A DNA stretch of 64,000 bases from Coriobacteriia bacterium (GCA_007121015.1 SKMN01000004.1:16507-80506), one strand, 5' to 3'; numbered from the stretch's first letter, positions 1 through 64,000 are shown. Numbers and translations: made by a program. The notes: generated from the sequence alone by a model not told the origin.

Positions 1-282
1 GAGCGCCGAGCCGAGCTTGCGTGCGAGTTCGTAGTAGCGGTGCCCCTCTGCGAAGCGAGCCGAGCCGAACACGGTGACGGTCGGCTCCTCGATCGAGAGG
101 AACTCGAAGCCGCGCAGGAACTCGAGGAAGTAGCGCACGGCACTCTCGACGTTGTCGGAGTGCCGGCGCTTCCCACCGAGAAACTCGGCTTCGGTACCCT
201 TGACCTGTTCGAGCAGTGAGGGCTTCTCGAGTCCGCTACTCAGGTGGAGGTCCGGCTTGTGGGTCTCATCGGGTCGGCTCAC
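1..282 (-). CDS. LOG/TIGR00730 family Rossmann-fold protein (3' end runs off the window)
   Basis: Manual translation gives ...EFLRGFEFLSIEEPTVTVFGSARFAEGHRYYELARKLG; GTG start at 282 with GAGGAG RBS. Confidence 0.85.
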   Translation of the reverse strand, partial: MSRPDETHKPDLHLSSGLEKPSLLEQVKGTEAEFLGGKRRHSDNVESAVRYFLEFLRGFEFLSIEEPTVTVFGSARFAEGHRYYELARKLGSAL

Positions 283-296
283 TCGCGCTCCTCGTC

Positions 297-578
297 TCAG
301 TCATCGCCTCTGAAGCGCTCCTTGATCGCTTCCCAGGCACCTTCTGCCGACGCGCTGAGGCGATCGATCTCCGCGTCAAGATCCGAACTCTCATCTTTCA
401 TGGCGCTACGGAGTTGCTGGATCTTCTCACGCAGGTCGTCCCCGGCCCGGTCGAGCTCCGAGCGTACGTCTGCCGACGCCCCGCGAGCCTTCGCCTCGAT
501 CTGCTCCAGACGCGCGCGCCATTCGTCGAGCTTCGCATCGGCTTTCACCTTCTGTGCCTCACGCTGCGTGTCGCTCAT
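297..578 (-). CDS. small coiled-coil hypothetical protein (stress-protein-like)
   Basis: MSDTQREAQKVKADAKLDEWRARLEQIEAKA...GAWEAIK; GGAGG RBS upstream. Confidence 0.7.
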   Translation of the reverse strand: MSDTQREAQKVKADAKLDEWRARLEQIEAKARGASADVRSELDRAGDDLREKIQQLRSAMKDESSDLDAEIDRLSASAEGAWEAIKERFRGDD

Positions 579-699
579 CGCAATGCCACCCTCCTCTTTT
601 CCGGTAGCGAAAGGGCCGGTGGTCGCCGGCCTGTCAGGTATGTTCCCCGCGACGGGTCTTCGGCTAACACGTCCGCAGACGCGGCTCGCCGCGCTTCGC

Positions 700-727
700 G
701 GTTTACACTGTCGCGGTAAGCGGGTAC
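700..727 (+). promoter_or_regulatory. putative SigB/SigF-type promoter
   Basis: GGTTT-N17-GGGTAC upstream of the ORF at 756. Confidence 0.45.
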
Positions 728-755
728 AGGAGATTGTCGGATTAGGGAGGATGCG

Positions 756-1067
756 ATGAGCGAGCATGACGACAAACAGGACCAGCAGCAGGAACAGCCT
801 CGTGAGGTGCACCGCACCACGGTTGTAGACCGCGGGAACGGTGGCAACCCCTTCGCGTGGGTGGTCATCGTGATCATCATCGCGGTCGTCGTGTTCGGGG
901 CATGGTGGCTTTTCATGAGCGGCGAGGCCGAGCCGGAGGCTCCCGAGACGGGCGCTCCGATAGACCTTGAGATCACCGTGCCCGGCGAGGAGGACGACCT
1001 CGACGTCGACACGGAGGACGAGGCCGATGACGACGCCGGAGCCGAAGAGGACGTGCAGAGCGAGTGA
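756..1067 (+). CDS. small single-TM membrane protein with acidic tail
   Basis: GGGAGG RBS; hydrophobic WVVIVIIIAVVVFGAWWLF segment; D/E-rich C-terminus. Confidence 0.75.
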   Translation: MSEHDDKQDQQQEQPREVHRTTVVDRGNGGNPFAWVVIVIIIAVVVFGAWWLFMSGEAEPEAPETGAPIDLEITVPGEEDDLDVDTEDEADDDAGAEEDVQSE

Positions 1068-1088
1068 CGCGGTCCTGACCGATCGGAC

Positions 1089-1670
1089 CTAATCGTGCTG
1101 TTCCGCGAGGTCGAGGATCCGGCACGCCGCCTCGAGACAGGTGACGTGGTAGAACGCCTCTTCGAGCGTGACGCCGCGGCCGAAGACCCCGTGCGTGCGC
1201 AGCACCGCGATCGGATGCTTGTCGAGCGCGCCCGCGAGCAGTTCGGCGGCCTCCGGCGAGCCGATCGTCTCGGCCGCGCTCACCACGGGCACCGCGTCGC
1301 CAAGCACGTACTGCGCCTCGGAGTCGACCGGCGCGATGACCGCCTCGCGCAGAGAGCGCGCGATCGCGTGTACGGGGTGCGCGTGCACGATGGCGCGCGC
1401 GTCGGTCGCCTCGTAGATCGCCCGGTGCACGACGAGCTCGCGCGAACATTCCGAGTCCCGCTCGCACGCCGCGACCTCGGTCCACACGATGTCTTCCTCA
1501 CGGAGCCTGCCGAGCATCGAGCCGCGGCGCGTGATGATGATCCTGTCTCCGTGACGTTCGGACAGGTTGCCTCCATGACTCGATATCGCCCCGGTCAAGA
1601 AGAGGTCCCTGCCGATGGCGGCGAAGCGCTCGCGCACCTCGCGCCCGATGACCGGGTCCAATCGCTCCAC
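1089..1670 (-). CDS. class II aldolase/adducin family protein
   Basis: GGNLS, SRELVVHRAIY, VHAHP and HGVF motifs; GTG start with RBS. Confidence 0.9.
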   Translation of the reverse strand: MERLDPVIGREVRERFAAIGRDLFLTGAISSHGGNLSERHGDRIIITRRGSMLGRLREEDIVWTEVAACERDSECSRELVVHRAIYEATDARAIVHAHPVHAIARSLREAVIAPVDSEAQYVLGDAVPVVSAAETIGSPEAAELLAGALDKHPIAVLRTHGVFGRGVTLEEAFYHVTCLEAACRILDLAEQHD

Positions 1671-1708
1671 ATGCCCTCCTCGGCCGATACTCGACGTGCC
1701 GTGTCTCG

Positions 1709-2947
1709 TTAACACTCCGGGTCCTCGTGCGACGTCTGCTGGTACTCGAGCGCGCGGGCAAGCCGGTAGAAATCGCTGCCGCGCTCGATCATCCGCACGC
1801 GCGTCTTCAGGGTGTCGGGATCGATGAGGTCCGCGAACGGCACGTACGTGAGCTCGAGCTGCTTCTCCACGCTCACCATGTGCCCGGTGAGCCCCTCTTC
1901 CACGAGCGCGCGGTACGCGCCGAACCCAAGCTGCGTTCCGAGGAGCACGTCGAACGCGCTCGGCTCTGAGCAGCGCGTCTCGTACCCGATCTGCTTGTGG
2001 CGGACCTTGATCGAGTCGCCGGTCCGCTCCTCGTACGCCTCCTCGATGTCTCCTGCAAGCAACCGTCCTACCTGCGCCGCGCCGAGCGTGATGTTGCCGT
2101 GCTCGTCGACGCTCTGAGGCCGCTGGTCGTCGGGCAGGCGGTCCGCGAGACCCTCGGCGACGCAGATGATCCCGTACTCGCGGCCGTCCTTCTTGCGCGC
2201 GATCATCAGGTCGGCCATCTGGCCGGCCACGGTGCGCGCATCGAACTCCCCATCGAAGTCCTCGACGGAGAGCATCTTGGTCGCCTCGCCCGCGATGCCC
2301 GATGCGTACGTGAGCCACCCGGCCTTGCGGCCCATCAGTTCGAGCACGTACCAGACCTTGGTGGAACGGGCGTCTGCCCCGAGATTGCGGATCTCGCTCG
2401 CCGCGAAGTGGGCAGCCGAGTAGAAACCGAACGTCCAGTCGATGCCGAAGTAGTCGTTGTCGATCGTCTTGGGCAGATGCACGATACACACCTTGCGAAG
2501 CTCCGGTATGCGCTCCTGCATCACGCGCAGGTAGTTCGCGGTCTTCAGCGTGTCGTCACCGCCGATCGACACGAGCGCATCGATGTCGTAAGAGTCGAGC
2601 GCGTCGAAGACCCTGCGCAGGGCGGCGTTCTTGACCGGGTCAGCGAGGTCGTCGTGCGTGGCGATACGCTTGCCGGGGTTGGCCCGCGACGTCCTGAGCA
2701 CGATGTCCTTGCGGTTACGTATCTGCGAGACGTCATCGCGCCTGAGGCACAGGTAGTGCTTGCCCTCGACGAGCGGACTGTCCGCCGAGAACGCCTCGAG
2801 GTTCTCGTAGCCGTCGAGGAACCCCACGACCGCGATGCCGTGGTTGAGGAAGTTCAATGCAGCAGCCGAGATTACCGCGTTGGCCGCGGGAGCGGGTCCG
2901 CCGGAGAAGAGCAGACCTACCCGCTTGATATCATGTGCGGTGCTCAC
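1709..2947 (-). CDS. pfp: 6-phosphofructokinase, probably PPi-dependent
   Basis: SGGPAP, GGDDT, PKTIDND, MGR and GYETR motifs; GGDD plus PKTIDND is the PPi-type signature. Confidence 0.9.
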   Translation of the reverse strand: MSTAHDIKRVGLLFSGGPAPAANAVISAAALNFLNHGIAVVGFLDGYENLEAFSADSPLVEGKHYLCLRRDDVSQIRNRKDIVLRTSRANPGKRIATHDDLADPVKNAALRRVFDALDSYDIDALVSIGGDDTLKTANYLRVMQERIPELRKVCIVHLPKTIDNDYFGIDWTFGFYSAAHFAASEIRNLGADARSTKVWYVLELMGRKAGWLTYASGIAGEATKMLSVEDFDGEFDARTVAGQMADLMIARKKDGREYGIICVAEGLADRLPDDQRPQSVDEHGNITLGAAQVGRLLAGDIEEAYEERTGDSIKVRHKQIGYETRCSEPSAFDVLLGTQLGFGAYRALVEEGLTGHMVSVEKQLELTYVPFADLIDPDTLKTRVRMIERGSDFYRLARALEYQQTSHEDPEC

Positions 2948-3006
2948 AGAGCACACCTCCATCGCGAGTGGTCGGACGTCGGGCGAAGTACGTGTCGCGT
3001 AGGTAC

Positions 3007-3975
3007 TTACCCGACGTCGCCCGCGATGACTCCGATACGCCGCAGCCGCTCGTAGCGCCGCTCGGCGATGGCGGCCGGCTCTGCGGCCGCAAGTGCGCCG
3101 AGTGCGCCGAGCACGCGCTCGCGCACCGCCGACATCACCGCACCCGGATCTCGGTGCGCGCCCCCGAGCGGCTCGGGGACCACCTCGTCGACGATACCGA
3201 GCTCCACCAGGTCCTCGGCGGTCAGCGCGAGACAGCCGGCCATCTCGGCGGCCTTACCCGCGTCCTTGTGCAGGATCGAGGCACACGCCTCGGGGCTGAT
3301 GACCGAGTAGTAGGAGTTCTCGAGCATGATGAGCCGGTCGCCGAACCCGATGGCGAGCGCCCCGCCCGAACCGCCCTCCCCGATACCTACGCACACGACC
3401 GGCACCTGTACCCCGGAGAGCACCGAGAGCGCCTCGGCGATCGCCCACGCCTGACCGCGCTCCTCGGCCTCGATGCCCGGGTAGGCGCCCGGGGTGTCGA
3501 TGAAGGTGACGATGGGCAGCCCGAAGCGCTCCGCGAGGTGCATGGCGCGGATCGCCTTGCGGAAGCCCTCCGGGTGGACCATACCGAAGTTCCGCTTGAT
3601 GTTCTCGCGCGTGTCCTTGCCCTTGCGGTGGCCGAGGACGACCGTCCGCACGCCGCCGATCGTAGCGAGTGCGGCCACTATAGCCTCGTCGTCACCGAAG
3701 GCGCGGTCGCCGTGCAACTCGATGACGTCAGTACAGAGCGTCTCGATATAGTCTTGCGTTTTAGGACGGTCGGGGTGGCGGCTGACCTGGACCTTCTCCC
3801 ACGCAGAGAGCGTGCCGTACGTGCTCTCGCGCAACCGCTCGATCTCGGCGGTGAGCTCGTCGACCTCGTGGACGAGCTCGGGATTCTGGGCGAGGTCGAG
3901 CCTGCGCAACTCCTCGAGCTTGGTCTCCAACTCGGCGAGCGGGCGCTCGAACTCCATGACGTAGCGGCGGGTCAC
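3007..3975 (-). CDS. accA: acetyl-CoA carboxylase carboxyltransferase alpha subunit
   Basis: RHPDRP, FIDTPGAYPG, GEGGSGGALA and SVISPE motifs. Confidence 0.97.
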   Translation of the reverse strand: MTRRYVMEFERPLAELETKLEELRRLDLAQNPELVHEVDELTAEIERLRESTYGTLSAWEKVQVSRHPDRPKTQDYIETLCTDVIELHGDRAFGDDEAIVAALATIGGVRTVVLGHRKGKDTRENIKRNFGMVHPEGFRKAIRAMHLAERFGLPIVTFIDTPGAYPGIEAEERGQAWAIAEALSVLSGVQVPVVCVGIGEGGSGGALAIGFGDRLIMLENSYYSVISPEACASILHKDAGKAAEMAGCLALTAEDLVELGIVDEVVPEPLGGAHRDPGAVMSAVRERVLGALGALAAAEPAAIAERRYERLRRIGVIAGDVG

Positions 3976-4850
3976 CGGCGCTCACCCCCCGCGAGGTAGT
4001 CGAGCACGAGACCTACGCGCGCCGTGAGCTGGCCGCGCGGCACCACGTCGTCGACCATGCCGTGGTCGAGCAGGTACTCGGCGGATTGGAACCCCTTGGG
4101 AAGGTGCTGCTTGATGGTCTGCTCGATGACGCGCGGACCCGCGAAACCCACGAGGGCGCCCGGCTCGGCGAAGATGACGTCGGCGAGCACCGCGAAGCTC
4201 GCCGTGACCCCACCCATCGTAGGGTTTGCGAGCACCGATACGTACGGTAGGCGCTCCTCGGCCAGACGGCGCGCAGCCGCGGCGGTCTTGGCCATCTGCA
4301 TGAGCGAGAGCATGCCCTCCTGCATGCGGGCGCCGCCCGAGGAGGTCACGAGCACCACCGCACGGCGCTCGGCGATCGCCGTCTCGAACGCGCGGGTGAT
4401 CTTCTCGCCCACCGCCGAGCCCATCGACGCGCCGATGAAGCGGAAGTCCATCACGCCGAGGACCACGGGGTGCGACGCTATCTCCGCCCGGCCGCACACG
4501 ACCGCCTCGGGCATCGCGCACTGCTCCCGAGCCGCATCGAGGCTCTCGACGTAGGGCTTGGCGCCCGTGAATCCGAGGGGGTCGGCCGAGGAGACCCGGG
4601 AGTCGAACTCGGCGAACGTGCCGGGGTCGGCGAGCAGGTCGACACGCTCGGCCGCGCACATCGCGAAGTGGTGGCCGCAGTGGGGACACACGCGGACGTT
4701 CTCAACGAGCTGGCCGTCGTAGACGATCTTCTTGCACGCCGAGCACTTGGTCCACACGCCATCGGGCACCTCGGCACGCGCGAGCGCGTCACCGTCCAGC
4801 GCGGTGTACCGTCTCGATTCGCGGGCTTTGAACCAGTCTGAGATCGACAT
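3972..4850 (-). CDS. accD: acetyl-CoA carboxylase carboxyltransferase beta subunit
   Basis: Zn ribbon CSAC/CPHC; SGGARMQEG, GGVTASF and GFAGPRVIEQT motifs. Confidence 0.97.
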   Translation of the reverse strand: MSISDWFKARESRRYTALDGDALARAEVPDGVWTKCSACKKIVYDGQLVENVRVCPHCGHHFAMCAAERVDLLADPGTFAEFDSRVSSADPLGFTGAKPYVESLDAAREQCAMPEAVVCGRAEIASHPVVLGVMDFRFIGASMGSAVGEKITRAFETAIAERRAVVLVTSSGGARMQEGMLSLMQMAKTAAAARRLAEERLPYVSVLANPTMGGVTASFAVLADVIFAEPGALVGFAGPRVIEQTIKQHLPKGFQSAEYLLDHGMVDDVVPRGQLTARVGLVLDYLAGGERR

Positions 4851-4933
4851 CGGGTCCCTGCGTCAGTGGTCGGGCTGTAGCGTCACCTGTCCGCCGAAAC
4901 GTCGGTTCCGGTGTCCGCCTTGTATAGCATACT

Positions 4934-4969
4934 GCGGCGCCACCCTGAAACCTTCCGGGATGGCGCCGC
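4934..4969. terminator. hairpin downstream of the aldolase gene
   Basis: GCGGCGCCA...TGGCGCCGC inverted repeat. Confidence 0.5.
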
Positions 4970-5007
4970 TTGTATCTCGTCTCGTCGAGCGGACGCGCAC
5001 GCGTACG

Positions 5008-5949
5008 CTACGCTACGGTGAAGTCCGCACGCCCCTCGAAGACCTCGAGCGCCTCGTCTGCGCTCGCGTCGCCGAGCGTGATGGCGCTGATCGCCTTGGT
5101 GAGGCGCACCGCCTCGTCGAGCGGACGCTGGTGGAGGTTGCGGCCGGTCGCGTTACCGGTGGCCCCGCCCACGTGGATCTGCTCCCAGAGCTGCGTGAGG
5201 AACGTCTTCGCATCGACCGTCGAGCCGCCCGCGCACACGAGGCCCGTGCGCCCGGAGGCGAGGGCCGCCTCTTTCAGGAGTTCGGCCGAGGACGCCGCAT
5301 CCGTGCCCTTGGGCGGATTGACCTTGACGAAGTCCGCGCCGAGGCTCACGCCCACACCGGCCGCGCCCGCGATGAGGTGTGCGTCCTTCTCGTTGGCCAC
5401 GGCCTTGCCGCGCGGATACATCCACAACACCACGAGCAGGCCCACGCTGTGCGCATCGGCGATGAGCTGGCCGGCCTCCGTCATCATCTGAGACTCGTAC
5501 TCCGAGCCGATGTAGATCGTGTAGCCGACACCGACGACGTTGACGCCGTTGTCGCGCAGGTCGATGGCGGTCTGGATGTCGTAGAGCTGCGGCGAGTACG
5601 GATCGTCCTGGCTCGTCTTCACGAGGTGGGTCTTGGAGTTCATCTTCACGAGGTAGTTGATATCCGGGTAGTCGCCGGCGTACCGGGCCAGGAGCCCGCG
5701 CTGTCCGGCGAGGATACCGACGGTGCCCTGCGAACCGATGCGGAACAGGTGCTCGGGGTCGGCGTCTTCTGGAGCGATGCCCTCGCCGTAGAAGTCGTCG
5801 TTGAGGTGCTCGATCTTCTGGTCGCACGCGAAGAGCATGAGGCGGCCGGTGTTCCTCGTGGCAGCAAGGTAGTTCTCGATGTAGACGTCGCGCGCATCGG
5901 CGGGCACGTCCGCAGGCACACGAACCTGGTCACGGGTGATGCTCGGCAT
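5008..5949 (-). CDS. class I (DeoC/FbaB-type) fructose-bisphosphate aldolase family
   Basis: DQKIEH, YPRG, LGADFVKV (Schiff-base Lys), AGG and GRN motifs. Confidence 0.85.
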   Translation of the reverse strand: MPSITRDQVRVPADVPADARDVYIENYLAATRNTGRLMLFACDQKIEHLNDDFYGEGIAPEDADPEHLFRIGSQGTVGILAGQRGLLARYAGDYPDINYLVKMNSKTHLVKTSQDDPYSPQLYDIQTAIDLRDNGVNVVGVGYTIYIGSEYESQMMTEAGQLIADAHSVGLLVVLWMYPRGKAVANEKDAHLIAGAAGVGVSLGADFVKVNPPKGTDAASSAELLKEAALASGRTGLVCAGGSTVDAKTFLTQLWEQIHVGGATGNATGRNLHQRPLDEAVRLTKAISAITLGDASADEALEVFEGRADFTVA

Positions 5950-6078
5950 GAAGACCCCTCCTGTTTAGAACGGACTCCTCGGAAATGGTGCGCCCCGGAT
6001 TCCCCGGACACGCTTTCTCAGAGTATTCCAACCCGCCGCCGTTTTCTAGCGCCGCGCGCGTCACTCGGATATCGATCG

Positions 6079-6543
6079 TCATCCGCGGTCGAGCCGCCGG
6101 CACATCGGCACGTGCGGCGTGCCAGTCCTCCGCGAGCGGAACTCGCCACCGCACGTTTCGAAACCGAGGTACTCGTAGAAGGAGGCGACGTGGCTCCGCG
6201 CGTCGAGATAGACCTCGTCACGGCCGGCCTCGCGGGCCCACTCGATGAGCGCGTTGACGATCAGCTTGCCGATGCTCTCTCCCCGCCGGTCGCGCGCCAC
6301 CGCTACCTGGTAGATCTGGCACACCCCGTCCTCGAGGTGGAGCCGGCCGTAGCCCACGAGCCGCCCGCGGTCGAACGCCGCCACGTGCCGGTAGGTGCGG
6401 CCGTCCGCATCCTCGACGAGCGTGCGCGGCAGACCCCACTCGCGGTAGAGGGCGTCATAACGCACGCGCCTGGCCTCGGTGTACTCGGCCGAACCCGGCT
6501 CGATCTCCCTCAGCGTGAATCGCTCTGCCGCTCCGGGGCCCAC
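6079..6543 (-). CDS. GNAT N-acetyltransferase (ElaA/YjcF-like)
   Basis: VAVARDRRGESIG, FYEYLGF and HVPM motifs. Confidence 0.85.
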   Translation of the reverse strand: MGPGAAERFTLREIEPGSAEYTEARRVRYDALYREWGLPRTLVEDADGRTYRHVAAFDRGRLVGYGRLHLEDGVCQIYQVAVARDRRGESIGKLIVNALIEWAREAGRDEVYLDARSHVASFYEYLGFETCGGEFRSRRTGTPHVPMCRRLDRG

Positions 6544-6549
6544 GTGCCA

Positions 6550-8133
6550 CTACTCCTCGTAGCGGTTCGTCACAGGCATGCGCCGGTCCTTGCCGAACGC
6601 CTTGGGTGTGACACGGATGCCGAGCGGGCCCTGCCGACGCTTGTACTCCGCAGCATCGACCATGCGGCACACGCGCTCCACGACCGCCCGGTCGTGGCTG
6701 GCGACGATGCGCTCGCGAGAGAAGTCACGCTCGACGTAGTCGCCGAGGATCGCGTCGAGGACATCGTAGGGCGGAAGCGTGTCGTAGTCGGTCTGGCCGG
6801 CCGAGAGCTCTGCGCTCGGCACCTTCTCGATACTGGCGACCGGGATCACCACGCCGTTGCGGTTGCGCCACCGGGCGAGTTCCCACACACGCGTCTTGAA
6901 CACGTCCTTGATCGGCGCGAACCCGCCCACCATATCGCCGTAGAGCGTCGAATAGCCCACCGACAGCTCGCTCTTGTTGCCCGGAGCGAGCACGAGCCAT
7001 CCGAACTTGTTGGAGAGCGCCATGAGCAGCGTACCGCGCACTCTTGCCTGCAGGTTCTCCTCGGTCACGTCGGGTGCGCGCCCCTCGAAGTGTGGCGCGA
7101 GCGCCTCGAGCATCGCCGAGAACGGGCCCTCGATCGGCAGCTCGATGAAGTCCGCGAGCCCGAGGTTCCCCGCGAGTTCACGGGAGTCGTCGATGCTTCC
7201 TGTCGAGGAGTAGCGCGACGGCATCGTCACGCCGTGGACACGGCCGGCCCCGATCGCGTCGGCGGCGATGGTGGCGGTCAGGGCGGAGTCGATGCCGCCC
7301 GAGAGCCCGATGACGACGTCGGAGAACCCGTTCTTCTCCACGTAGTCGCGCAGGCCAAGGGTGAGCGCGGTATACGTCTCCTCCTCGGGACCGGGAACCT
7401 CGGCGAGCGTACCGCCTGCGGGGATGTCGGCGATCAGCAGGTCCTCGGCGAACGCGACCGCACGTGCCACGACCTCGCCTTCGGGCGAGATAAGGGCCGA
7501 GCGGCCGTCGAAAACGAGTTCGTCCTGTCCGCCGACGAGATTGCAGAACGCGAGCCACACGCCGCTCTCCGCCGCCCGTGCGCAAAGCATCGCCTCGCGG
7601 TCCCCTCCCTTACCGGCGTGGTACGGGGAGGCGGAAAGATTGCACACGACCCGCGCGCCACGCGCCGCCTCCGCAGCGGCGGCGGCGACCCACACGTCCT
7701 CGCAGACGGTCACCGAGACCGGATCGCCCGAGACGGTGACATGGACCGGAGCGACGCCGGGCTCGAAGTACCGTTGCTCGTCGAAGACGCCGTAGTTGGG
7801 CAGACGCCGCTTGCGATAGACGCGCTCGACGACGCGGTCCCGCACGAGCGCCGCCGCGTTGTAGAGCATGCCCCCGTCGGCGTCGACGAACCCGACGAGC
7901 GCGGCACCCGAGGTGCACTGCTCGGCGATGCCCTTGAGCGCATCGAGGTTCGTCTGGACGAAGTGTCCCTTGGCGAGCAGGTCTTCCGGGGGATACCCGG
8001 TGACTGCGAGCTCGGGAAAGACCGTAAGGGCCGCCCCCTCGCCAGCGGCACGGTGCATCGCCCTGGTTATGCGGACCGCATTGCCGGAGATATCTCCCAC
8101 GACCGAGTTCACCTGCGCGAGCGCGATACGCAC
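6550..8133 (-). CDS. nadE: glutamine-dependent NAD+ synthetase
   Basis: Nitrilase triad FPEL/K..LPNY/CED, plus SGGIDS, ENLQAR and GNKSE. Confidence 0.96.
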   Translation of the reverse strand: MRIALAQVNSVVGDISGNAVRITRAMHRAAGEGAALTVFPELAVTGYPPEDLLAKGHFVQTNLDALKGIAEQCTSGAALVGFVDADGGMLYNAAALVRDRVVERVYRKRRLPNYGVFDEQRYFEPGVAPVHVTVSGDPVSVTVCEDVWVAAAAAEAARGARVVCNLSASPYHAGKGGDREAMLCARAAESGVWLAFCNLVGGQDELVFDGRSALISPEGEVVARAVAFAEDLLIADIPAGGTLAEVPGPEEETYTALTLGLRDYVEKNGFSDVVIGLSGGIDSALTATIAADAIGAGRVHGVTMPSRYSSTGSIDDSRELAGNLGLADFIELPIEGPFSAMLEALAPHFEGRAPDVTEENLQARVRGTLLMALSNKFGWLVLAPGNKSELSVGYSTLYGDMVGGFAPIKDVFKTRVWELARWRNRNGVVIPVASIEKVPSAELSAGQTDYDTLPPYDVLDAILGDYVERDFSRERIVASHDRAVVERVCRMVDAAEYKRRQGPLGIRVTPKAFGKDRRMPVTNRYEE

Positions 8134-8419
8134 TGCTGCCCCTTTCCGTCAGGTCGCACACGCTGCCAGGATAGCACCTCAGAGCGACCTCTCCTGTAGC
8201 GACGATACCCACTAGCGGCCCTCGCGGCCGTCCCGGTACGAGACTCGGCCACCACCTGCACGAGCGCGTCCCGGCACGGAATATGCTTACTCGTTCGATG
8301 TTTCACATGATGGCAACAGTTCCGCTAGTTCACCTCTGCACAAGCTTCAACAGGGGTACGATAGTGCCGATAGTAGAGATAGGAACGATCATCGACCTAT
8401 CTCGATGGAAGAGGCGACG

Positions 8420-8566
8420 ATGGTCCGAAAAGAGACCTGCCCGCGCTGCCGTGGCGATAGATACATCGCCGTGCAGACGGACACCGGCCGCTCGAAGCAC
8501 CTCAAGTGCCCTGAGTGCAACGGTGCCGGCTACAAGATCCAGGTGGTGCACCACTTCGCGCGGTAG
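8420..8566 (+). CDS. 48-aa DnaJ-type zinc-finger microprotein (absent from the ORF track)
   Basis: MVRKETCPRCRGDRYIAVQTDTGRSKHLKCPECNGAGYKIQVVHHFAR; GAAGAGG RBS; terminator follows. Confidence 0.75.
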   Translation: MVRKETCPRCRGDRYIAVQTDTGRSKHLKCPECNGAGYKIQVVHHFAR

Positions 8567-8590
8567 ACCACCTCACAGAGAACGCTTTCA

Positions 8591-8626
8591 GGCACCGGCC
8601 GGCACCAGCGCCCCGGTGCTTTTGTT
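8591..8626 (+). terminator. intrinsic terminator
   Basis: GCACCGG...CCGGTGC stem followed by TTTTGTT. Confidence 0.65.
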
Positions 8627-8638
8627 ATCCCTCACTGC

Positions 8639-9491
8639 TCACGTCTCGTTCGCGACCGCACGATCGAGCGCCTTGCGCAGCAGTGTCACGAACTCCCCCA
8701 CCGAGGCCGGGTCGTGCTGGCGGCGCACCACCGCCGAGCCGACCACCACGCCGTCGGCGATACGGGCCACCTCGGCCGCCTGCTCAGGTGTCGAGACACC
8801 GAAGCCCACGGCCACCGGCAACGTCGCCGCGGCCCGGATCTGCTCGACGAGTCCCGCGAGGCCCTCGCGCAGGGTCGCGCGCTCTCCCGTGACCCCCGTC
8901 GACGACACACAGTAGACGAACCCCGACGATGCCGAGGCGATCGCCGCGAACCGCGACGGTGTCGAGGTAGGTGCGGCGAGGAACACGGTGTCGAGCCCCT
9001 CGGCCACGACGAGCCACGGTCGGGCCGCCTCCGGCGGCATGTCAGGCACGATGACGCCGGAGACGCCTGCGGTGCGCATCGCGTCGGCCGCCCTCGGCAG
9101 CCCGAAGCGCATGAGCGGGTTGAGGTACGTCATGAGCGCGACCGGCGGGGTCTCCGTGTGCCCGGTCCCTGTGTCCCCATGGACCGGAGGCGCCCCCTCT
9201 GCCGGCTCGCCGAGGAACTCCCGCGCAAGCTCGATCGTCTCGGCGAGTCCGAAGCCACCCTCTCGTGCGACACCGGCCGCCTCGGCGATGACGGGGCCGT
9301 CGGCGACCGGGTCGCCGTAGGGTACGCCGAGCTCGATGACATCGGCACCCGCCGCGGCCGCGGCGTGGAGCGCGGCGAGCGAGGTCGCGCGATCCGGGTA
9401 GCCGGCCATCAGGTAGACGACGAGCGCCGCTCGGCCAGGGCGGAATCCCCGTCCGAGGCCGGTCGCGGCACCACTCGTCCCCGTGTCGTCG

Positions 9492-9502
<11 letters not shown>
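8639..9502 (-). CDS. trpA: tryptophan synthase alpha chain
   Basis: [31 protein letters not shown] and ADGVVVGSA motifs. Confidence 0.96.
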
Positions 9503-10726
<1,224 letters not shown>

Positions 10727-10730
<4 letters not shown>

Positions 10731-11374
10731 GCGGTCACTACCTCCTCATCGGCCGCCCGGACGGCGGCCACGAACGCGTACAGGCTGATCTTGTCCTTGT
10801 GTCGCGGGCGCTCCTCGACACCCGAGGAAACATCGACGGCGAACGGCGAGAGCGCCGCTATCGCGCCGCTGACGTTGCTCGGTCGCAGGCCTCCCGCGAC
10901 GATGACCGGCGCCCACTCAGGCAGCGGCAGCGCGGCCTCCCACGGGAAGGTGCGGCCGGTGCCACCGTCCATGCCTTCGACGTACGTGTCGTAGAGCAAC
11001 GCCGAGACCGATCCGCGGTACGGTTCTGCCCCGGCAGGGTCGAACTCGACGCCCACACGAACGGCCTTGATGACGGGAGCGGGGGTGGCGGCGCAACGTT
11101 CCGGCGACTCGGTGCCGTGAAACTGGACCGCAGTCAGATTGAGTCTGCCGATCGCCTCGGCCACGAAGTGCTCGGGCGCGTCGACGAACACGCCGACCCG
11201 TGCCACGAACGGCGGCACGGCGGCGCAGATCGCCTCGGCTTCCTCGAGCGTCACCTGCCGCACCGAGTCGCTCAAGATCACACCGAGCGCATCGGCGCCG
11301 GCACGCACGGCCGCAGCGGCGTCGACCGGCGTGGTGATGCCGCACACTTTGACCCGCGTCCTCACGCTGCGCAT
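10727..11374 (-). CDS. trpF: phosphoribosylanthranilate isomerase
   Basis: VKVCGIT, VQFHGTE, GGTG, AGGL and VDVSSGVE motifs. Confidence 0.95.
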
Positions 11375-11399
11375 GCCACTCCCTTTCCCGATGCGGTGC

Positions 11400-12746
11400 T
11401 TACGCACCCTCACACATACTGCCGGCGGCGAAGTCGTAGTCCTCGAGCTTGCCGGTGTTGTACGCCTCGTATGCCGCCAGGTCGAAGTGGCCGTGGCCCG
11501 AGAGGCCGAACAGGATGGTGCGGTCCTCGCCCGCCTCGCGTGCGGCGAGCGCCTCGTCGATCGCGGCGCGGATCGCATGGCTCGACTCCGGCGCAGGCAG
11601 GATGCCCTCGGCCCGCGCGAACTGCACCGCGGCGTCGAAACACGCGTTCTGGTGTACGGCCACGGCCTCGATAGCCCCTTCCTTGGCGAGCAGCGAGACG
11701 AGCGGTGAGTCACCATGGTACCGCAGGCCACCCGCGTGGATACCCGCCGGCACGAAGTCGTGGCCGAGGGTGTACATCATCATCTTGGGCGTGAGTCCGG
11801 CCTCGTCGCCGAGGTCGTAGCGGTACTCGCCCGCAGTGAGCGTCGGGCACGCCTTGGGCTCGACCGCCAGGAGCCGTGCGCTCGACTTCCCGTCGGCGCG
11901 GCGCTTGTAGTACGGGAACGAGATCCCGGCGAAGTTCGAGCCGCCGCCCACGCACGCGACGACGACGTCGGGCTCGGCGTCTGCCATCTCCATCTGCAAG
12001 ATCGCCTCCTCGCCGATTATCGTCTGGTGCAGACAGACGTGGTTGAGCACGCTGCCGAGGCAGTAGTGGGTGTCGTCGCGTGTCGCGGCGTCCTCGACGG
12101 CCTCGGATATCGCGATGCCCAGCGAGCCGAGCGAGTTCGGGTCCATCTCGAGCACATGCTTGCCCGCGTTCGTGCGGGTGCTCGGCGAGGAGATGACCTC
12201 GGCGCCGTAGGACTCCATGAGGATGCGGCGGTACGGCTTCTGATCGTACGAGATGCCGACCATGTAGACGGCGCACTCCATATCGTAGAGAGCGCACGCG
12301 ATCGACATGGCACTCCCCCACTGGCCCGCGCCGGTCTCCGTGGCGATGCGCTTGATGCCCTCCTGCTTGTTGTAGAACGCCTGCGGGATGGCGGTGTTGG
12401 GCTTGTGCGAACCGGCGGGCGAGACGCCCTCGTACTTGTAGAAGATCTTGACCCCCGGCGGCAGGCCGAGGTCGCGCTCGAGCTGGAGCGCGCGGTTGAG
12501 CGGACTCGGGCGGTACGTCTTGTAGACCGCCTGGACCTCTTCGGGGATCTCGATGAACCGCTCGGGCGACATCTCCTGCTTGATGAGTTCCATCGCGAAA
12601 AGCGGTGCGAGCGCCTCGGGGCCGAGCGGCTCGTCGGTCGCCGGATGGAGCGGCGGGGCGAGTTCGCCCGGCAGGTCGGGGATGATGTTGTACCAGCTCG
12701 TGGGCATGTCCTTCTCGTCGAGCACGAACTTCGTCCTGTCTGGCAT
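11400..12746 (-). CDS. trpB2: TrpB-like PLP enzyme (TrpB2)
   Basis: WYNIIPDLP, SPAGSHKPNTA, TETGAGQWG and IHAGGLRYHG motifs. Confidence 0.95.
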   Translation of the reverse strand: MPDRTKFVLDEKDMPTSWYNIIPDLPGELAPPLHPATDEPLGPEALAPLFAMELIKQEMSPERFIEIPEEVQAVYKTYRPSPLNRALQLERDLGLPPGVKIFYKYEGVSPAGSHKPNTAIPQAFYNKQEGIKRIATETGAGQWGSAMSIACALYDMECAVYMVGISYDQKPYRRILMESYGAEVISSPSTRTNAGKHVLEMDPNSLGSLGIAISEAVEDAATRDDTHYCLGSVLNHVCLHQTIIGEEAILQMEMADAEPDVVVACVGGGSNFAGISFPYYKRRADGKSSARLLAVEPKACPTLTAGEYRYDLGDEAGLTPKMMMYTLGHDFVPAGIHAGGLRYHGDSPLVSLLAKEGAIEAVAVHQNACFDAAVQFARAEGILPAPESSHAIRAAIDEALAAREAGEDRTILFGLSGHGHFDLAAYEAYNTGKLEDYDFAAGSMCEGA

Positions 12747-12765
12747 GTCGATCTCCTCCTCGTGT

Positions 12766-13602
12766 CTACACCTGATCGGTCGCCGAGCGTATACCTTCAC
12801 GGGCGCCGCCCTTCGCGACACCCGTCAGTTCTTCGAGCACGTCTTCCGGGAACGGCGCACGCATGAGCGTCTCGCCTACGAGCACCGCGTCCGCGCCCGC
12901 GCGCGCCGCCTCCGCGACGTCGGAGCGCGTGCGGACCCCACTCGCCGCGACGACCACGAGTCCTGCGTCCTGTGCCGCGGCCCCCACGACACGTCTCGCG
13001 CGCTCCGGGTCCACATCGAGCGTGCGCAGGTCGCGCGCGTTCACGCCCAGGAGGGTCGCGCCGCACGTGCGTGCGACGTCGAGTTCGGCCTCGTCGACGA
13101 CCTCTACGAGCGCTTCCATGCCAAGAGTGGCAGCGAGGTCGAGATAGTCGCAGAGCGCCGCTCGGCCGAGTACGCTGACCATGAGCAGGACCGCGTCGGC
13201 GCCGTGCCCACGGGCAACGAACACCTGCACCGGGTCGACGACGAAGTCCTTCGCGAGCACCGGCACGTCGACCGCGTCGGAGACATCCGAGAGGTCCGCG
13301 AACGAACCGGCGAACACCTCGGGCTCGGTGAGCACGCTGATCGCCGCAGCGCCGCCATCGGTGTAGTGGAGCGCCTGCTTGGACGCCTCGCACTCGGGTG
13401 CGATCGGACCCGCGCTCGGGGAGGCCTTCTTGACCTCGGCGATGACGGCGACGTCCATGCGTTCGACGAGTTCGGCAGCGAACGGGCGCGGCGGGCGGCT
13501 GCAGCACGCGAGCCGCTCGCGGTCGGCTGGAGCGAGTGCGCCGTACTCCGCGGCGATGCGCGCGGTGCGCCGCGCGACCATATCGGCGAGGAAGTCGCTC
13601 AC
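12766..13602 (-). CDS. trpC: indole-3-glycerol phosphate synthase
   Basis: IAEVKKASPS, SVLTE, KDF, GVNARDL and LVGE motifs. Confidence 0.93.
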   Translation of the reverse strand: MSDFLADMVARRTARIAAEYGALAPADRERLACCSRPPRPFAAELVERMDVAVIAEVKKASPSAGPIAPECEASKQALHYTDGGAAAISVLTEPEVFAGSFADLSDVSDAVDVPVLAKDFVVDPVQVFVARGHGADAVLLMVSVLGRAALCDYLDLAATLGMEALVEVVDEAELDVARTCGATLLGVNARDLRTLDVDPERARRVVGAAAQDAGLVVVAASGVRTRSDVAEAARAGADAVLVGETLMRAPFPEDVLEELTGVAKGGAREGIRSATDQV

Positions 13603-15299
13603 GATACGCTCGCCTCCCGGCGCGCAGCACGACCGAGCCGCTGTGACACCTTCGCGAGCGCTTCGAGCGCGGCGAGCGCCCGGCCCGAGTCGATCGATTC
13701 GCGAGCGGCCACGACGCCCGCAGCGAGGTCGTCGACGGCTCCCGCCGCCATCAATGCGGCAGCAGCGTTCATCAGCACGACGTCGCGCCGGGACCCGTGC
13801 TCGCCCCGGAGGACGGCGGTGAGGATGCGTGCGTTCTCCTCGGCGTCACCTCCGGTGATGTCTGCGAGCGTGCCGCGGGCGATCCCGACCTCCTCGGGCG
13901 TGATCTCGTACGTGCACACCGCGCCGAATGCCTCGTCGTACTCGGCGACCGTCGTCGGGCCGCTCGCGGAGACCTCGTCGAGCCCCGGGTGACCGTGCAC
14001 CACGAGCACCCGCTCGGCACCGAGCCGTCCGGCGACCTCGGCCATGACCGGCGCAAGCGCGGCGTCGTACACGCCGAGGAGCTGGCGCCTGGCGCCCGCC
14101 GGGTTCGTGAGGGGGCCGAGCACGTTGAAGACGGTCCGGATGCCGATCTCGCGACGGGGGCCGGCAGCGTGGCGCATGCTCGCGTGCAGGAACGGTGCGA
14201 ACAGGAAACCCACGCCGCACTCCTCTACGCACCGCGCCATCTCCGCCGCGCCGAGCGTGACGTCGACCCCGAGCGCCTCGAGGACGTCGGCGGAGCCCGC
14301 CGCACTCGAGACCGCGCGGTTGCCGTGCTTGGCGACAGCGACCCCTGTCCCGGCCACCACGAACGCGGTCGTCGTGGAGATGTTGAACGTCGCAAGCCCG
14401 TCACCGCCGGTACCGCACGTGTCGACGTAGCGCTCGACGTTGGGCACCACGGGGGTGGCCCGCTCGCGCATCGCGCGCGCGAAGCCCACGATCTCGTCGG
14501 CGGTCTCGCCCTTCATGCGCATCCCGACGACGAGCGCGCTGATCTGCGCGTCGGTGACCTCGCCGTCCATGATGGCGCCCATGACCTCGGAGGCCTCCAC
14601 CTCGGTGAGCGACTCACCGCAACTCACCTTCCCGATGGCCGAGGCGATCGCACGCACCGCGCCGGCCGAGGGCATGTGCGCTGTCGCGACGTCCGCGACC
14701 TGCGCTGCCCGCTGCTCACCTGCCACCTCTCCGGTGAGCACGAGGAGATTGGCGAGCAGTCTCGCACCCTCGGGCGTGAGCACGCTCTCCGGGTGGAACT
14801 GCACGCCGAATAGGGGCAGGTCGCGGTGGCGGAGCGCCATCACGACCCCGTCGGACGTGCGCGCCTGCACCTCGAGCGCGTCGGGGAACGAGCCGGTCTC
14901 GACACACAGCGAGTGGTAGCGGGTCGCGGTGAACGGGCTCGGAATGCCTGCGAACAGGTCAGCCGCCTCGTGGTGCACCTCGTCGGTCTTGCCGTGGACC
15001 GGCACCGGCGCGCGACAGATCCGGCCGCCGTAGACGTCGGCGATACACTGATGGCCGAGGCACACGCCCAGAAGGGGCACGCCGGCATCGGCCGCGGCGC
15101 GCACCACGTCGCGAGAGACACCCGCGTCGTCAGGCGTACCCGGCCCCGGGGAGATGACGATGCCTGCCGGCTCGAGCGCGAGCGCCTCGGCCGCCGTGAT
15201 CTCGTCGTTGCGATGTACTTCAACCTCGGCCCCGAGCGCCGCCAACAACTGCACCAGGTTGTAAGTGAAGCTGTCATAGTTGTCGATAACGAGTATCAC
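13599..15299 (-). CDS. trpGD: bifunctional anthranilate synthase component II / anthranilate phosphoribosyltransferase
   Basis: IDNYDSFTYN, GVCLGHQ and QFHPES (TrpG) fused to DTCGTGGD, NIST and KHGN (TrpD). Confidence 0.95.
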   Translation of the reverse strand: MILVIDNYDSFTYNLVQLLAALGAEVEVHRNDEITAAEALALEPAGIVISPGPGTPDDAGVSRDVVRAAADAGVPLLGVCLGHQCIADVYGGRICRAPVPVHGKTDEVHHEAADLFAGIPSPFTATRYHSLCVETGSFPDALEVQARTSDGVVMALRHRDLPLFGVQFHPESVLTPEGARLLANLLVLTGEVAGEQRAAQVADVATAHMPSAGAVRAIASAIGKVSCGESLTEVEASEVMGAIMDGEVTDAQISALVVGMRMKGETADEIVGFARAMRERATPVVPNVERYVDTCGTGGDGLATFNISTTTAFVVAGTGVAVAKHGNRAVSSAAGSADVLEALGVDVTLGAAEMARCVEECGVGFLFAPFLHASMRHAAGPRREIGIRTVFNVLGPLTNPAGARRQLLGVYDAALAPVMAEVAGRLGAERVLVVHGHPGLDEVSASGPTTVAEYDEAFGAVCTYEITPEEVGIARGTLADITGGDAEENARILTAVLRGEHGSRRDVVLMNAAAALMAAGAVDDLAAGVVAARESIDSGRALAALEALAKVSQRLGRAARREASVS

Positions 15300-16897
15300 G
15301 ATCTGCCCCCGTCCTGCGTAGCGACGGCGCGGGCGCTCCGCTCACGGTCCTCGCCGGGGGCCCTGGCGCCTTCGGCGCCCGCCCCGGCTGCGGAGTGTTC
15401 GCTGCGGCCCACCCCGTCGCCTCCCGAACGCATCCCGGCTGCCAACTCCAATGCTTTGTGCAGCGCACGTGCCTTGTGGAGGCACTCGTCGTACTCGCGC
15501 TCGGGGTCGGAGTCGGCCACTATCCCAGCACCAGATTGCAGGTAGGCGCGCCCGCTGGCGATGACGAACGTGCGGATCGTGATACACATGTCCATGGCGC
15601 CATCGAGACCGAAGTAGCCGACCGTGCCGGCATACGGGCCGCGGGCGGCGGGCTCCAGGTCGGCGATGACCTCCATCGCCCGCACCTTGGGCGCGCCCGA
15701 TACGGTGCCAGCCGGGAACGTCGCTTCGAGCGCGTCGATGGCGTCCTTGCCGTCGGCGAGCGTGCCGGTCACGTTGCTCACGATGTGCATGACGTGGCTG
15801 TAGTACTCGACTTCCATGAGCTCGTCCACAGCCACCGAGCCCGGAGCGCTCACGCGGCCCAGGTCGTTGCGGCCAAGGTCGACGAGCATGACGTGTTCTG
15901 CGCGCTCCTTCTCGTCGGCGAGCAGGTCGGCGCGCAGCCGGCCGTCCTCGGCCAGGTCCGCCCCGCGCGGGCGCGTGCCCGCGAGCGGGCGGGTGAGCAC
16001 CGAGTCACCCTCGACGCGCACGAGCGGCTCGGGGCTCGAACCTACGAGCGTCACGTCGCGCGTTCGGACGTAGAACATGTACGGGCTCGGGTTGACGGCG
16101 CGCAGCACACGATACAGGTCGATGCCGTCGCCCTCGTAAGGAGCGCTGAAGCGCTGCGACAGCACCACCTGGAAGATGTCGCCGGCCACGATGTGCTCCT
16201 TGGCCCTCTCCACCTGGCCGAGGAACTCTTCGCGCGAGGTGTGCTCGACAAGCGGGACTTCGCGTCTCACACCGACGTCGCCCAGCTCCGCACCCCTCGG
16301 CCCCTCGTCGATGCGCTTGAGGAAGCCGTCGATGCGGCCGAGCGCCCGGTCGTAGGCGGCCTCGGGCGCGCCACCGGGGCGAACCGGTGCGATGACCTGC
16401 ATGACGCGCCTCGCGTGATCGAACGCGACCACCACGTCGGCCATCATGAACGCCATGTCGGGGACGCCGAGCTCGTCGTTGGAGTGGCGCGGGACCTTCT
16501 CGAACGTTGTCGTCGCCTCGTAGCCCACGTAGCCCACCGCACCGCCCACAAAGAGCGGGAGCCCGGGTACGCGCGCTACACTCCCCGCATCGAGCCTGCG
16601 GGCCACGACCCTGAGCGGGTCGTCGGCGCGCTCGCCGCTCACGCCGCCGTTCTCCACGACGACCTCGTTGCCGCGCGCGCTCACGACCTCGCGGTCGCCC
16701 ACGCCGAGGAAGCTGTAGCGGCCGAGCCGCTCCCCGCCAACGACGCTCTCGAGGAGGAACGCGTGCTCGGCACCCTCGGCGAGCGCCATGAACGCGCTGA
16801 TAGGTGTGGCGAGGTCGGCGTAGACCTCGCGTGCAACCGGGACCACGTCGTGGTCCTCGGCAAGTCTGACGAACTCTTCTCTGCTCGGCACTACCAT
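15296..16897 (-). CDS. trpE: anthranilate synthase component I
   Basis: FLLES, NPSPYM, AEHVMLVDLGRND and GTVSGAPK motifs. Confidence 0.96.
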   Translation of the reverse strand: MVVPSREEFVRLAEDHDVVPVAREVYADLATPISAFMALAEGAEHAFLLESVVGGERLGRYSFLGVGDREVVSARGNEVVVENGGVSGERADDPLRVVARRLDAGSVARVPGLPLFVGGAVGYVGYEATTTFEKVPRHSNDELGVPDMAFMMADVVVAFDHARRVMQVIAPVRPGGAPEAAYDRALGRIDGFLKRIDEGPRGAELGDVGVRREVPLVEHTSREEFLGQVERAKEHIVAGDIFQVVLSQRFSAPYEGDGIDLYRVLRAVNPSPYMFYVRTRDVTLVGSSPEPLVRVEGDSVLTRPLAGTRPRGADLAEDGRLRADLLADEKERAEHVMLVDLGRNDLGRVSAPGSVAVDELMEVEYYSHVMHIVSNVTGTLADGKDAIDALEATFPAGTVSGAPKVRAMEVIADLEPAARGPYAGTVGYFGLDGAMDMCITIRTFVIASGRAYLQSGAGIVADSDPEREYDECLHKARALHKALELAAGMRSGGDGVGRSEHSAAGAGAEGARAPGEDRERSARAVATQDGGRS

Positions 16898-16954
16898 GAT
16901 GCCTGCGCTCCTTCACAGCACCTACCCTGTGGGATGCGAGGTCACCTGGGCCGA

Positions 16955-17260
16955 GAAAACACAAAGACCCCTCATCCCAAGGGACGAGAGGTCGGTCTCG
17001 CGGTGCCACCCTTGTTGCCCCGTCAACGTGCGACGGGGCCACTTGTCCTGACAGTACGTGGACGTCCGCGCCGTCTTGAGTGGCGCTGCGTCCGAATACC
17101 CGGTCCCTTCTATCGGTGGGAGTCCGCCGGAACTAGTAGGCGCTAGCCGTTGCTCCGGAGCCTCAGGGGTCCATTCCTACCGGCCGCCCAGGTCGGGTTT
17201 CCACCATCCCCGACTCTCTATCGCTGTGCTGACCGGAGTACTACTCCCCGTCATCGGCGT
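16955..17260 (-). ncRNA. T-box riboswitch, Trp-specific (transcriptional)
   Basis: Minus strand shows AGTA, AGAGA and GGTGGAA stem I elements; specifier GAA-TGG-A (UGG at 17173-17171); T-box AAGGGTGGCACCGCG (17013-16999); terminator GACCTCTCGTCCC..GGGATGAGGGGTC-TTTGTGTTTT. Confidence 0.92.
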
Positions 17261-17279
17261 GTATCCGATTGTAGGCGGC

Positions 17280-17309
17280 AGTGTAGCACCGTGCGCGAAC
17301 GGCACGCAA
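17280..17309 (-). promoter_or_regulatory. sigma-A type promoter of the trp leader
   Basis: TTGCGT-N18-TACACT with extended TG. Confidence 0.55.
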
Positions 17310-17368
17310 GCGCGACCGCTCGGACGGCTCGTTCGGGTGACGCGTGGACACGCCGACCGGCTACGGCC

Positions 17369-17614
17369 TCACCGGAACGCCCGGGCGATCGCGATCACGA
17401 TGACGGCGCCGAGCGTGGCCACGAGGATAGACCACAGGTTGAGGCCGTCCACGGTGCCAAAGCCCAGCAGGCTCATGACGAACCCGCCGACGAACGCTCC
17501 CACGATACCCAGCAGCACCGTGACGAGGCACCCGGCGCGCTCGCCACCGCCGGCGATCGCCTGTCCCAGCAGCCCCGCGAGCAGTCCCACGATGATCCAA
17601 CTCAACAGCCCCAT
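17369..17614 (-). CDS. GlsB/YeaQ/YmgE family (transglycosylase-associated) membrane protein
   Basis: SWIIVGLLAG..LLGIVGAFVGG..ATLGAV pattern. Confidence 0.9.
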   Translation of the reverse strand: MGLLSWIIVGLLAGLLGQAIAGGGERAGCLVTVLLGIVGAFVGGFVMSLLGFGTVDGLNLWSILVATLGAVIVIAIARAFR

Positions 17615-17623
17615 GACGTCCTC

Positions 17624-18040
17624 CTACTGCCGATCGGTCTCCCCGTGTCGTACCGAACCGTCGTCGCTCACGGTCTCCACGACCTCGGTGGAGGAGCTGC
17701 GCAGCGCCCACATAAGGAGCGAACCCACACCCCACGCGATGACGGCATAGACGGCGATCGCCAGGAGCGAGTTCCACTCGAAGACCGCGCGGTCCATCTC
17801 GGTGTCGGGGAACACCGCTTCGAACGGGGCGATGAAGGGCGCGGAGATCGCGTAGACGAACTCGACGAACGTGGCGTCGGGGTTCGCGCCGAGGAGCAGA
17901 AGCATGAAGCGGAATGCGAGGATGACGATGATGATGCTTACGATCGCGTAGGCCAGGCGCGATAGCGCGACGCCAGGAGACGGACGCCTCCCCCTCCTGA
18001 CGACCTGGACTCGCTCTTCCGTGTGGCGCTCCTCCATCAC
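17624..18040 (-). CDS. YggT family membrane protein
   Basis: RF..LLGANP...F..FVYAISAPFIAPF pattern. Confidence 0.8.
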   Translation of the reverse strand: MMEERHTEERVQVVRRGRRPSPGVALSRLAYAIVSIIIVILAFRFMLLLLGANPDATFVEFVYAISAPFIAPFEAVFPDTEMDRAVFEWNSLLAIAVYAVIAWGVGSLLMWALRSSSTEVVETVSDDGSVRHGETDRQ

Positions 18041-18119
18041 TCACCCCTTCACTCGATCGGATGATCCTCGACACATTCTACCCAAAGTACCGGATCCGCG
18101 GGCTCGAGACGGCCGGACG

Positions 18120-18587
18120 TCACCGGTGGTACGGCTCGCCTCGCTGGATGCGGAACGCGCGGTAGAGTTGCTCGAGCACGACGACGCGCGCGAGCTGGTG
18201 TGGCAGCGTCATCGGGCCGAGGGAGAGGCGCTCGTGGGCATGCGAGACGACCTCATCGGCCAGCCCCGCCGCCCCGCCGATCACGAAGACCGCGTGGCTG
18301 TGCCCGCCGACGGCAAGCCCGGCGAGGTGGGCCGCGAACTCCTCCGAGGAGCGCTGACGGCCTCCAGCATCGAGCACGAACACCCGTGCGCTGTCGGGGA
18401 GCGCACGTACGACGGCGGCCCCCTCCTCGGCGAGGGCGCGAGCTTCGTCGCGCGTCACGTCGCGGTCGGCGATCTCGACTACCTCGACCGTGGCGAACGG
18501 CGCGAGCCGCTTGAGATACTCATCGGCCGCCTCGCGCCAGTGGCGCTCCTTGAGACGGCCCACAGCGACGATGGTGACCCGCCTCAC
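18120..18587 (-). CDS. rlmH: 23S rRNA (pseudouridine1915-N3)-methyltransferase
   Basis: AVGRLKE, FVIGGAAGL, TLPHQLARVVVLEQLYRA and PYH motifs. Confidence 0.96.
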   Translation of the reverse strand: MRRVTIVAVGRLKERHWREAADEYLKRLAPFATVEVVEIADRDVTRDEARALAEEGAAVVRALPDSARVFVLDAGGRQRSSEEFAAHLAGLAVGGHSHAVFVIGGAAGLADEVVSHAHERLSLGPMTLPHQLARVVVLEQLYRAFRIQRGEPYHR

Positions 18588-19975
18588 GGACGGTCCAGGT
18601 CGGAGCCGAGTGTCACCTCGAGATCACGCTCGGTATCCGCACGCACGACGGTGATCGGGATGGTCTCCCCGACGCTCGCGGAGCGGATGATGGCCACGAC
18701 CTCCTCGCCCCGGACGACCTCACGACCCGCCATCTGCACGATGATGTCGCCGCGACGTAGGCCTGCACGGTCGGCGGGCGAACCCGACTCGACGAACTGT
18801 ACGAGCGCCCCGGCGCGCACCGGCAGATCGAACTGGACCGCGAGGTTCTGGTCGACGGTCATCGTCGTGATGCCCATGTAGGGATGGATGGCGGTGCCCG
18901 TCTTGATGATCTGGTCGACGACGTTGCGCACGAAGTCGACGGGGATAGCGAAGCCGATGCCGGCCGATTGCGGTGCACCGATAGCGCCGGCCGGCGACTG
19001 GATGAGCGTGTTGATGCCGATGAGGTTGCCTTCCGAATCCACGAGCGCGCCGCCGGAGTTGCCGGGGTTGATGGCGGCGTCGGTCTGTATGAGGTTCGTG
19101 TAGCGCGCCGCGCCCGGCATGTGCTCGCCGTCGGGCGTGCGCTGGAGCGCGGAGATGATGCCTGCAGTCACCGTCTTCTCGAGCCCGAAGGGGCTCCCGA
19201 CGGCGACCACGAACTGTCCGACGGAAAGATCGGCCGAGGAGCCGAACTCCATGACCGGAAGGTCCGTGCCGGGCACCCGCAGGACGGCGAGGTCCGTGGA
19301 CGCGTCCACGCCGACCACACTTGCCTCGAGGTCCTGCACGCCGACGGTCACGATGATGCGCTCGGCATTCTCGATGACGTGGAAATTCGTGACGACGTAC
19401 CCGTCCTCGCGCACGATGACGCCGGACCCGTTTCCCACCTCGCGCTGCCGTGTGCCACCCGTGAACGGGTCGAACACCGTCTGCTGGACCGCGACGTTGA
19501 CGACGGACGGCGTGACCTTGGCTGCCACTGCGACCGCTGCGTCCACCTCGGCGCTCGCCTGGATGCTCACATCGCTCGGGCGTGCCGCGTCCGTGACGGT
19601 GGGTGCGACCGGTCGCACCCCGGGGACCAGCCCGAGGACCCACACGAGTGCCGCGGCGACCACCAGGCCACCGACCGCCGCGCCGAACGACGCGGCGGCG
19701 AACACGGCCGCACTCGACCAGCGCCGCACGACCGCCGGCTCCTCGCACGGCTCGTCGGCATCGGACGTGTAGTCGCACACGGGCAGCGGCCCGCTCACGA
19801 CAGTGGTTGCAGGCTCGCGTGCAGCGCCCTCGTCTGTCGAAGAGTCCGGCTCGGACTCGGGTCCGCGCTCGGGTGCGTCTGCCGCTGCCTCCGGCTCGTC
19901 AGGCGCGTCTTCGTACGGCACCTCTCGCGAACCGAACGAGATCGTCTTGGGGATGTGGGGGCGCTCGTCGACCAT
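18584..19975 (-). CDS. htrA: HtrA/DegP family membrane-anchored serine protease with PDZ domain
   Basis: TM segment; TNFHV, DLAVL and IQTDAAINPGNSGG motifs; C-terminal PDZ. Confidence 0.93.
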   Translation of the reverse strand: MVDERPHIPKTISFGSREVPYEDAPDEPEAAADAPERGPESEPDSSTDEGAAREPATTVVSGPLPVCDYTSDADEPCEEPAVVRRWSSAAVFAAASFGAAVGGLVVAAALVWVLGLVPGVRPVAPTVTDAARPSDVSIQASAEVDAAVAVAAKVTPSVVNVAVQQTVFDPFTGGTRQREVGNGSGVIVREDGYVVTNFHVIENAERIIVTVGVQDLEASVVGVDASTDLAVLRVPGTDLPVMEFGSSADLSVGQFVVAVGSPFGLEKTVTAGIISALQRTPDGEHMPGAARYTNLIQTDAAINPGNSGGALVDSEGNLIGINTLIQSPAGAIGAPQSAGIGFAIPVDFVRNVVDQIIKTGTAIHPYMGITTMTVDQNLAVQFDLPVRAGALVQFVESGSPADRAGLRRGDIIVQMAGREVVRGEEVVAIIRSASVGETIPITVVRADTERDLEVTLGSDLDRP

Positions 19976-20114
19976 CGGTATACCTCACGTACGGGACTCG
20001 GACGTCTACGTGCGGAGTATACCCCGCCCGGCGCACGCGCACCGCGGCTCGGACGGCTTCTCCACCCAGGCTACACGGGAGTCAGCGCAGGTGGGATGGG
20101 GAGCGGGGCCCCTA

Positions 20115-21494
20115 TCAGCCGAGTGCCACACCGAGAGCGGCAAGGAGCGGTGAGGCGCCGACACCGATGGCGACCGTCGCGATCGCCGCGATCGCGAGTG
20201 CGAGCGACGCGGTGGGCGCGGGCTCGAGTGCCGCGATGCCCGCCGGCTCATCTCCGAAGAACATCTCGCGCACGACCCGGAAGTAGTACCCTGCCGACAC
20301 GACGCTCGTGAGCACGCCGAGCACCACGAGCCATACGAGCCCGGCGCTCAGAGCGGAACCGAACAGGTACAGTTTGCCGAAGAAACCGGCAAGCGGCGGG
20401 ATACCGATGAGCGACACGAGCCACACGACCATCGACCACGCCGCGAGCGGGCGTCGCGACGCGAGCTTGCCGAGATCGGTGAGGTCGCTCCCCTCCTCGG
20501 CGGCCACGAGCATGATCGCCATCGACGGCACCGCGTAGGCGACCGTGTAGAACACCGCGGCACCGTAGCCGGCGGAGGTGTCGGGCGCGAGCGCCATGAA
20601 GAGGTAGCCGGTGTGCGCTACGCCGGAGTACGCCATGAGGCGGCGCAGGTCCGACTGCGGGAGCGCCGCCAGGTTGCCGAGGAGCATCGACGCGGCCGCG
20701 ACGACCGCCATGATGGTCACGAGGCCGCCGACGTCGCCCGCCACCGCGTGGAGCAGGCGCGCCATGACCGCGATGCCGGCGATCTTGGGCACGGTCGAGA
20801 CGAACGCGACGGAGACGGCCGGTGCGCCCGCATACGCGTCGGGTGCCCAGTAGTGGAACGGGGCGGCCGACATCTTCGCGAACAGGCCCACGAGCGTGAG
20901 CATCACGCCGAGTACGCCGAGCATCCCACTGCCTTCGAGGGCGAGCTCGGCGAAGGACGTGGAGCCGGAGATGCCGTAGAGGAACGACATGCCGTAGAGC
21001 ATGATGATGCTCGTGAGCATGGCGAGCAGGAAGTACTTGAGGGCACCTTCCAGGCCGGGCACGTCGCGGCGGCGGTACCCCATGAGCACGTACGCCGGCA
21101 TCGTCGAGAGCTCGAGAGCGATGTACATGACGATGAGGTCCTCGGCCATCGTGAGCAGCATGCCGCCGCCCGCAGCGAACATCGCGAGTGCGACGGCGTC
21201 CCGGCGTCGCTCGTCAGGCATACCTCGGCCAGCGACCCACAGCGCCCACAGGGCAGTGAGCGCAGCGATACCGGTACGCGCGAAGCGCGCGATCTCGTCG
21301 GGCTCTACCTGACCGAACACCATCGGCCCGGCCGTGCCGCCCGCAGCCGCGAGCACGGCGGCGAGGGCAGCTACCGCAGCGCCGACGTACGCGGCGGTAC
21401 GGTCTCGCCCTGGCAGGAGGTCGCCGAAGAGCGCGATAAACGCGCCTGCGACGATGAGGACCTCGGGAGCGAATATCCAGTAGCCGGAGAGCAT
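20115..21494 (-). CDS. nuoN: NADH-quinone oxidoreductase subunit N
   Basis: EGALKYF, K..AAPFHYWAPDAY and RLMAYS motifs. Confidence 0.93.
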   Translation of the reverse strand: MLSGYWIFAPEVLIVAGAFIALFGDLLPGRDRTAAYVGAAVAALAAVLAAAGGTAGPMVFGQVEPDEIARFARTGIAALTALWALWVAGRGMPDERRRDAVALAMFAAGGGMLLTMAEDLIVMYIALELSTMPAYVLMGYRRRDVPGLEGALKYFLLAMLTSIIMLYGMSFLYGISGSTSFAELALEGSGMLGVLGVMLTLVGLFAKMSAAPFHYWAPDAYAGAPAVSVAFVSTVPKIAGIAVMARLLHAVAGDVGGLVTIMAVVAAASMLLGNLAALPQSDLRRLMAYSGVAHTGYLFMALAPDTSAGYGAAVFYTVAYAVPSMAIMLVAAEEGSDLTDLGKLASRRPLAAWSMVVWLVSLIGIPPLAGFFGKLYLFGSALSAGLVWLVVLGVLTSVVSAGYYFRVVREMFFGDEPAGIAALEPAPTASLALAIAAIATVAIGVGASPLLAALGVALG

Positions 21495-22961
21495 CTAGCG
21501 CGCCCCCATCCCCGCGAGCAGCGTCGTGACCGCGGGGTCGACGTAGCGCAGCAGGCTCGACCAGTACACGCCCATGCCCACAGTGATGACCACGAGCGGC
21601 ACGAGGATGCCGATCTCGAGACGGTTGAGGTCTGGGATCTTCGCGACCGCCGCGCTCGACTCGCCGAGCACGACCCGCTGCACCATCCAGAGCATGTAGG
21701 CGGCCGCGAGCAGGACGCCGATCGCCGCGGCGATGACGTAGCCCGGCGCGATGAGCTCGGAGCGCCACGCGCCGACAAGGCTCAAGAACTCGCCCGGGAA
21801 CCCGGCGAGCCCGGGCAGTCCGAGGGAGGCGAACGACGCGAACGCGAGCATGCCCGCCGCGACCGGGGTGCGCTTCGAGAGCCCCGAGACCTCGGCGATC
21901 ATGCGGGTGTGCGTGCGCTCGTAGACCATGCCCACCAGGAGGAAGAGCATGCCGGTGATGACGCCGTGGGCGAACATGATGGCGACCGCACCGTTGAGAC
22001 CCTCCGGGGTTCCGGCAGCGATGCCGAGCATGACGAAGCCCATGTGCGACACGCTCGAGTACGCGACGAGTTTCTTCAGGTCCGTCTGCGCGAACGCGAC
22101 CGCCGCGCCGTAGATGATCGAGATCACGCCGAGGAGCGCGACGAACCACGCCCACGTCTCGGCCGCCTCCGGCAGCATCGGCAGCGAAACGCGCACGAAG
22201 CCGTACGTGCCCATCTTGAGCAGGATGCCGGCGAGCAGCACCGAGCCGGCCGTAGGCGCCTCGACGTGCGCGTCGGGCAGCCAGGTGTGGAACGGGAAGA
22301 TCGGCACCTTCACGGCGAAGCCGAGGAAGAACGCCGCGAAAACCCACCACTGGAAGTCGGCGGGAAGACCGGCCTGCGTGAGCGCGATCATGTCGAACGT
22401 GCCGCCTTGCGGGTGGAGGTAGAGAGCGAGGATGCCCACGAGCATGAACACCGAGCCGAAGAGCGTGTAGAGGAAGAACTTGATCGCGGCGTACTCCCTC
22501 CTCGGCCCGCCCCAGATGCCTATCATGAAGTACATCGGGACCAACACGAGCTCCCAGAACACGTAGAAAAGCACGAAGTCGAAGGCGACGAACACGCCGT
22601 TCATGCCCACCGCGAGCAGCAACATCATCGCGAAGTAGAACGCGGGGCGCTCGGAGATGTTCCACGACGCGAGGACCGCGAGCACCACGAGCAACGCCGA
22701 GAGCGCGAGCAGCGGCAGCGAGATGCCGTCCACGCCGAGGAAGTACTGGATACCCGCTTCAGGCACCCACGAGTGACGCTCGACGAACTGCATGCCGCCG
22801 CCCACGTCGTAGCCGGCTAGAAGCACGCCGACGAGCGCGAGGTCGGCAAGCGCGACACCGAGCGCGACCAGACGTGGCAGCTCGGGGCGATCCTTGGGCA
22901 GCAGCGCCATCGCCGCCACGCCGACCAGCGGCAGGAAGACTATGAGTGTGAGCAGTGGCAT
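21495..22961 (-). CDS. nuoM: NADH-quinone oxidoreductase subunit M
   Basis: FWELVLVP, PFHTWLPDAHVEAP and LLKMGTYG motifs. Confidence 0.95.
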   Translation of the reverse strand: MPLLTLIVFLPLVGVAAMALLPKDRPELPRLVALGVALADLALVGVLLAGYDVGGGMQFVERHSWVPEAGIQYFLGVDGISLPLLALSALLVVLAVLASWNISERPAFYFAMMLLLAVGMNGVFVAFDFVLFYVFWELVLVPMYFMIGIWGGPRREYAAIKFFLYTLFGSVFMLVGILALYLHPQGGTFDMIALTQAGLPADFQWWVFAAFFLGFAVKVPIFPFHTWLPDAHVEAPTAGSVLLAGILLKMGTYGFVRVSLPMLPEAAETWAWFVALLGVISIIYGAAVAFAQTDLKKLVAYSSVSHMGFVMLGIAAGTPEGLNGAVAIMFAHGVITGMLFLLVGMVYERTHTRMIAEVSGLSKRTPVAAGMLAFASFASLGLPGLAGFPGEFLSLVGAWRSELIAPGYVIAAAIGVLLAAAYMLWMVQRVVLGESSAAVAKIPDLNRLEIGILVPLVVITVGMGVYWSSLLRYVDPAVTTLLAGMGAR

Positions 22962-22964
22962 CCC

Positions 22965-24872
22965 TTAGGCCCCTTTCACGACGATCCACACCATGAGGAG
23001 CACGACCGCTCCGAGGATATATCGCTGGTACGTCTGCACCCGGCCGACCTGGATCTTGCGCAGCGTGCGCCCGGCTGCGCGTGCGGACCCGGCAAGCCCG
23101 TTGACCACGCCGTCGATGACGGCGAGGTCGAAGCGGGCCGAGGCAGCGGTAAGCCCGTTCCATGCCGAGGCGGCCCCGTTCACGGCACCGTCGACCACCT
23201 TCTGGTCGAACCGGTAGAGGTGCTCGGCCGTCCACATGTAGGGCCGGATGATGAAGTACTCGTAGGTAAGGTCGAAGTAGAGCTTCTTGGCGAGCGCGTC
23301 GTACGCGTAGCCGGCGCGCTCCTTGAGCGACCGCGTGTTGAGCACGACCGAGCGGCGGCCGTACGCCCACCAGCCGAGCGCGAGACCCGCCAGCGCGACA
23401 GCGGTCGAGCCGCCCGCGATGAGCGGGTCGGGCCAGTGCCCGGCGTGGCCGAGGAACTTCGAGAAGCCCGGAGCGGTGAAGCCGATCGCCGCCGTGATGA
23501 CCGCGAGCAGCACCATCGGGACGATCATCTCGGCGTGGCCTTCTTTGAGGTGCTCGGTCTGGGCGGGCCCGGTGAACACGCGAAACCACAGACGCGCGAC
23601 GTAGAACGCGGTGACGAACGCCGCAGCTGCGGCGAGCACCAAGACGACGTAGTGCTCACCGGTGTAGAGCGCGTAGAGGATCTCGTCTTTGGACCAGAAG
23701 CCGGAGAACGGCGCCACGCCCGCGAGCGCGAGGGCGCCCGCCCCGAACGTGACCGTCGTCCACGGGAGATGCTTGGAGAGGCCGCCCATCTCACGCATGT
23801 CCTGCGTGTGCGCCGCGTGGATGATGACGCCGGCACCGAGGAAGAGCAGCGACTTGAAGAATGCGTGCGTGACGAGGTGGAACATGCCCGCGATGGCGCC
23901 ACCGGCGCCGATCGCCACGAACATGTAGCCGAGCTGGCTGATGGTCGAGTACGCGAGCACCTTCTTGATATCGTGTTGGACCGCGGCGATCACGCCGCCC
24001 ACGAGCGCGGTCGTCACCCCGACGATCATCGTGATGGTGAGCGCCACCCCACTCGCCTCGAAGATCGGCAGCGCCCGGGCGACGAGGTAGACACCGGCCG
24101 CGACCATCGTGGCCGCGTGGATGAGCGCCGAGGCGGGCGTGGGGCCAGCCATCGCGTCGGGAAGCCACACGTGGAGCGGGACCTGCGCCGACTTGCCCAT
24201 CGCCCCGATGAGGAGCAGGAGCGCGACGGCGGTGGCCACGCCGGGGGCCCACTGGCCCACGCCGGCGAACACGGCGTCGTACTCGAACGAGCCGACCGTC
24301 GCGTACATCAGCGCGAGGCCGATGGCGAACCCGACATCGCCCACGCGCGTGGTGAGGAACGCTTTCTGCGACGCCTTCCTCGGCGCCTCCTGCTCGTGCC
24401 AGAAGCCGATGAGCAGGTACGAACAGAGTCCCATGACCTCCCAGGCCATGTAGAGCATGAGGAAGTTGTCGGCGAGCACGAGAGCGAGCATCGCCGCTGT
24501 GAAAAGCGACAGGACTGCGAAGTACCAGCCCACGCGCTCGTCGCGGTGCATGTAGCCGAGCGAGTAGACCTGCACGCACATCCCGACCACCGTGATGACG
24601 AGCAGCATGATCGCCGCGATCGGGTCGAGCAGGATGCCGAGGTTCAGATCGACGCCGCCCACCTGCGCGATCGGAACCGACGCGCGGTAGGTCGCCTCAC
24701 CCTCTTGTCCGCCCGGCCACACGGCCGCGAACGCCGCGAGCGAGAGCGCGAGCGCGCCGCCCACACTCACGAGCCCGAGCCAGCGCACGCGGTTGCGCAT
24801 CTCGCGCGAGAGCGGGGTGAGCACCGCGAACGCGATCGCCGGGAGGAGCGGTATGAGTGCGACGTAGGCCAC
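22965..24872 (-). CDS. nuoL: NADH-quinone oxidoreductase subunit L
   Basis: GKSAQVPLHVWLPDAMAGPTP, HAATMV and THAFFK motifs. Confidence 0.96.
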   Translation of the reverse strand: MAYVALIPLLPAIAFAVLTPLSREMRNRVRWLGLVSVGGALALSLAAFAAVWPGGQEGEATYRASVPIAQVGGVDLNLGILLDPIAAIMLLVITVVGMCVQVYSLGYMHRDERVGWYFAVLSLFTAAMLALVLADNFLMLYMAWEVMGLCSYLLIGFWHEQEAPRKASQKAFLTTRVGDVGFAIGLALMYATVGSFEYDAVFAGVGQWAPGVATAVALLLLIGAMGKSAQVPLHVWLPDAMAGPTPASALIHAATMVAAGVYLVARALPIFEASGVALTITMIVGVTTALVGGVIAAVQHDIKKVLAYSTISQLGYMFVAIGAGGAIAGMFHLVTHAFFKSLLFLGAGVIIHAAHTQDMREMGGLSKHLPWTTVTFGAGALALAGVAPFSGFWSKDEILYALYTGEHYVVLVLAAAAAFVTAFYVARLWFRVFTGPAQTEHLKEGHAEMIVPMVLLAVITAAIGFTAPGFSKFLGHAGHWPDPLIAGGSTAVALAGLALGWWAYGRRSVVLNTRSLKERAGYAYDALAKKLYFDLTYEYFIIRPYMWTAEHLYRFDQKVVDGAVNGAASAWNGLTAASARFDLAVIDGVVNGLAGSARAAGRTLRKIQVGRVQTYQRYILGAVVLLMVWIVVKGA

Positions 24873-24875
24873 CGG

Positions 24876-25190
24876 CTACCCCTTCAGCGTATCCATGCGC
24901 GTGAGCTCTATCGAGCGCGTCTGACGGTAGATAGCAAGCACGAGCGCGAGTCCGAGACCTATCTCGGCAGCCGAGACGACCATCGTGAAGATCGTGAAGA
25001 CCTGCCCGGTCATCTCAGTGGGAGTGACGAAACGTGAGAGCGCTACCATGTTGAGGCTTACCGCGACCGCCATGAGCTCGAGCGACATGAGCACCATGAC
25101 CGCGCTCTTGCGCGCCACGGCACCGTAGAGCCCGAGCGAGAAGAGGACTGCGGCGAGCGCCATGAACGCCGAGGGGCCGACCTGCATCAT
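24876..25190 (-). CDS. nuoK: NADH-quinone oxidoreductase subunit K
   Basis: MSLELM and AAEIGLGLAL motifs. Confidence 0.93.
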   Translation of the reverse strand: MMQVGPSAFMALAAVLFSLGLYGAVARKSAVMVLMSLELMAVAVSLNMVALSRFVTPTEMTGQVFTIFTMVVSAAEIGLGLALVLAIYRQTRSIELTRMDTLKG

Positions 25191-25687
25191 CGCTTCTCCT
25201 CCCTCGACCACCAGACCGCGGCTACGAGCGCCACGAGAAGGACGAGCGATGCGACCTCGAACGGCAGCGCCCACCGGGAGAACAACAGTTCGCCGAGAGC
25301 GGCGGTGTCGGGAGCGGTCTCGGGCATCTCGGCCACGCGATCCCCGTAGCTCGCGATCGCCGCGAACACGAGGCCACCGAACACGAGCGCCATGACCGCG
25401 CCCGCCACGGAGACCTCGACCGGACGCACCGAGTCCTCGCGTCTGCGCAACGTGAGCATGATGACGAAGAGCATGAGGACCGAGACCGCACCCGCGTACA
25501 CGAGCACGTGCACGACGGCGAGGTACTCGGCCTGCAAGAGCAGGAACAGTCCGCCCACCGCGATCATCGACTCGAGCAGCCAGAACGCGGCGTGGATGAC
25601 GTTGCGCGTGGTGAGCATCCCCACCGCGCCGAGGATCGCCGCGCCGGCGAGGATCGCGAACGCGATGCCGTTGACGGTCTCAGTCAT
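25187..25687 (-). CDS. nuoJ: NADH-quinone oxidoreductase subunit J
   Basis: VYAGAVSVLMLFVIM and PFEVASLVLLVA motifs. Confidence 0.93.
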   Translation of the reverse strand: MTETVNGIAFAILAGAAILGAVGMLTTRNVIHAAFWLLESMIAVGGLFLLLQAEYLAVVHVLVYAGAVSVLMLFVIMLTLRRREDSVRPVEVSVAGAVMALVFGGLVFAAIASYGDRVAEMPETAPDTAALGELLFSRWALPFEVASLVLLVALVAAVWWSREEKR

Positions 25688-26189
25688 CGGTCGCCTCCTT
25701 CTCGGCGGGGGCGGACTTCTCGGAGTCGATGCCAGCAGACTTCTCGGCAGGCGCGGGCTTGTCGGCAGGCTTCGCGCGTTTGACCGGCGCGGCATCGACA
25801 TCAGCGAGCAGGTCGACCGTGAGTTCGTCGGCGCCGTACACCGCGAGTTCGTAGTCGTGCCCCATCTCGATGGCGTCGAACGGGCACGCCTCGACGCACA
25901 GTCCGCACATCATGCACGCACCGATCTCGTACGTGTAGTGCTCGATGTGCTTCGACTTGTCCTCGCGTGTGGTCACCTCGAGTTCGAGGATGTTGTCCGG
26001 ACACGCGCGGATGCACGCCATGCATGCGGTGCACTTGGGCGCCCCGGCCTCGTCGTACGTGGGCGTGACCGCCCACCGGGCGCGCTCGGGCAGGTCGGCC
26101 TTCTCGAACGGATACTTGAGCGTGATCGGACCGCGCAGCAGGTTGCGCATGGTGATGGCCAGACCGGTGATGAGGCCCTTACCCCACAT
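25680..26189 (-). CDS. nuoI: NADH-quinone oxidoreductase subunit I (2x[4Fe-4S])
   Basis: CTACMACIRACP and CMMCGLCVEACP motifs. Confidence 0.93.
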   Translation of the reverse strand: MWGKGLITGLAITMRNLLRGPITLKYPFEKADLPERARWAVTPTYDEAGAPKCTACMACIRACPDNILELEVTTREDKSKHIEHYTYEIGACMMCGLCVEACPFDAIEMGHDYELAVYGADELTVDLLADVDAAPVKRAKPADKPAPAEKSAGIDSEKSAPAEKEATDD

Positions 26190-27200
26190 CTAGCTCGCAC
26201 CCCCCAGCTCGCCGAGCTTGAGCACGAGGCCGGTGAGCATGATCCAGCCGAGCGTGATCGGGATGAGCCACTTCCAGCCCAGCGTCATGAGCTGGTCGAT
26301 CCGCACGCGAGGGAAGGTGCCCCTGATCCACATGAACACGAAGATGCCGAAGTAGGTCTTGAGCACGAATATGACGGGCGCGATGGGTGCTATGACGGAG
26401 TCGGGCACCCACGGCAGCGACCAGCCGCCGAAGAACACCGAGACAGCGATGGCGGACATGATGAACGAGTTGGAGAACTCGGCCAAGAACAGCATGCCGA
26501 ACCTCATCGACGAGTACTCGGTCGCAAAGCCCGCGACCAGCTCGGACTCGGCCTCCGACATGTCGAACGGCGTCTGGTTGAGCTCGGCGAGTGCGGCGAT
26601 CAGGAAGATCGCGAACGCCGGGAACTGCGCGAAGACGAACCACCGGGGGATGATCCCGAACCACGTGCCCGACTGCGCCTGCACGATCTGCGCAAGGTCG
26701 AGCGAGCCCACCACCATGACGACCGGGATGACCGACAGCAGCAACGGGACCTCGTAGGCGATCGTCTGGGCAGCCGCACGCATCGCGCCGATGAGCGACC
26801 ACTTGTTCGCCGAACCCCACCCTGCCATCAGGACGCCGAGCGCCACGAGCGAGAGCACCGCGAAGGTGAAGAGGAGACCCGTCTCGAGCTGGGTGATCCG
26901 CAGGTTCTCCGAGAACGGGATCGCGGCATAGGCGAGCAGCGACGGGATGAAGACGGCGGCGGGCGCGAGCACGTACATCCACCGGTCGACACCCGTGGGT
27001 ATGACGTCTTCCTTCGAGAGGAGTTTGAGTACGTCGGCGGTCGTCTGCACCATGCCCTTCGGCCCGACGTTGAGTGGCCCGTGGCGCAAGTGTAGGCGAC
27101 CGAGGACCTTGCGGAGCATGTAGATGAGTACCACGCCGTTGACGAGCATGAGCGCGACGGCGGCGAGGACGGGGAGTATGGCTGCGAGCACCGCGCTCAT
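26190..27200 (-). CDS. nuoH: NADH-quinone oxidoreductase subunit H
   Basis: ADVLKLLSKE, YEVP and PFDMSEAESELVAGFATEYS motifs. Confidence 0.95.
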   Translation of the reverse strand: MSAVLAAILPVLAAVALMLVNGVVLIYMLRKVLGRLHLRHGPLNVGPKGMVQTTADVLKLLSKEDVIPTGVDRWMYVLAPAAVFIPSLLAYAAIPFSENLRITQLETGLLFTFAVLSLVALGVLMAGWGSANKWSLIGAMRAAAQTIAYEVPLLLSVIPVVMVVGSLDLAQIVQAQSGTWFGIIPRWFVFAQFPAFAIFLIAALAELNQTPFDMSEAESELVAGFATEYSSMRFGMLFLAEFSNSFIMSAIAVSVFFGGWSLPWVPDSVIAPIAPVIFVLKTYFGIFVFMWIRGTFPRVRIDQLMTLGWKWLIPITLGWIMLTGLVLKLGELGGAS

Positions 27201-28402
27201 CGGTCGATCTCCCCGAGCACGATGTCGATGGAGCCGATCAGCATGATGGCATCGGCGAACATGCGGCCCGGCAGGATCTCCTCGAGGGCCTGCAGCGAGT
27301 AGAGCGAAGGCGGACGGTAGCGGAACCGGTACGGCATGTCGCTGCCATCGGATACGAGATGCACGCCGAGCTCACCACGCGACGACTCGACACACGCGTA
27401 CGACTCGCCCGCAGGCGGCCTGAGCACTTTGGGCACCTTGGCCATAATGTCGCCCTCGGGTATGCCGTCGATGCATTGGCGGATCATCCGTACCGCCTGC
27501 CGCATCTCCCCCATGCGCACGGTGTAGCGGTCCCACGCGTCCCCGGTGGAGCCCACCGGCACGTCGAACTCGAGCTCCGGGTACGCGGCGTACGGGCGGT
27601 CGCGACGTACGTCGTACCCGACCCCGGACCCGCGCAGGTTCGCGCCGGTCAGCCCGAAGGCCACGGCGGTCTCCCGGTCGAGCGTACCGATGCCCTTGAC
27701 GCGCATCTGGAGGATCTCGTTGCCGCCGAGCAGCGCGTCGTGCTCGTCGAGGTAGCCGTCGATGGTGCGCAGGAACGTCCTGATAGCGGACTCCATCTCC
27801 GGAGTCAGGTCGGCAAGGACCCCGCCGGGACGAACGTAGTTGAACATCATACGCTGGCCGGTGACCGCCTCGAGCACGTCGATGAGCGCTTCGCGGTCGC
27901 GCATGGCGTAGAGGAACTGTCCCATGGCACCGCAGTCGAGCCCGAAGGTGCCGAACCACACCATGTGGCTCGCGATTCGGTTGATCTCGGACATGAGGGT
28001 GCGGAGCCACTGCGCCTTCGCGGGGACCTCGGTCTCCATGAGCTGCTCGACCGCCATGGCCGCGGCGAGCTCCCCGTGGATACCGGACATGTAGTCGCCG
28101 CGGTCCATGAGAGTGCCGAGCTGGTGGTAGCGCCGGTGCTCGCCGAGCTTCTCGATGCCCCGGTGAAGGTAGCCGATGACGATCTCGGCATTGACGATCG
28201 TCTCGCCGTCGAGCTCGAGCACGAGTCGCAGCACGCCGTGGGTCGACGGGTGCTGGGGCCCGACGTTGACGACGAGGTGCTCGGTCGCGAGGTGCTCGAC
28301 GCCGCGGGGGATCCGCTTGATGCCGGCCGGCCTCTCGCCCGGATCGAACGTGCCTTCCGCGAGCAGGCCGGGCTCGTAAGAGGTGTCGTGGAGCTCGCTC
28401 AC
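27197..28402 (-). CDS. nuoD: NADH-quinone oxidoreductase subunit D
   Basis: GPQHPSTHGVLR, GYLHRGIEK and DIVLGEIDR; no NiFe CxxC motifs. Confidence 0.95.
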   Translation of the reverse strand: MSELHDTSYEPGLLAEGTFDPGERPAGIKRIPRGVEHLATEHLVVNVGPQHPSTHGVLRLVLELDGETIVNAEIVIGYLHRGIEKLGEHRRYHQLGTLMDRGDYMSGIHGELAAAMAVEQLMETEVPAKAQWLRTLMSEINRIASHMVWFGTFGLDCGAMGQFLYAMRDREALIDVLEAVTGQRMMFNYVRPGGVLADLTPEMESAIRTFLRTIDGYLDEHDALLGGNEILQMRVKGIGTLDRETAVAFGLTGANLRGSGVGYDVRRDRPYAAYPELEFDVPVGSTGDAWDRYTVRMGEMRQAVRMIRQCIDGIPEGDIMAKVPKVLRPPAGESYACVESSRGELGVHLVSDGSDMPYRFRYRPPSLYSLQALEEILPGRMFADAIMLIGSIDIVLGEIDR

Positions 28403-28854
28403 CGGTCCCGCACCTCCTCGACCGTGCGGATCGGGACCGACTTGAGCAGGAGCGGCTCGATGCCGTCGGTCGTGAGCAGCCGTTTGGGGTTGGGGTGCCC
28501 GGCGAGCGTGAGCCCGAACAGCTCCGCAGTCTCGCGCTCGGGCAGCAACGCCGCCGGGTAGAGGTTCCACACCGAGGTGAGCTCGCCCTCGTAGGAAAGC
28601 GCGCACTTCACGTAGACATCCTCGTCGCGGGAGAGCGAACGCACGTGGTAGACGATGTCGACGGCCTCACCGGTGTCGATGCCGAATAGGTCGACGAGCA
28701 TCGGGAAGTCGTGTTCGCCGCTCTTGAGCGCCTCGAGTGCGGCGACGAGTTCATCGGCTTCGACGCGCACCTCAAGGCCGAGCGTCGTCGTCGCGACCTC
28801 GGCGGAGCCTATGGCGGCGAGCGCCTTATCGATCGCGGTCGCGTCGGGCAGCAT
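28399..28854 (-). CDS. nuoC: NADH-quinone oxidoreductase subunit C
   Basis: [12 protein letters not shown]...RLL motif. Confidence 0.9.
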
Positions 28855-29332
28855 TGCGCTCCTCGGCCTGTCGCTTGATCTTCTCTTGCAGCTGGATGAA
28901 CCCGTACTGTACCGACTCGGGACGCGGCGGGCATCCCGGGATATAGACGTCGACCGGCACGATCTTGTCCACGCCGAGGACGACGTTGGGGTAAGAGCGG
29001 AACGGACCGCCCGTGCTCGCACACGCGCCCATCGCGACGACCCACTTGGGCTCGGGCATCTGCTCGTAGAGCCTGAGGACCGTCTCGGCCATCTTGTGGT
29101 TGACGGTGCCTGCGACGATCATCACGTCGGCCTGGCGCGGTGAGGCCCGGAAGAACACGCCCATGCGGTCGAAGTCGAAGCGCGGGCCGCTCGCGCTCAT
29201 GAGGCCCTCGATCGCGCAGCACGCGATACCGAACGCGAGGTACCACAGCGAGTTGCGCCGCGCCCAGTCGAAGAGTTGCTCGCTCCGGACGAACGCCACG
29301 GAGTGTTCGCCTGTGATCCGGTCTAGCGCCAC
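28826..29332 (-). CDS. nuoB: NADH-quinone oxidoreductase subunit B
   Basis: ACCAIE, SPRQAD, MGACA and PGCPPRP motifs. Confidence 0.95.
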
Positions 29333-29679
29333 CTGAGCGCTCCCTCTTTCCAGGCGTACGCGAGACCGAGGAGCAGGACGGCAACGAAGATGAACATCTC
29401 CACGAGTACGATCATGCCCATGCGCGAGAAGACGATGGCCCACGGGTAGAGGAACACCGTCTCGATATCGAACACCACGAAGAGAAGCGCGTAGACGTAG
29501 TAGCCGACGTGGAACTGTACCCACGGGGCACCGATGGGCTCGACGCCGCACTCGTAGATCAGTCCCTTGGCCTCGGACGGCTTCTGGTGGCTCAGGATGT
29601 TGGACGTGCTGATCGTGATCATCACGAAGATGATGCCGACCAGGACGAACGTCCCTATGACCACGTAGTCGTGCGGCAT
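29323..29679 (-). CDS. nuoA: NADH-quinone oxidoreductase subunit A
   Basis: [16 protein letters not shown] and WKEGALRW motifs. Confidence 0.95.
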
Positions 29680-29795
29680 GGTGCCGGTACCCGCCCTACC
29701 CCTCGTGTTTCGCGGCACGGCGTGCCGCCCGTGCCAGGATACGACAACGCCCCTCGGATGCGAAACGCGGCAACGGGGGCGCGCAGAGTCCGGAC

Positions 29796-29824
29796 AATGT
29801 AACACAGGTTACAAGGGCGCTCAA
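29796..29824 (-). promoter_or_regulatory. nuo operon promoter with overlapping palindromic operator
   Basis: TTGAGC-N17-TACATT; perfect palindrome TGTAAC-ACAG-GTTACA at 29798-29813. Confidence 0.6.
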
Positions 29825-29844
29825 GCACCTACGTGTAGTGTAGT

Positions 29845-30297
29845 TTATCCACAGGTGACGTCGGGCAAGATGTCCCTCACTACCACTTCCTCATCCGGAT
29901 CCATGAGCAAGTCGGTCGGCGTCACGAGCAGCGCGATGCGATCATCGTATCTAAGTGTGTAGCCGAATACCGCAGTGCCATCGGACAGAGTCTGTTCGAC
30001 GGGCACCACCCAGTTTGGCTCGACAGCATTTCCCTGAACTACTCGCTCGACCTTGGCCTTGTACGTCAACTCGTCTTGCATTACCTCAAAGGAGATGCCC
30101 TCGGACTCTTCACTCGACAGGAGGTCATACCAATCTTCGTTGGCTATCGGGGACAGCGGCGCGCCGGGATTCACGAACTCGCCATTGTCGGCCCGCACGG
30201 AACCTGGATCGCCGCTAACCTGCACCCACACGATTCCAGCTAGGGCAACGAGCACGGCCGACCCCAGCAGAGCGATTCCCACCCTGCGTTTCTTCAT
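29845..30297 (-). CDS. hypothetical membrane-anchored/secreted protein (islet cargo)
   Basis: GGAGG RBS; N-terminal basic and hydrophobic segment; visibly lower GC. Confidence 0.65.
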   Translation of the reverse strand: MKKRRVGIALLGSAVLVALAGIVWVQVSGDPGSVRADNGEFVNPGAPLSPIANEDWYDLLSSEESEGISFEVMQDELTYKAKVERVVQGNAVEPNWVVPVEQTLSDGTAVFGYTLRYDDRIALLVTPTDLLMDPDEEVVVRDILPDVTCG

Positions 30298-30411
30298 GCG
30301 AGCCTCCTAGTATTCCCAGACGAAGTCGCTGTCTTACTCAACCCTGAGTTGGCGGGCTGCGGTGGACGGTCTTGTGTCGACCGGCAACCGAAGCGGCCTC
30401 CGGGCGAATCG

Positions 30412-31119
30412 TTAGGACATGTACCTGTAGACGTCAACACCGTCGAAGAAGGCTCTGTCGAGGTGCTTCGGCGCCGACAGTCGATACTCAATGAGCTCAC
30501 TCTCAAGCGCCTCCTTGAGCTCCTTCATTGAGTGCAGCGGCGTCTCGAACAGCGCACGAGCTTGCGGCGTATCGTGTGAGGGCACTGACAAGGCATAGAT
30601 GTACCGCTCCTTGCAAGAGGACAGGTGGACCCCTGGGTGAATCCAGTACCCATCCTCCGTCGGCTCAACCTGACCAGGCTGGAGGTACAGCCGCTTACCA
30701 TGTACTAGTCGATGAACTACAAGAATCTCCATTCCCTCAGGTGCTCCACTTCCATGCACGGGAATCCAGTCGTCCATGCATTCGTCGACGGCAGGCAGGT
30801 CTACTTGAAACGCTGCAGTCCGACCAACTGGACGTGGCAGAGGCTCGACGCTCACTCCGTCTGGAGTCAGGATGACCTGAGACCGAAGCATGAGGAAATC
30901 CGGGGTCTGGAAACTCAACAGGTGATCAGCTCCGAGTGTTAACGTGTAATCTGCTCCTCGGCTGACGAGGACTACTTCTCTTGGATCATCGCTAACCTCG
31001 GCGAGCAGCCACTGAATCTTAAAGCTCTCAAGGTTAGCGAAGTCTCCGTCATGAACAACGGCAAATGGGCGCAGACGAAAGAACTGACCACTGAGCTTCC
31101 GGAGCTGCTTGTAATTCAT
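30412..31119 (-). CDS. hypothetical protein (islet cargo)
   Basis: Protein-like composition and atypical codon usage; no recognised motif. Confidence 0.6.
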   Translation of the reverse strand: MNYKQLRKLSGQFFRLRPFAVVHDGDFANLESFKIQWLLAEVSDDPREVVLVSRGADYTLTLGADHLLSFQTPDFLMLRSQVILTPDGVSVEPLPRPVGRTAAFQVDLPAVDECMDDWIPVHGSGAPEGMEILVVHRLVHGKRLYLQPGQVEPTEDGYWIHPGVHLSSCKERYIYALSVPSHDTPQARALFETPLHSMKELKEALESELIEYRLSAPKHLDRAFFDGVDVYRYMS

Positions 31120-31160
31120 CGAACACTCCACTCCTGTTACCGAATCCGCCGTTCAGAACG

Positions 31161-31703
31161 CGACGCGGGGAGACGTTGGGCTTGCGGTGGTCGGACGTGG
31201 ACCTCAAGCGCGGGACCGTCACGGTGCAGCGCTCCGTCTCACAGACAAAGGACGAGGGCGTAACGGTGAAGTCAACTAAGACGGGCAAGGCTCGTGCTAT
31301 CCCGCTGGACGCGCACACCGTTAAGGAGCTGCGCGCGATTCAACGAGAGCAGCGAGAGCGACGCCTAGCGTACGGCAGCGGCTGGCAAGGAGGGAAGACG
31401 CCGGACGAGGACTACATCAGCACGACTCCGGCCGGTGGCGTTATAGCGCCTGAGACGTTCGGTCAGTCGGTCCGCACCGTAGCGGAACGGAACAAGCTCG
31501 AACACATCACGCCGCACATCCTCCGGCACTCGTGGGTTTCGCAGATGATCGCGCTGGGATTCGATGCGGTGACGATCTCGGCAATGAGCGGGCATAGTCC
31601 CGATGTGCTATTGACCACTTACGCTCACGCCTTCGATACCCGCAAGCGGGAGGCTGTGGATGCACTCGGGAAGGCCCGCGAAGAGGCCCGCGCCGCAAAA
31701 TAG
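31161..31703 (+). pseudogene. 5'-truncated tyrosine recombinase/integrase
   Basis: RRGETLGLRWSDVDL...HILRHS...SGH...TTYAH catalytic domain only; no N-terminal domain or proper start. Confidence 0.85.
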
Positions 31704-31720
31704 CCGAACGGATAGTACGA

Positions 31721-31755
31721 ATGAGGCCCGCACGGACGAATCCGGCGGGCCTCAT
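31721..31755. terminator. hairpin between the integrase remnant and tRNA
   Basis: ATGAGGCCCGC...GCGGGCCTCAT inverted repeat. Confidence 0.6.
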
Positions 31756-31782
31756 ATATCTGCGTTTCCGCAGGTAGTTACG

Positions 31783-31858
31783 TGGAGCCGACGAGCGGAT
31801 TCGAACCGCTGACCTGCGCATTACGAGTGCGCTGCTCTACCAGCTGAGCTACGTCGGC
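31783..31858 (-). tRNA. tRNA-Thr(CGT)
   Basis: GCCGACGTAGCTCAGCTGGTAGAGCAGCGCACT-CGT-AATGCGCAGGTCAGCGGTTCGAATCCGCTCGTCGGCTCCA; 76 nt with encoded CCA. Confidence 0.97.
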
Positions 31859-31867
31859 ATTCAGTTG

Positions 31868-33100
31868 TCAGGACGCGCTTCCGCCCTCGGCGGGCTTGTC
31901 CTTGCCCGGCGGCCGCCTGCGCCGCCTGCGCCTGCCCGAAGAGCCCGTGCCAGCGCCCTTCTGTTCCGAACTCCTGGCCGCGCCAGCCTTCTGGCCGCCA
32001 CCGCCCTCGCCCTGTGCAGCAGGAGCTTTCTGTTCCCCGCCGCTCTGGGCCTTCTGCTCGCCGCTTCCGCCACGACCCTTGCCGCGCCGCCGCTTCGAGC
32101 GCCGACTGCCACGCGACGAACTGTCCTTCTTCCCAGCATCGCCACCATCGCCGCGCCCATCGCCGCCAGAAGGCGACTCCGCTTCGGCCGTGGCGACCGC
32201 AGCTGCGACCTTCGACGGTGTCGAAAGCCGCGCGAGCATGCTGTTGGCCCGCGGGTCGTCGAGCGTATCGAGCGCCTCGCGGCTCACCTTGCACGGACAC
32301 CCGCGTTCGCACTGCATCACCGCGAGCGGCACGGAGATCGAGCCACCCTCGGCGAGCCTGATCCGGACGGTCTCCCGCGGCGTATTCAACTCGGCGACCT
32401 TCCCGTCGCCCAGTGGCGTCTCGACGGGGGTGCCACGCTTGGGAGCCCGAGACTTGAAATCCTTGTACGCCTCGAACTCATAGCGCAGACAGCACATGAG
32501 TCTGCCGCACAGTCCACTGATTTTCAAGGGGTTGAGCGGTAAGTCCTGTTCTTTCGCCATCCGGATCGAGACCGGCTGGAACTCGCCCGAGAACCGCGCG
32601 CAGCACAACTGCTGCCCGCAGTGGCCGAGACCGCCGACCATGCGGGCCTCGTCGCGTACTCCGACCTGGCGCATGTCGACGCGTGCACGCATGCGCGAGG
32701 CAAGCTCGCGCACGAGGTCCCGGAAGTCGACGCGCTCTTCTGCCACGAAGTAGAACACGACCTTCTCGCCGCCGAAGAGGAACTCCACGTCGATCGGTTT
32801 CATCTTGAGCTTGTACTTGCCGATGAGCTCGCGGTACACGCCCATCGCGTCGCGCTCCTTTTCGGCGAGCTCCTCGGCGAGTGCGAGGTCCTCGTCGGTG
32901 GCGACGCGCACGACGGGCTTGAGCGGCGTGGGCAGGTCGGAGACGGCGACCTCGTGGACGCCCTCGAGCACCTGCCCGAGCTCGATCCCGCGTTCGGTCT
33001 CGACGATCACGGTGTCACCTGGCTCCGGCGTCGTACCGGCCGCATCGAAGAGCAGCACCTTGGGTGCGAACTTGAGTTTGACTCCCACTACCGTGGGCAC
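31868..33100 (-). CDS. ricT: PSP1/RicT (YaaT) family protein
   Basis: RVDFRDLV, RDEA, CGQQLCC and KISGLCGRLMCCLRYE motifs. Confidence 0.92.
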   Translation of the reverse strand: MPTVVGVKLKFAPKVLLFDAAGTTPEPGDTVIVETERGIELGQVLEGVHEVAVSDLPTPLKPVVRVATDEDLALAEELAEKERDAMGVYRELIGKYKLKMKPIDVEFLFGGEKVVFYFVAEERVDFRDLVRELASRMRARVDMRQVGVRDEARMVGGLGHCGQQLCCARFSGEFQPVSIRMAKEQDLPLNPLKISGLCGRLMCCLRYEFEAYKDFKSRAPKRGTPVETPLGDGKVAELNTPRETVRIRLAEGGSISVPLAVMQCERGCPCKVSREALDTLDDPRANSMLARLSTPSKVAAAVATAEAESPSGGDGRGDGGDAGKKDSSSRGSRRSKRRRGKGRGGSGEQKAQSGGEQKAPAAQGEGGGGQKAGAARSSEQKGAGTGSSGRRRRRRRPPGKDKPAEGGSAS

Positions 33101-34215
33101 GTAAGGACCTCCCGGATGTCGAAGAGCATGGCCTCGATGGCCAGCTGGGGGCTCACATTATACGAGATGCGGCGCCTCGCCTGCTTGACCGCCGCAAGTG
33201 CACGCGTCGCGGCAGCGGGAGTGATGACCGCGGCTACCTCTTCCATCGCGTCGGCGACGTCGCGGTTGGCCACGAGGTCGCCCACGCCTTGGGAGAGGAC
33301 CAAGCAATCCCTCAGCCAACTCTCGGCGATGTTGAGCACCTCGGTGACGCCTTCGCGTTCGCGCGCGGTGAGTTGGCGCTTGTGCCGGTCCTCGAGCGCC
33401 TTGCCGCCGCTCTTCCCGACGAAGTCGACGCGCTCGCGGACCTCCTCGGCCTGGAGCGCCTTGAGCTCGTCGAGGGGCGCCTTGACCGCGGCGAGTAGTC
33501 GGCGCGCCGCCATCAGGACGTCGTGCTCGTCGTAGACGGAGAGGTCTTTGAGAGTCCCGAGCATGTGGTCGCGCGCGAGTCGCCGGGGGACCGAGTCGAG
33601 GAACTCTGTTGCGCGCGCCAACACGCCTCCGGTCGCCGCGAGTGCGGCGGTCGCCTCGGCCTCGCTCGCCCCGGTGCGCTCGGCAAGGAGCCGGGTCGCG
33701 TCGTGTGGCGAGAGCCTGCGGAACCGCACCACCTGACAGCGCGAGGCGATCGTGGGGGGTACAGCCTCGTATGTCGTGGCGAGCAGCACGATGATGACGT
33801 GGTCGGGCGGTTCTTCGAGCGTCTTGAGGAACGCGTTGGCGGCGGACTCGTTGAACGAATCGGCGGCCTCGAGGATGTAGATGGTGCGTTCCCCCTCGAC
33901 CGGCGCCAGGTTGACGTCGTGGATGATCTCGCGGATCTGCTCGACCATGTAGGTAGCCGCGCCCTCCGGCGCGACGTTGCGGACGTCGGGGTGGAGTCCG
34001 CGTTTGATACGGCGGCACTCTGCGCACGTGCCGCACCCGTCATCGGCGCAGATGATGGCGCACGCGAACGCACGAGCCGTGCTCTTCTTGCCCGCACCTG
34101 CAGGACCCGTGAAGAGGTACGCGTGCGAGATCGCGCCGCGGCGCACGGCGGCTGCGAGGTACTCCGCCACGCGCGACTGCCCGACGAGGTCGTCCCATAC
34201 GGACCGGTTACCCAT
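33088..34215 (-). CDS. holB: DNA polymerase III subunit delta'
   Basis: HAYLFTGPAGAGK, CGTCAEC, ANAFLKTLEEP and TIASRC motifs. Confidence 0.94.
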   Translation of the reverse strand: MGNRSVWDDLVGQSRVAEYLAAAVRRGAISHAYLFTGPAGAGKKSTARAFACAIICADDGCGTCAECRRIKRGLHPDVRNVAPEGAATYMVEQIREIIHDVNLAPVEGERTIYILEAADSFNESAANAFLKTLEEPPDHVIIVLLATTYEAVPPTIASRCQVVRFRRLSPHDATRLLAERTGASEAEATAALAATGGVLARATEFLDSVPRRLARDHMLGTLKDLSVYDEHDVLMAARRLLAAVKAPLDELKALQAEEVRERVDFVGKSGGKALEDRHKRQLTAREREGVTEVLNIAESWLRDCLVLSQGVGDLVANRDVADAMEEVAAVITPAAATRALAAVKQARRRISYNVSPQLAIEAMLFDIREVLTCPR

Positions 34216-34864
34216 CGGCACGTTCCTCCAGTACCGTCGCAATCACGGGGATGCGCTTGACGGCATCGACCACCCGACCTGCGACCTCATCGACCGTGCC
34301 GTTCGCGTCGACGACCACGACCCGGTCCGGCTCGGCGGCCGCGATCGCGAGGAAACCGTCGCGCACGCGGTCGTGGAATGCGGCGTCCTCGGCTTCGAGG
34401 CGGTCGGCGCCCAGGCCGGTCGCGCGACAGAGGCCCTCGGCCGAGTCGAGGTCGAGCAGCACCGTCACGTCGGGGAGGTGTCCTGCCACGGCGAACCTGT
34501 TGAGCATCGTGACCTCGTGGAGCGGAAGGCCGCGACCGTACCCCTGGTAAGCCGTGGTCGAGTCCACGAACCGGTCGCACACGACGACGTGACCGGCAGC
34601 GAGCGTCGGCCGGATGGATTCCGCGAGCAGCTGGGCGCGGCTCGCCTCGTAGAGGAGGAGTTCGGCCCGGTGGTCGAGTTCTGCGTGTGCGGGATCGAGC
34701 AGGATCGCGCGGACCGCCTCACCGACCCTCGTACCGCCCGGTTCGCGGACCTCGGTCACCGCGAGTCCCGCGTCCTGGAGCGTCTCGGCGAGCCGCTTCG
34801 CCTGCGTCGACTTGCCGGTGCCCTCGCACCCTTCGATGGTGATGAACACTCCCCTGACCATCAT
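34208..34864 (-). CDS. tmk: thymidylate kinase
   Basis: FITIEGCEGTGKST, REPGGT and DRFVDSTTAYQG motifs. Confidence 0.96.
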   Translation of the reverse strand: MMVRGVFITIEGCEGTGKSTQAKRLAETLQDAGLAVTEVREPGGTRVGEAVRAILLDPAHAELDHRAELLLYEASRAQLLAESIRPTLAAGHVVVCDRFVDSTTAYQGYGRGLPLHEVTMLNRFAVAGHLPDVTVLLDLDSAEGLCRATGLGADRLEAEDAAFHDRVRDGFLAIAAAEPDRVVVVDANGTVDEVAGRVVDAVKRIPVIATVLEERADG

Positions 34865-35463
34865 GCACTCACCCCCCGATGGCCGCCCGGCTGATCCGCG
34901 CCGGTCGCCACCGTTTCGTAGATGTCGGCTCCGTGGGAGTCTATGCCCACGAACGCCGGGAGCCGGTCGAGCTCGAACCGCACGAGTGCCTCGGTGCCGA
35001 GCTCCGGGTATGCGATCACTTCGGCGCTCAGCACGTGCGTGGCCAGTAAGGCCGCCGCGCCTCCAACGGCCACGAAGTACACCGCACCGTGCTCGACACA
35101 TGCCGCGCGGACCTCGGTGGAGCGCGGACCCTTCCCTATGGTCGCGACGATGCCGGCCGCGAGCAGTGCCGGTGTGAACACGTCCATCCGCGAGGCGGTC
35201 GTCGGCCCGACGGCTCCGGCGGGGCGGCCAGCCGCCGGCGGCGTGGGACCAGCATAAAAGAGCGTCTGTCCCGCCAATCGGTGCGGAAGCATGCCGTCGC
35301 GCTCGAGTTCGGCCACGATACGTGCGTGCGTGGCATCGCGCGCCGTGAACACCGGGCCGCTCAGGGCGACCGCGTCGCCGGCCTTCAGATGCGCGAGCGA
35401 CTCTGCTGACGCCGGGAACCGTACCTCGGTCGCCGGTATGTCGGTGTGCCGATCATCTTTCAC
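34861..35463 (-). CDS. Fe-S fumarate/tartrate hydratase beta subunit
   Basis: TARDATH, GPTTASRM, IGKG and ELGTEA motifs. Confidence 0.92.
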   Translation of the reverse strand: MKDDRHTDIPATEVRFPASAESLAHLKAGDAVALSGPVFTARDATHARIVAELERDGMLPHRLAGQTLFYAGPTPPAAGRPAGAVGPTTASRMDVFTPALLAAGIVATIGKGPRSTEVRAACVEHGAVYFVAVGGAAALLATHVLSAEVIAYPELGTEALVRFELDRLPAFVGIDSHGADIYETVATGADQPGGHRGVSA

Positions 35464-36910
35464 ATGGACTTCCTTCCACGCACCCCCGCCAGTCAAGCGT
35501 CCTGAAAGCATACACCGCGGCGCCGATGACAACGAACGCCGCGACCACGAGCACCATCTGCTCGCCGGTGACCGGCGGGATCACGCCACGCGCCTCGGCC
35601 ACCGCGCTCACCTGCCGTACCGCCAGTTCGCCGAGGGGCGCGACGGCGACCATCGACCCGAGGAGCGAGACTCTGACCACCGCCTCCAAGGCGGTGAAGA
35701 CCCGGCCGCGGATGTCGTCGTCGACCGTGTTCACGATGTAGGTGTTTCCCGAGACGGTCACCACCGCGATGCACACTCCCGCCGCGACCGCCGCGAGCGC
35801 GGTCACGACGTACCAGCCCACGAGGGCGAACACGAGCATCGAGCAACCGAATGCCGCGACCCCGCCGCTGAAAAGGAGTTGCAGAGGCATGCGAGCGGCA
35901 AGACGCGGGACGGTGAGCGCGCCAGCTACCATGCCGAGTGCCATGAACACCAGCACGAATGTCTGGGGAGCGGCAGCGAGCGTCTCGAGCCACCTGTGCT
36001 CCCCGACCAGCAGGATCGGATCAGCAAGCGTACGCTGGACGCGCACCAGCCCGACCGGCACGATGGCCCCGCCGCCAAGGATCGCTACGGCGATCGTCGC
36101 GAGAAAGCCCCGGAGTTCGCGGTGGCCCTGGAGGAACCTGAAGGATTCGCGCACGTCGGCGCCGAGGAGACGGAGGCGGAAGCGGGTCTGCGGACCTTCT
36201 GCAGTGTCGGCGATGCGGATGCGCACGATGAGAGCGGCCGAGACGAGGAACGTCATGCTGTTGAGCACGACACCAGCGAGCGGGCCGAGGAGGGCAGGTC
36301 CGAACGGGCGCAGGAACGTCTCGACGAGCGGGAGACCGGAGTCGAGAAGGACGCGCACGACCGCCTCGAAGCCGGCGAGGATGGCGCCGGACGCGGTGAG
36401 TCCGACGAGCATGGAAGCCTGCTGAGTCGTGTACGCGAGCCCGTTCGCCGAGGCGACGTCCGCAGGCCGCACGAGGCGCGGGATGAGCGCGTTGCGCGCT
36501 GGATAGAAGAAGAGCGAGGCGATCTCCATGAGCAACACGATGAGGTAGATGAACACGAGCGACTGCGAGAGGAGCAACCCGAGCGTGAGCGTGGCGCGGG
36601 CGAGGTCGCACGCGATCATGAGACGGCGACGGTCGAACCGGTCGACGACCACGCCCGTCACGGAGCTCAGCACGAGCGATGGAGTAAGTTTCGCGATGAG
36701 TATGCCGGCAACGGCGAGCGGCGAGCCCCCGGAAAGCGACGTCACGAGGGGGATCAGTAGGCCGATGACGAGCCAGTCGCCGACCCCGCTCACCGCCTGG
36801 GCCGCCCACAGGCGTGCGAACGCGCGGTTGGCGATCAGCCGACGGTACGCACCCCGCGATCCGGCGAGCGCCTCACCGGCTCGCGCTCCGAGGGGGCTCC
36901 GGGAACCCAT
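35453..36910 (-). CDS. MFS transporter
   Basis: GVVVDRFDRRRLMIACD motif A; RGRVF; about 12 TM segments. Confidence 0.9.
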   Translation of the reverse strand: MGSRSPLGARAGEALAGSRGAYRRLIANRAFARLWAAQAVSGVGDWLVIGLLIPLVTSLSGGSPLAVAGILIAKLTPSLVLSSVTGVVVDRFDRRRLMIACDLARATLTLGLLLSQSLVFIYLIVLLMEIASLFFYPARNALIPRLVRPADVASANGLAYTTQQASMLVGLTASGAILAGFEAVVRVLLDSGLPLVETFLRPFGPALLGPLAGVVLNSMTFLVSAALIVRIRIADTAEGPQTRFRLRLLGADVRESFRFLQGHRELRGFLATIAVAILGGGAIVPVGLVRVQRTLADPILLVGEHRWLETLAAAPQTFVLVFMALGMVAGALTVPRLAARMPLQLLFSGGVAAFGCSMLVFALVGWYVVTALAAVAAGVCIAVVTVSGNTYIVNTVDDDIRGRVFTALEAVVRVSLLGSMVAVAPLGELAVRQVSAVAEARGVIPPVTGEQMVLVVAAFVVIGAAVYAFRTLDWRGCVEGSPCER

Positions 36911-36912
36911 CT

Positions 36913-37752
36913 CTACCGGATCTCGATGCTCGCACTACGCACCGCACAGCAGCCGACGTTCACCGCCACCGGGAGTGCCGCGATGTGGGCGGGAGCGGTG
37001 AGCACGTGCACGGCGAGAGCGGTCGTGTCGCCACCGAGCCCGCCCGGTCCGATACCGAGCCCGTTGACCTCATCGAGCAGCTCCGCCTCGAACACGGCGA
37101 CGTGTGAGTCGGGGTGCGGCTCTCCCACCGGGCGCAGAAGCGCCTTCTTCGCGAGCATGCCCACCTTGTCGAACGTCGAGCCGACGCCGACCCCCACTAC
37201 CAGCGGCGGGCACGCCGACGCCGCCTTCGCGGCGACCGCCTCGAGCACGAAACGGCGCACGCCCTCCTCCCCCTCTCCGGGAGCCAGCATCCGGAGAGCC
37301 GAGGCGTTGTCCGAACCTCCGCCTTTGAGCATCATGTGCACGGTGACCCCGGGTCCCGGACGCGTGACGATGTCGAGGAACGCCGGCGTGTTGAAGCCGG
37401 TGTTCTCACGATCCGTGAACGCGTCGCGCGCGAGCGAAGCCCTCAGGCCCGCCGATGTATACGCGTCTGCGACGGCGGCATCGACAGCTTCCTGCAGGTC
37501 ACCGCACACGCACTGATCGGCACCCACCTCTATCAGGACCCACACGTACCCGGTGTCCTGACAGATCGGCACGCGGTCATCGCCCGCGATCGCGGCATTG
37601 CGCACGAGTTGGCCGAGGACCGCGCGCGCGCGGGGGGAACGCTCCCGTTCGACGGCGGCTTCCATCGCTGCGAGGATGTCGGGCCGGAGCTCGACCGCCG
37701 CACGCGGGATCGCCTCCCGGACCGCCGCTGCTATGTCCGCCGAACCGACCAC
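36913..37752 (-). CDS. Fe-S fumarate/tartrate hydratase alpha subunit
   Basis: PICQDTG, KGGGSDN, ACPP, GPGGLGG and GCCA motifs. Confidence 0.93.
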   Translation of the reverse strand: MVGSADIAAAVREAIPRAAVELRPDILAAMEAAVERERSPRARAVLGQLVRNAAIAGDDRVPICQDTGYVWVLIEVGADQCVCGDLQEAVDAAVADAYTSAGLRASLARDAFTDRENTGFNTPAFLDIVTRPGPGVTVHMMLKGGGSDNASALRMLAPGEGEEGVRRFVLEAVAAKAASACPPLVVGVGVGSTFDKVGMLAKKALLRPVGEPHPDSHVAVFEAELLDEVNGLGIGPGGLGGDTTALAVHVLTAPAHIAALPVAVNVGCCAVRSASIEIR

Positions 37753-37765
37753 GGCCCCCCTCGCG

Positions 37766-38695
37766 TCACAGTCCGGCCGCGGCGACCGCCTCGGCCACGC
37801 TCGTGGCAGAGGCACGCAGCGCTGCAAGCTCGCTCGCGTCGAGGTCCAACTCGGGGATCTCGAGCACCCCGAGGCTTCCGAGTGCGGCGGGTACCGACAG
37901 GTAGACGTCCTCGATGCCGTAGTGGCCCTCGAGGCGCACGCAGCTCGACAGCACGGCTCCGGTATCGCCGAGGATGGCCTCGAGCATCGCGACGATCGAC
38001 GCCGCCGGCGCGTAGAACGCGCTTCCCGTCTTGAGGAGCGCGACGACCTCAGCGCCGGCGTTGACGGTACGGTCCACGAGCGCCTCGACACGCTCTGCGG
38101 GCAGAATCTCGGTGAGCGGCGTGCCGTTGACGGTACTCATGCGGGGAAGCGGCACCATGGCCTCACCGTGGGCGCCCACCACGAGCGCATCGATCGTCTC
38201 GGTGGGTGCGCCGGTCTCCTCGGCGATGGCGAACGCGAAACGGGCTGAGTCGAGCACGCCGCCCATGCCGAAGATGCGCTGGCAAGGCAGCCCGGAGACC
38301 TGCCACGCGAGGTGCGTCATGACGTCGAGCGGGTTGGTGACGCACACGAAGATGGCCTCGGGCGACTCCTCGATCGCGGCGGGGATCACCGAACGCACGA
38401 TGGCTGCGTTGGCGGCAAGCAGGTCCTCGCGGGTCATGCCCGGCTTGCGCGGCAGTCCCGCGGTGACGACCACGACATCCGAGTCCGCGGTGTCAGCGTA
38501 GTCGTTCGTACCCGACACGGTCGGCGCGAAGTGTTCGACCGAGCGGCTGTGCATCAGGTCGAGCGCCTTGCCCTGCGGCAGGCCCTCGGCCACGTCGACG
38601 AGCACCACGTCGGCAAGGCCCTTCTCCAACAGCAGGAACGCTGTGGTCGCGCCGACCTGGCCCGCACCGACGATCGTCACCTTAGGACGTGCCAT
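37766..38695 (-). CDS. mdh: malate dehydrogenase (LDH-like)
   Basis: GAGQVG, PRKPGMTREDL (Arg specificity residue), NPLD, LDSAR and HG motifs. Confidence 0.94.
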   Translation of the reverse strand: MARPKVTIVGAGQVGATTAFLLLEKGLADVVLVDVAEGLPQGKALDLMHSRSVEHFAPTVSGTNDYADTADSDVVVVTAGLPRKPGMTREDLLAANAAIVRSVIPAAIEESPEAIFVCVTNPLDVMTHLAWQVSGLPCQRIFGMGGVLDSARFAFAIAEETGAPTETIDALVVGAHGEAMVPLPRMSTVNGTPLTEILPAERVEALVDRTVNAGAEVVALLKTGSAFYAPAASIVAMLEAILGDTGAVLSSCVRLEGHYGIEDVYLSVPAALGSLGVLEIPELDLDASELAALRASATSVAEAVAAAGL

Positions 38696-38815
38696 GTGTT
38701 AGACCCTTTCCTCGAGAATAGCCTGCTGCACGGATTCTATCACCGACCGTCCCTAGCACCGATGGTCCCGCCGAGGAGGTCGCGCCTCGGACTCGGCGTG
38801 CGTCACGCCGAGTCC

Positions 38816-39502
38816 TCACGACAGGTCCGCAGGGTAGTCCACCGGAGGCTTGCGCCCCTCGTGCGCCGCGATTCGCTGGACGAGCATCGGCGGCGGCTCG
38901 GGCAGCGCAAGGTCGGGTTCGGGGGCGGGCAGTGGGACCTCGACGTCGACCATGAGGACCTCGTCATCGGCCGAGGCCGACTCGGCCACGAGTTCGCCGA
39001 GATGGATGATCGCGCTCGTTCCGTCGTGCGCCGGATGAACCACCGTCCCGGAGCACTCGGCCAGCACGACGAGACCGGCGAGCGCGGGGGCGCACTCGAG
39101 CGCGTACTCGAGTATCGCCTCGGCCTGGAGTTCGGATTCGGCGCCCGGCCGCCACACGACCGAGTCGGCGCGCGCCTCCTTGATGCGGGAGGCGGTCTCG
39201 GGTCGCAGACACGCGTCCCCCGACGCAAGGGCGGTCGTCCCGAGCGGGGTCTCGACGATCCGCCCCGTGGAGTCATCGTCGGCAGCGAATGAGACGAGCA
39301 GCGCGGCGCCCTCGGCACACCCGTCGATCCCGGCGAGCAGGACCTCTCGCTCGTCCAGCGGCATCCCTGCCAGCGACGGGGGACGCGGGCACACGATAAC
39401 CTCGGCGTCCTGCTCGCACGCAGAGCGAGCCGCTTCGGTGAGCGCCGCCACGTCGGCGGCGGCATCCCCCCGGCAGCGGTGGTGAAGGACAGCGATACGC
39501 AC
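38816..39502 (-). CDS. divergent carbon-nitrogen hydrolase-like protein
   Basis: Nitrilase-like start VRIAVLHH...AEVIVCP and G.SAII..GE.VA end; catalytic triad not evident. Confidence 0.6.
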   Translation of the reverse strand: MRIAVLHHRCRGDAAADVAALTEAARSACEQDAEVIVCPRPPSLAGMPLDEREVLLAGIDGCAEGAALLVSFAADDDSTGRIVETPLGTTALASGDACLRPETASRIKEARADSVVWRPGAESELQAEAILEYALECAPALAGLVVLAECSGTVVHPAHDGTSAIIHLGELVAESASADDEVLMVDVEVPLPAPEPDLALPEPPPMLVQRIAAHEGRKPPVDYPADLS

Positions 39503-39577
39503 GAGGTGTCTCCCCTCTCTACCCAGCCACACGGGACCCTTCCGAGGAGATACCCGAAAATCGCACGGGACACGCCG

Positions 39578-42016
39578 TTAGGACGTCTTCTTCGAGCCCT
39601 TCGTGGACTTCTTCGCTGCCGACGAGGACTTCGCGGCCGACTTTCGCTTCGTGCCGCCCTGCTTCGGTGCGGACTTCTTCGCGGCGCCCTTGGCGCCGCT
39701 CGCGTTCTTTGCCTCGGCGCGCGCGGGACACTGCGGGTCGACGCAGATCTTCCAGGGGCCCTTGCGCGTGTTCACGATGACCTTGGGCGCACCGCACGGC
39801 TCGCACGTCTCCTCAGTCGGCTCGAGGTCGCCGAGCCTCGGCAACGGGTAGGAGACCGGGTGCTCCTTCGAGTCGTAATTCACACAGCGGATGAACCGGC
39901 TGCCGGTGGCCGAGTAGTTCACCTTGAGGTCCGCCCCATCGACGGGACACTTGCCCACCACGATCTCCGGTCCCTTCTTGGTGGGACAGTCCGGGCGCAG
40001 GCACAGGTTCCACGGCTGCTTGCGGAATTGCATCACGCGTACCTGCGTGAAGTCGCACACCGAACACGGCTCGTCGAGCGCCGCGTACCGGGCGTTCTTG
40101 GGCAGCGGGTAGGTGACGTCGCACTCCGGATACCCCGCGCACCCCACGAAGTACCCCCGGCTCTTGGGAGAGTACTTGATGAGCAGGTCGTCGCCGGACT
40201 TCTCGCACGCCCCTACCTTCGCGTCCTCGTCGGCGGCGTCTTTGAGTTTCTCGCCCACCTCCGGCACCTGGCCGAGGAGGACCTCCATGACCTCGGCGAG
40301 CAACTCGCGGGAGTGAGTGACGACATCCGTGCGGTTCGCCTCTGCGCGCGCGATCTGGTCCATCTCGGCGTCGAGCTCTGCGGTCATGTCCGGGGTCGTG
40401 ATGCGCTCCGCGTGCGCCTCGAGCGCGCTGACGACGGTGATGCCCTTGCATGTGGGCGCGATCGGGTCGCCGGTAACGTACTTGCGGTCGTAGAGGGTCT
40501 GGATGATGTCGTGGCGCGTGGCCTTGGTGCCCAGCCCGAGCTTCTCCATCTCCTGGATCATCTTGCCCTGCGAGTAGCGCGCGGGGGGCTGGGTCTGCTT
40601 GGCCTCCATCGCCGCGCCGAGGAACGCGGGAGTGTCTCCCTCGGCCAGCGCGGGGAGGTGCTCCTCCTTCTTCATGCCGTACGGGTAGACGGTGCGGAAG
40701 CCCGCAGCGATCACCACGTCGCCGCGCGCGACGAACCGCTCGCCCGCCACGTCGATCTCGACCTTCGTGCTCTCGAGGACCGCGGGTTCGGAGAGGGTCG
40801 CCATGAAGCGGCGCGCGACGAGGTTGTAGAGCTTGAACTCCTCGGGCTTGAGTTTCTCGGGATCGGCGGCGCCGGTGGGATGGATCGGCGGGTGGTCGGT
40901 CGTCTCCTTGGCCCCGCGCGTGGGCGTGAGGGAGCCCTTCTTGAGCAGCGCCTGCACGTGCTCGTGGTAGTGCGGCACCGCGTCGAGCGTCTTGAGGAGC
41001 GCGCGCAGGTCGAGGCTCGGCGGGTAGACGGTGTTGTCGACGCGCGGGTAGGAGATCAGACCGCTCATGTAGAGGGACTCGGCGATACGCATCGCGCGGG
41101 CTGGCGTGAGTCCCTCGGCGGCCGCGGCCGCCTGCAGGGCGGTCGTGTTGAACGGCGTGGGCGGCTTGACGGTACGGCGGGTCTTGGTGGCCGCGGTCAC
41201 GGTGCCCGTCGCAGCCCCTTCGGCCGCGTCCATGGCCTGCTTGGCCCCGCCCTCGGAGGTGAAGCGCTCGGTGGCATGCGACGCGCCGAACTCCGTGCCC
41301 GCCGACTCGAACCTCGCTTTGACGGTCCAGTAGTCCTCGGGCACGAACGCGTCGCGCTCGCGCTCGCGGTCGACGACGAGCTTCAGGGTGGGCGTCTGGA
41401 CGCGCCCCGCCGAGAGCACGTCGCCCCACGCGCGCTTCGCGGCCGCGGTCGAGGCCAATGTGAGGTAGCGCGTGAGTACCGCACCCCACACGAGGTCGAT
41501 GTCTTGACGGGTCGCGCCGGCGTCGGCGAGGTCCTCGGAGAGTTCGCCCTGCTCGGCGAAGGCCCGCTCGATCTCGTCATTGGTGATTGCCGAGAAGCGC
41601 ACGCGCGAGACGGGCACGTCCGGGTGGACCGAGCGCACGACATCGCGCGCATCGGCGCCGATGAGCTCACCCTCGCGGTCGTAGTCGGTCGCGATGATGA
41701 CGGCGTCCGCCTTCTTCGCGAGGTTCTTGATCGACTGGATGATGCCCTTCTCGGCGCCCTCCTTGAGCACCGGCGCGTTGACGAGCGCGGGCAACGAATC
41801 GAGCTTCCACTTCTTGAGATCGGTCCCGTCGAGTTCGAGCGGGAAATCGACCTTCATGATGTGTCCTTTGAGCCCGATGCTCACCCAGTCCTCGCCATCA
41901 CGGCGGAACCGGTAGACCGGCGTGGAGTAGACCTTGTCGGTCGTAGGCTTACCGACCGCCAGTATCTCGGCGATGCGGCGCGCGGCGATGTTCTTCTCGG
42001 AGACGACCAGTATCAT
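39578..42016 (-). CDS. topA: type IA DNA topoisomerase I, archaeal-type
   Basis: SEKNIAARRIA, GHI, ATDYDREGE, SAGRVQTPTL and ISYPR motifs; C-terminal Zn ribbons and Lys-rich tail. Confidence 0.93.
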   Translation of the reverse strand: MILVVSEKNIAARRIAEILAVGKPTTDKVYSTPVYRFRRDGEDWVSIGLKGHIMKVDFPLELDGTDLKKWKLDSLPALVNAPVLKEGAEKGIIQSIKNLAKKADAVIIATDYDREGELIGADARDVVRSVHPDVPVSRVRFSAITNDEIERAFAEQGELSEDLADAGATRQDIDLVWGAVLTRYLTLASTAAAKRAWGDVLSAGRVQTPTLKLVVDRERERDAFVPEDYWTVKARFESAGTEFGASHATERFTSEGGAKQAMDAAEGAATGTVTAATKTRRTVKPPTPFNTTALQAAAAAEGLTPARAMRIAESLYMSGLISYPRVDNTVYPPSLDLRALLKTLDAVPHYHEHVQALLKKGSLTPTRGAKETTDHPPIHPTGAADPEKLKPEEFKLYNLVARRFMATLSEPAVLESTKVEIDVAGERFVARGDVVIAAGFRTVYPYGMKKEEHLPALAEGDTPAFLGAAMEAKQTQPPARYSQGKMIQEMEKLGLGTKATRHDIIQTLYDRKYVTGDPIAPTCKGITVVSALEAHAERITTPDMTAELDAEMDQIARAEANRTDVVTHSRELLAEVMEVLLGQVPEVGEKLKDAADEDAKVGACEKSGDDLLIKYSPKSRGYFVGCAGYPECDVTYPLPKNARYAALDEPCSVCDFTQVRVMQFRKQPWNLCLRPDCPTKKGPEIVVGKCPVDGADLKVNYSATGSRFIRCVNYDSKEHPVSYPLPRLGDLEPTEETCEPCGAPKVIVNTRKGPWKICVDPQCPARAEAKNASGAKGAAKKSAPKQGGTKRKSAAKSSSAAKKSTKGSKKTS

Positions 42017-42156
42017 GCGGGTCCCGTCGACGGGTGCGAGCAAGTCCCTGCGAGTATATACTGCGCGTCAACCCGTCTCCGACCCACGCCTTACCGCGAC
42101 AGGCGGCCGGACGAGGATCGCGGTCGCCTTCCGGCGGCGCGTGAACGCGAGGACGG

Positions 42157-42708
42157 CTACAGCCCGAGTTCGTCGGCGCGCTCCTGCATGGCGGCGAGCG
42201 CCACGCCGAGGAACTCCTCCCGATCGAGGCCGATCGCCTCGCACGTACCCATCTGATCCCGACACGCGCCCCGCGCGAACGCCTTCTCCTTCCAGCGCTT
42301 CTTGAGCGAACGCACCTCGACGCCGGCGAGCGACTTGTCGGGGCGAACGAGCGCGGCTGCCACGATGAAGCCGGTGAGCGGGTCGGCTGCATAGAGAGCG
42401 CGATCCATCTCGGTCTCGCACGGGACGTGCCCGGCGTGCGCGAGAACGGCATGCACGATCTCCTCGTCGACGAGGTCCTCGAGTTCCTCGGCGGCTATGC
42501 GCGCATGCCGCTCGGGATCCTCGGCGGTCTCGGCGTAGTCAAGATCGTGCAGGAGGCCAGCCAGCCCCCACCTCGCGACGTCTTCCTCAGACTTGCCGAG
42601 GTGACGCGCGAGCGCCTCCATGATCACCTCTGCGGCGACGCAGTGGTTGACGAGGTTCGCGTTGGGGATGCGCTCGCGGACGAGCGCAAGGGCGGCGTCA
42701 CGTTTCAT
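42157..42708 (-). CDS. HD/HDIG domain metal-dependent hydrolase
   Basis: GLLHDLDY, ADPLTGFIVAAALVRP and KAFARG motifs. Confidence 0.9.
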   Translation of the reverse strand: MKRDAALALVRERIPNANLVNHCVAAEVIMEALARHLGKSEEDVARWGLAGLLHDLDYAETAEDPERHARIAAEELEDLVDEEIVHAVLAHAGHVPCETEMDRALYAADPLTGFIVAAALVRPDKSLAGVEVRSLKKRWKEKAFARGACRDQMGTCEAIGLDREEFLGVALAAMQERADELGL

Positions 42709-43402
42709 CGGTACCCTCCTGTCCCACGAGCCCGGCCGGTCCCGACCCGGCGCGCACCGCTTCGATCCGCTCGGCGAGCCATGCCGTCCACGCGTCGACA
42801 CCCTCGCCGGTGGTAGCCGAGAGCGGGAATACCGGTGCGACAGCGTTGAGGCGGGAGACCACCTCGCGGAACTCGGCCTCGTCGAAATCGAACACGGACA
42901 GCGTGTCGTACTTGTTCAAGATGACCGCCTCGGCGCGCGCGAAGATGTTGGGATACTTGTACGGCTTGTCGTGGCCCTCGGGCACCGAAAGGATCATGAC
43001 CTTGGCATGCTCGCCTAAGTCGAAGTCGGTGGGACACACGAGGTTGCCGACGTTCTCGATGATGAGGAGATCGATCTCGTCGAGATCGAGAGTGTCGACG
43101 GCGCGGCGTATCATGTCGCTCTCGAGGTGACAGGCTCCGCCGGTGTTGATCTGCACGGCCGGCACGCCGTGCGCTTTGATCTTCTCGGCATCGACGCTGC
43201 TCGCGATGTCGCCCTCGATGACCGCGATGCGATAGCGGTCGCGAAGCGCATCGATCGTCGCGAGGATCATCGAGGTCTTGCCGGCGCCGGGCGACGCGAG
43301 CAGGTCGAGCACGAACACGCCCGCCTCAGCGAAGCGCTGGCGGTTCTCGGCGGCGAGACGCTCGTTGCGCGCGAGGATGGGAGCGGACACGTCGACCCTC
43401 AC
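42698..43402 (-). CDS. hypB: hydrogenase nickel incorporation GTPase
   Basis: SPGAGKT, TGGACHL, ENVGNLVCP, EGHDKPYKYP and NKYD motifs. Confidence 0.96.
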   Translation of the reverse strand: MRVDVSAPILARNERLAAENRQRFAEAGVFVLDLLASPGAGKTSMILATIDALRDRYRIAVIEGDIASSVDAEKIKAHGVPAVQINTGGACHLESDMIRRAVDTLDLDEIDLLIIENVGNLVCPTDFDLGEHAKVMILSVPEGHDKPYKYPNIFARAEAVILNKYDTLSVFDFDEAEFREVVSRLNAVAPVFPLSATTGEGVDAWTAWLAERIEAVRAGSGPAGLVGQEGTDET

Positions 43403-43770
43403 GATGTCCCCTCCTCCCGGTCACCGGGTAGGTCGATATCGATGCTCTCGATCTCGAGCTCTCTGCCGGAGACCGCTTCGCAGAACACGTTGCCGCACTG
43501 CGGGCACGCGACGTCGAAACGGCCGTGAGAGAACTCGACCCGGCACTCGACGCAGCGTGATGTGGCGGCGACGTTCTCGACTACGAGGTGGCCGCCCTCG
43601 GCCAGCGTGCCGGGGCTGAGCGCCTCGAACGCGAACCTGAGCGCGTCCTCCATCACCTCGGAGAGCTCGCCGACGCGCACGCGGATCTCGTTGATGCGTG
43701 TCGCACCCTCGCGCCGGGCGGTGGCCGTACACGCCTCGAGGACACCGCTCATGATGCCCATCTCGTGCAC
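43399..43770 (-). CDS. hypA: hydrogenase maturation nickel metallochaperone
   Basis: MHE start, CVEC, CPQC and GREL motifs. Confidence 0.95.
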   Translation of the reverse strand: MHEMGIMSGVLEACTATARREGATRINEIRVRVGELSEVMEDALRFAFEALSPGTLAEGGHLVVENVAATSRCVECRVEFSHGRFDVACPQCGNVFCEAVSGRELEIESIDIDLPGDREEGTS

Positions 43771-43775
43771 GGCTG

Positions 43776-44531
43776 TTACACGTCTTCGAGGGCTTTGCGC
43801 CGCTCGATGCGTTTGACGAGGACGACCCGGGCGAGCGCCATGCTGATCTCGTAGAGTGCCACGAGCGCCGCGAACAGCGCGAGCATCGTCACGGGAGACC
43901 AGTCAGGCGTCGCGCTCGCCGAGACGACGATGAGCACGGTGTAGACCACGCGCCAGTTCTCACGCAGCTTCTTATAGGGCACGATGTTGAAGATCATCAG
44001 GTAGAAGACGACGACGGGCAGCTGGAACGCGACGCCGAAGCCGAGCAACAGCAACACCGCGCCCTGGAAGTAGGTGCTCGCCTCGGGCATCTGCGTGACG
44101 CCCTGCCAGGCTTGGCCGATGATCCACTCGAACGCCGTACCGAGAATGATCTGGTGTGCGAAGATCACGCCACCCATGAACAGCACGACCATCGCCGCGA
44201 ACGTGGGCATCAGCCACCTGCGCTCGTTGGGCTTGAGGGCGGGCAGGAAGAACGCCATGATCTGCCAGATGATGATGGGGCTGCCCACGACGAGCGTCGC
44301 GTAGAGCGCCACCTTGAAGCGCAGCGTGAACGTCTCGAACGGATTGAGCAGGATGAGCTCTTGGTCGCCGAAGATATGCATGATCGGCGACATGGCGAGG
44401 TTGTAGAAGAACGGAGCCGGGAAATACATCGCGATCGAGCCGGCGAACACGACGATGGCGATGACGATGAGTCGGTACCTCAGCTCACGCAGGTGCTCCA
44501 TTATGGGAAGGCGTTTGGGGTCGACAGGCAT
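43776..44531 (-). CDS. tatC: twin-arginine translocase subunit C
   Basis: EHLRELR, F.LPAL..E, FQLP, TPD and LYE motifs. Confidence 0.95.
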   Translation of the reverse strand: MPVDPKRLPIMEHLRELRYRLIVIAIVVFAGSIAMYFPAPFFYNLAMSPIMHIFGDQELILLNPFETFTLRFKVALYATLVVGSPIIIWQIMAFFLPALKPNERRWLMPTFAAMVVLFMGGVIFAHQIILGTAFEWIIGQAWQGVTQMPEASTYFQGAVLLLLGFGVAFQLPVVVFYLMIFNIVPYKKLRENWRVVYTVLIVVSASATPDWSPVTMLALFAALVALYEISMALARVVLVKRIERRKALEDV

Positions 44532-44548
44532 AGGTGGCAGCGAGGCGC

Positions 44549-44998
44549 CTAGAGCGCCTCTTCCTCCCCTTTCCGCTCATCAGATGACTCGTCATCGGGC
44601 GTATCGTTCCCTACCTGCACGGGAGCGTCAGGCGAAACTGAGGCGCCCGGGGTCCATCCACCGGCTTCCTCGGGGGTGGAGGGCTCCACATCGTCGGCTT
44701 CGTCGTCCTCGTGTGCGGCACCCTCGGCCGTGTCCCCATCGCCACCCTCGGCGCCACCCTCGACGCCGCTATCGGCAACGCCCTCATCGGCTTCCTTGGC
44801 CGGGACATCGGTCTTCTGCTGCTTCTCGGCCGCCGCCACCTCGGCCTTGATGAGTGACTCCATGGTCTGCTGAGCGCGCTTGAATTCGCGCATCATCTGG
44901 CCGACGGTGCGACCGACGGCCGGCAATTTGTCCGGACCGAAGATGAGAAGAACGAACACGATGATTATGAAGAGTTCAGTTCCGCTGATTCCGAACAC
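44549..44998 (-). CDS. TatA/TatB family translocase subunit
   Basis: MFGISGTELFIII...FGPDKLP; long acidic tail. Confidence 0.9.
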   Translation of the reverse strand: MFGISGTELFIIIVFVLLIFGPDKLPAVGRTVGQMMREFKRAQQTMESLIKAEVAAAEKQQKTDVPAKEADEGVADSGVEGGAEGGDGDTAEGAAHEDDEADDVEPSTPEEAGGWTPGASVSPDAPVQVGNDTPDDESSDERKGEEEAL

Positions 44999-45043
44999 AG
45001 ATACTCGCTCCCGGTATGGTCGACCGTGAAGAACGTGCGGTGG

Positions 45044-45379
45044 TTAGAACTGCCTGGCCTCGGCGGGGTCGGCGAAGATGGGGAAGACCTTGTCGAGCCC
45101 GGTGATGCGGAACACCTTGAGGATGCTGTCCCGCGTGCAGACGAGACGGATCGACCCGCCCTTCTCCTTCGCGCGACGCAGGCCGCCCACGAGCACACCA
45201 AGTCCAGAACTGTCGATGAACCCGACGCCCTCGAGGTCGACGAGCACGTATGTGCAGCCCGATTCCAACTGCTGCACCAGTGCTTCCTTGAGGCGAGGCG
45301 CGGTGTAGACATCGACCTCACCTTCGAGGCTGAGTACGCATATGCCGTCGGAGCGTTCGCTTCGAATGTCGAGTTCCAT
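45044..45379 (-). CDS. STAS anti-sigma factor antagonist (BldG/RsbV-like)
   Basis: GEVDVYTAP, FIDSSGLGVLVGGL and FRITGL motifs. Confidence 0.92.
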   Translation of the reverse strand: MELDIRSERSDGICVLSLEGEVDVYTAPRLKEALVQQLESGCTYVLVDLEGVGFIDSSGLGVLVGGLRRAKEKGGSIRLVCTRDSILKVFRITGLDKVFPIFADPAEARQF

Positions 45380-45526
45380 GCTCTGGATGCACTCCTCTTG
45401 TGGTGTGGTCACGTCGGTCGATTATAGCGCGGGGCTGTCACCGAAACCACTAGGCGGTAGTATAGCGGGTACACGGAGCGCAATCCGGGTACCATTGGAG
45501 TGTGCGACGACTATGAAAGGAAAGCG

Positions 45527-45880
45527 ATGTCTCTGACGATCGACCTGGAGCAGCAGCCTGACCACTGGGTTCTACGTCTCGCTGGCGACCTCGATTATGG
45601 CGAATGCGCCTCGTTCCGAATGCACATCGACAGAGTCCTGAAGTCGTCACCGCCCGCGACGATCGTTGATCTGTCCGATCTCGAGTATCTCGATAGCTCG
45701 GGACTCGGTCTGCTCCTCAGTCTCTCCAAGGAATACGGGGCTGCCGGTGGTCGACTCGTCCTCGTCACCAACGAGACCGTTGACAACATCCTGTCGCTCA
45801 CGCGGCTCAACGGCATCTTCTCCACGGCTGGATCGATGGAGGAGGCTCTCGCCACCATCGGCGACGGACCGACCGCATAG
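45527..45880 (+). CDS. STAS anti-sigma factor antagonist
   Basis: LAGDLD and YLDSSGLGLL motifs; AAAGGAAAG RBS. Confidence 0.9.
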   Translation: MSLTIDLEQQPDHWVLRLAGDLDYGECASFRMHIDRVLKSSPPATIVDLSDLEYLDSSGLGLLLSLSKEYGAAGGRLVLVTNETVDNILSLTRLNGIFSTAGSMEEALATIGDGPTA

Positions 45881-45890
45881 AAACGACGAA

Positions 45891-45910
45891 GCGGCGCCCA
45901 AGGGCGCCGC
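45891..45910. terminator. hairpin between convergent genes
   Basis: GCGGCGCCC-AA-GGGCGCCGC. Confidence 0.6.
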
Positions 45911-45949
45911 TCGGTCAGGGTCCACGAACGATCGTTCAGCCGACACCCC

Positions 45950-46609
45950 CTACGGAGTCGGGGTCTCCTCGGCCGAGGCTCCCTGCGTCCTCAGATTCTC
46001 AGCCCACGTGCGCGCGGTCGCCGCGGTCTCGGATTCAGGTGCGAGTTCGATGTGCTGCTCGAACGCGGCCAGGGCCGCATCCGGTTGCCCTTCAGCCCGG
46101 TAGAAGATGCCCGCGTTGTAGTACGCCGGCGCGAACTCCGGCGATCCCTCGATCACGGCCTCTATCGTCTCGATGGCCTGTGCGCGCTGTTCGGAGTAGA
46201 AGTACGCGACGGCCAGGTCGGTCGCCACGTTCGGATCGCCCGGCTCGACGTCGAGCGCCCGCTCGTAGTGCGCCACTGCCGCGTTCCACATCGGCAGGTC
46301 GAATCCGATGCCGGCCTGTCCGAGTTCGTTGCGGACCTGCAGCGCCCAGTCGAAGTACGCGTCCGCTGTCGCCACCAGGACCGTGTAGCTCGTCGGCTCA
46401 CTCTGTAGCATCACGTGGTACGAATTGACCGTCGGCGCATAGTTCTGGGCGACCCTCTCCAGTACTGCACCGGTCTCCGTGGCCTCGGGAGCCTGGGGCT
46501 GGCCGCCGCCCATGAAGAACACCGGGACCGCGGTCACGATGAACGCAAGGATGACGAAGATGATCGTCGCCTTGACCCAGAGCGCTGACTGTCTCTTGTT
46601 GATGGCCAC
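45950..46609 (-). CDS. membrane-anchored tetratricopeptide repeat protein
   Basis: N-terminal TM; YERALDVEP..VATDLAVAY and AYYNAG TPR patterns. Confidence 0.85.
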   Translation of the reverse strand: MAINKRQSALWVKATIIFVILAFIVTAVPVFFMGGGQPQAPEATETGAVLERVAQNYAPTVNSYHVMLQSEPTSYTVLVATADAYFDWALQVRNELGQAGIGFDLPMWNAAVAHYERALDVEPGDPNVATDLAVAYFYSEQRAQAIETIEAVIEGSPEFAPAYYNAGIFYRAEGQPDAALAAFEQHIELAPESETAATARTWAENLRTQGASAEETPTP

Positions 46610-46695
46610 TGTGAATCTACCTTCCGTTCCAGGACACGAACGACGGGTCCCGACCCGCACTCACGGATCGGGACCCTCGTCACTTCGTCGTACCG

Positions 46696-47145
46696 TTACT
46701 GCGCGTCGTCTTCAGCCGGAGCCTCTTCGACCTCGACATCGCCGTCATCAGGCTCATCGATCTCGCCAGGCATGCCAGGGGGCATGTCGCCTTCGCCGCC
46801 GTCCATGCCGCCGATGTCGGGATGCCCGGGAGGCATGCCGCCCTCGAGCTGCTCCGGAGAGAGCGGGGCTGCGCTCTGGCCCGGAGGAGGAGCGGGGACG
46901 GTCGCGGGAGATGTCGTCTGGGTCCCGCCGGTCGGGATCAACAGGCCGATCACCACGCCGAGCAGTAGGGCCACCACGCCGATAAGGCCGGCGACCGTCA
47001 TGGTCACGCTCTGCTGGCCGACAGGCGCCGCCGCAGCCGCCGCCGGACGCGGTCGCTTGACCGGGGTCTTGCTCTGAGCGCTAGCGGGTGCCTTCGGGTC
47101 ACCTGCAGTCTCGTCGTCGTCGAAGAAGAAGTCCTGATCGCTCAC
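46696..47145 (-). CDS. hypothetical single-TM protein with MPPGHP motif
   Basis: GGAGG RBS; TM segment; Pro/Gly/acidic C-terminus. Confidence 0.7.
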   Translation of the reverse strand: MSDQDFFFDDDETAGDPKAPASAQSKTPVKRPRPAAAAAAPVGQQSVTMTVAGLIGVVALLLGVVIGLLIPTGGTQTTSPATVPAPPPGQSAAPLSPEQLEGGMPPGHPDIGGMDGGEGDMPPGMPGEIDEPDDGDVEVEEAPAEDDAQ

Positions 47146-47355
47146 GTTCGTTTCCTCCTACTCTGCGGGATATCCCCGCATACCACCGTTCGAGCCGCCC
47201 TTGCAGCTGGAACACCGCGCGATTATATCACGGGCCCACCGATGACGCCTTTGTCGTGCACGATGAAGCAAGTACTCGGCCAGAGACACTCCTCCGGCTC
47301 ACAACACGATAACCACACAATCGCCGGCGAGGACGTGTCCGCACGCGTCTATCGG

Positions 47356-47781
47356 TCACCGGCGACGAGTATGTATCGAACGTACCTCCGGATACTCGTC
47401 CGCACCCGCGAGGCGCTCGGACACGCGGGAAAGGAAACCCAGCGCGGCCGCCCCGGCTCCGATCCCCACGATAGCTCCTAAGACGTCGGGGGCGACTCCG
47501 AGCCAGATTCCGGCGACGTGCCCAGCCCCGTACCCGGCAGCCAGGCACGCCACCGGGAAGACGTACACCCAGCGTCTGGCCCGTCCGGTCGCACGGGTGG
47601 GCGTCTCGACCTCGACTGTGTCGCCCACGCGTGCGCCCAGCCGGTCCACCGCGCCCTCGAGCAACCGGGTGCCCGCGGCGCCTTCGGCGCACGCGCCGCA
47701 CGTTTCGCACTCGGGACGAGCGACGATCGCAACGTCGACGGTCCCGTCATGGACCGCTACCACCGTGCCTCGCTCGTGCAT
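47356..47781 (-). CDS. RseC/MucC (SoxR-reducing system) family protein
   Basis: E.GTVV, CETCGAC, GARVGDTV and Y.FP motifs plus two TM segments. Confidence 0.85.
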   Translation of the reverse strand: MHERGTVVAVHDGTVDVAIVARPECETCGACAEGAAGTRLLEGAVDRLGARVGDTVEVETPTRATGRARRWVYVFPVACLAAGYGAGHVAGIWLGVAPDVLGAIVGIGAGAAALGFLSRVSERLAGADEYPEVRSIHTRRR

Positions 47782-47784
47782 GGC

Positions 47785-49134
47785 TCACGACCTCAGCGTG
47801 TCGCGTAGCTCCTCGGCCCGCGCCCGGATGCGGTCGTGATCGAGGAGCGTCCACTCGTCCTTCTCGTAGAGCGCCTGTCCCGCGACCATCGTGAACACGA
47901 TGTTCTCCTGGTTGGCGGTGTGAACGAGTGTCGAGTACGGGTAGAGGGTCGGGATCTGGTGACTGTGCGATATGTCGACGGCGATGATGTCGGCCTGCTT
48001 GCCGGGCTCGAGCGATCCCACCTTGTCGTCGACGCCGAGGGCCCGAGCGGCGTCGAGCGTCGCAAGCTTCACGAACTGCCGGGCGATGAGGTAGGGCTCG
48101 AAGCCCATGACCGCACGCTGGATGAGAAGCCCGATGCGCATCTCGTCGAACATGTCGAGCGTGTTGTTCGAGGCCGGAGAGTCCGTGCCGAGACCGACCT
48201 CGATCCCGCGCTCGAGGAACTTCCCAAGGGGCGCCATCCCCATCGCCAGCTTCGCGTTGCAGCGCGGACAGTACGCCACCGACACGTCGTTGGCGGCAAG
48301 GGTCTCGATGTCCGCGTCATCGACCTGGGTGCAGTGCACGGCGACGAGACCGGGTATCTCGAAGAGCCCCCATTGCTCCACATAGCGCACCGGGCTCACG
48401 CCGGTCGGCAGCCATCCCAGGTCGGCGCCACTGTACGTCTCCCGGTAGTCGACGGCGAGGCGCGAACTGCCGTACTTCACGAAATCGTACTCGTCCTTGG
48501 ACCCGGCGAGATGGATGGAGGCCGGGAGGTCGTCACGGGTCGCGACCTCGGTCACCGCCTCGTACACGGCCGGATGGCAGCTGTACGTGGAATGCGGCGC
48601 GATACCGATGGTGAGGCGCTGAGGATCACCGTACTCGCGCCACTCGGCGATGTCCTCCTCGGCAGCCGCCATGACCTCACCGACGTGCGCCTTCTCCATC
48701 GTCGCGACCTCGCGGTATACGAGCGCGCGCAATCCCGCCGAGGCTGCCGCGCGAGCCGAAGCCCCGGTGTCGGTGATGTCTGCGATGGTGGTGATGCCGG
48801 ATTCGAGAGCCTCCGCTGCACCGAGCAGTGCCGCATCGTCCCAGTCCGCAGCGGTAAGACGCTGTTCCTTCTCGAGCAGCTGCATCTTCCACTGCGAGTA
48901 GGGCAGATCGTCGACGAGGCCGCGCATCGCCGAGAACTCGAGGTGTGTGTGCATGTCGACGAAGCCCGGCATGAGGCAGGCGAGCCCGAAGTCGCGCACC
49001 TCCTCCTCGGGGTGTGCGGCGATCAGCTTCTCGCGCTCGCCGATCTCGACGATGGTGTCACCCTGGACCAGCACGCCGCCGTCGACGATGTGCGGGGCCG
49101 CGACCGGGAGCACGTAGCGTGCGGCAAGTATCAT
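47785..49134 (-). CDS. amidohydrolase, MTA/SAH deaminase-like
   Basis: PGFVDMHTH, APH, HLA, VHC, LGTDS and GSLEPGKQAD motifs. Confidence 0.88.
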   Translation of the reverse strand: MILAARYVLPVAAPHIVDGGVLVQGDTIVEIGEREKLIAAHPEEEVRDFGLACLMPGFVDMHTHLEFSAMRGLVDDLPYSQWKMQLLEKEQRLTAADWDDAALLGAAEALESGITTIADITDTGASARAAASAGLRALVYREVATMEKAHVGEVMAAAEEDIAEWREYGDPQRLTIGIAPHSTYSCHPAVYEAVTEVATRDDLPASIHLAGSKDEYDFVKYGSSRLAVDYRETYSGADLGWLPTGVSPVRYVEQWGLFEIPGLVAVHCTQVDDADIETLAANDVSVAYCPRCNAKLAMGMAPLGKFLERGIEVGLGTDSPASNNTLDMFDEMRIGLLIQRAVMGFEPYLIARQFVKLATLDAARALGVDDKVGSLEPGKQADIIAVDISHSHQIPTLYPYSTLVHTANQENIVFTMVAGQALYEKDEWTLLDHDRIRARAEELRDTLRS

Positions 49135-49215
49135 CGTGATCCTTCCGTTCTCGGTACTTGCCTATCGTACCGTAGAAGTACGCTACCTGGTGCCTCCTAT
49201 TCACGGCAGTGCGTC

Positions 49216-49989
49216 CTACTTCACCGCGACGTGGATCGCGACCACGCCGCCGGTGCGGTCCTCCCAGCTGATCGCCGAGAAACCGGTCTGGCGGAGCTCG
49301 GCCGCAAGCGCCCCCTGGTCGGGGAAGGAGCGGATCGAGTCGTTGAGGTAGACGAACGACCCACGGTCCCGTGTGAGCAGACCGCCGATCGCCGGGATGA
49401 CGAAACGCAGGTAGGCGTGGTAGAGCCACCGCCACGGCGCGAAGCCCGGACGCGAGAACTCGAGTACGACGTAGCGACCACCGGGCTTGAGGACGCGATA
49501 GACCTCGGCGAAGTTAGCCCGGCGGTCGGGCAGATTGCGTACGCCGAACGCCACGGTGACCACGTCGAAGCTCGCGTCCGGGAACGGGAGGTCCTGCGCA
49601 TCGGCGACCTCGAAGGCGAGCGTGGTACGCCCCTTGTACGCGCGCGCCTTGCGCGTCGCGATCTCGAGCATCTCGGGGACGAAATCGGTCCCCACGACGG
49701 CGGCAGGCCTACCGAGCCGGGCGAGTGCGAGCGAGAGATCGCCGGTGCCGGCGCAAAGATCGAGGACACGGCTCGTCCGCGTGAGGCGGGCCGCAGCGAC
49801 GGCATCGCGACGCCACAGGCGGTCGATGCCGAAGCTCGACAGCGCGTTGAACACGTCGTAGCGCCGCGCGATGAGCGAGAAGATACCGCGTACGCGCTCG
49901 GAAGTGGGCTCGCCCGGCGCCGGCGTGGGTGCAGGCGAGGGCGCCTCCGCGGGCTTGGACACGGGGGCGGGTCCTATAGGGTCGGGCAT
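49216..49989 (-). CDS. menG: UbiE/MenG demethylmenaquinone methyltransferase
   Basis: YDVFN..SFGIDRLWR, LDLCAGTGD, AFGVRN and YLNDSI motifs. Confidence 0.92.
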   Translation of the reverse strand: MPDPIGPAPVSKPAEAPSPAPTPAPGEPTSERVRGIFSLIARRYDVFNALSSFGIDRLWRRDAVAAARLTRTSRVLDLCAGTGDLSLALARLGRPAAVVGTDFVPEMLEIATRKARAYKGRTTLAFEVADAQDLPFPDASFDVVTVAFGVRNLPDRRANFAEVYRVLKPGGRYVVLEFSRPGFAPWRWLYHAYLRFVIPAIGGLLTRDRGSFVYLNDSIRSFPDQGALAAELRQTGFSAISWEDRTGGVVAIHVAVK

Positions 49990-51776
49990 CAGGCCTCCGA
50001 GGTCTCGCACACGGGATGCGACGCGGGCACGGGGCGTCTCGACCCGAACAGGGTAGCGAGATTCTCGGTGAGCCACAACATCCCCACGTGCCAAAAGTGG
50101 CGGAAGCTCACGTAGCGTGGCCAGTTGAGCTCGGACTTCTCGCAGACCGTGGACTCGGAGAGCCGGTCGACCTCGGCCTTGAGCGCCCCGAGCTTCTTCT
50201 CCCGCACCGCGGGATCAGGGAGCCGGCGGATCGCGTCGACGCGCTTCATCGCCACACGTGCCGCGGCGACGCGCTCGGCGGTCCTCGCGGCCACCTCTGG
50301 TTCGATGATGCCGATGCGGCCCTTGAGTTCGTTGAGCGCGAGGCCGACGTCGTACGTGGCGTCGACCATCTCGTCAGGGCCCATCGCGTGACTCTCGTAG
50401 TTCATGATGTGCTTCCACGAGGGCTCGATGAGCAGCTGGCGGTGTTCTTCAAGGGTCGTAGCGCGCAGGGTATAGCCGTACTTCTCGGGGTTGTCGAACG
50501 CCATGGAACCCGGGTCGAGGAAGGGAGCCATCGGCGAAGAGAACGCGAGGAGCCGAGAATCGTTGTCGACCTTGGCGTAGAGCGACTCGATGTAGGCGGG
50601 CGTCTCGCGTACGGACTCTGCCGTCTGCGTGGGGATACCGGTCATGAAGTAGAGGTCGAAGCGCGAGCACCCGTTGCGTAGCGCCGCAGCGATCGACTCC
50701 TCGACCTGCTCCATCGTGTAGTGGTGCTTGCCAAAGGCGGCACGGACCGTATCGTCGTGACTCTCGACGCTGATCTCGACGCTGTAGTCGCGCAGGTGCT
50801 CGTTCAAGAAACGGTAGAAGTCCTCGGCCGGTGGCTTGAAGAACTCGAAACCGATGGGATTCCGCAGGTTTATCTTGGAAAGCCCGCGGATGAACGCGGC
50901 GGTGTAGTCGCGTCCGGCCTGGAGGAAGTCGTTCAAGACGAAGATGGGGCCCGGGATGTACTTCTGGATATGCTCGATATCTCGCACGAGCAGCTCGGGG
51001 TCGCGGAACGCCACCTTGCGCCGCCCGAAGTGCTCGCGGAACGAGTACGCGCTCCCGCCGCACGTCGCGCAGTTGTGCGTGCAGCCCCGGCAGGTGAGCG
51101 AGGCGCACACCGGGTACTGGAGCCAGTCCTTGAACGGCACGAAGCCCATCATGTCGCGGTAACGGATGACCGCCTTCATGTTGAACGAGTAGTCGAGCGA
51201 GATGTCGTTCATGTCCTCAGGCACCCACTCGAGCGGGTTGACCACGAGCGAGCCGTCACGCGTCGTGTACGTGAGGTTGGGGATGTCGTCGACCCTGCCC
51301 TTACCTTTGATCGCGTACAGGAGGCGCGTCATAGGCTCCTCCGCCGAGTCGCCGCAGACGACGTAGTCGACGCACGGGTAGCTCGCGAGTTCCTCGTGGA
51401 AGTACGTCGACGACAGGCCGCCGAAGATCACCGGCGTATCGGGGTGGTACTTCTTGACGAGCTTCGCGACCTCGATCGACCCGTGGGCGTGCGGGAGCCA
51501 GTGAAGGTCGATGCCGAACGCGACCGGGTCCATCTCGCGGATCGCGCGCTCGACGTCGAAATCGGGGCGGTTCAGCATCAGGACCGCGAGGTTGACGATG
51601 CGCACCTGGAGGCCGTGGCGCTCCATGTACTCGGCCATCGTGGTGAAGCCGAGGGGGTACATCTCGAAGACGGGCGTCGAGGGGACCATGTCGGACACGG
51701 GGCCGAACATGATGGACCGCTCGCGGAAGTCGTACACGCTCGGGGCGTGCAGCAGCACCAGGTCGACTCGCGACAT
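49989..51776 (-). CDS. B12-binding domain/radical SAM protein (TIGR04190-like)
   Basis: LLHAPSVYDFR, IDLHWLPH, GGLSST, RGCTHNCATC and PFLDPGS motifs. Confidence 0.88.
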   Translation of the reverse strand: MSRVDLVLLHAPSVYDFRERSIMFGPVSDMVPSTPVFEMYPLGFTTMAEYMERHGLQVRIVNLAVLMLNRPDFDVERAIREMDPVAFGIDLHWLPHAHGSIEVAKLVKKYHPDTPVIFGGLSSTYFHEELASYPCVDYVVCGDSAEEPMTRLLYAIKGKGRVDDIPNLTYTTRDGSLVVNPLEWVPEDMNDISLDYSFNMKAVIRYRDMMGFVPFKDWLQYPVCASLTCRGCTHNCATCGGSAYSFREHFGRRKVAFRDPELLVRDIEHIQKYIPGPIFVLNDFLQAGRDYTAAFIRGLSKINLRNPIGFEFFKPPAEDFYRFLNEHLRDYSVEISVESHDDTVRAAFGKHHYTMEQVEESIAAALRNGCSRFDLYFMTGIPTQTAESVRETPAYIESLYAKVDNDSRLLAFSSPMAPFLDPGSMAFDNPEKYGYTLRATTLEEHRQLLIEPSWKHIMNYESHAMGPDEMVDATYDVGLALNELKGRIGIIEPEVAARTAERVAAARVAMKRVDAIRRLPDPAVREKKLGALKAEVDRLSESTVCEKSELNWPRYVSFRHFWHVGMLWLTENLATLFGSRRPVPASHPVCETSEA

Positions 51777-51978
51777 AGAAAGCCAGGCCTTTCTGTAGTG
51801 GTATGCGCGCGGCCCCGGCAAAGATTCGCCACCGGCATGGCTCATCGGACCGCGAGAGAACACGCGAAGTGTAGCACGCGGCGTGCCGGAATACGTGCGT
51901 CGTACACAGGATTGTTCGCGGTGAACGAGCGGATTCCTGCCGCCGCACGGGGCTCGCCGCACCCGCGCCCCGCTCACA

Positions 51979-52686
51979 TCAGATTGCTGTGTCTCCCGGC
52001 GCGGGTGTGGCGACCACCTCGGCCGGACGGGTCTCGCGTCGCTCCCTCTCCGTGAGGTGGTACCGGCACGCCAGCGACTTGATGTCGCACTGCATACGCA
52101 TGTGCCGCACGACCATCCCTTCGGGCTTCAGGTATTGAACGGCTGGCGTGAGCAGAAGGACACCGCCGACGCCGACTCCACCGAGCAAGCCGAGCACCCG
52201 GTCGACGAGAGGCCGGGAGCACGCCACGAGTGCGACGTGCGCGCCGAGTGCGCGGTCGATATGCGGTATCTCGTCGATATGCCGGACCTCGACACCGCTC
52301 ACGACCATACCGACGTCGCCCGGAAGCTCCGAGTAGTAAGCGACCGGCTTGAGCCCGTAGGACTCCTCGGGGAAGACGAACTCGAGGGCGCGGAGCATGT
52401 CGACCGTGCCCACACGGATGACAGGGTACTCGTCGCACAGTCCGAGAAAGCGCTTGAGCTTCTCGAAGAGCTCGCCCACGTCGTACCCGGCGCCGGGTCG
52501 CCCCGCCCCACCCATGAACGAGATGTCGCGGCGCACCGACTCTTGCTTGATGCCGAGTTCCTCGGCGAGCTGGGCCGAGGTGATACGTGACGCCGAGTCG
52601 CCGCGGCGCAGGATCTCTCCCACGTAGCAGTGGTACAGCGACAGCCGGTAGATGGTCTCGTCCGGGATGCGCCCCTGAGTCTTCAC
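51979..52686 (-). CDS. atypical Rex-like transcriptional regulator (paralog 1)
   Basis: Rex-type wHTH (YRLSLY, TS..LA, VRRDIS..G..G.GY); no GxGxxG; CDIKSLAC. Confidence 0.85.
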   Translation of the reverse strand: MKTQGRIPDETIYRLSLYHCYVGEILRRGDSASRITSAQLAEELGIKQESVRRDISFMGGAGRPGAGYDVGELFEKLKRFLGLCDEYPVIRVGTVDMLRALEFVFPEESYGLKPVAYYSELPGDVGMVVSGVEVRHIDEIPHIDRALGAHVALVACSRPLVDRVLGLLGGVGVGGVLLLTPAVQYLKPEGMVVRHMRMQCDIKSLACRYHLTERERRETRPAEVVATPAPGDTAI

Positions 52687-52705
52687 CCCTGACCCTCTCC
52701 CTGCG

Positions 52706-53353
52706 TCATCGGTCGGTCGGGAACCGGCACCCGCACGCAAGCGACTTGATATCGCACGGCATGCGGACATGGCGCACGTTCATGCCCGGCGGCCTCCCGA
52801 GCTTGATCTTCGGCGTGAGCAGGAGGACTCCCGACACCCCCGCTTGGTCGAGCATGTCGAGCACGGGGTCGATCCACGGCTGAGAGCACGCGACGAGCGC
52901 GACTTGGACTTCCAGGGCCGGATCGAGGTCGGGTATCTCGCTTACGTGACGCACCTCGACATCTCCCACGAATGTGCCTGCCTCTTCATCGACTTCCGAG
53001 AAATACGCGGCGTGCGTGATGCCGAAGTGGTTCTCCGGGAACAGCGCCTGCAGCGTGGTAAGCGTCTGCACCGTACCCACTCGTACGATCGGGTACTCCT
53101 CACGCAGGCCGAGGAAGGCCTCGAGCGCCACGAACAGATCCTCGCGGACGTATCCGGTCCCCGGTCGGCCCTTGCACTCTACGTAGGTCAGGTCGCGCCG
53201 TACCGTCTCTTCGGACAGGTCGAGTTCCTCGGCAAGGGTGCGGGAGGTCAGGTACATCTCGATGTCGCCTCGACGCTGCGCGTCCGCCAGGAAGCAGTGA
53301 TACAGGGACAAGCGATATACCGTCGCGTCGGGTGGCCGGCCGTTGTTGCCCAC
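52706..53353 (-). CDS. atypical Rex-like transcriptional regulator (paralog 2)
   Basis: Same architecture as paralog 1; ends MPCDIKSLACGC; GAGGAG RBS before GTG at 53353. Confidence 0.85.
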   Translation of the reverse strand: MGNNGRPPDATVYRLSLYHCFLADAQRRGDIEMYLTSRTLAEELDLSEETVRRDLTYVECKGRPGTGYVREDLFVALEAFLGLREEYPIVRVGTVQTLTTLQALFPENHFGITHAAYFSEVDEEAGTFVGDVEVRHVSEIPDLDPALEVQVALVACSQPWIDPVLDMLDQAGVSGVLLLTPKIKLGRPPGMNVRHVRMPCDIKSLACGCRFPTDR

Positions 53354-53491
53354 GGTGTCGCTCCTCATCTCCACCTCACCGCATCCGGGGTGCGCGGGGC
53401 GGAACCATCAGTTCCCGAAGATAGTGAAAGAATAAACATATCCGGGAAAAGATGCCACCCCTTCGCCCTGCCCGCTGTCGAGGTCGAGAGG

Positions 53492-54142
53492 CTAGACGGC
53501 AGCGACCGGGATCTTGCAGCCGCACGCGAGCGACTTGATGTCGCACGGCATCCGAACGTGTCGAACGTTCATGCCCTCGGGACGGTCGAGTTTGACCTTG
53601 GGGGTGAGGAGCAGCACGCCGTTGATCCCGGCTTCGCTAAGCATCTCGAGCACCGGATCGATCCACGGCTGGGAGCACGCGACGAGAGCAACGCGGACGT
53701 CGAGGTCCTTGTCGTGCTGCGGGATCTCGGTCACGTGCCTGACCTCGAGTTCCCCGATCACCGTACCGACGTCCTCCGGCTGCTCGGAGAAGTACGCCAC
53801 CGGCCGGACGCCGTAGGCGTCAGGCGGGAACACGACCTCGAGCGCGCGCAGCATCTGGGCGCTCCCGACACGCACGATCGGGTACTCGTCGTACAGGCCG
53901 AGGAACTCGCTGAGCGCCTCGAACAACGTGCCCATGCTGTAACCGACGCCGCGACGTCCCACGCCACCGATGTAGGAAAGATCGCGCCGCACCGTTTCCT
54001 CGCGGATGTCGAGTTCGTCTGCGAGCACACGGGATGTGACGTTCTTCTCATCCTCGCCGGCGCGAATCATCTCGCCGATGTAGCAATGGTAGAGGGACAG
54101 GCGGTAGACCGTCGCCTGCGGGATATAGTCGAAATCTGCCAC
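53492..54142 (-). CDS. atypical Rex-like transcriptional regulator (paralog 3)
   Basis: Same architecture as paralog 1; ends MPCDIKSLACGC. Confidence 0.85.
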   Translation of the reverse strand: MADFDYIPQATVYRLSLYHCYIGEMIRAGEDEKNVTSRVLADELDIREETVRRDLSYIGGVGRRGVGYSMGTLFEALSEFLGLYDEYPIVRVGSAQMLRALEVVFPPDAYGVRPVAYFSEQPEDVGTVIGELEVRHVTEIPQHDKDLDVRVALVACSQPWIDPVLEMLSEAGINGVLLLTPKVKLDRPEGMNVRHVRMPCDIKSLACGCKIPVAAV

Positions 54143-54201
54143 TTTGAACTACCTTCATGCCGGTTGCAGTCATGCCGGTTTAAGGCACTTTAATGCTCCA
54201 G

Positions 54202-54230
54202 AGTATATACCCGAACTGAGTGCAAGGCAA
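54202..54230 (-). promoter_or_regulatory. sigma-A type promoter for the Rex-like triplet
   Basis: TTGCCT-N17-TATACT. Confidence 0.6.
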
Positions 54231-54313
54231 CTAGTGAAATCTCGGTCATGCGCAACGATACTCGTTCACAGTCCCTCATACGGCGTGCGCACGGTGTCAA
54301 ACGGCGCATGCGG

Positions 54314-55498
54314 TTACTGCGAGACCGAGCCGCGGACGTGGCACTCGGCGCAGTACGTCGGCGCGTGACAATTGAAGCAAGCCTGGGCACCGGTCACGCG
54401 AACCGGGTCCATGTGTTGCGGCAGCCAGGGCCGTGTCGGATCGGCTCCTTGGTGATGGCAGTCGTTGCAGAAGTCGGTCCCCGGAGCCGCGGCGTGACAT
54501 GGTTCGCAGACCTCCGGCCGCGACCTGCCGTCCTCTCCGTGGTCCTGCTCGAAGTTGGTCGGATGAGGCATCTGGATGCCGTGACAGTCGGTACAGAAGA
54601 TCTCCTCGTTGTGGCACGTCGCGCAGTATCCGACCGCCGAGACCGGAACGAGGCCGAGGTCGTATGCATCGTCACTCACCGGCTCGGCCTCAGGGACATC
54701 ACCTACGGCAAGTGTCTCCTCGAGGCTTCTCCGCTCGAGATCCTCCATCGCAAGTTCAGCGTGTAGACTCGAATCGCCGAACGGCTCGTAGAACCCGTCC
54801 TGGAAGTGGTTCGCCGGCATGAACTCGAAGTCGTCAGGGTGGCATGCGTCACACGCGCCCGGAGCCATGATCCCGCTCGGCGACTCGTCGGTGAGCGTGT
54901 GGCAGCGGAAGCACGCGGTCATCTCCATGAAGTCATCGTGAGGCTGGTTGGGCTCGCCGGTCTGCGGATCGATGAGTGTCAGCTCGAAGTCTTCACGGTG
55001 GGCGACGCGGTTGTGGCAGATGGTGCAGTGGATGTCGGCCTCCGAGTGCACAGCGTGGTCGATGATGATGCCGGGACTCGGCGTCACGGTGCGCCTCTCG
55101 AGGTCGTGGCATTGCGTGCACTGGCTCTCAGGGAAGTACTTGGCGCTGAGTGCCACGTGGGAGTCAGGGTTGAGCGGCAGACTGTACGTGTTGGTCGCGG
55201 TGAGGTACAACTCGCCGAGCGCTTCGGCCTTGTGCAGCATGAAGTAGATCGGACCTGCGTTCGCCTTCATGTGGCACGACATGCATTGAAGTTCGGAGTG
55301 CGAAGAGCGGTTGAATGCGATGATCGTGTCGTCCTGGACCTTGTGGCACCCCTCGGCGCAGAACCAGTTGGTCGATGTCACGCCGAGAGCGACGATCACG
55401 AGAGCAGCGAGGGAGAGTACCACAGCCCCGCTCCAGATGATGTAGCGCGGCCTGCGCGCCGGATCTTTGAACCCCGTGATTATCTGCAGCCTACGCAT
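54314..55498 (-). CDS. membrane-anchored multiheme c-type cytochrome with NapC/NirT-like N-terminus (about 12 hemes)
   Basis: N-terminal TM; 11 CxxCH plus 1 CxxxCH (CAEGCH). Confidence 0.92.
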   Translation of the reverse strand: MRRLQIITGFKDPARRPRYIIWSGAVVLSLAALVIVALGVTSTNWFCAEGCHKVQDDTIIAFNRSSHSELQCMSCHMKANAGPIYFMLHKAEALGELYLTATNTYSLPLNPDSHVALSAKYFPESQCTQCHDLERRTVTPSPGIIIDHAVHSEADIHCTICHNRVAHREDFELTLIDPQTGEPNQPHDDFMEMTACFRCHTLTDESPSGIMAPGACDACHPDDFEFMPANHFQDGFYEPFGDSSLHAELAMEDLERRSLEETLAVGDVPEAEPVSDDAYDLGLVPVSAVGYCATCHNEEIFCTDCHGIQMPHPTNFEQDHGEDGRSRPEVCEPCHAAAPGTDFCNDCHHQGADPTRPWLPQHMDPVRVTGAQACFNCHAPTYCAECHVRGSVSQ

Positions 55499-55608
55499 GG
55501 ATCTGGATCGCGCCTCTCTCTACCCCATTCTAACGGAACGGCCGAACCCGGCCGTCACTCGATGCAGTATAGCGTAAAAGCGAAACCGAGAGCGCGCTAG
55601 CGCTAGCG

Positions 55609-56757
55609 CTACTCCTCCCAGTGATGACAGTTCAGGCACAGGGCGTCCGTGTATGCTGCAGACGTGCCAGGCGGCACGATAAGGAGCCGCTGCGCGTTGC
55701 TCTCGTGAGGGAATACCTGGAAGCGCGGGTTGTCGGTACTCGGGCCTTCCGGGTCGTCGTCGTCAGGCCTGCCGTCGGGTTCCGTGATCTTGAACTCCTG
55801 CGTCGCATCGCGCACGTCCTCGTGGCACTGCTGACACAGCGGACCGGGCGACTCCTGCTGGAGCGGCGTGCGCGTCGTCTCTCCGTTGACAGTGATCTCA
55901 GGCATGCGATAGCCGAGGTTCGACTGTCCGAGAGGACCGAGCGTGGTCTCTGTGGAATCGAGGGACGTCAGGACCGGCAGACGGTTGTAGTAGAAGTGAT
56001 CGTCCTGCTGCACCGGGTGGTTGTGCGTCCCGGAACCGTTCGCCCTGCCCTGGTGGCACGTGGCGCACCAGCCGGTGCCGTACACGGTCACCGACGTGTC
56101 GGCACCCGTGGGGGCGCGGCGCAGGAGTCTGCTGCTCGCAGTCGCGTACTCCGTCGCGACCTCGCTCGAGTCCGAACTGATGTAGCGGTCGCTCCGGTAG
56201 CGGTCGCCGAGGAACGGCTCGACCATGCGGCCCTCGATACCGTGTGGCGAGTGACAATCGGTACACGTGAGCGTCCCGCCCGGACCCGAGAAGGGCTGCG
56301 CACGCGGCCCGCCGGTCTCCGGGTCGCCGCCGGGGATGATGTTGGTCGTCTCGATGCGGTGCGCTGAGAGCGGCTCCTCACCGGTCCGCGCCTTGATGAC
56401 ACCATAGACGCCGTTGCCGCCCGTGCCGTCATGACATGACTCGCACACCGACTTGATGGTGGGACCGGGAAGCAACATGAAATACGCTGGCGCCGCATGC
56501 ACCGAGTGGCAGGCTCCGCATTTCGTGGTGCTCGAGCTGTACCCGCCATGGGGGCCCGAGCGTGTCTTCTGCTCGGGATCCTCGGGATCGACGATCCCGT
56601 GGCAGTCTATGCAATCCCGACCCGGCTCGAGGTGGTCGAGACCCGACTCGGCGTCGAGGTCCTCGTACACGAGCTCGTCGTACGCGAACGCGGAAGTCGC
56701 GCCCGCGAACATGAGGGCAGCAGCGATGATGATACCGATGATCAACGGACGTCCCAC
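55609..56757 (-). CDS. exported heptaheme c-type cytochrome
   Basis: Signal peptide ending AFA; CIDCH, CGACH, CESCH, CTDCH, CATCH, CQQCH and CLNCH. Confidence 0.92.
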   Translation of the reverse strand: MGRPLIIGIIIAAALMFAGATSAFAYDELVYEDLDAESGLDHLEPGRDCIDCHGIVDPEDPEQKTRSGPHGGYSSSTTKCGACHSVHAAPAYFMLLPGPTIKSVCESCHDGTGGNGVYGVIKARTGEEPLSAHRIETTNIIPGGDPETGGPRAQPFSGPGGTLTCTDCHSPHGIEGRMVEPFLGDRYRSDRYISSDSSEVATEYATASSRLLRRAPTGADTSVTVYGTGWCATCHQGRANGSGTHNHPVQQDDHFYYNRLPVLTSLDSTETTLGPLGQSNLGYRMPEITVNGETTRTPLQQESPGPLCQQCHEDVRDATQEFKITEPDGRPDDDDPEGPSTDNPRFQVFPHESNAQRLLIVPPGTSAAYTDALCLNCHHWEE

Positions 56758-56806
56758 GGCCTTCCGGCTCCAATCCCACGAGCACCAGCGCCCCCACGCT
56801 GACCCT

Positions 56807-56916
56807 ATCGTACAAGGTCAGAGCGGGTAATAGCAAACTTTGGTCTCGTGAAAACATCCACGATAGTCGTTGCTATGTAGTATGCAATCTACATGCCATA
56901 GTGATACACATCACTT
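56807..56916 (-). promoter_or_regulatory. cytochrome promoter with three palindromic operator candidates
   Basis: TTGCTA-N18-TACGAT; TCGTGAA-N4-TCCACGA (56846-56863), ATGTAG-N8-CTACAT (56875-56894), AGTGAT-N4-ATCACT (56900-56915). Confidence 0.6.
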
Positions 56917-58095
56917 GACCAGGCGAAGCAGTTGTGCCCGGTTGTTCTCTTTGTCCGCCACGATCACGAGATCTCCTGCCGCGCCGATACCGTTCGGCAG
57001 GTTGAGCTGGCCCGGAGAGGCCCCCCGCTGCCCGAACCGGCCGAGCACCTGTCCCTCGTCGCTGAGGAGCACGATCTCGTACTCGAAGGAGTCGACCACC
57101 GCGATCGTCCCGTCGTCGAGTACCGCGACGCCACGAGGCAGACCGAACACGGCTTCGCTGTCGTCCCGCTGCTCTCCGGTGATACCGGATACGTGAACGC
57201 CTCGACCGACCGCCCACTTGAGCTGGCCTTCGGGGGAGAATGCCTGGATACGGGCGTTGTTGGAATCGGCCACGATGACAGTGCCGTCAGGAGCGACCGC
57301 GATGCCGTTGGGGCGGTCGAACGCGCCCGGCTCTACACCCGGCCTCCCGAACTGCCGCACGAACTCGCCGCGAGTCGTGAACACGACGACTTGGTACGAG
57401 TCGGCAGCGTAGACGTGGTCCCCGGCGACGGCCACATCCGTGACAGCGATGCCGGTACCGTCCTGACCCGAACCTCCCTGCCCCACGCGCTTGGTGGGAT
57501 CCGGGAAACGCCTCAGGAACTCCCCTTCCGCGTCGAAGACCTGGATCTGGTCGTTGCGGAAATCAGCGACATACACGTCTCCCCTGTCGTCGACATCGAT
57601 GCCAAGGGGGAAGTTGAGGAGACCCCCTTCCCACGTGGCGTCGAAGCCCGGTAGCGGCTTTGCGATGCCGAACCCGCCGAACTCGAAGAGGAACCGGCCG
57701 CGGCGCGTAAACACCGCGATACGGTTGTGGTCGGAGTCCACGACGTAGATCCGGTCGTTGGACCCGATGGCCGCGTCCATCGGACGACGGAACGTCGGCT
57801 CGCTCCCCCTGCCGGGCCCCTCGATGGTCAACACCGGCTCCAGGCCGGCGACGGCCGCCCCGCCCTGCGTGACCAGACCGCGAGGCGACAGCAGCAGGAA
57901 CAGCACGAGGAGCAGGATGATCAGGAGGACGGCAAGGGCCACCGCGAGGAGCCCGAAGCCTTGCCGCGCCGTCATCACGTGTTGGGCCTCCTCTGCCGAG
58001 GGGCTCACGACGTCGTCTTCTGCAACGATCCTCGTGGTCACAGGCGCGTCTGCATCTGTGTCATGCGCGGGCCTGACCCGCTCGTTTCCATTCAC
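56911..58095 (-). CDS. membrane-anchored NHL-repeat beta-propeller protein
   Basis: TM segment; repeated F..P.GIAV...YVAD..N.RIQVF. Confidence 0.92.
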   Translation of the reverse strand: MNGNERVRPAHDTDADAPVTTRIVAEDDVVSPSAEEAQHVMTARQGFGLLAVALAVLLIILLLVLFLLLSPRGLVTQGGAAVAGLEPVLTIEGPGRGSEPTFRRPMDAAIGSNDRIYVVDSDHNRIAVFTRRGRFLFEFGGFGIAKPLPGFDATWEGGLLNFPLGIDVDDRGDVYVADFRNDQIQVFDAEGEFLRRFPDPTKRVGQGGSGQDGTGIAVTDVAVAGDHVYAADSYQVVVFTTRGEFVRQFGRPGVEPGAFDRPNGIAVAPDGTVIVADSNNARIQAFSPEGQLKWAVGRGVHVSGITGEQRDDSEAVFGLPRGVAVLDDGTIAVVDSFEYEIVLLSDEGQVLGRFGQRGASPGQLNLPNGIGAAGDLVIVADKENNRAQLLRLVK

Positions 58096-58727
58096 TGGTT
58101 CACACCCATCCGCGACAAGGCATCGCGTGCTTCCTCCATGTCAGGTATATAGCCGAGAGCGTTCTCGAAGCACTCCGCGGCACGTTCCGCGTCGCCGAGG
58201 TTCTCGTGTGCGAGGCCCATGAGAAGACATAGGTCCGCGATACCGATCGAGTGTTCGGCCGCTGGCTCTACCACGGCGAGGACATCTCTATACCGTCCTT
58301 GCTCAGCATAGAGCGTGCCGAGAACCGTAGCAGCATGAACGTGTCCCGGCTCGTGCCGGAGCACGGTGAGGAGCATGCGTTCGCCCTCCGCCACGCTGCC
58401 CGTCTCGAGGTTGACCAGTCCAGCTCCGTAGAGAGCCACGACGTCGTCGGGTCGTTCCTCGAGGAGCGTCCCGTAGACGACGAGGGCCTCATCGAGCCGC
58501 GCGGCCCGATGGTATGCGAACGCGAGTTCGATGCGAGCCGCAGCATCCTGAGGGTCGGTCACGACCGCCTCCTCGAGGTGGGCGACCTCCATCTCGGCCG
58601 CCGAGGAGTACTGGGGCCTGACCTGCAGTTCCTGCACAACGGCTATCGCAGCGACCGTCACCCCGGCGAGCAGCGCGACCACCATGGCAACGAGCCACGC
58701 CGGGACCGAGGCGTGCGTGCCGGTCAT
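58092..58727 (-). CDS. membrane-anchored TPR protein
   Basis: TM segment plus TPR-like helices. Confidence 0.82.
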   Translation of the reverse strand: MTGTHASVPAWLVAMVVALLAGVTVAAIAVVQELQVRPQYSSAAEMEVAHLEEAVVTDPQDAAARIELAFAYHRAARLDEALVVYGTLLEERPDDVVALYGAGLVNLETGSVAEGERMLLTVLRHEPGHVHAATVLGTLYAEQGRYRDVLAVVEPAAEHSIGIADLCLLMGLAHENLGDAERAAECFENALGYIPDMEEARDALSRMGVNQ

Positions 58728-59377
58728 TGCGCAGGACTCCCCGGATCGAGGTGGAACGAGAGGATCTGCAGCTCACCTGCCATATCCGCCTGTCTCACCG
58801 TGACGTCATCGGGCACCACGAGCTGGACCGGGGCGAAGTTCATCACCGCTTTGACGCCAGCTGCGACCAGCCGGTCTACGATGCGTTGCGCCGCACTGGC
58901 CGGTACGGTCAGGACCACGATCTCGACACGCTCGCGCACGATGACGCCTTCCAGATCGTCTATGCTCTCGATCGTGACACCATCCACGCTCGTACCGACT
59001 TTGGCGGGATCGGCGTCGAGCACCGCTACGACGGCCATGCCACGCTCTTCGAACCCGGCGTATCCCTGCAAGGCGCTTCCGAGCCGTCCGAACCCGATGA
59101 TCGCCACACGCCGGTGCTCGACCACGCCAAGCCGTTTGGACAGGTTCGTGACGAGTGAATCCACGTCGTAACCCACTCCCCGGGTGCCGAACTCCCCAAG
59201 GTAGGAGAAGTCCTTGCGGACCTGGGCTGCGTTCGTGCCCGCCATGTCGGCGATCTGTACCGAGTTCAACACCGGCATGCGGTGCGCCTGCGCCTGGATA
59301 AGGCACCTGAGGTAGAGCGGTAGACGCTGCACGGTGGTGGGTGGGACTCTCACTGGCTTTGTCGGCCGTTGGCTCAT
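58724..59377 (-). CDS. rex: redox-sensing transcriptional repressor Rex (canonical)
   Basis: RLPLYLR, QVRKDFSYLGEFGTRGVGY, IIGFGRLGSAL, D.DP.KVG and NFAP motifs. Confidence 0.96.
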   Translation of the reverse strand: MSQRPTKPVRVPPTTVQRLPLYLRCLIQAQAHRMPVLNSVQIADMAGTNAAQVRKDFSYLGEFGTRGVGYDVDSLVTNLSKRLGVVEHRRVAIIGFGRLGSALQGYAGFEERGMAVVAVLDADPAKVGTSVDGVTIESIDDLEGVIVRERVEIVVLTVPASAAQRIVDRLVAAGVKAVMNFAPVQLVVPDDVTVRQADMAGELQILSFHLDPGSPAQ

Positions 59378-59466
59378 TGCGCTCCTCACTCCGGTCGCTC
59401 GAACGCATCCGCCCGCAACACGTCGGCGGACCTCGGTACTGGCAGGTCGTTTCGCAGCGGCCCCTG

Positions 59467-61650
59467 CTACCCTTCGGGCGTCACACCCGCAGACGCTTCG
59501 ACCTCTTCGATGATCGTGTCGATGTCGGGGAAGTCAGGATCGAGCGACCGCACCATCTCGTAGTACTCAAGGGCATCTGCATACTCGCCCCTCTCCTCGA
59601 GGATGCTCGCGAGAAGGAGGTGGGCATCGACGTACCTTCGGTCCATCTCGACAGCCAAGCGCATCTGCCGCTCCGCCTCCTCGAGGTTACCCCCCCTGCG
59701 GAGCGCAAGGGCATACTGGACTCGGATGGCAGGCCCGAACTCGCTCACCTCGATGCCCTGGCGCGCCGTCGCGAGGGCCTTCTGATTGTACTCGGGAGAG
59801 AGCGCCTCGGCCGCATTGTTGTAGAGGTTCGCGAGGAACACGTAGTTGTCGTACTCGTGATCGACGAACTCGATCGTCTGGAGGAATGTCTCCTCGGCCC
59901 TGAGGAATCGTGCCTCGGCCTCGGCGAGCGCAGGACCGAAATCGCCTCCCTGCGCCTGGACCGAGCGGGCCTGAGAGATGAGTTGCGTGAAGCCGTCCGC
60001 GTGAGCGAGGCCGACCTCCGCGCGGTACATATCATTGAACGGGTTGCGCCGAACGGCTGTCTCGGCGTTGGTGACGCGCTGTTCGTACGAGCCTCCGAGG
60101 CGCGCCCTGAGGTACGCATTGTCTGCGGCGATGTAGACGGTGTTGCCGATCAAGGCGACGAGGACGAGTGCGAGCACGCCGGCCGCGGCGTAGAGGCCCC
60201 ACGAGGGTGCCCGCACATCGACGGAGCGCGCGAGGGGAGCCATCAGTGCGGCCATCGCGATCCACAACAGGAACGTCGAGCCGGTGACCGACAGACCGAA
60301 CGTCAGGTGCACGACGTAGCCGGCCGCCGCCGCCCAGAACGCGGAGAGCACGAGACGGCTGCTGTCCTGCTCGGCATCGGGGCGGACGAACGCGTTGCGC
60401 GCCGAGAGGGCGGCGACCGTGATGAACAGTCCGTAGAGCAGGAGCATCCCGGGGATGCCTACAGCCGCGGTCAGCTGCAGGAAGTAGTTGTGCACGTTGT
60501 CGGCGACCGAGATGTAGCCCGCGGTCTGCGTGTACTCGAGAGGCTTGTAGCCCGGGAACACGAGCCTGAAGGTGTCGGGACCGAACCCGAAGATGGGCCG
60601 GTCGAGCGTCGCACGCCATGCGGCGTCCCAGATCTGGAACCGGGTGAGGGCGCTCCCCCGGTCGAACTCGACGATCGACGCGAGGCGCCTGCCCACGTTC
60701 ATGACGGGAACGTCGGAGCCGAGGCTACGGACGATGACGAACGTGGCCACCGCTCCTATCGTGCCCGTGAACGCCCAGTCTATCCGCGTGAGCTTCGTCC
60801 TGGCCCTCCACGCAGCGAAGATGATGATGGCAAGTCCCACCGCCCCGCCGATCCATGCGCCACGCGTGAATGCGGTTATCCAGCACACGACGGTCACGAG
60901 GAACCCTGCCCAGTAGGCGATGCGCCACCGGTAGTCCCTCTCGGAGAGCGCAAGTGCGAGCGAGATGACGAGGGGGAAGATGATGAATCCGCCGAGGAGG
61001 TCGGGATTGCCGTACGTCGAGAACGATCGGTTCTCCTCGAACGGCAGCCGGCCCCAGACGAGAGGATCCACGCCGATGTACTGCATGGCGCCGTACACGC
61101 TGACGAGCGTCCCCGAGACGAACAGCGTGCGCGCGAGAGATCGGATCCGCGAGAGCCGGTCGAGGAACTGTACCGCGAGGAAGAACATCATAGCGTACGT
61201 GATGAACGAGAGCAGGCCTTCGAAGCGGCGGTACTTGCCGAACAAAGCGGTGGGCGGGTGGATCGAGAAGATGGATGAGAGCGCGAACCAGCCGAGGACC
61301 ACGAGGATGAGGTAGTCGACCTTGGTCCTCCGCACCTTCCCGCCGTTGACGAGCACGTGCCACGCCCATGCGCCGAAGGCCACGAGCGTGATACCGCGCT
61401 GGAGGTAGACCTTGACGATGTCGAACTGGTCGAACGTGAAGGGCAGGTGCACGCCCGGCAGCCACGTCCAGTTCGAGATGGCGAGCGGCACGGCGAAGAC
61501 GAGCACGTGGAGGCACGCCCACGCGACCTTCTGGGCGCTTGTCATGGCGTGGAAGCCGGTCGCCATCCGCCCATCGGCGGACGGTCGGGTATTGCTGACG
61601 GCGGGTCGTCTCTTGGTCTGCGCGCGCTTCTTCTTGCGGGCTGCTGCCAC
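59467..61650 (-). CDS. O-antigen ligase/oligosaccharyltransferase-like membrane protein with C-terminal TPR
   Basis: STYGNP, TRGAWIG, R..IW, P.FGFGP and HN.FLQ...GIPG motifs; TPR tail. Confidence 0.88.
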   Translation of the reverse strand: MAAARKKKRAQTKRRPAVSNTRPSADGRMATGFHAMTSAQKVAWACLHVLVFAVPLAISNWTWLPGVHLPFTFDQFDIVKVYLQRGITLVAFGAWAWHVLVNGGKVRRTKVDYLILVVLGWFALSSIFSIHPPTALFGKYRRFEGLLSFITYAMMFFLAVQFLDRLSRIRSLARTLFVSGTLVSVYGAMQYIGVDPLVWGRLPFEENRSFSTYGNPDLLGGFIIFPLVISLALALSERDYRWRIAYWAGFLVTVVCWITAFTRGAWIGGAVGLAIIIFAAWRARTKLTRIDWAFTGTIGAVATFVIVRSLGSDVPVMNVGRRLASIVEFDRGSALTRFQIWDAAWRATLDRPIFGFGPDTFRLVFPGYKPLEYTQTAGYISVADNVHNYFLQLTAAVGIPGMLLLYGLFITVAALSARNAFVRPDAEQDSSRLVLSAFWAAAAGYVVHLTFGLSVTGSTFLLWIAMAALMAPLARSVDVRAPSWGLYAAAGVLALVLVALIGNTVYIAADNAYLRARLGGSYEQRVTNAETAVRRNPFNDMYRAEVGLAHADGFTQLISQARSVQAQGGDFGPALAEAEARFLRAEETFLQTIEFVDHEYDNYVFLANLYNNAAEALSPEYNQKALATARQGIEVSEFGPAIRVQYALALRRGGNLEEAERQMRLAVEMDRRYVDAHLLLASILEERGEYADALEYYEMVRSLDPDFPDIDTIIEEVEASAGVTPEG

Positions 61651-61658
61651 GCGGTCTC

Positions 61659-63041
61659 CTATCTCGATCCCGCCCCGGTCATGACCACGCGGGCGGTCTC
61701 GACGAGTATCTGCAGATCCATCGGCAGGTTCTGATGATACATGTATATGAGGTCGTACTTGAGCTTGCGCTCGGGAGTCGTCGCGTAATCTCCAGAAACC
61801 TGTGCGAGACCGGTAACGCCCGGCCTGACCTTGAACCGCTCGCGGTAGCCGGGTATATCGGCGACGAACCGTTCCACGAAGTAGGGACGTTCGGGGCGCG
61901 GGCCCACAAAACTCATGTCACCCTTGATGATATTGAAGAGTTGCGGCAACTCGTCTATACGGTACGTGCGCAAGACGCGGCCGAGCGACGTGACGCGAGC
62001 ATCGCCAGCGGCCGCGAACACGGGACCCGAAGCCGCCTCGGCATCGCGGACCATCGTCCGGAACTTGTAGAGCCGGAAGGGACGCATGTCGACACCCGAG
62101 CGCTCTTGCATGTAGAAGGCCGGCCAGCCCATCGACACCAGGACCGCGATAGCCGCGATCGCGAGCACCGGCGAGAGCACGACGAGGAGCACCACCGCCA
62201 GGACGACATCGACCGCGCGCTTGAGCGCCGAGTACCAGCGCGGGCGCCCGACGCGGGTGATCTCCATCAGCGGGATGTCGGCCACCACGCCGTCGAGCGT
62301 GCCGATGAAGACCTCGTAGAGCTCGGGGACGACGTCGACGCGGACATCGATCTCCTCGGCGATGACGAGGTGTTCGATAAGGTCGCGTAGCTCGACCGGG
62401 CTGACGACGATGACGCGATCGACATCGTGCGCCTTTGCGACGGATCCCGCATCGTGCGGTCCGCCGAGAAGCGGCAGACCGTCGATCTCGACGGGCGCCC
62501 CGGCACGATCGAGGTCCGGAGGGTCGGCCGCCGACAGGAACCCGATGACGTTGAAGCCCCACCGGCTCCGCGCGGCGAGTTCCCGTGCAAGTTCGCGAGC
62601 GACCTGTCCGGTCCCCACCACGAGCACGCGCTGCTCGGGCCAGCGGATCTGAGTGATGCCCATGAACAGCGTGCGCCAGCCCACGAGCAGCGCAAGGCCG
62701 AACAGCCACCCGAGGCCGATCGCCAGTCGTGAGAAGGAGAAGAACCGCGGTCCGGCGAGGAAGGCGATCGCCGCGGTCATCAGTGCGCCGAGCGTCACCG
62801 CCATGAACGCCGCCCTGACGATGTCCCACACGCTCTCCGTGCGCTCTGGCTCGTAGAGGCCGTAGACGTAGCCTGCGCCGAGGTAGACGAGGGTTATCAC
62901 GGGCGCGAGGCCGAGGTAGGCGTTGAAGTTGAACGCAGGCGGCACCCCGCCGAAGCGCACGACGAAGGCCGCCACGATCCCGATGTTGACGAGCGCGGCA
63001 TCGAGCGCGAGCGCGAGAGCGATGAAGGAGCGTCGCCTCAC
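61659..63041 (-). CDS. polyprenyl-phosphate glycosylphosphotransferase (WcaJ/EpsE-like priming sugar transferase)
   Basis: KRAVD, KFRTM, DELPQLFN, GDMSFVGPRPE and PGVTGLAQV motifs. Confidence 0.93.
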   Translation of the reverse strand: MRRRSFIALALALDAALVNIGIVAAFVVRFGGVPPAFNFNAYLGLAPVITLVYLGAGYVYGLYEPERTESVWDIVRAAFMAVTLGALMTAAIAFLAGPRFFSFSRLAIGLGWLFGLALLVGWRTLFMGITQIRWPEQRVLVVGTGQVARELARELAARSRWGFNVIGFLSAADPPDLDRAGAPVEIDGLPLLGGPHDAGSVAKAHDVDRVIVVSPVELRDLIEHLVIAEEIDVRVDVVPELYEVFIGTLDGVVADIPLMEITRVGRPRWYSALKRAVDVVLAVVLLVVLSPVLAIAAIAVLVSMGWPAFYMQERSGVDMRPFRLYKFRTMVRDAEAASGPVFAAAGDARVTSLGRVLRTYRIDELPQLFNIIKGDMSFVGPRPERPYFVERFVADIPGYRERFKVRPGVTGLAQVSGDYATTPERKLKYDLIYMYHQNLPMDLQILVETARVVMTGAGSR

Positions 63042-64000
63042 GAACGCGCCCCTCGGCCGCCTCGCCTCTCCGCCGCCTCGGCATACACGGCGAGCGTGTC
63101 GTCGACCATGCGGTCGATGGTGAAGTCGCGGTGGACCCGTTCGTATGCCTGGCGACCGTACCGTTCGCGGACCTCGCGGTCGTTGACGAGGGTGCGCAGA
63201 GCGGCCGAGAGCACGTCGGCGTCTCCGGGCGGAACGGTCAGGCCCGTGACCCCGTCCTGGTTGACGAAGGGCACGCCGGTGGTGAGCGTGGTCGAGATGA
63301 CGGGGGTGCCGGCCGCGTGCGCCTCGAGCTGCACGAGCCCGAACGCCTCCGAGCGCGCCACGCTCGGCAGGCAGAAGAGGTCGGCGGCGTGGTACCAGGC
63401 GACGAGCTCGTCGAACGGTTGTGAGCGCAGGAACGTCACCCTGTCGAGGATGCCGGAGGCGGCAGCTATCGTACGCAGCTCGGACTCGAGCGGTCCGGTG
63501 CCGATGATGACGAGGTCGGCGTCGATGTCGCTCATCGCTTTGACCAGTACATCGGCTCCCTTGTAGTAGATGAGGCGTCCGACGAAGAGCACGATGGGCC
63601 TCGTATGGCCCTGGCGGAGCTCGGCGGCACGTGCCTGCACCGCTGGGGTCGCAGCGAACTGGTCTACGTTGATGCCGAAGGGCACGACGCGACACTTCTC
63701 GGCGCGCGGGTTCAAGAACTCGGAGTGCTCGACCATGTCAGGCGAGCTCGCGATGATGAGGTCGATGCGGTCCAAGAAGCGTTCGAGTAGCGGGCGGTAC
63801 GCGGCGAGCCCGGCCTTCTGGCGCACGATGTCGCTGTGGTAGGTGACGACCGACGGGACCTTTGCGGTCGCGCTCGCTGTGCTGCCCTGGGTGTACCCTC
63901 CGCCCCCCGCGGCAAGCCACGAGACCTCGCCCCATGGATAGGGGAAGTGCAGGTGGAAGACGTCCGGACGCCGGTCTGGCGGGGCAGCCGCCTCGTCCCG
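63038..64000 (-). CDS. GT4 family glycosyltransferase (5' end outside the window)
   Basis: Frame open to 64000; HFPYP, YHSDIV, FVGRL.YYKG and EAFGLVQLEA motifs. Confidence 0.92.
   Translation of the reverse strand, partial: RDEAAAPPDRRPDVFHLHFPYPWGEVSWLAAGGGGYTQGSTASATAKVPSVVTYHSDIVRQKAGLAAYRPLLERFLDRIDLIIASSPDMVEHSEFLNPRAEKCRVVPFGINVDQFAATPAVQARAAELRQGHTRPIVLFVGRLIYYKGADVLVKAMSDIDADLVIIGTGPLESELRTIAAASGILDRVTFLRSQPFDELVAWYHAADLFCLPSVARSEAFGLVQLEAHAAGTPVISTTLTTGVPFVNQDGVTGLTVPPGDADVLSAALRTLVNDREVRERYGRQAYERVHRDFTIDRMVDDTLAVYAEAAERRGGRGARS

Follow-up and report, generated by a model that had tools for sequence, protein, structure and literature searches.

Three adjacent genes (paralogs A, B and C) encoding variant members of the Rex family lie in tandem on the minus strand of the window, i.e., the whole 64,000-nucleotide stretch of Coriobacteriia DNA that was analysed (Table 1). 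All three are intact ORFs retaining nearly all family-invariant residues, and paralog A is the ortholog of a variant-Rex gene found as a single copy in related genomes. Paralog C has Gln at the Pro199 position, lacks Cys209 and carries a longer C-terminal tail; its assigned GTG start is backed by a Shine-Dalgarno sequence (GGAGAGG), and its longest ORF extends to 52770, running into B. The tandem layout is real and not an assembly artefact, since a DNA contig from a second sample (X2) covers positions 52609-54500, spanning the start of C, B and A. A joint in an X2 contig that jumps from 52477 to 53906 was treated as a cross-match of paralogs or as another organism, and a deletion variant was rejected, the shorter side of the joint being only 22 nt. 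Run X4 (share 0.33) gave short pieces only. The genes are expressed, as a metatranscriptome-library contig of 1884 nt matches positions 52301-54184, comprising A, B and the 5' part of C, although RNA-library contigs may include DNA and a single transcript is not proven by this contig. Upstream of A lies the sole promoter-like site in the interval 51600-54400, within which no terminator-like site was found, and a -35/-10 block is conserved at the same position upstream of the orthologs of one clade (f2). The RNA-library contig ends at 54184.

Table 1. Variant Rex genes and neighbouring features, with positions counted from the first letter of the window. Fractions refer to the neighbourhoods in which a cluster was found.
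Feature	Position	Strand	Remarks
Amidohydrolase	47785..49134	-	After UbiE in conserved block; cluster 10/21
UbiE/MenG-type quinone methyltransferase	49216..50094	-	PF01209, 221 bits; cluster 11/21
B12-binding radical SAM protein (TIGR04190)	49989..51977	-	Directly downstream of C; 631.4 bits vs 500; 13/21
Paralog C (235 aa)	51979..52686	-	Start GTG 52686; 57% identity to A
Paralog B (222 aa)	52706..53374	-	61% identity to A; five Cys as in A
Paralog A (216 aa)	53492..54142	-	His19-Cys20, Cys156, Cys200, Cys207 and Cys209 present
Promoter-like site TTGCCT-17-TATACT	54202..54230	-	Upstream of A
NapC/NirT-type multiheme cytochrome	54314..55498	-	Directly upstream of A; PF03264, 40.6 bits; cluster 12/21
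Multiheme c-type cytochrome (paired CXXCH)	55609..56757	-	Cluster 13/21
NHL-repeat protein of cytochrome cluster	56911..58095	-	PF01436, 112 bits; cluster 14/21
Canonical Rex (221 aa; GFGRLG, LDADP)	58724..59389	-	Part of same conserved gene order

The first-pass annotation had assigned a Rex winged-helix domain to the three adjacent genes and expected PF06971 to be found and PF02629 to be weak or absent, and both expectations were borne out. Indeed, A, B and C passed the cut-off of PF06971 (42.4, 34.0 and 41.4 bits, respectively; cut-off 27), whereas PF02629 scored 22.1 bits in A and 17.3 bits in B and gave no hit in C (cut-off 22.3), compared with 79.5 bits for the canonical Rex of the window. 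The best scores against the NCBIfam Rex models (118.7, 82.2 and 99.3 for A, B and C) were all below the cut-offs of 126-138, the value of 126 applying to A, while the canonical copy passed NF003992 (271.5 bits vs 226), and the three proteins share 25-30% identity with the genome's own Rex. The recognition helix had also been described as different, which holds with respect to this Rex (EETVRRD vs AAQVRKD) but not to the canonical range, as the helices of B. subtilis Rex (satiRRD) and S. agalactiae Rex (satvRRD) are alike.

An AF2 model of paralog A (pLDDT 86.9, pTM 0.77) was compared with known structures by Foldseek, and the top matches, about 20, were all Rex structures (E ~5e-14, TM 0.72-0.74), the best including 3ikv, 3wgg, 3ikt and 3ket. 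The homodimer prediction reached an ipSAE of 0.61, the best of three controls giving 0.00, although this pass may reflect the Rex dimers already solved; the ipSAE mark applied is reached by 20 of 30 proteins solved as one-chain pairs, against 1 of 23 among those whose structures are single chains. Contacts agreed in at least 80% across the runs, with a partner pLDDT of at least 78. Rex homodimers pair through the helix that follows the P-loop and through a domain-swapped C-terminal helix. Two 4Fe-4S clusters were carried in this prediction unscored and have no bearing on cluster binding. The predicted interface comprises residues 12-13, 16, 20, 24, 27, 96-105, 196-203, 205-207 and 209-210, so that Cys20, Cys200, Cys207 and Cys209 all fall within the interface lists, consistent with the earlier proposal that cysteines are located at the swapped-dimer interface. 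The predictions thus point to a conserved Rex architecture, in which a DNA-binding domain of the winged-helix type and a Rossmann-like core are followed by a C-terminal helix that swaps over to the other subunit.

The site for NAD(H) was compared between a 123-row alignment of the variant family, made of A, B and C together with 120 database matches, which include at least two proteins of the window itself, and 112 cluster representatives of canonical Rex, selected by the presence of the three glycines of the dinucleotide loop. Replacement of the GxGxxG motif and of the adenosine-binding D.DP loop, both claimed from the sequence of the three genes, was evident: GFGRLG of the canonical copy becomes GSAQML, GTVQTL and GTVDML, and LDADP becomes FSEQP, FSEVD and YSELP, in A, B and C, respectively. 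In the HMMER alignment to 1xcb_A, G87/G89/G92 correspond to G93/A95/L98, R90 to Q96 and D112 to S119, and column 119 is Ser in 123/123 variant rows and Asp in 109 of the 112 canonical representatives. The Asp that ends beta-2 binds the adenosine ribose (D112 in T. aquaticus, Asp115 in TmRex), as described in PMC6125430. In the open form of T. aquaticus Rex, Asp188 makes a salt bridge with Arg16', and in the closed form its bonding partner is Tyr98' (PMC6125430). The HMMER alignment places Cys20 at Arg16, Arg197 at Asp188 and Phe105 at Tyr98, the multiple alignment putting Val104 instead of Phe105 at the last position. Canonical representatives have Arg in column 20 (94/112) and Asp in column 197 (90/112), whereas Cys20, Phe105 and Arg197 are each present in 123/123 variant rows and Val104 is likewise invariant. 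This alignment of the T. aquaticus Rex switch residues with Cys20, Phe105/Val104 and Arg197 is new here. As far as the alignments go, the NAD(H) signature is gone, with the dinucleotide loop, the ribose-binding Asp and the switch triad all replaced.

Many residues of the former pocket are, nonetheless, conserved, with G93, the first loop glycine, in 123/123 rows, Glu120, beside Ser119, in 121/123, and Ala100, Ser119-Glu120, Thr180-Pro181 and other pocket positions highly conserved. A small ligand, nucleotide-like or of another kind, is therefore conceivable, and Glu120 could still bind a ribose. The proteins might then sense a nucleotide other than NAD(H), or another cofactor, through the Rossmann-like pocket, with the cysteines playing a structural role, e.g., in a helix-stiffening Zn site. 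Such a function, which we judge rather unlikely, would agree with the Rex fold seen in the Foldseek matches and with the score of A on PF02629, just below the cut-off, but would have to accommodate the replacement of the second and third loop glycines, of the ribose-binding Asp and of the Tyr/Asp/Arg switch residues. A purely structural Zn would, in addition, be unexpected at the exact switch contact.

The cysteine-containing motifs YRLSLYHC, ALVACS and CDIKSLAC are common to A, B and C, as had been noticed, and the reported GC extension in two of them corresponds to CGC in A and B, with CRY in C. Across the 123 rows, His19, Cys20 and Cys200 are invariant (123/123 each) and Cys156, Cys207 and Cys209 are present in 119, 119 and 120, respectively. 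Canonical Rex proteins, with a median of one Cys per protein against five conserved ones in the variant, have Cys at columns 20, 156, 200, 207 and 209 in 0, 0, 1, 2 and 0 of the 112 representatives. Conservation of these cysteines is, on this comparison, more than chance. Cysteine conservation among homologs, proposed as a test in the first-pass annotation, holds for all five in the alignment but only for Cys20 and Cys200 in the wider family: His19-Cys20 and Pro-Cys200 alone are kept in all distant clades, and the other three, Cys156, Cys207 and Cys209, characterise the core clade. Cys156 is replaced by Thr or Ser in several distant clades, and a divergent clade without CxC has the C-terminal Cys pair in another form, in a tail with CC, HSCC or C-HAH. 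Inheritance of Cys20 from canonical Rex was considered and rejected, as the shared Cys of a four-sequence alignment came from a one-residue gap; when 135 rows are aligned, the Cys of canonical Rex is found in column 21 (17/112), column 20 being occupied by Arg (again 94/112).

Because Arg16 aligns to Cys20 and Asp188 to Arg197, Cys20 occupies the place of a known intersubunit contact partner. Arg197, at the position of the other partner, is three residues from Cys200 and on the other chain relative to Cys20, and the homology to the Arg16'-Asp188 contact, together with the interface lists, suggests that Cys20 and Cys200' are close to each other. Since only two cysteines are universal, a disulfide or a metal site with two or three ligands suits the family better than a four-Cys cluster. 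A metal-free thiol switch would have Cys20 and Cys200' forming a reversible intersubunit disulfide, or one of them alkylated or persulfidated; it would agree with the location of both residues at the known contact, with their being the sole cysteines kept in all distant clades, and with the invariant His19 and Arg197 alongside, which could lower the thiol pKa. We consider this switch unlikely, though worth weighing, as it leaves unexplained the retention of a C-terminal Cys pair in two guises, which are CxC for the core clade and a tail with CC for the divergent one.

Of the 201 genomes of the class, 54 were positive with a variant-Rex profile, and each of these is labelled as the window's own genome or as belonging to the same family or order. 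The variant branch derives from the Rex family and was seen, in this survey, solely in the order to which the window belongs (Coriobacteriia, Anaerosomatales, by database names). The triplet had been put forward as the unit of interest, a view that does not hold, as 50 of the 54 positive genomes have a single copy. In the phylogenetic tree, which omits fragments and fusions (P0126, P0128, P0131 and P0134-P0138), duplicate sequences and the window's own duplicate locus (L018), the neighbour of A is the single copy of genome G139 (77% identity), B groups with A, the G139 copy and a fourth copy, paralog D (SH-aLRT 95), and C forms a long branch within a 20-row core clade. Taken together, the triplet is a recent, lineage-specific expansion of one conserved regulator. 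Paralog D sits in a metal-transport island of this genome. Conservation among paralogs at interface positions was 69-73%, vs 54-62% for the rest, in B and C, and 60% vs 59% in D, which allows heterodimers, judging from sequence.

The additional copies could also be redundant duplicates drifting to loss, with the function of the triplet being that of A only. The long branches of B, C and D (0.58, 0.72 and 0.84 vs 0.27 in A) are in line with such degeneration, as are the absence of Pro199 and Cys209 from C and that of His19 and Cys207 from D. We find it improbable, however, in view of the intact ORFs with their family-invariant residues, the presence of B and the 5' part of C on the RNA-library contig, the coherent new context of D, and an independent three-copy expansion in another genome (G107). 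The proteins are already present in databases under inconsistent names ('redox-sensing transcriptional repressor', 'AT-rich DNA-binding protein', 'winged-helix domain-containing protein', 'hypothetical'), an annotation problem that we flag here. Literature searches found no description of such a Rex subfamily, matching the statement in the first-pass annotation that none was known.

The variant gene is usually located between multiheme-cytochrome genes and the B12-radical-SAM/UbiE block. Cytochrome or cytochrome-maturation genes lie upstream of it in 16 of 21 neighbourhoods and the radical SAM-UbiE-amidohydrolase genes directly downstream in 10 of 21, so that the cytochrome and quinone genes previously singled out as neighbours in the window are conserved ones. 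In relatives, the direct neighbours of the gene encode proteins of cytochrome c maturation (ResB, CcsA) and multiheme cytochromes of very large size. Heme-sensing regulators commonly ligate heme axially through Cys/His, and a sensor ligating heme in the vacated cleft through its Cys/His pair (His19-Cys20, Pro-Cys200) would match multiheme-cytochrome synthesis to heme supply, a function for which these neighbours speak. The motif is, however, Pro-Cys and not the heme-regulatory Cys-Pro, the predicted fold gives no sign of a heme pocket, and neither the clade found at copper loci nor paralog D has a heme context, which makes a heme sensor very improbable.

The thiol switch finds additional arguments in this neighbourhood, as quinones, oxidants or sulfane sulfur could trigger it and couple it to the quinone pool or to sulfur respiration, and the quinone-modifying UbiE and B12-radical-SAM genes are directly downstream. 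On the other hand, cytoplasmic disulfides are unusual in anaerobes. Cultured relatives are described in PMC9686372 as anaerobes that respire sulfur compounds, a lifestyle that argues for the switch by its sulfur chemistry and against it by its anaerobiosis; one of them is an obligate Fe(III) reducer, and a 'Rex-type' gene, which may be canonical or variant, is also mentioned there. Copper-export and metal-transport contexts would also be left unexplained by a thiol switch. In the divergent clade, nine loci searched from a 7-row alignment (one being the query's own and one a close kin) have a Cys/Met-rich cupredoxin lipoprotein gene within 1 kb in 8/9 cases, a DsbD_2 membrane protein in 6/9 and CopA in 5/9, the latter with CPC, YNx4P and MxxSS motifs and 622 bits on TIGR01511 (cut-off 397). 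A CsoR-family gene was found elsewhere in 5/5 tested genomes with this copper-locus clade, which led us to reject this clade as a simple CsoR replacement; a second Cu sensor is, therefore, not needed in these genomes. Paralog D is flanked by a LysR regulator and by a Mo/W-type binding protein with an ABC-TOBE ATPase, with Fur, CbiMQ and a P1B-ATPase nearby.

Operator searches were performed with the consensus of Rex operators, of the TTGTGAA-N4-TTCACAA type (PMC2883068). The 64-kb window contains only one match to this canonical operator (ROP), with two mismatches and inside A (expected number 0.47, equalled in 36 of 100 shuffles). Inverted repeats of at least 10 nt were absent from the intergenic regions that precede A, B, NapC and Rex, and one is present upstream of the multiheme cytochrome gene (56793-56827). 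A crude count of palindromes and 8-mers shared upstream of 19 orthologs yielded nothing but sequence coding for heme motifs in the cytochrome gene that lies upstream. Footprinting of the f2 clade revealed a palindrome, CCGTT-N7-AACGG, some 50 bp ahead of the -35 box; scanned with at most one mismatch, it occurs upstream of the variant gene in three f2-clade loci and is otherwise mostly intragenic, with one 1-mismatch copy in the window at 55525, between the two cytochrome genes. It is, as a lead only, a candidate operator of the f2 clade.

In our best reading, to which we give about an even chance, these proteins are dimeric DNA binders in which a thiolate-bound metal or Fe-S cofactor, and not NAD(H), controls the latch between helix alpha-1 and the swapped helix. 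In the alignments, the Arg16'/Tyr98'/Asp188 triad, described as the NADH/NAD+ switch of T. aquaticus Rex, gives way to the invariant His19-Cys20 in alpha-1 and to Arg197/Pro199-Cys200 where the swapped helix begins; the core clade adds Cys156, in the former nicotinamide-side loop, and Cys207-x-Cys209, at the end of the swapped helix. Thiolates of both subunits may bind a metal ion or an iron-sulfur cluster at the latch that connects the swapped helix with the DNA-binding domain, and gain, loss or redox change of the cofactor would set the spacing of the two recognition helices, as NADH does in Rex. For the core clade, an Fe-S cluster seems about as probable, within this reading, as a thiophilic metal ion, for instance Cu(I). 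The putative target, suggested by conserved gene order, is the adjacent respiratory block, with genes for multiheme cytochromes and for cytochrome c maturation on its upstream side and the B12-radical-SAM/UbiE quinone genes on its downstream side. More broadly, and with a confidence that falls a little short of even for the whole, the Rex scaffold may have given rise to a family that senses metals or metalloclusters, a Cys/His site shared by two subunits having taken over from the Arg-Asp latch controlled by NADH; different clades would regulate the export of copper, and the cytochromes of extracellular electron transfer along with quinone modification, and the expansion to four copies in this genome would place one more in an island for Mo/W and Ni/Co uptake.

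Comparison with the Rex proteins of T. aquaticus/T. thermophilus (T-Rex), B. subtilis (B-Rex) and T. maritima (TmRex) (PDB 1XCB, 3IKT, 2VT2, 5ZZ5) shows shared winged-helix and Rossmann-like domains and, by prediction, a C-terminal helix swapped between the subunits. Unlike them, the variant lacks GxGxxG and the ribose-binding Asp, has Cys20/Phe105 (Val104)/Arg197 in place of the switch triad, carries five conserved cysteines, falls below the NCBIfam cut-offs and has no ROP operator nearby. The Rrf2-type regulators NsrR, RsrR and IscR are dimeric winged-helix proteins in which C-terminal cysteines and a residue of the partner's N-terminal helix hold a cluster. By analogy, the variant may work alike, with the cluster state tied to the position of the DNA-binding domain, although the fold is unrelated, no sequence or Pfam relation was seen, and cluster binding in the variant is hypothesised. 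The intersubunit set His19, Cys20 and Cys200' would resemble the Cu(I) Cys-His-Cys site of CsoR, and the C-x6-C-x-C of the variant recalls the Cys-rich tails of CopY; the divergent clade likewise lies in copper (CopA/cupredoxin) loci, but the folds differ and the tested genomes with this clade have a CsoR-family gene elsewhere. CGC in A and B appears as in the cluster-binding segment of SoxR, a likeness limited to a short motif, and a thiol or cluster that responds to the redox state of respiration, by analogy with SoxR and QsrR-YodB, would fit the quinone and cytochrome neighbours, these regulators having, however, different folds (MerR, MarR/DUF24).

Rex is the model of NADH/NAD+ sensing in Gram-positive bacteria, and, to our knowledge, every solved or studied Rex uses the dinucleotide site. 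The variant branch appears to have kept the allosteric machinery of Rex, its trigger being replaced by cysteines at the exact switch contact, and would represent, if confirmed, an example of a sensor fold acquiring a new signal and, if true, a new mode of sensing built on a redox-sensor fold known from textbooks. The proteins are small, look soluble and are expressed in situ, so that the hypothesis is directly testable. Anaerosomatales (OPB41) is a poorly known order of subsurface and soda-lake bacteria, for which the variant Rex, if its role is confirmed, would offer a handle on the regulation of multiheme cytochromes for metal respiration.

The three tandem genes A, B and C are co-directional within 51979-54142 (listed with the other features below), and their products share the fold and descent of Rex and are, by both, Rex-family proteins; by every functional hallmark tested, however, namely the P-loop, the ribose-binding Asp, the switch triad, the curated HMM cut-offs and the operator, they are not Rex. 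The Rex winged-helix domain reported by the first-pass annotation was recovered in all three (PF06971: 42.4, 34.0 and 41.4 bits for A, B and C, cut-off 27), and PF02629 was weak or absent, as had been expected (22.1 bits for A, 17.3 for B, none for C; cut-off 22.3), against 79.5 bits for the canonical Rex of the window. NCBIfam Rex models matched the three proteins end to end, always under the cut-off (118.7 at best, where 126 is required); the canonical Rex clears its model (271.5 vs. 226). The same annotation was right about the replacement of the Rossmann GxGxxG (GFGRLG by GSAQML, GTVQTL and GTVDML) and of the adenosine-binding loop (LDADP by FSEQP, FSEVD and YSELP), as well as about new cysteines in YRLSLYHC, ALVACS and CDIKSLAC, common to A, B and C, with a CGC extension in A and B. 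Its claim of distinctive recognition helices stands only in comparison with the genome's own Rex; since RRD also occurs in B. subtilis and S. agalactiae Rex, these helices are not unusual.

Coordinates of the variant Rex genes and associated features (window positions unless stated)
Feature	Position	Strand	Remarks
Gene A	53492-54142	minus	216 aa
Gene B	52706-53374	minus	222 aa
Gene C	51979-52686	minus	235 aa from GTG 52686, GGAGAGG before start; longest ORF (51979-52770) runs into gene B
Paralog D (same genome)	G000:C25:42000-60000 (L051), 6329-7258	minus	His19 to Asp, Cys207 to His
Canonical Rex	58724-59389	minus	
TIGR04190 B12-binding radical SAM protein	49989-51977	minus	631 bits
UbiE/MenG	49216-50094	minus	
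Amidohydrolase	47785-49134	minus	
Promoter-like site	54230-54202		TTGCCT-17-TATACT
Palindrome copy	55525-55541		one mismatch; between two cytochrome genes

The main new point of the analysis is the rewritten switch. The nicotinamide pocket of Rex is formed by the N-terminus of a helix, according to one study (PMC8063818). The switch of T. aquaticus Rex, as recounted in the T. maritima Rex paper, consists of Arg16', Tyr98' and Asp188 (primes denote the partner subunit): an Asp188-Arg16' salt bridge marks the open, NAD+-bound form, and an Asp188-Tyr98' hydrogen bond the closed form with NADH (PMC6125430). In the HMMER alignment of A with 1xcb_A, Arg16, Asp188 and Tyr98 correspond to Cys20, Arg197 and Phe105 (numbering of protein A), Asp112 to Ser119, Arg90 to Gln96, and the three glycines to Gly93, Ala95 and Leu98; a multiple alignment places the Tyr column at Val104 instead of Phe105, and neither residue carries a hydroxyl. 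Among 112 canonical Rex representatives, chosen by having all three P-loop glycines, Arg occupies column 20 in 94, Asp column 197 in 90, Tyr column 104 in 87 and Asp column 119 in 109. The variant family, represented by a 123-row alignment (A, B, C and 120 hits, at least two of which are the window's own proteins), has His19, Cys20, Cys200, Arg197, Ser119 and Phe105 in all rows. Judged from sequence, then, the family has lost the NAD(H) signature and the switch residues; invariant residues of its own now stand in the dinucleotide site and in the latch that couples this site to the DNA-binding domains. Cys20 takes the position of one partner in the known Rex intersubunit contact, and Cys200 lies three residues past the other. 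The old pocket might alternatively house a small-molecule ligand, with the cysteines structural, a reading we regard as unlikely. Cys is found in columns 20, 156, 200, 207 and 209 of 0, 0, 1, 2 and 0 of the 112 canonical proteins, whose median Cys content is one.

The shared cysteines noted earlier are indeed conserved in homologs: besides the invariant Cys20 and Cys200, Cys156 and Cys207 were found in 119 of the 123 rows and Cys209 in 120. The alignment derives from a word-indexed search with 279 homologs at E <= 1e-3, the best 120 of which share 57-100% identity with A; named hits among these 120 are Coriobacteriia, Anaerosomatales or Actinomycetota MAGs, with inconsistent product names. When 1.84 billion cluster representatives were searched exhaustively with HMMER, only 10 clusters reached E <= 1e-30; 417 reached E <= 1e-10, and nearly all of these 417 are ordinary Rex. 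Clades further removed, 32-54% identical to A, always keep the YHC motif (His19-Cys20; YQC in one case) and the PC motif (Cys200; TC in one case); the Cys156 position is often Thr or Ser. Cys207-x-Cys209 is restricted to the core clade, and a divergent clade without it carries a Cys pair on the C-terminal tail instead (CC, HSCC, C-HAH). With His/Cys on helix alpha-1, a Cys where the swapped helix begins and a Cys pair near the C-terminus, the arrangement suggests a set of ligands more than a plain disulfide pair. A metal-free thiol switch triggered by quinones, oxidants or sulfane sulfur is rather unlikely, and heme sensing is very improbable. A second group of Rex homologs (proteins P0148, P0224, P0229, P0258 and P0268), with a degenerate P-loop W[VL]G[AS]xx[LM] and Cys in the Cys209 column, seems separate from the variant family.

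The AlphaFold2 model of A (63 family sequences; pLDDT 86.9, pTM 0.77) is predicted to adopt the Rex fold, its best PDB matches being Rex only (3ikv, 3wgg, 3ikt, 3ket, 5zz5, 7wb3, 1xcb and others; E ~5e-14, TM 0.72-0.74). The homodimer prediction (contact agreement between runs >= 80%, pLDDT >= 78) gave an ipSAE of 0.61 vs. 0.00 for the best of three controls. It thereby passed a mark that 20 of 30 proteins solved as one-chain pairs, but only 1 of 23 solved as single chains, attain; as Rex dimers have already been solved, this pass may reflect those structures and shows likeness only. Three parts make up the predicted interface: residues 96-105, in the helix that follows the former P-loop; two strands, 150-155 and 175-181, facing partner residues 201-205; and helix alpha-1 (12, 13, 16, 20, 24, 27), facing partner 196-210. 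In the model this corresponds to the Rex swapped-helix dimer. Interface identity among A, B and C is 69-73% vs. 54-62% elsewhere, for B and C, and heterodimers among the three would be possible.

A family profile run at E <= 1e-30 on 201 genomes sampled across the class detected the variant family in 54, all matches being labelled own, same family or same order, and in none of the 106 genomes of families f20-f25. It is single-copy in 50 of the 54; the genome of the window (G000) has four copies, G107 three, and G053 and G171 two each. In a quick IQ-TREE search (54 rows, SH-aLRT support only; fragments, fusions and duplicates excluded), the variant family formed one clade against canonical Rex (SH-aLRT 99), A, B and D clustered with the single copy of G139 (SH-aLRT 95), and C formed a long branch within the core clade. 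The triplet thus arose recently, by expansion within this lineage of a gene that usually occurs once; G107 expanded it independently. That B and C are degenerating duplicates is improbable. The tandem layout is real, since 52609-54500 is bridged by a DNA contig of another sample. In a metatranscriptome library of a possible source sample, a contig of 1884 nt covers 52301-54184, that is, the 5' part of C and all of B and A. Its end lies 18 nt downstream of the region's sole promoter-like site; the A-B-C region yielded no terminator-like site. This presence in an RNA library is consistent with co-transcription, although contigs prove neither a transcript nor its ends and RNA libraries may hold DNA. 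At 53525, in gene A, contigs of three sequencing runs (X1, X2 and X3) carry C>T, and those of X1 split there, which points to strain variation within the community.

Twenty loci of 20 kb and the window were compared by all-against-all BLASTP of ORFs, with neighbour cluster representatives annotated with Pfam and NCBIfam. The core-clade order is Wzy_C/TPR protein, canonical Rex, TPR protein, NHL-repeat protein, multiheme cytochrome, then in many genomes ResB, CcsA and a giant MtrC-like cytochrome (~1370 aa), NapC/NirT cytochrome and variant Rex, followed by TIGR04190 B12-radical-SAM, UbiE/MenG, amidohydrolase, RseC, TPR, STAS, TatA, TatC, HypA and HypB. Of 21 maps, 16 show genes for cytochromes or their maturation upstream of the variant gene, and the five without cytochromes all belong to the divergent clade. 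In 10 of the 21, the variant gene is followed directly by the radical SAM-UbiE-amidohydrolase block, which suggests that the radical SAM protein acts in quinone modification, e.g., C-methylation. The canonical Rex keeps its place in the conserved order in the window and in loci L031, L041 and L045; the cytochrome cluster is thus bracketed by the canonical and the variant Rex gene. ResB, CcsA and the giant cytochrome, which in relatives (L027, L033-L035, L040) bears F5/8 type C and CarboxypepD_reg domains, stand between the multiheme cytochrome and NapC genes in many relatives and are absent from that position in the window (54314-56757). Downstream of the quinone genes the conserved block goes on at 42157-47781 with RseC/MucC, a TPR protein, two STAS proteins, TatA, TatC, HypA, HypB and an HD protein, which ties hydrogenase nickel insertion and Tat export to this neighbourhood. 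No operator was identified within the window. In the f2 clade, the variant gene is preceded by a conserved palindrome CCGTT-N7-AACGG, in fuller form CCGTT(A)-N5-(T)AACGG, which lies ~50 bp before the -35 box and ~150 bp before the gene itself (L012, L015, L019, L021, L024 and others); it is a possible operator and only a lead.

Metal-related genes accompany other members. In the nine divergent-clade loci, which include the query's own and one of close kin, a Cys/Met-rich cupredoxin-like lipoprotein lies within 1 kb in eight, a DsbD_2 membrane protein in six and a CopA-type ATPase in five. This ATPase has three HMA domains and scores 622 bits against TIGR01511 (cut-off 397); its CPC, YNx4P and MxxSS motifs would fit a Cu(I) pump. 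The divergent proteins of loci L037-L039, L042 and L052-L059 (match ~8001-8690 in L052-L059) show Cys20, Cys200 and a C-terminal CC tail. The clade is a candidate new copper-locus regulator, but a simple copper-sensor reading is weakened by a CsoR-family gene elsewhere in all five tested genomes with the clade. Paralog D has a LysR regulator on one side and, on the other, a Mo/W-type binding protein, a TOBE-containing ABC ATPase and MobA/FdhD, all on one strand; the opposite strand encodes Fur, CbiM, CbiQ, a further ABC ATPase and a P1B ATPase. The two groups of this metal island are separated by a Tll0287-like histidine kinase.

No Rex-like subfamily with cysteines, Fe-S or an altered GxGxxG, nor any such subfamily from Coriobacteriia/Anaerosomatales, was found in full-text searches of the main texts of openly accessible articles, in agreement with the novelty claimed at first. 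We give an even chance to a mechanism in which the Cys/His set of two subunits would hold an Fe-S cluster or a metal ion at the latch that joins helix alpha-1 to the swapped helix, an Fe-S cluster and a thiophilic metal ion being about equally likely in the core clade. A, B and C may then work, presumably, like Rrf2-style or CsoR-style regulators with an intersubunit Cys/His site: the occupancy or redox state of the metal or cluster would set the DNA-binding geometry, and the regulated genes would be the adjacent cytochrome and quinone genes.
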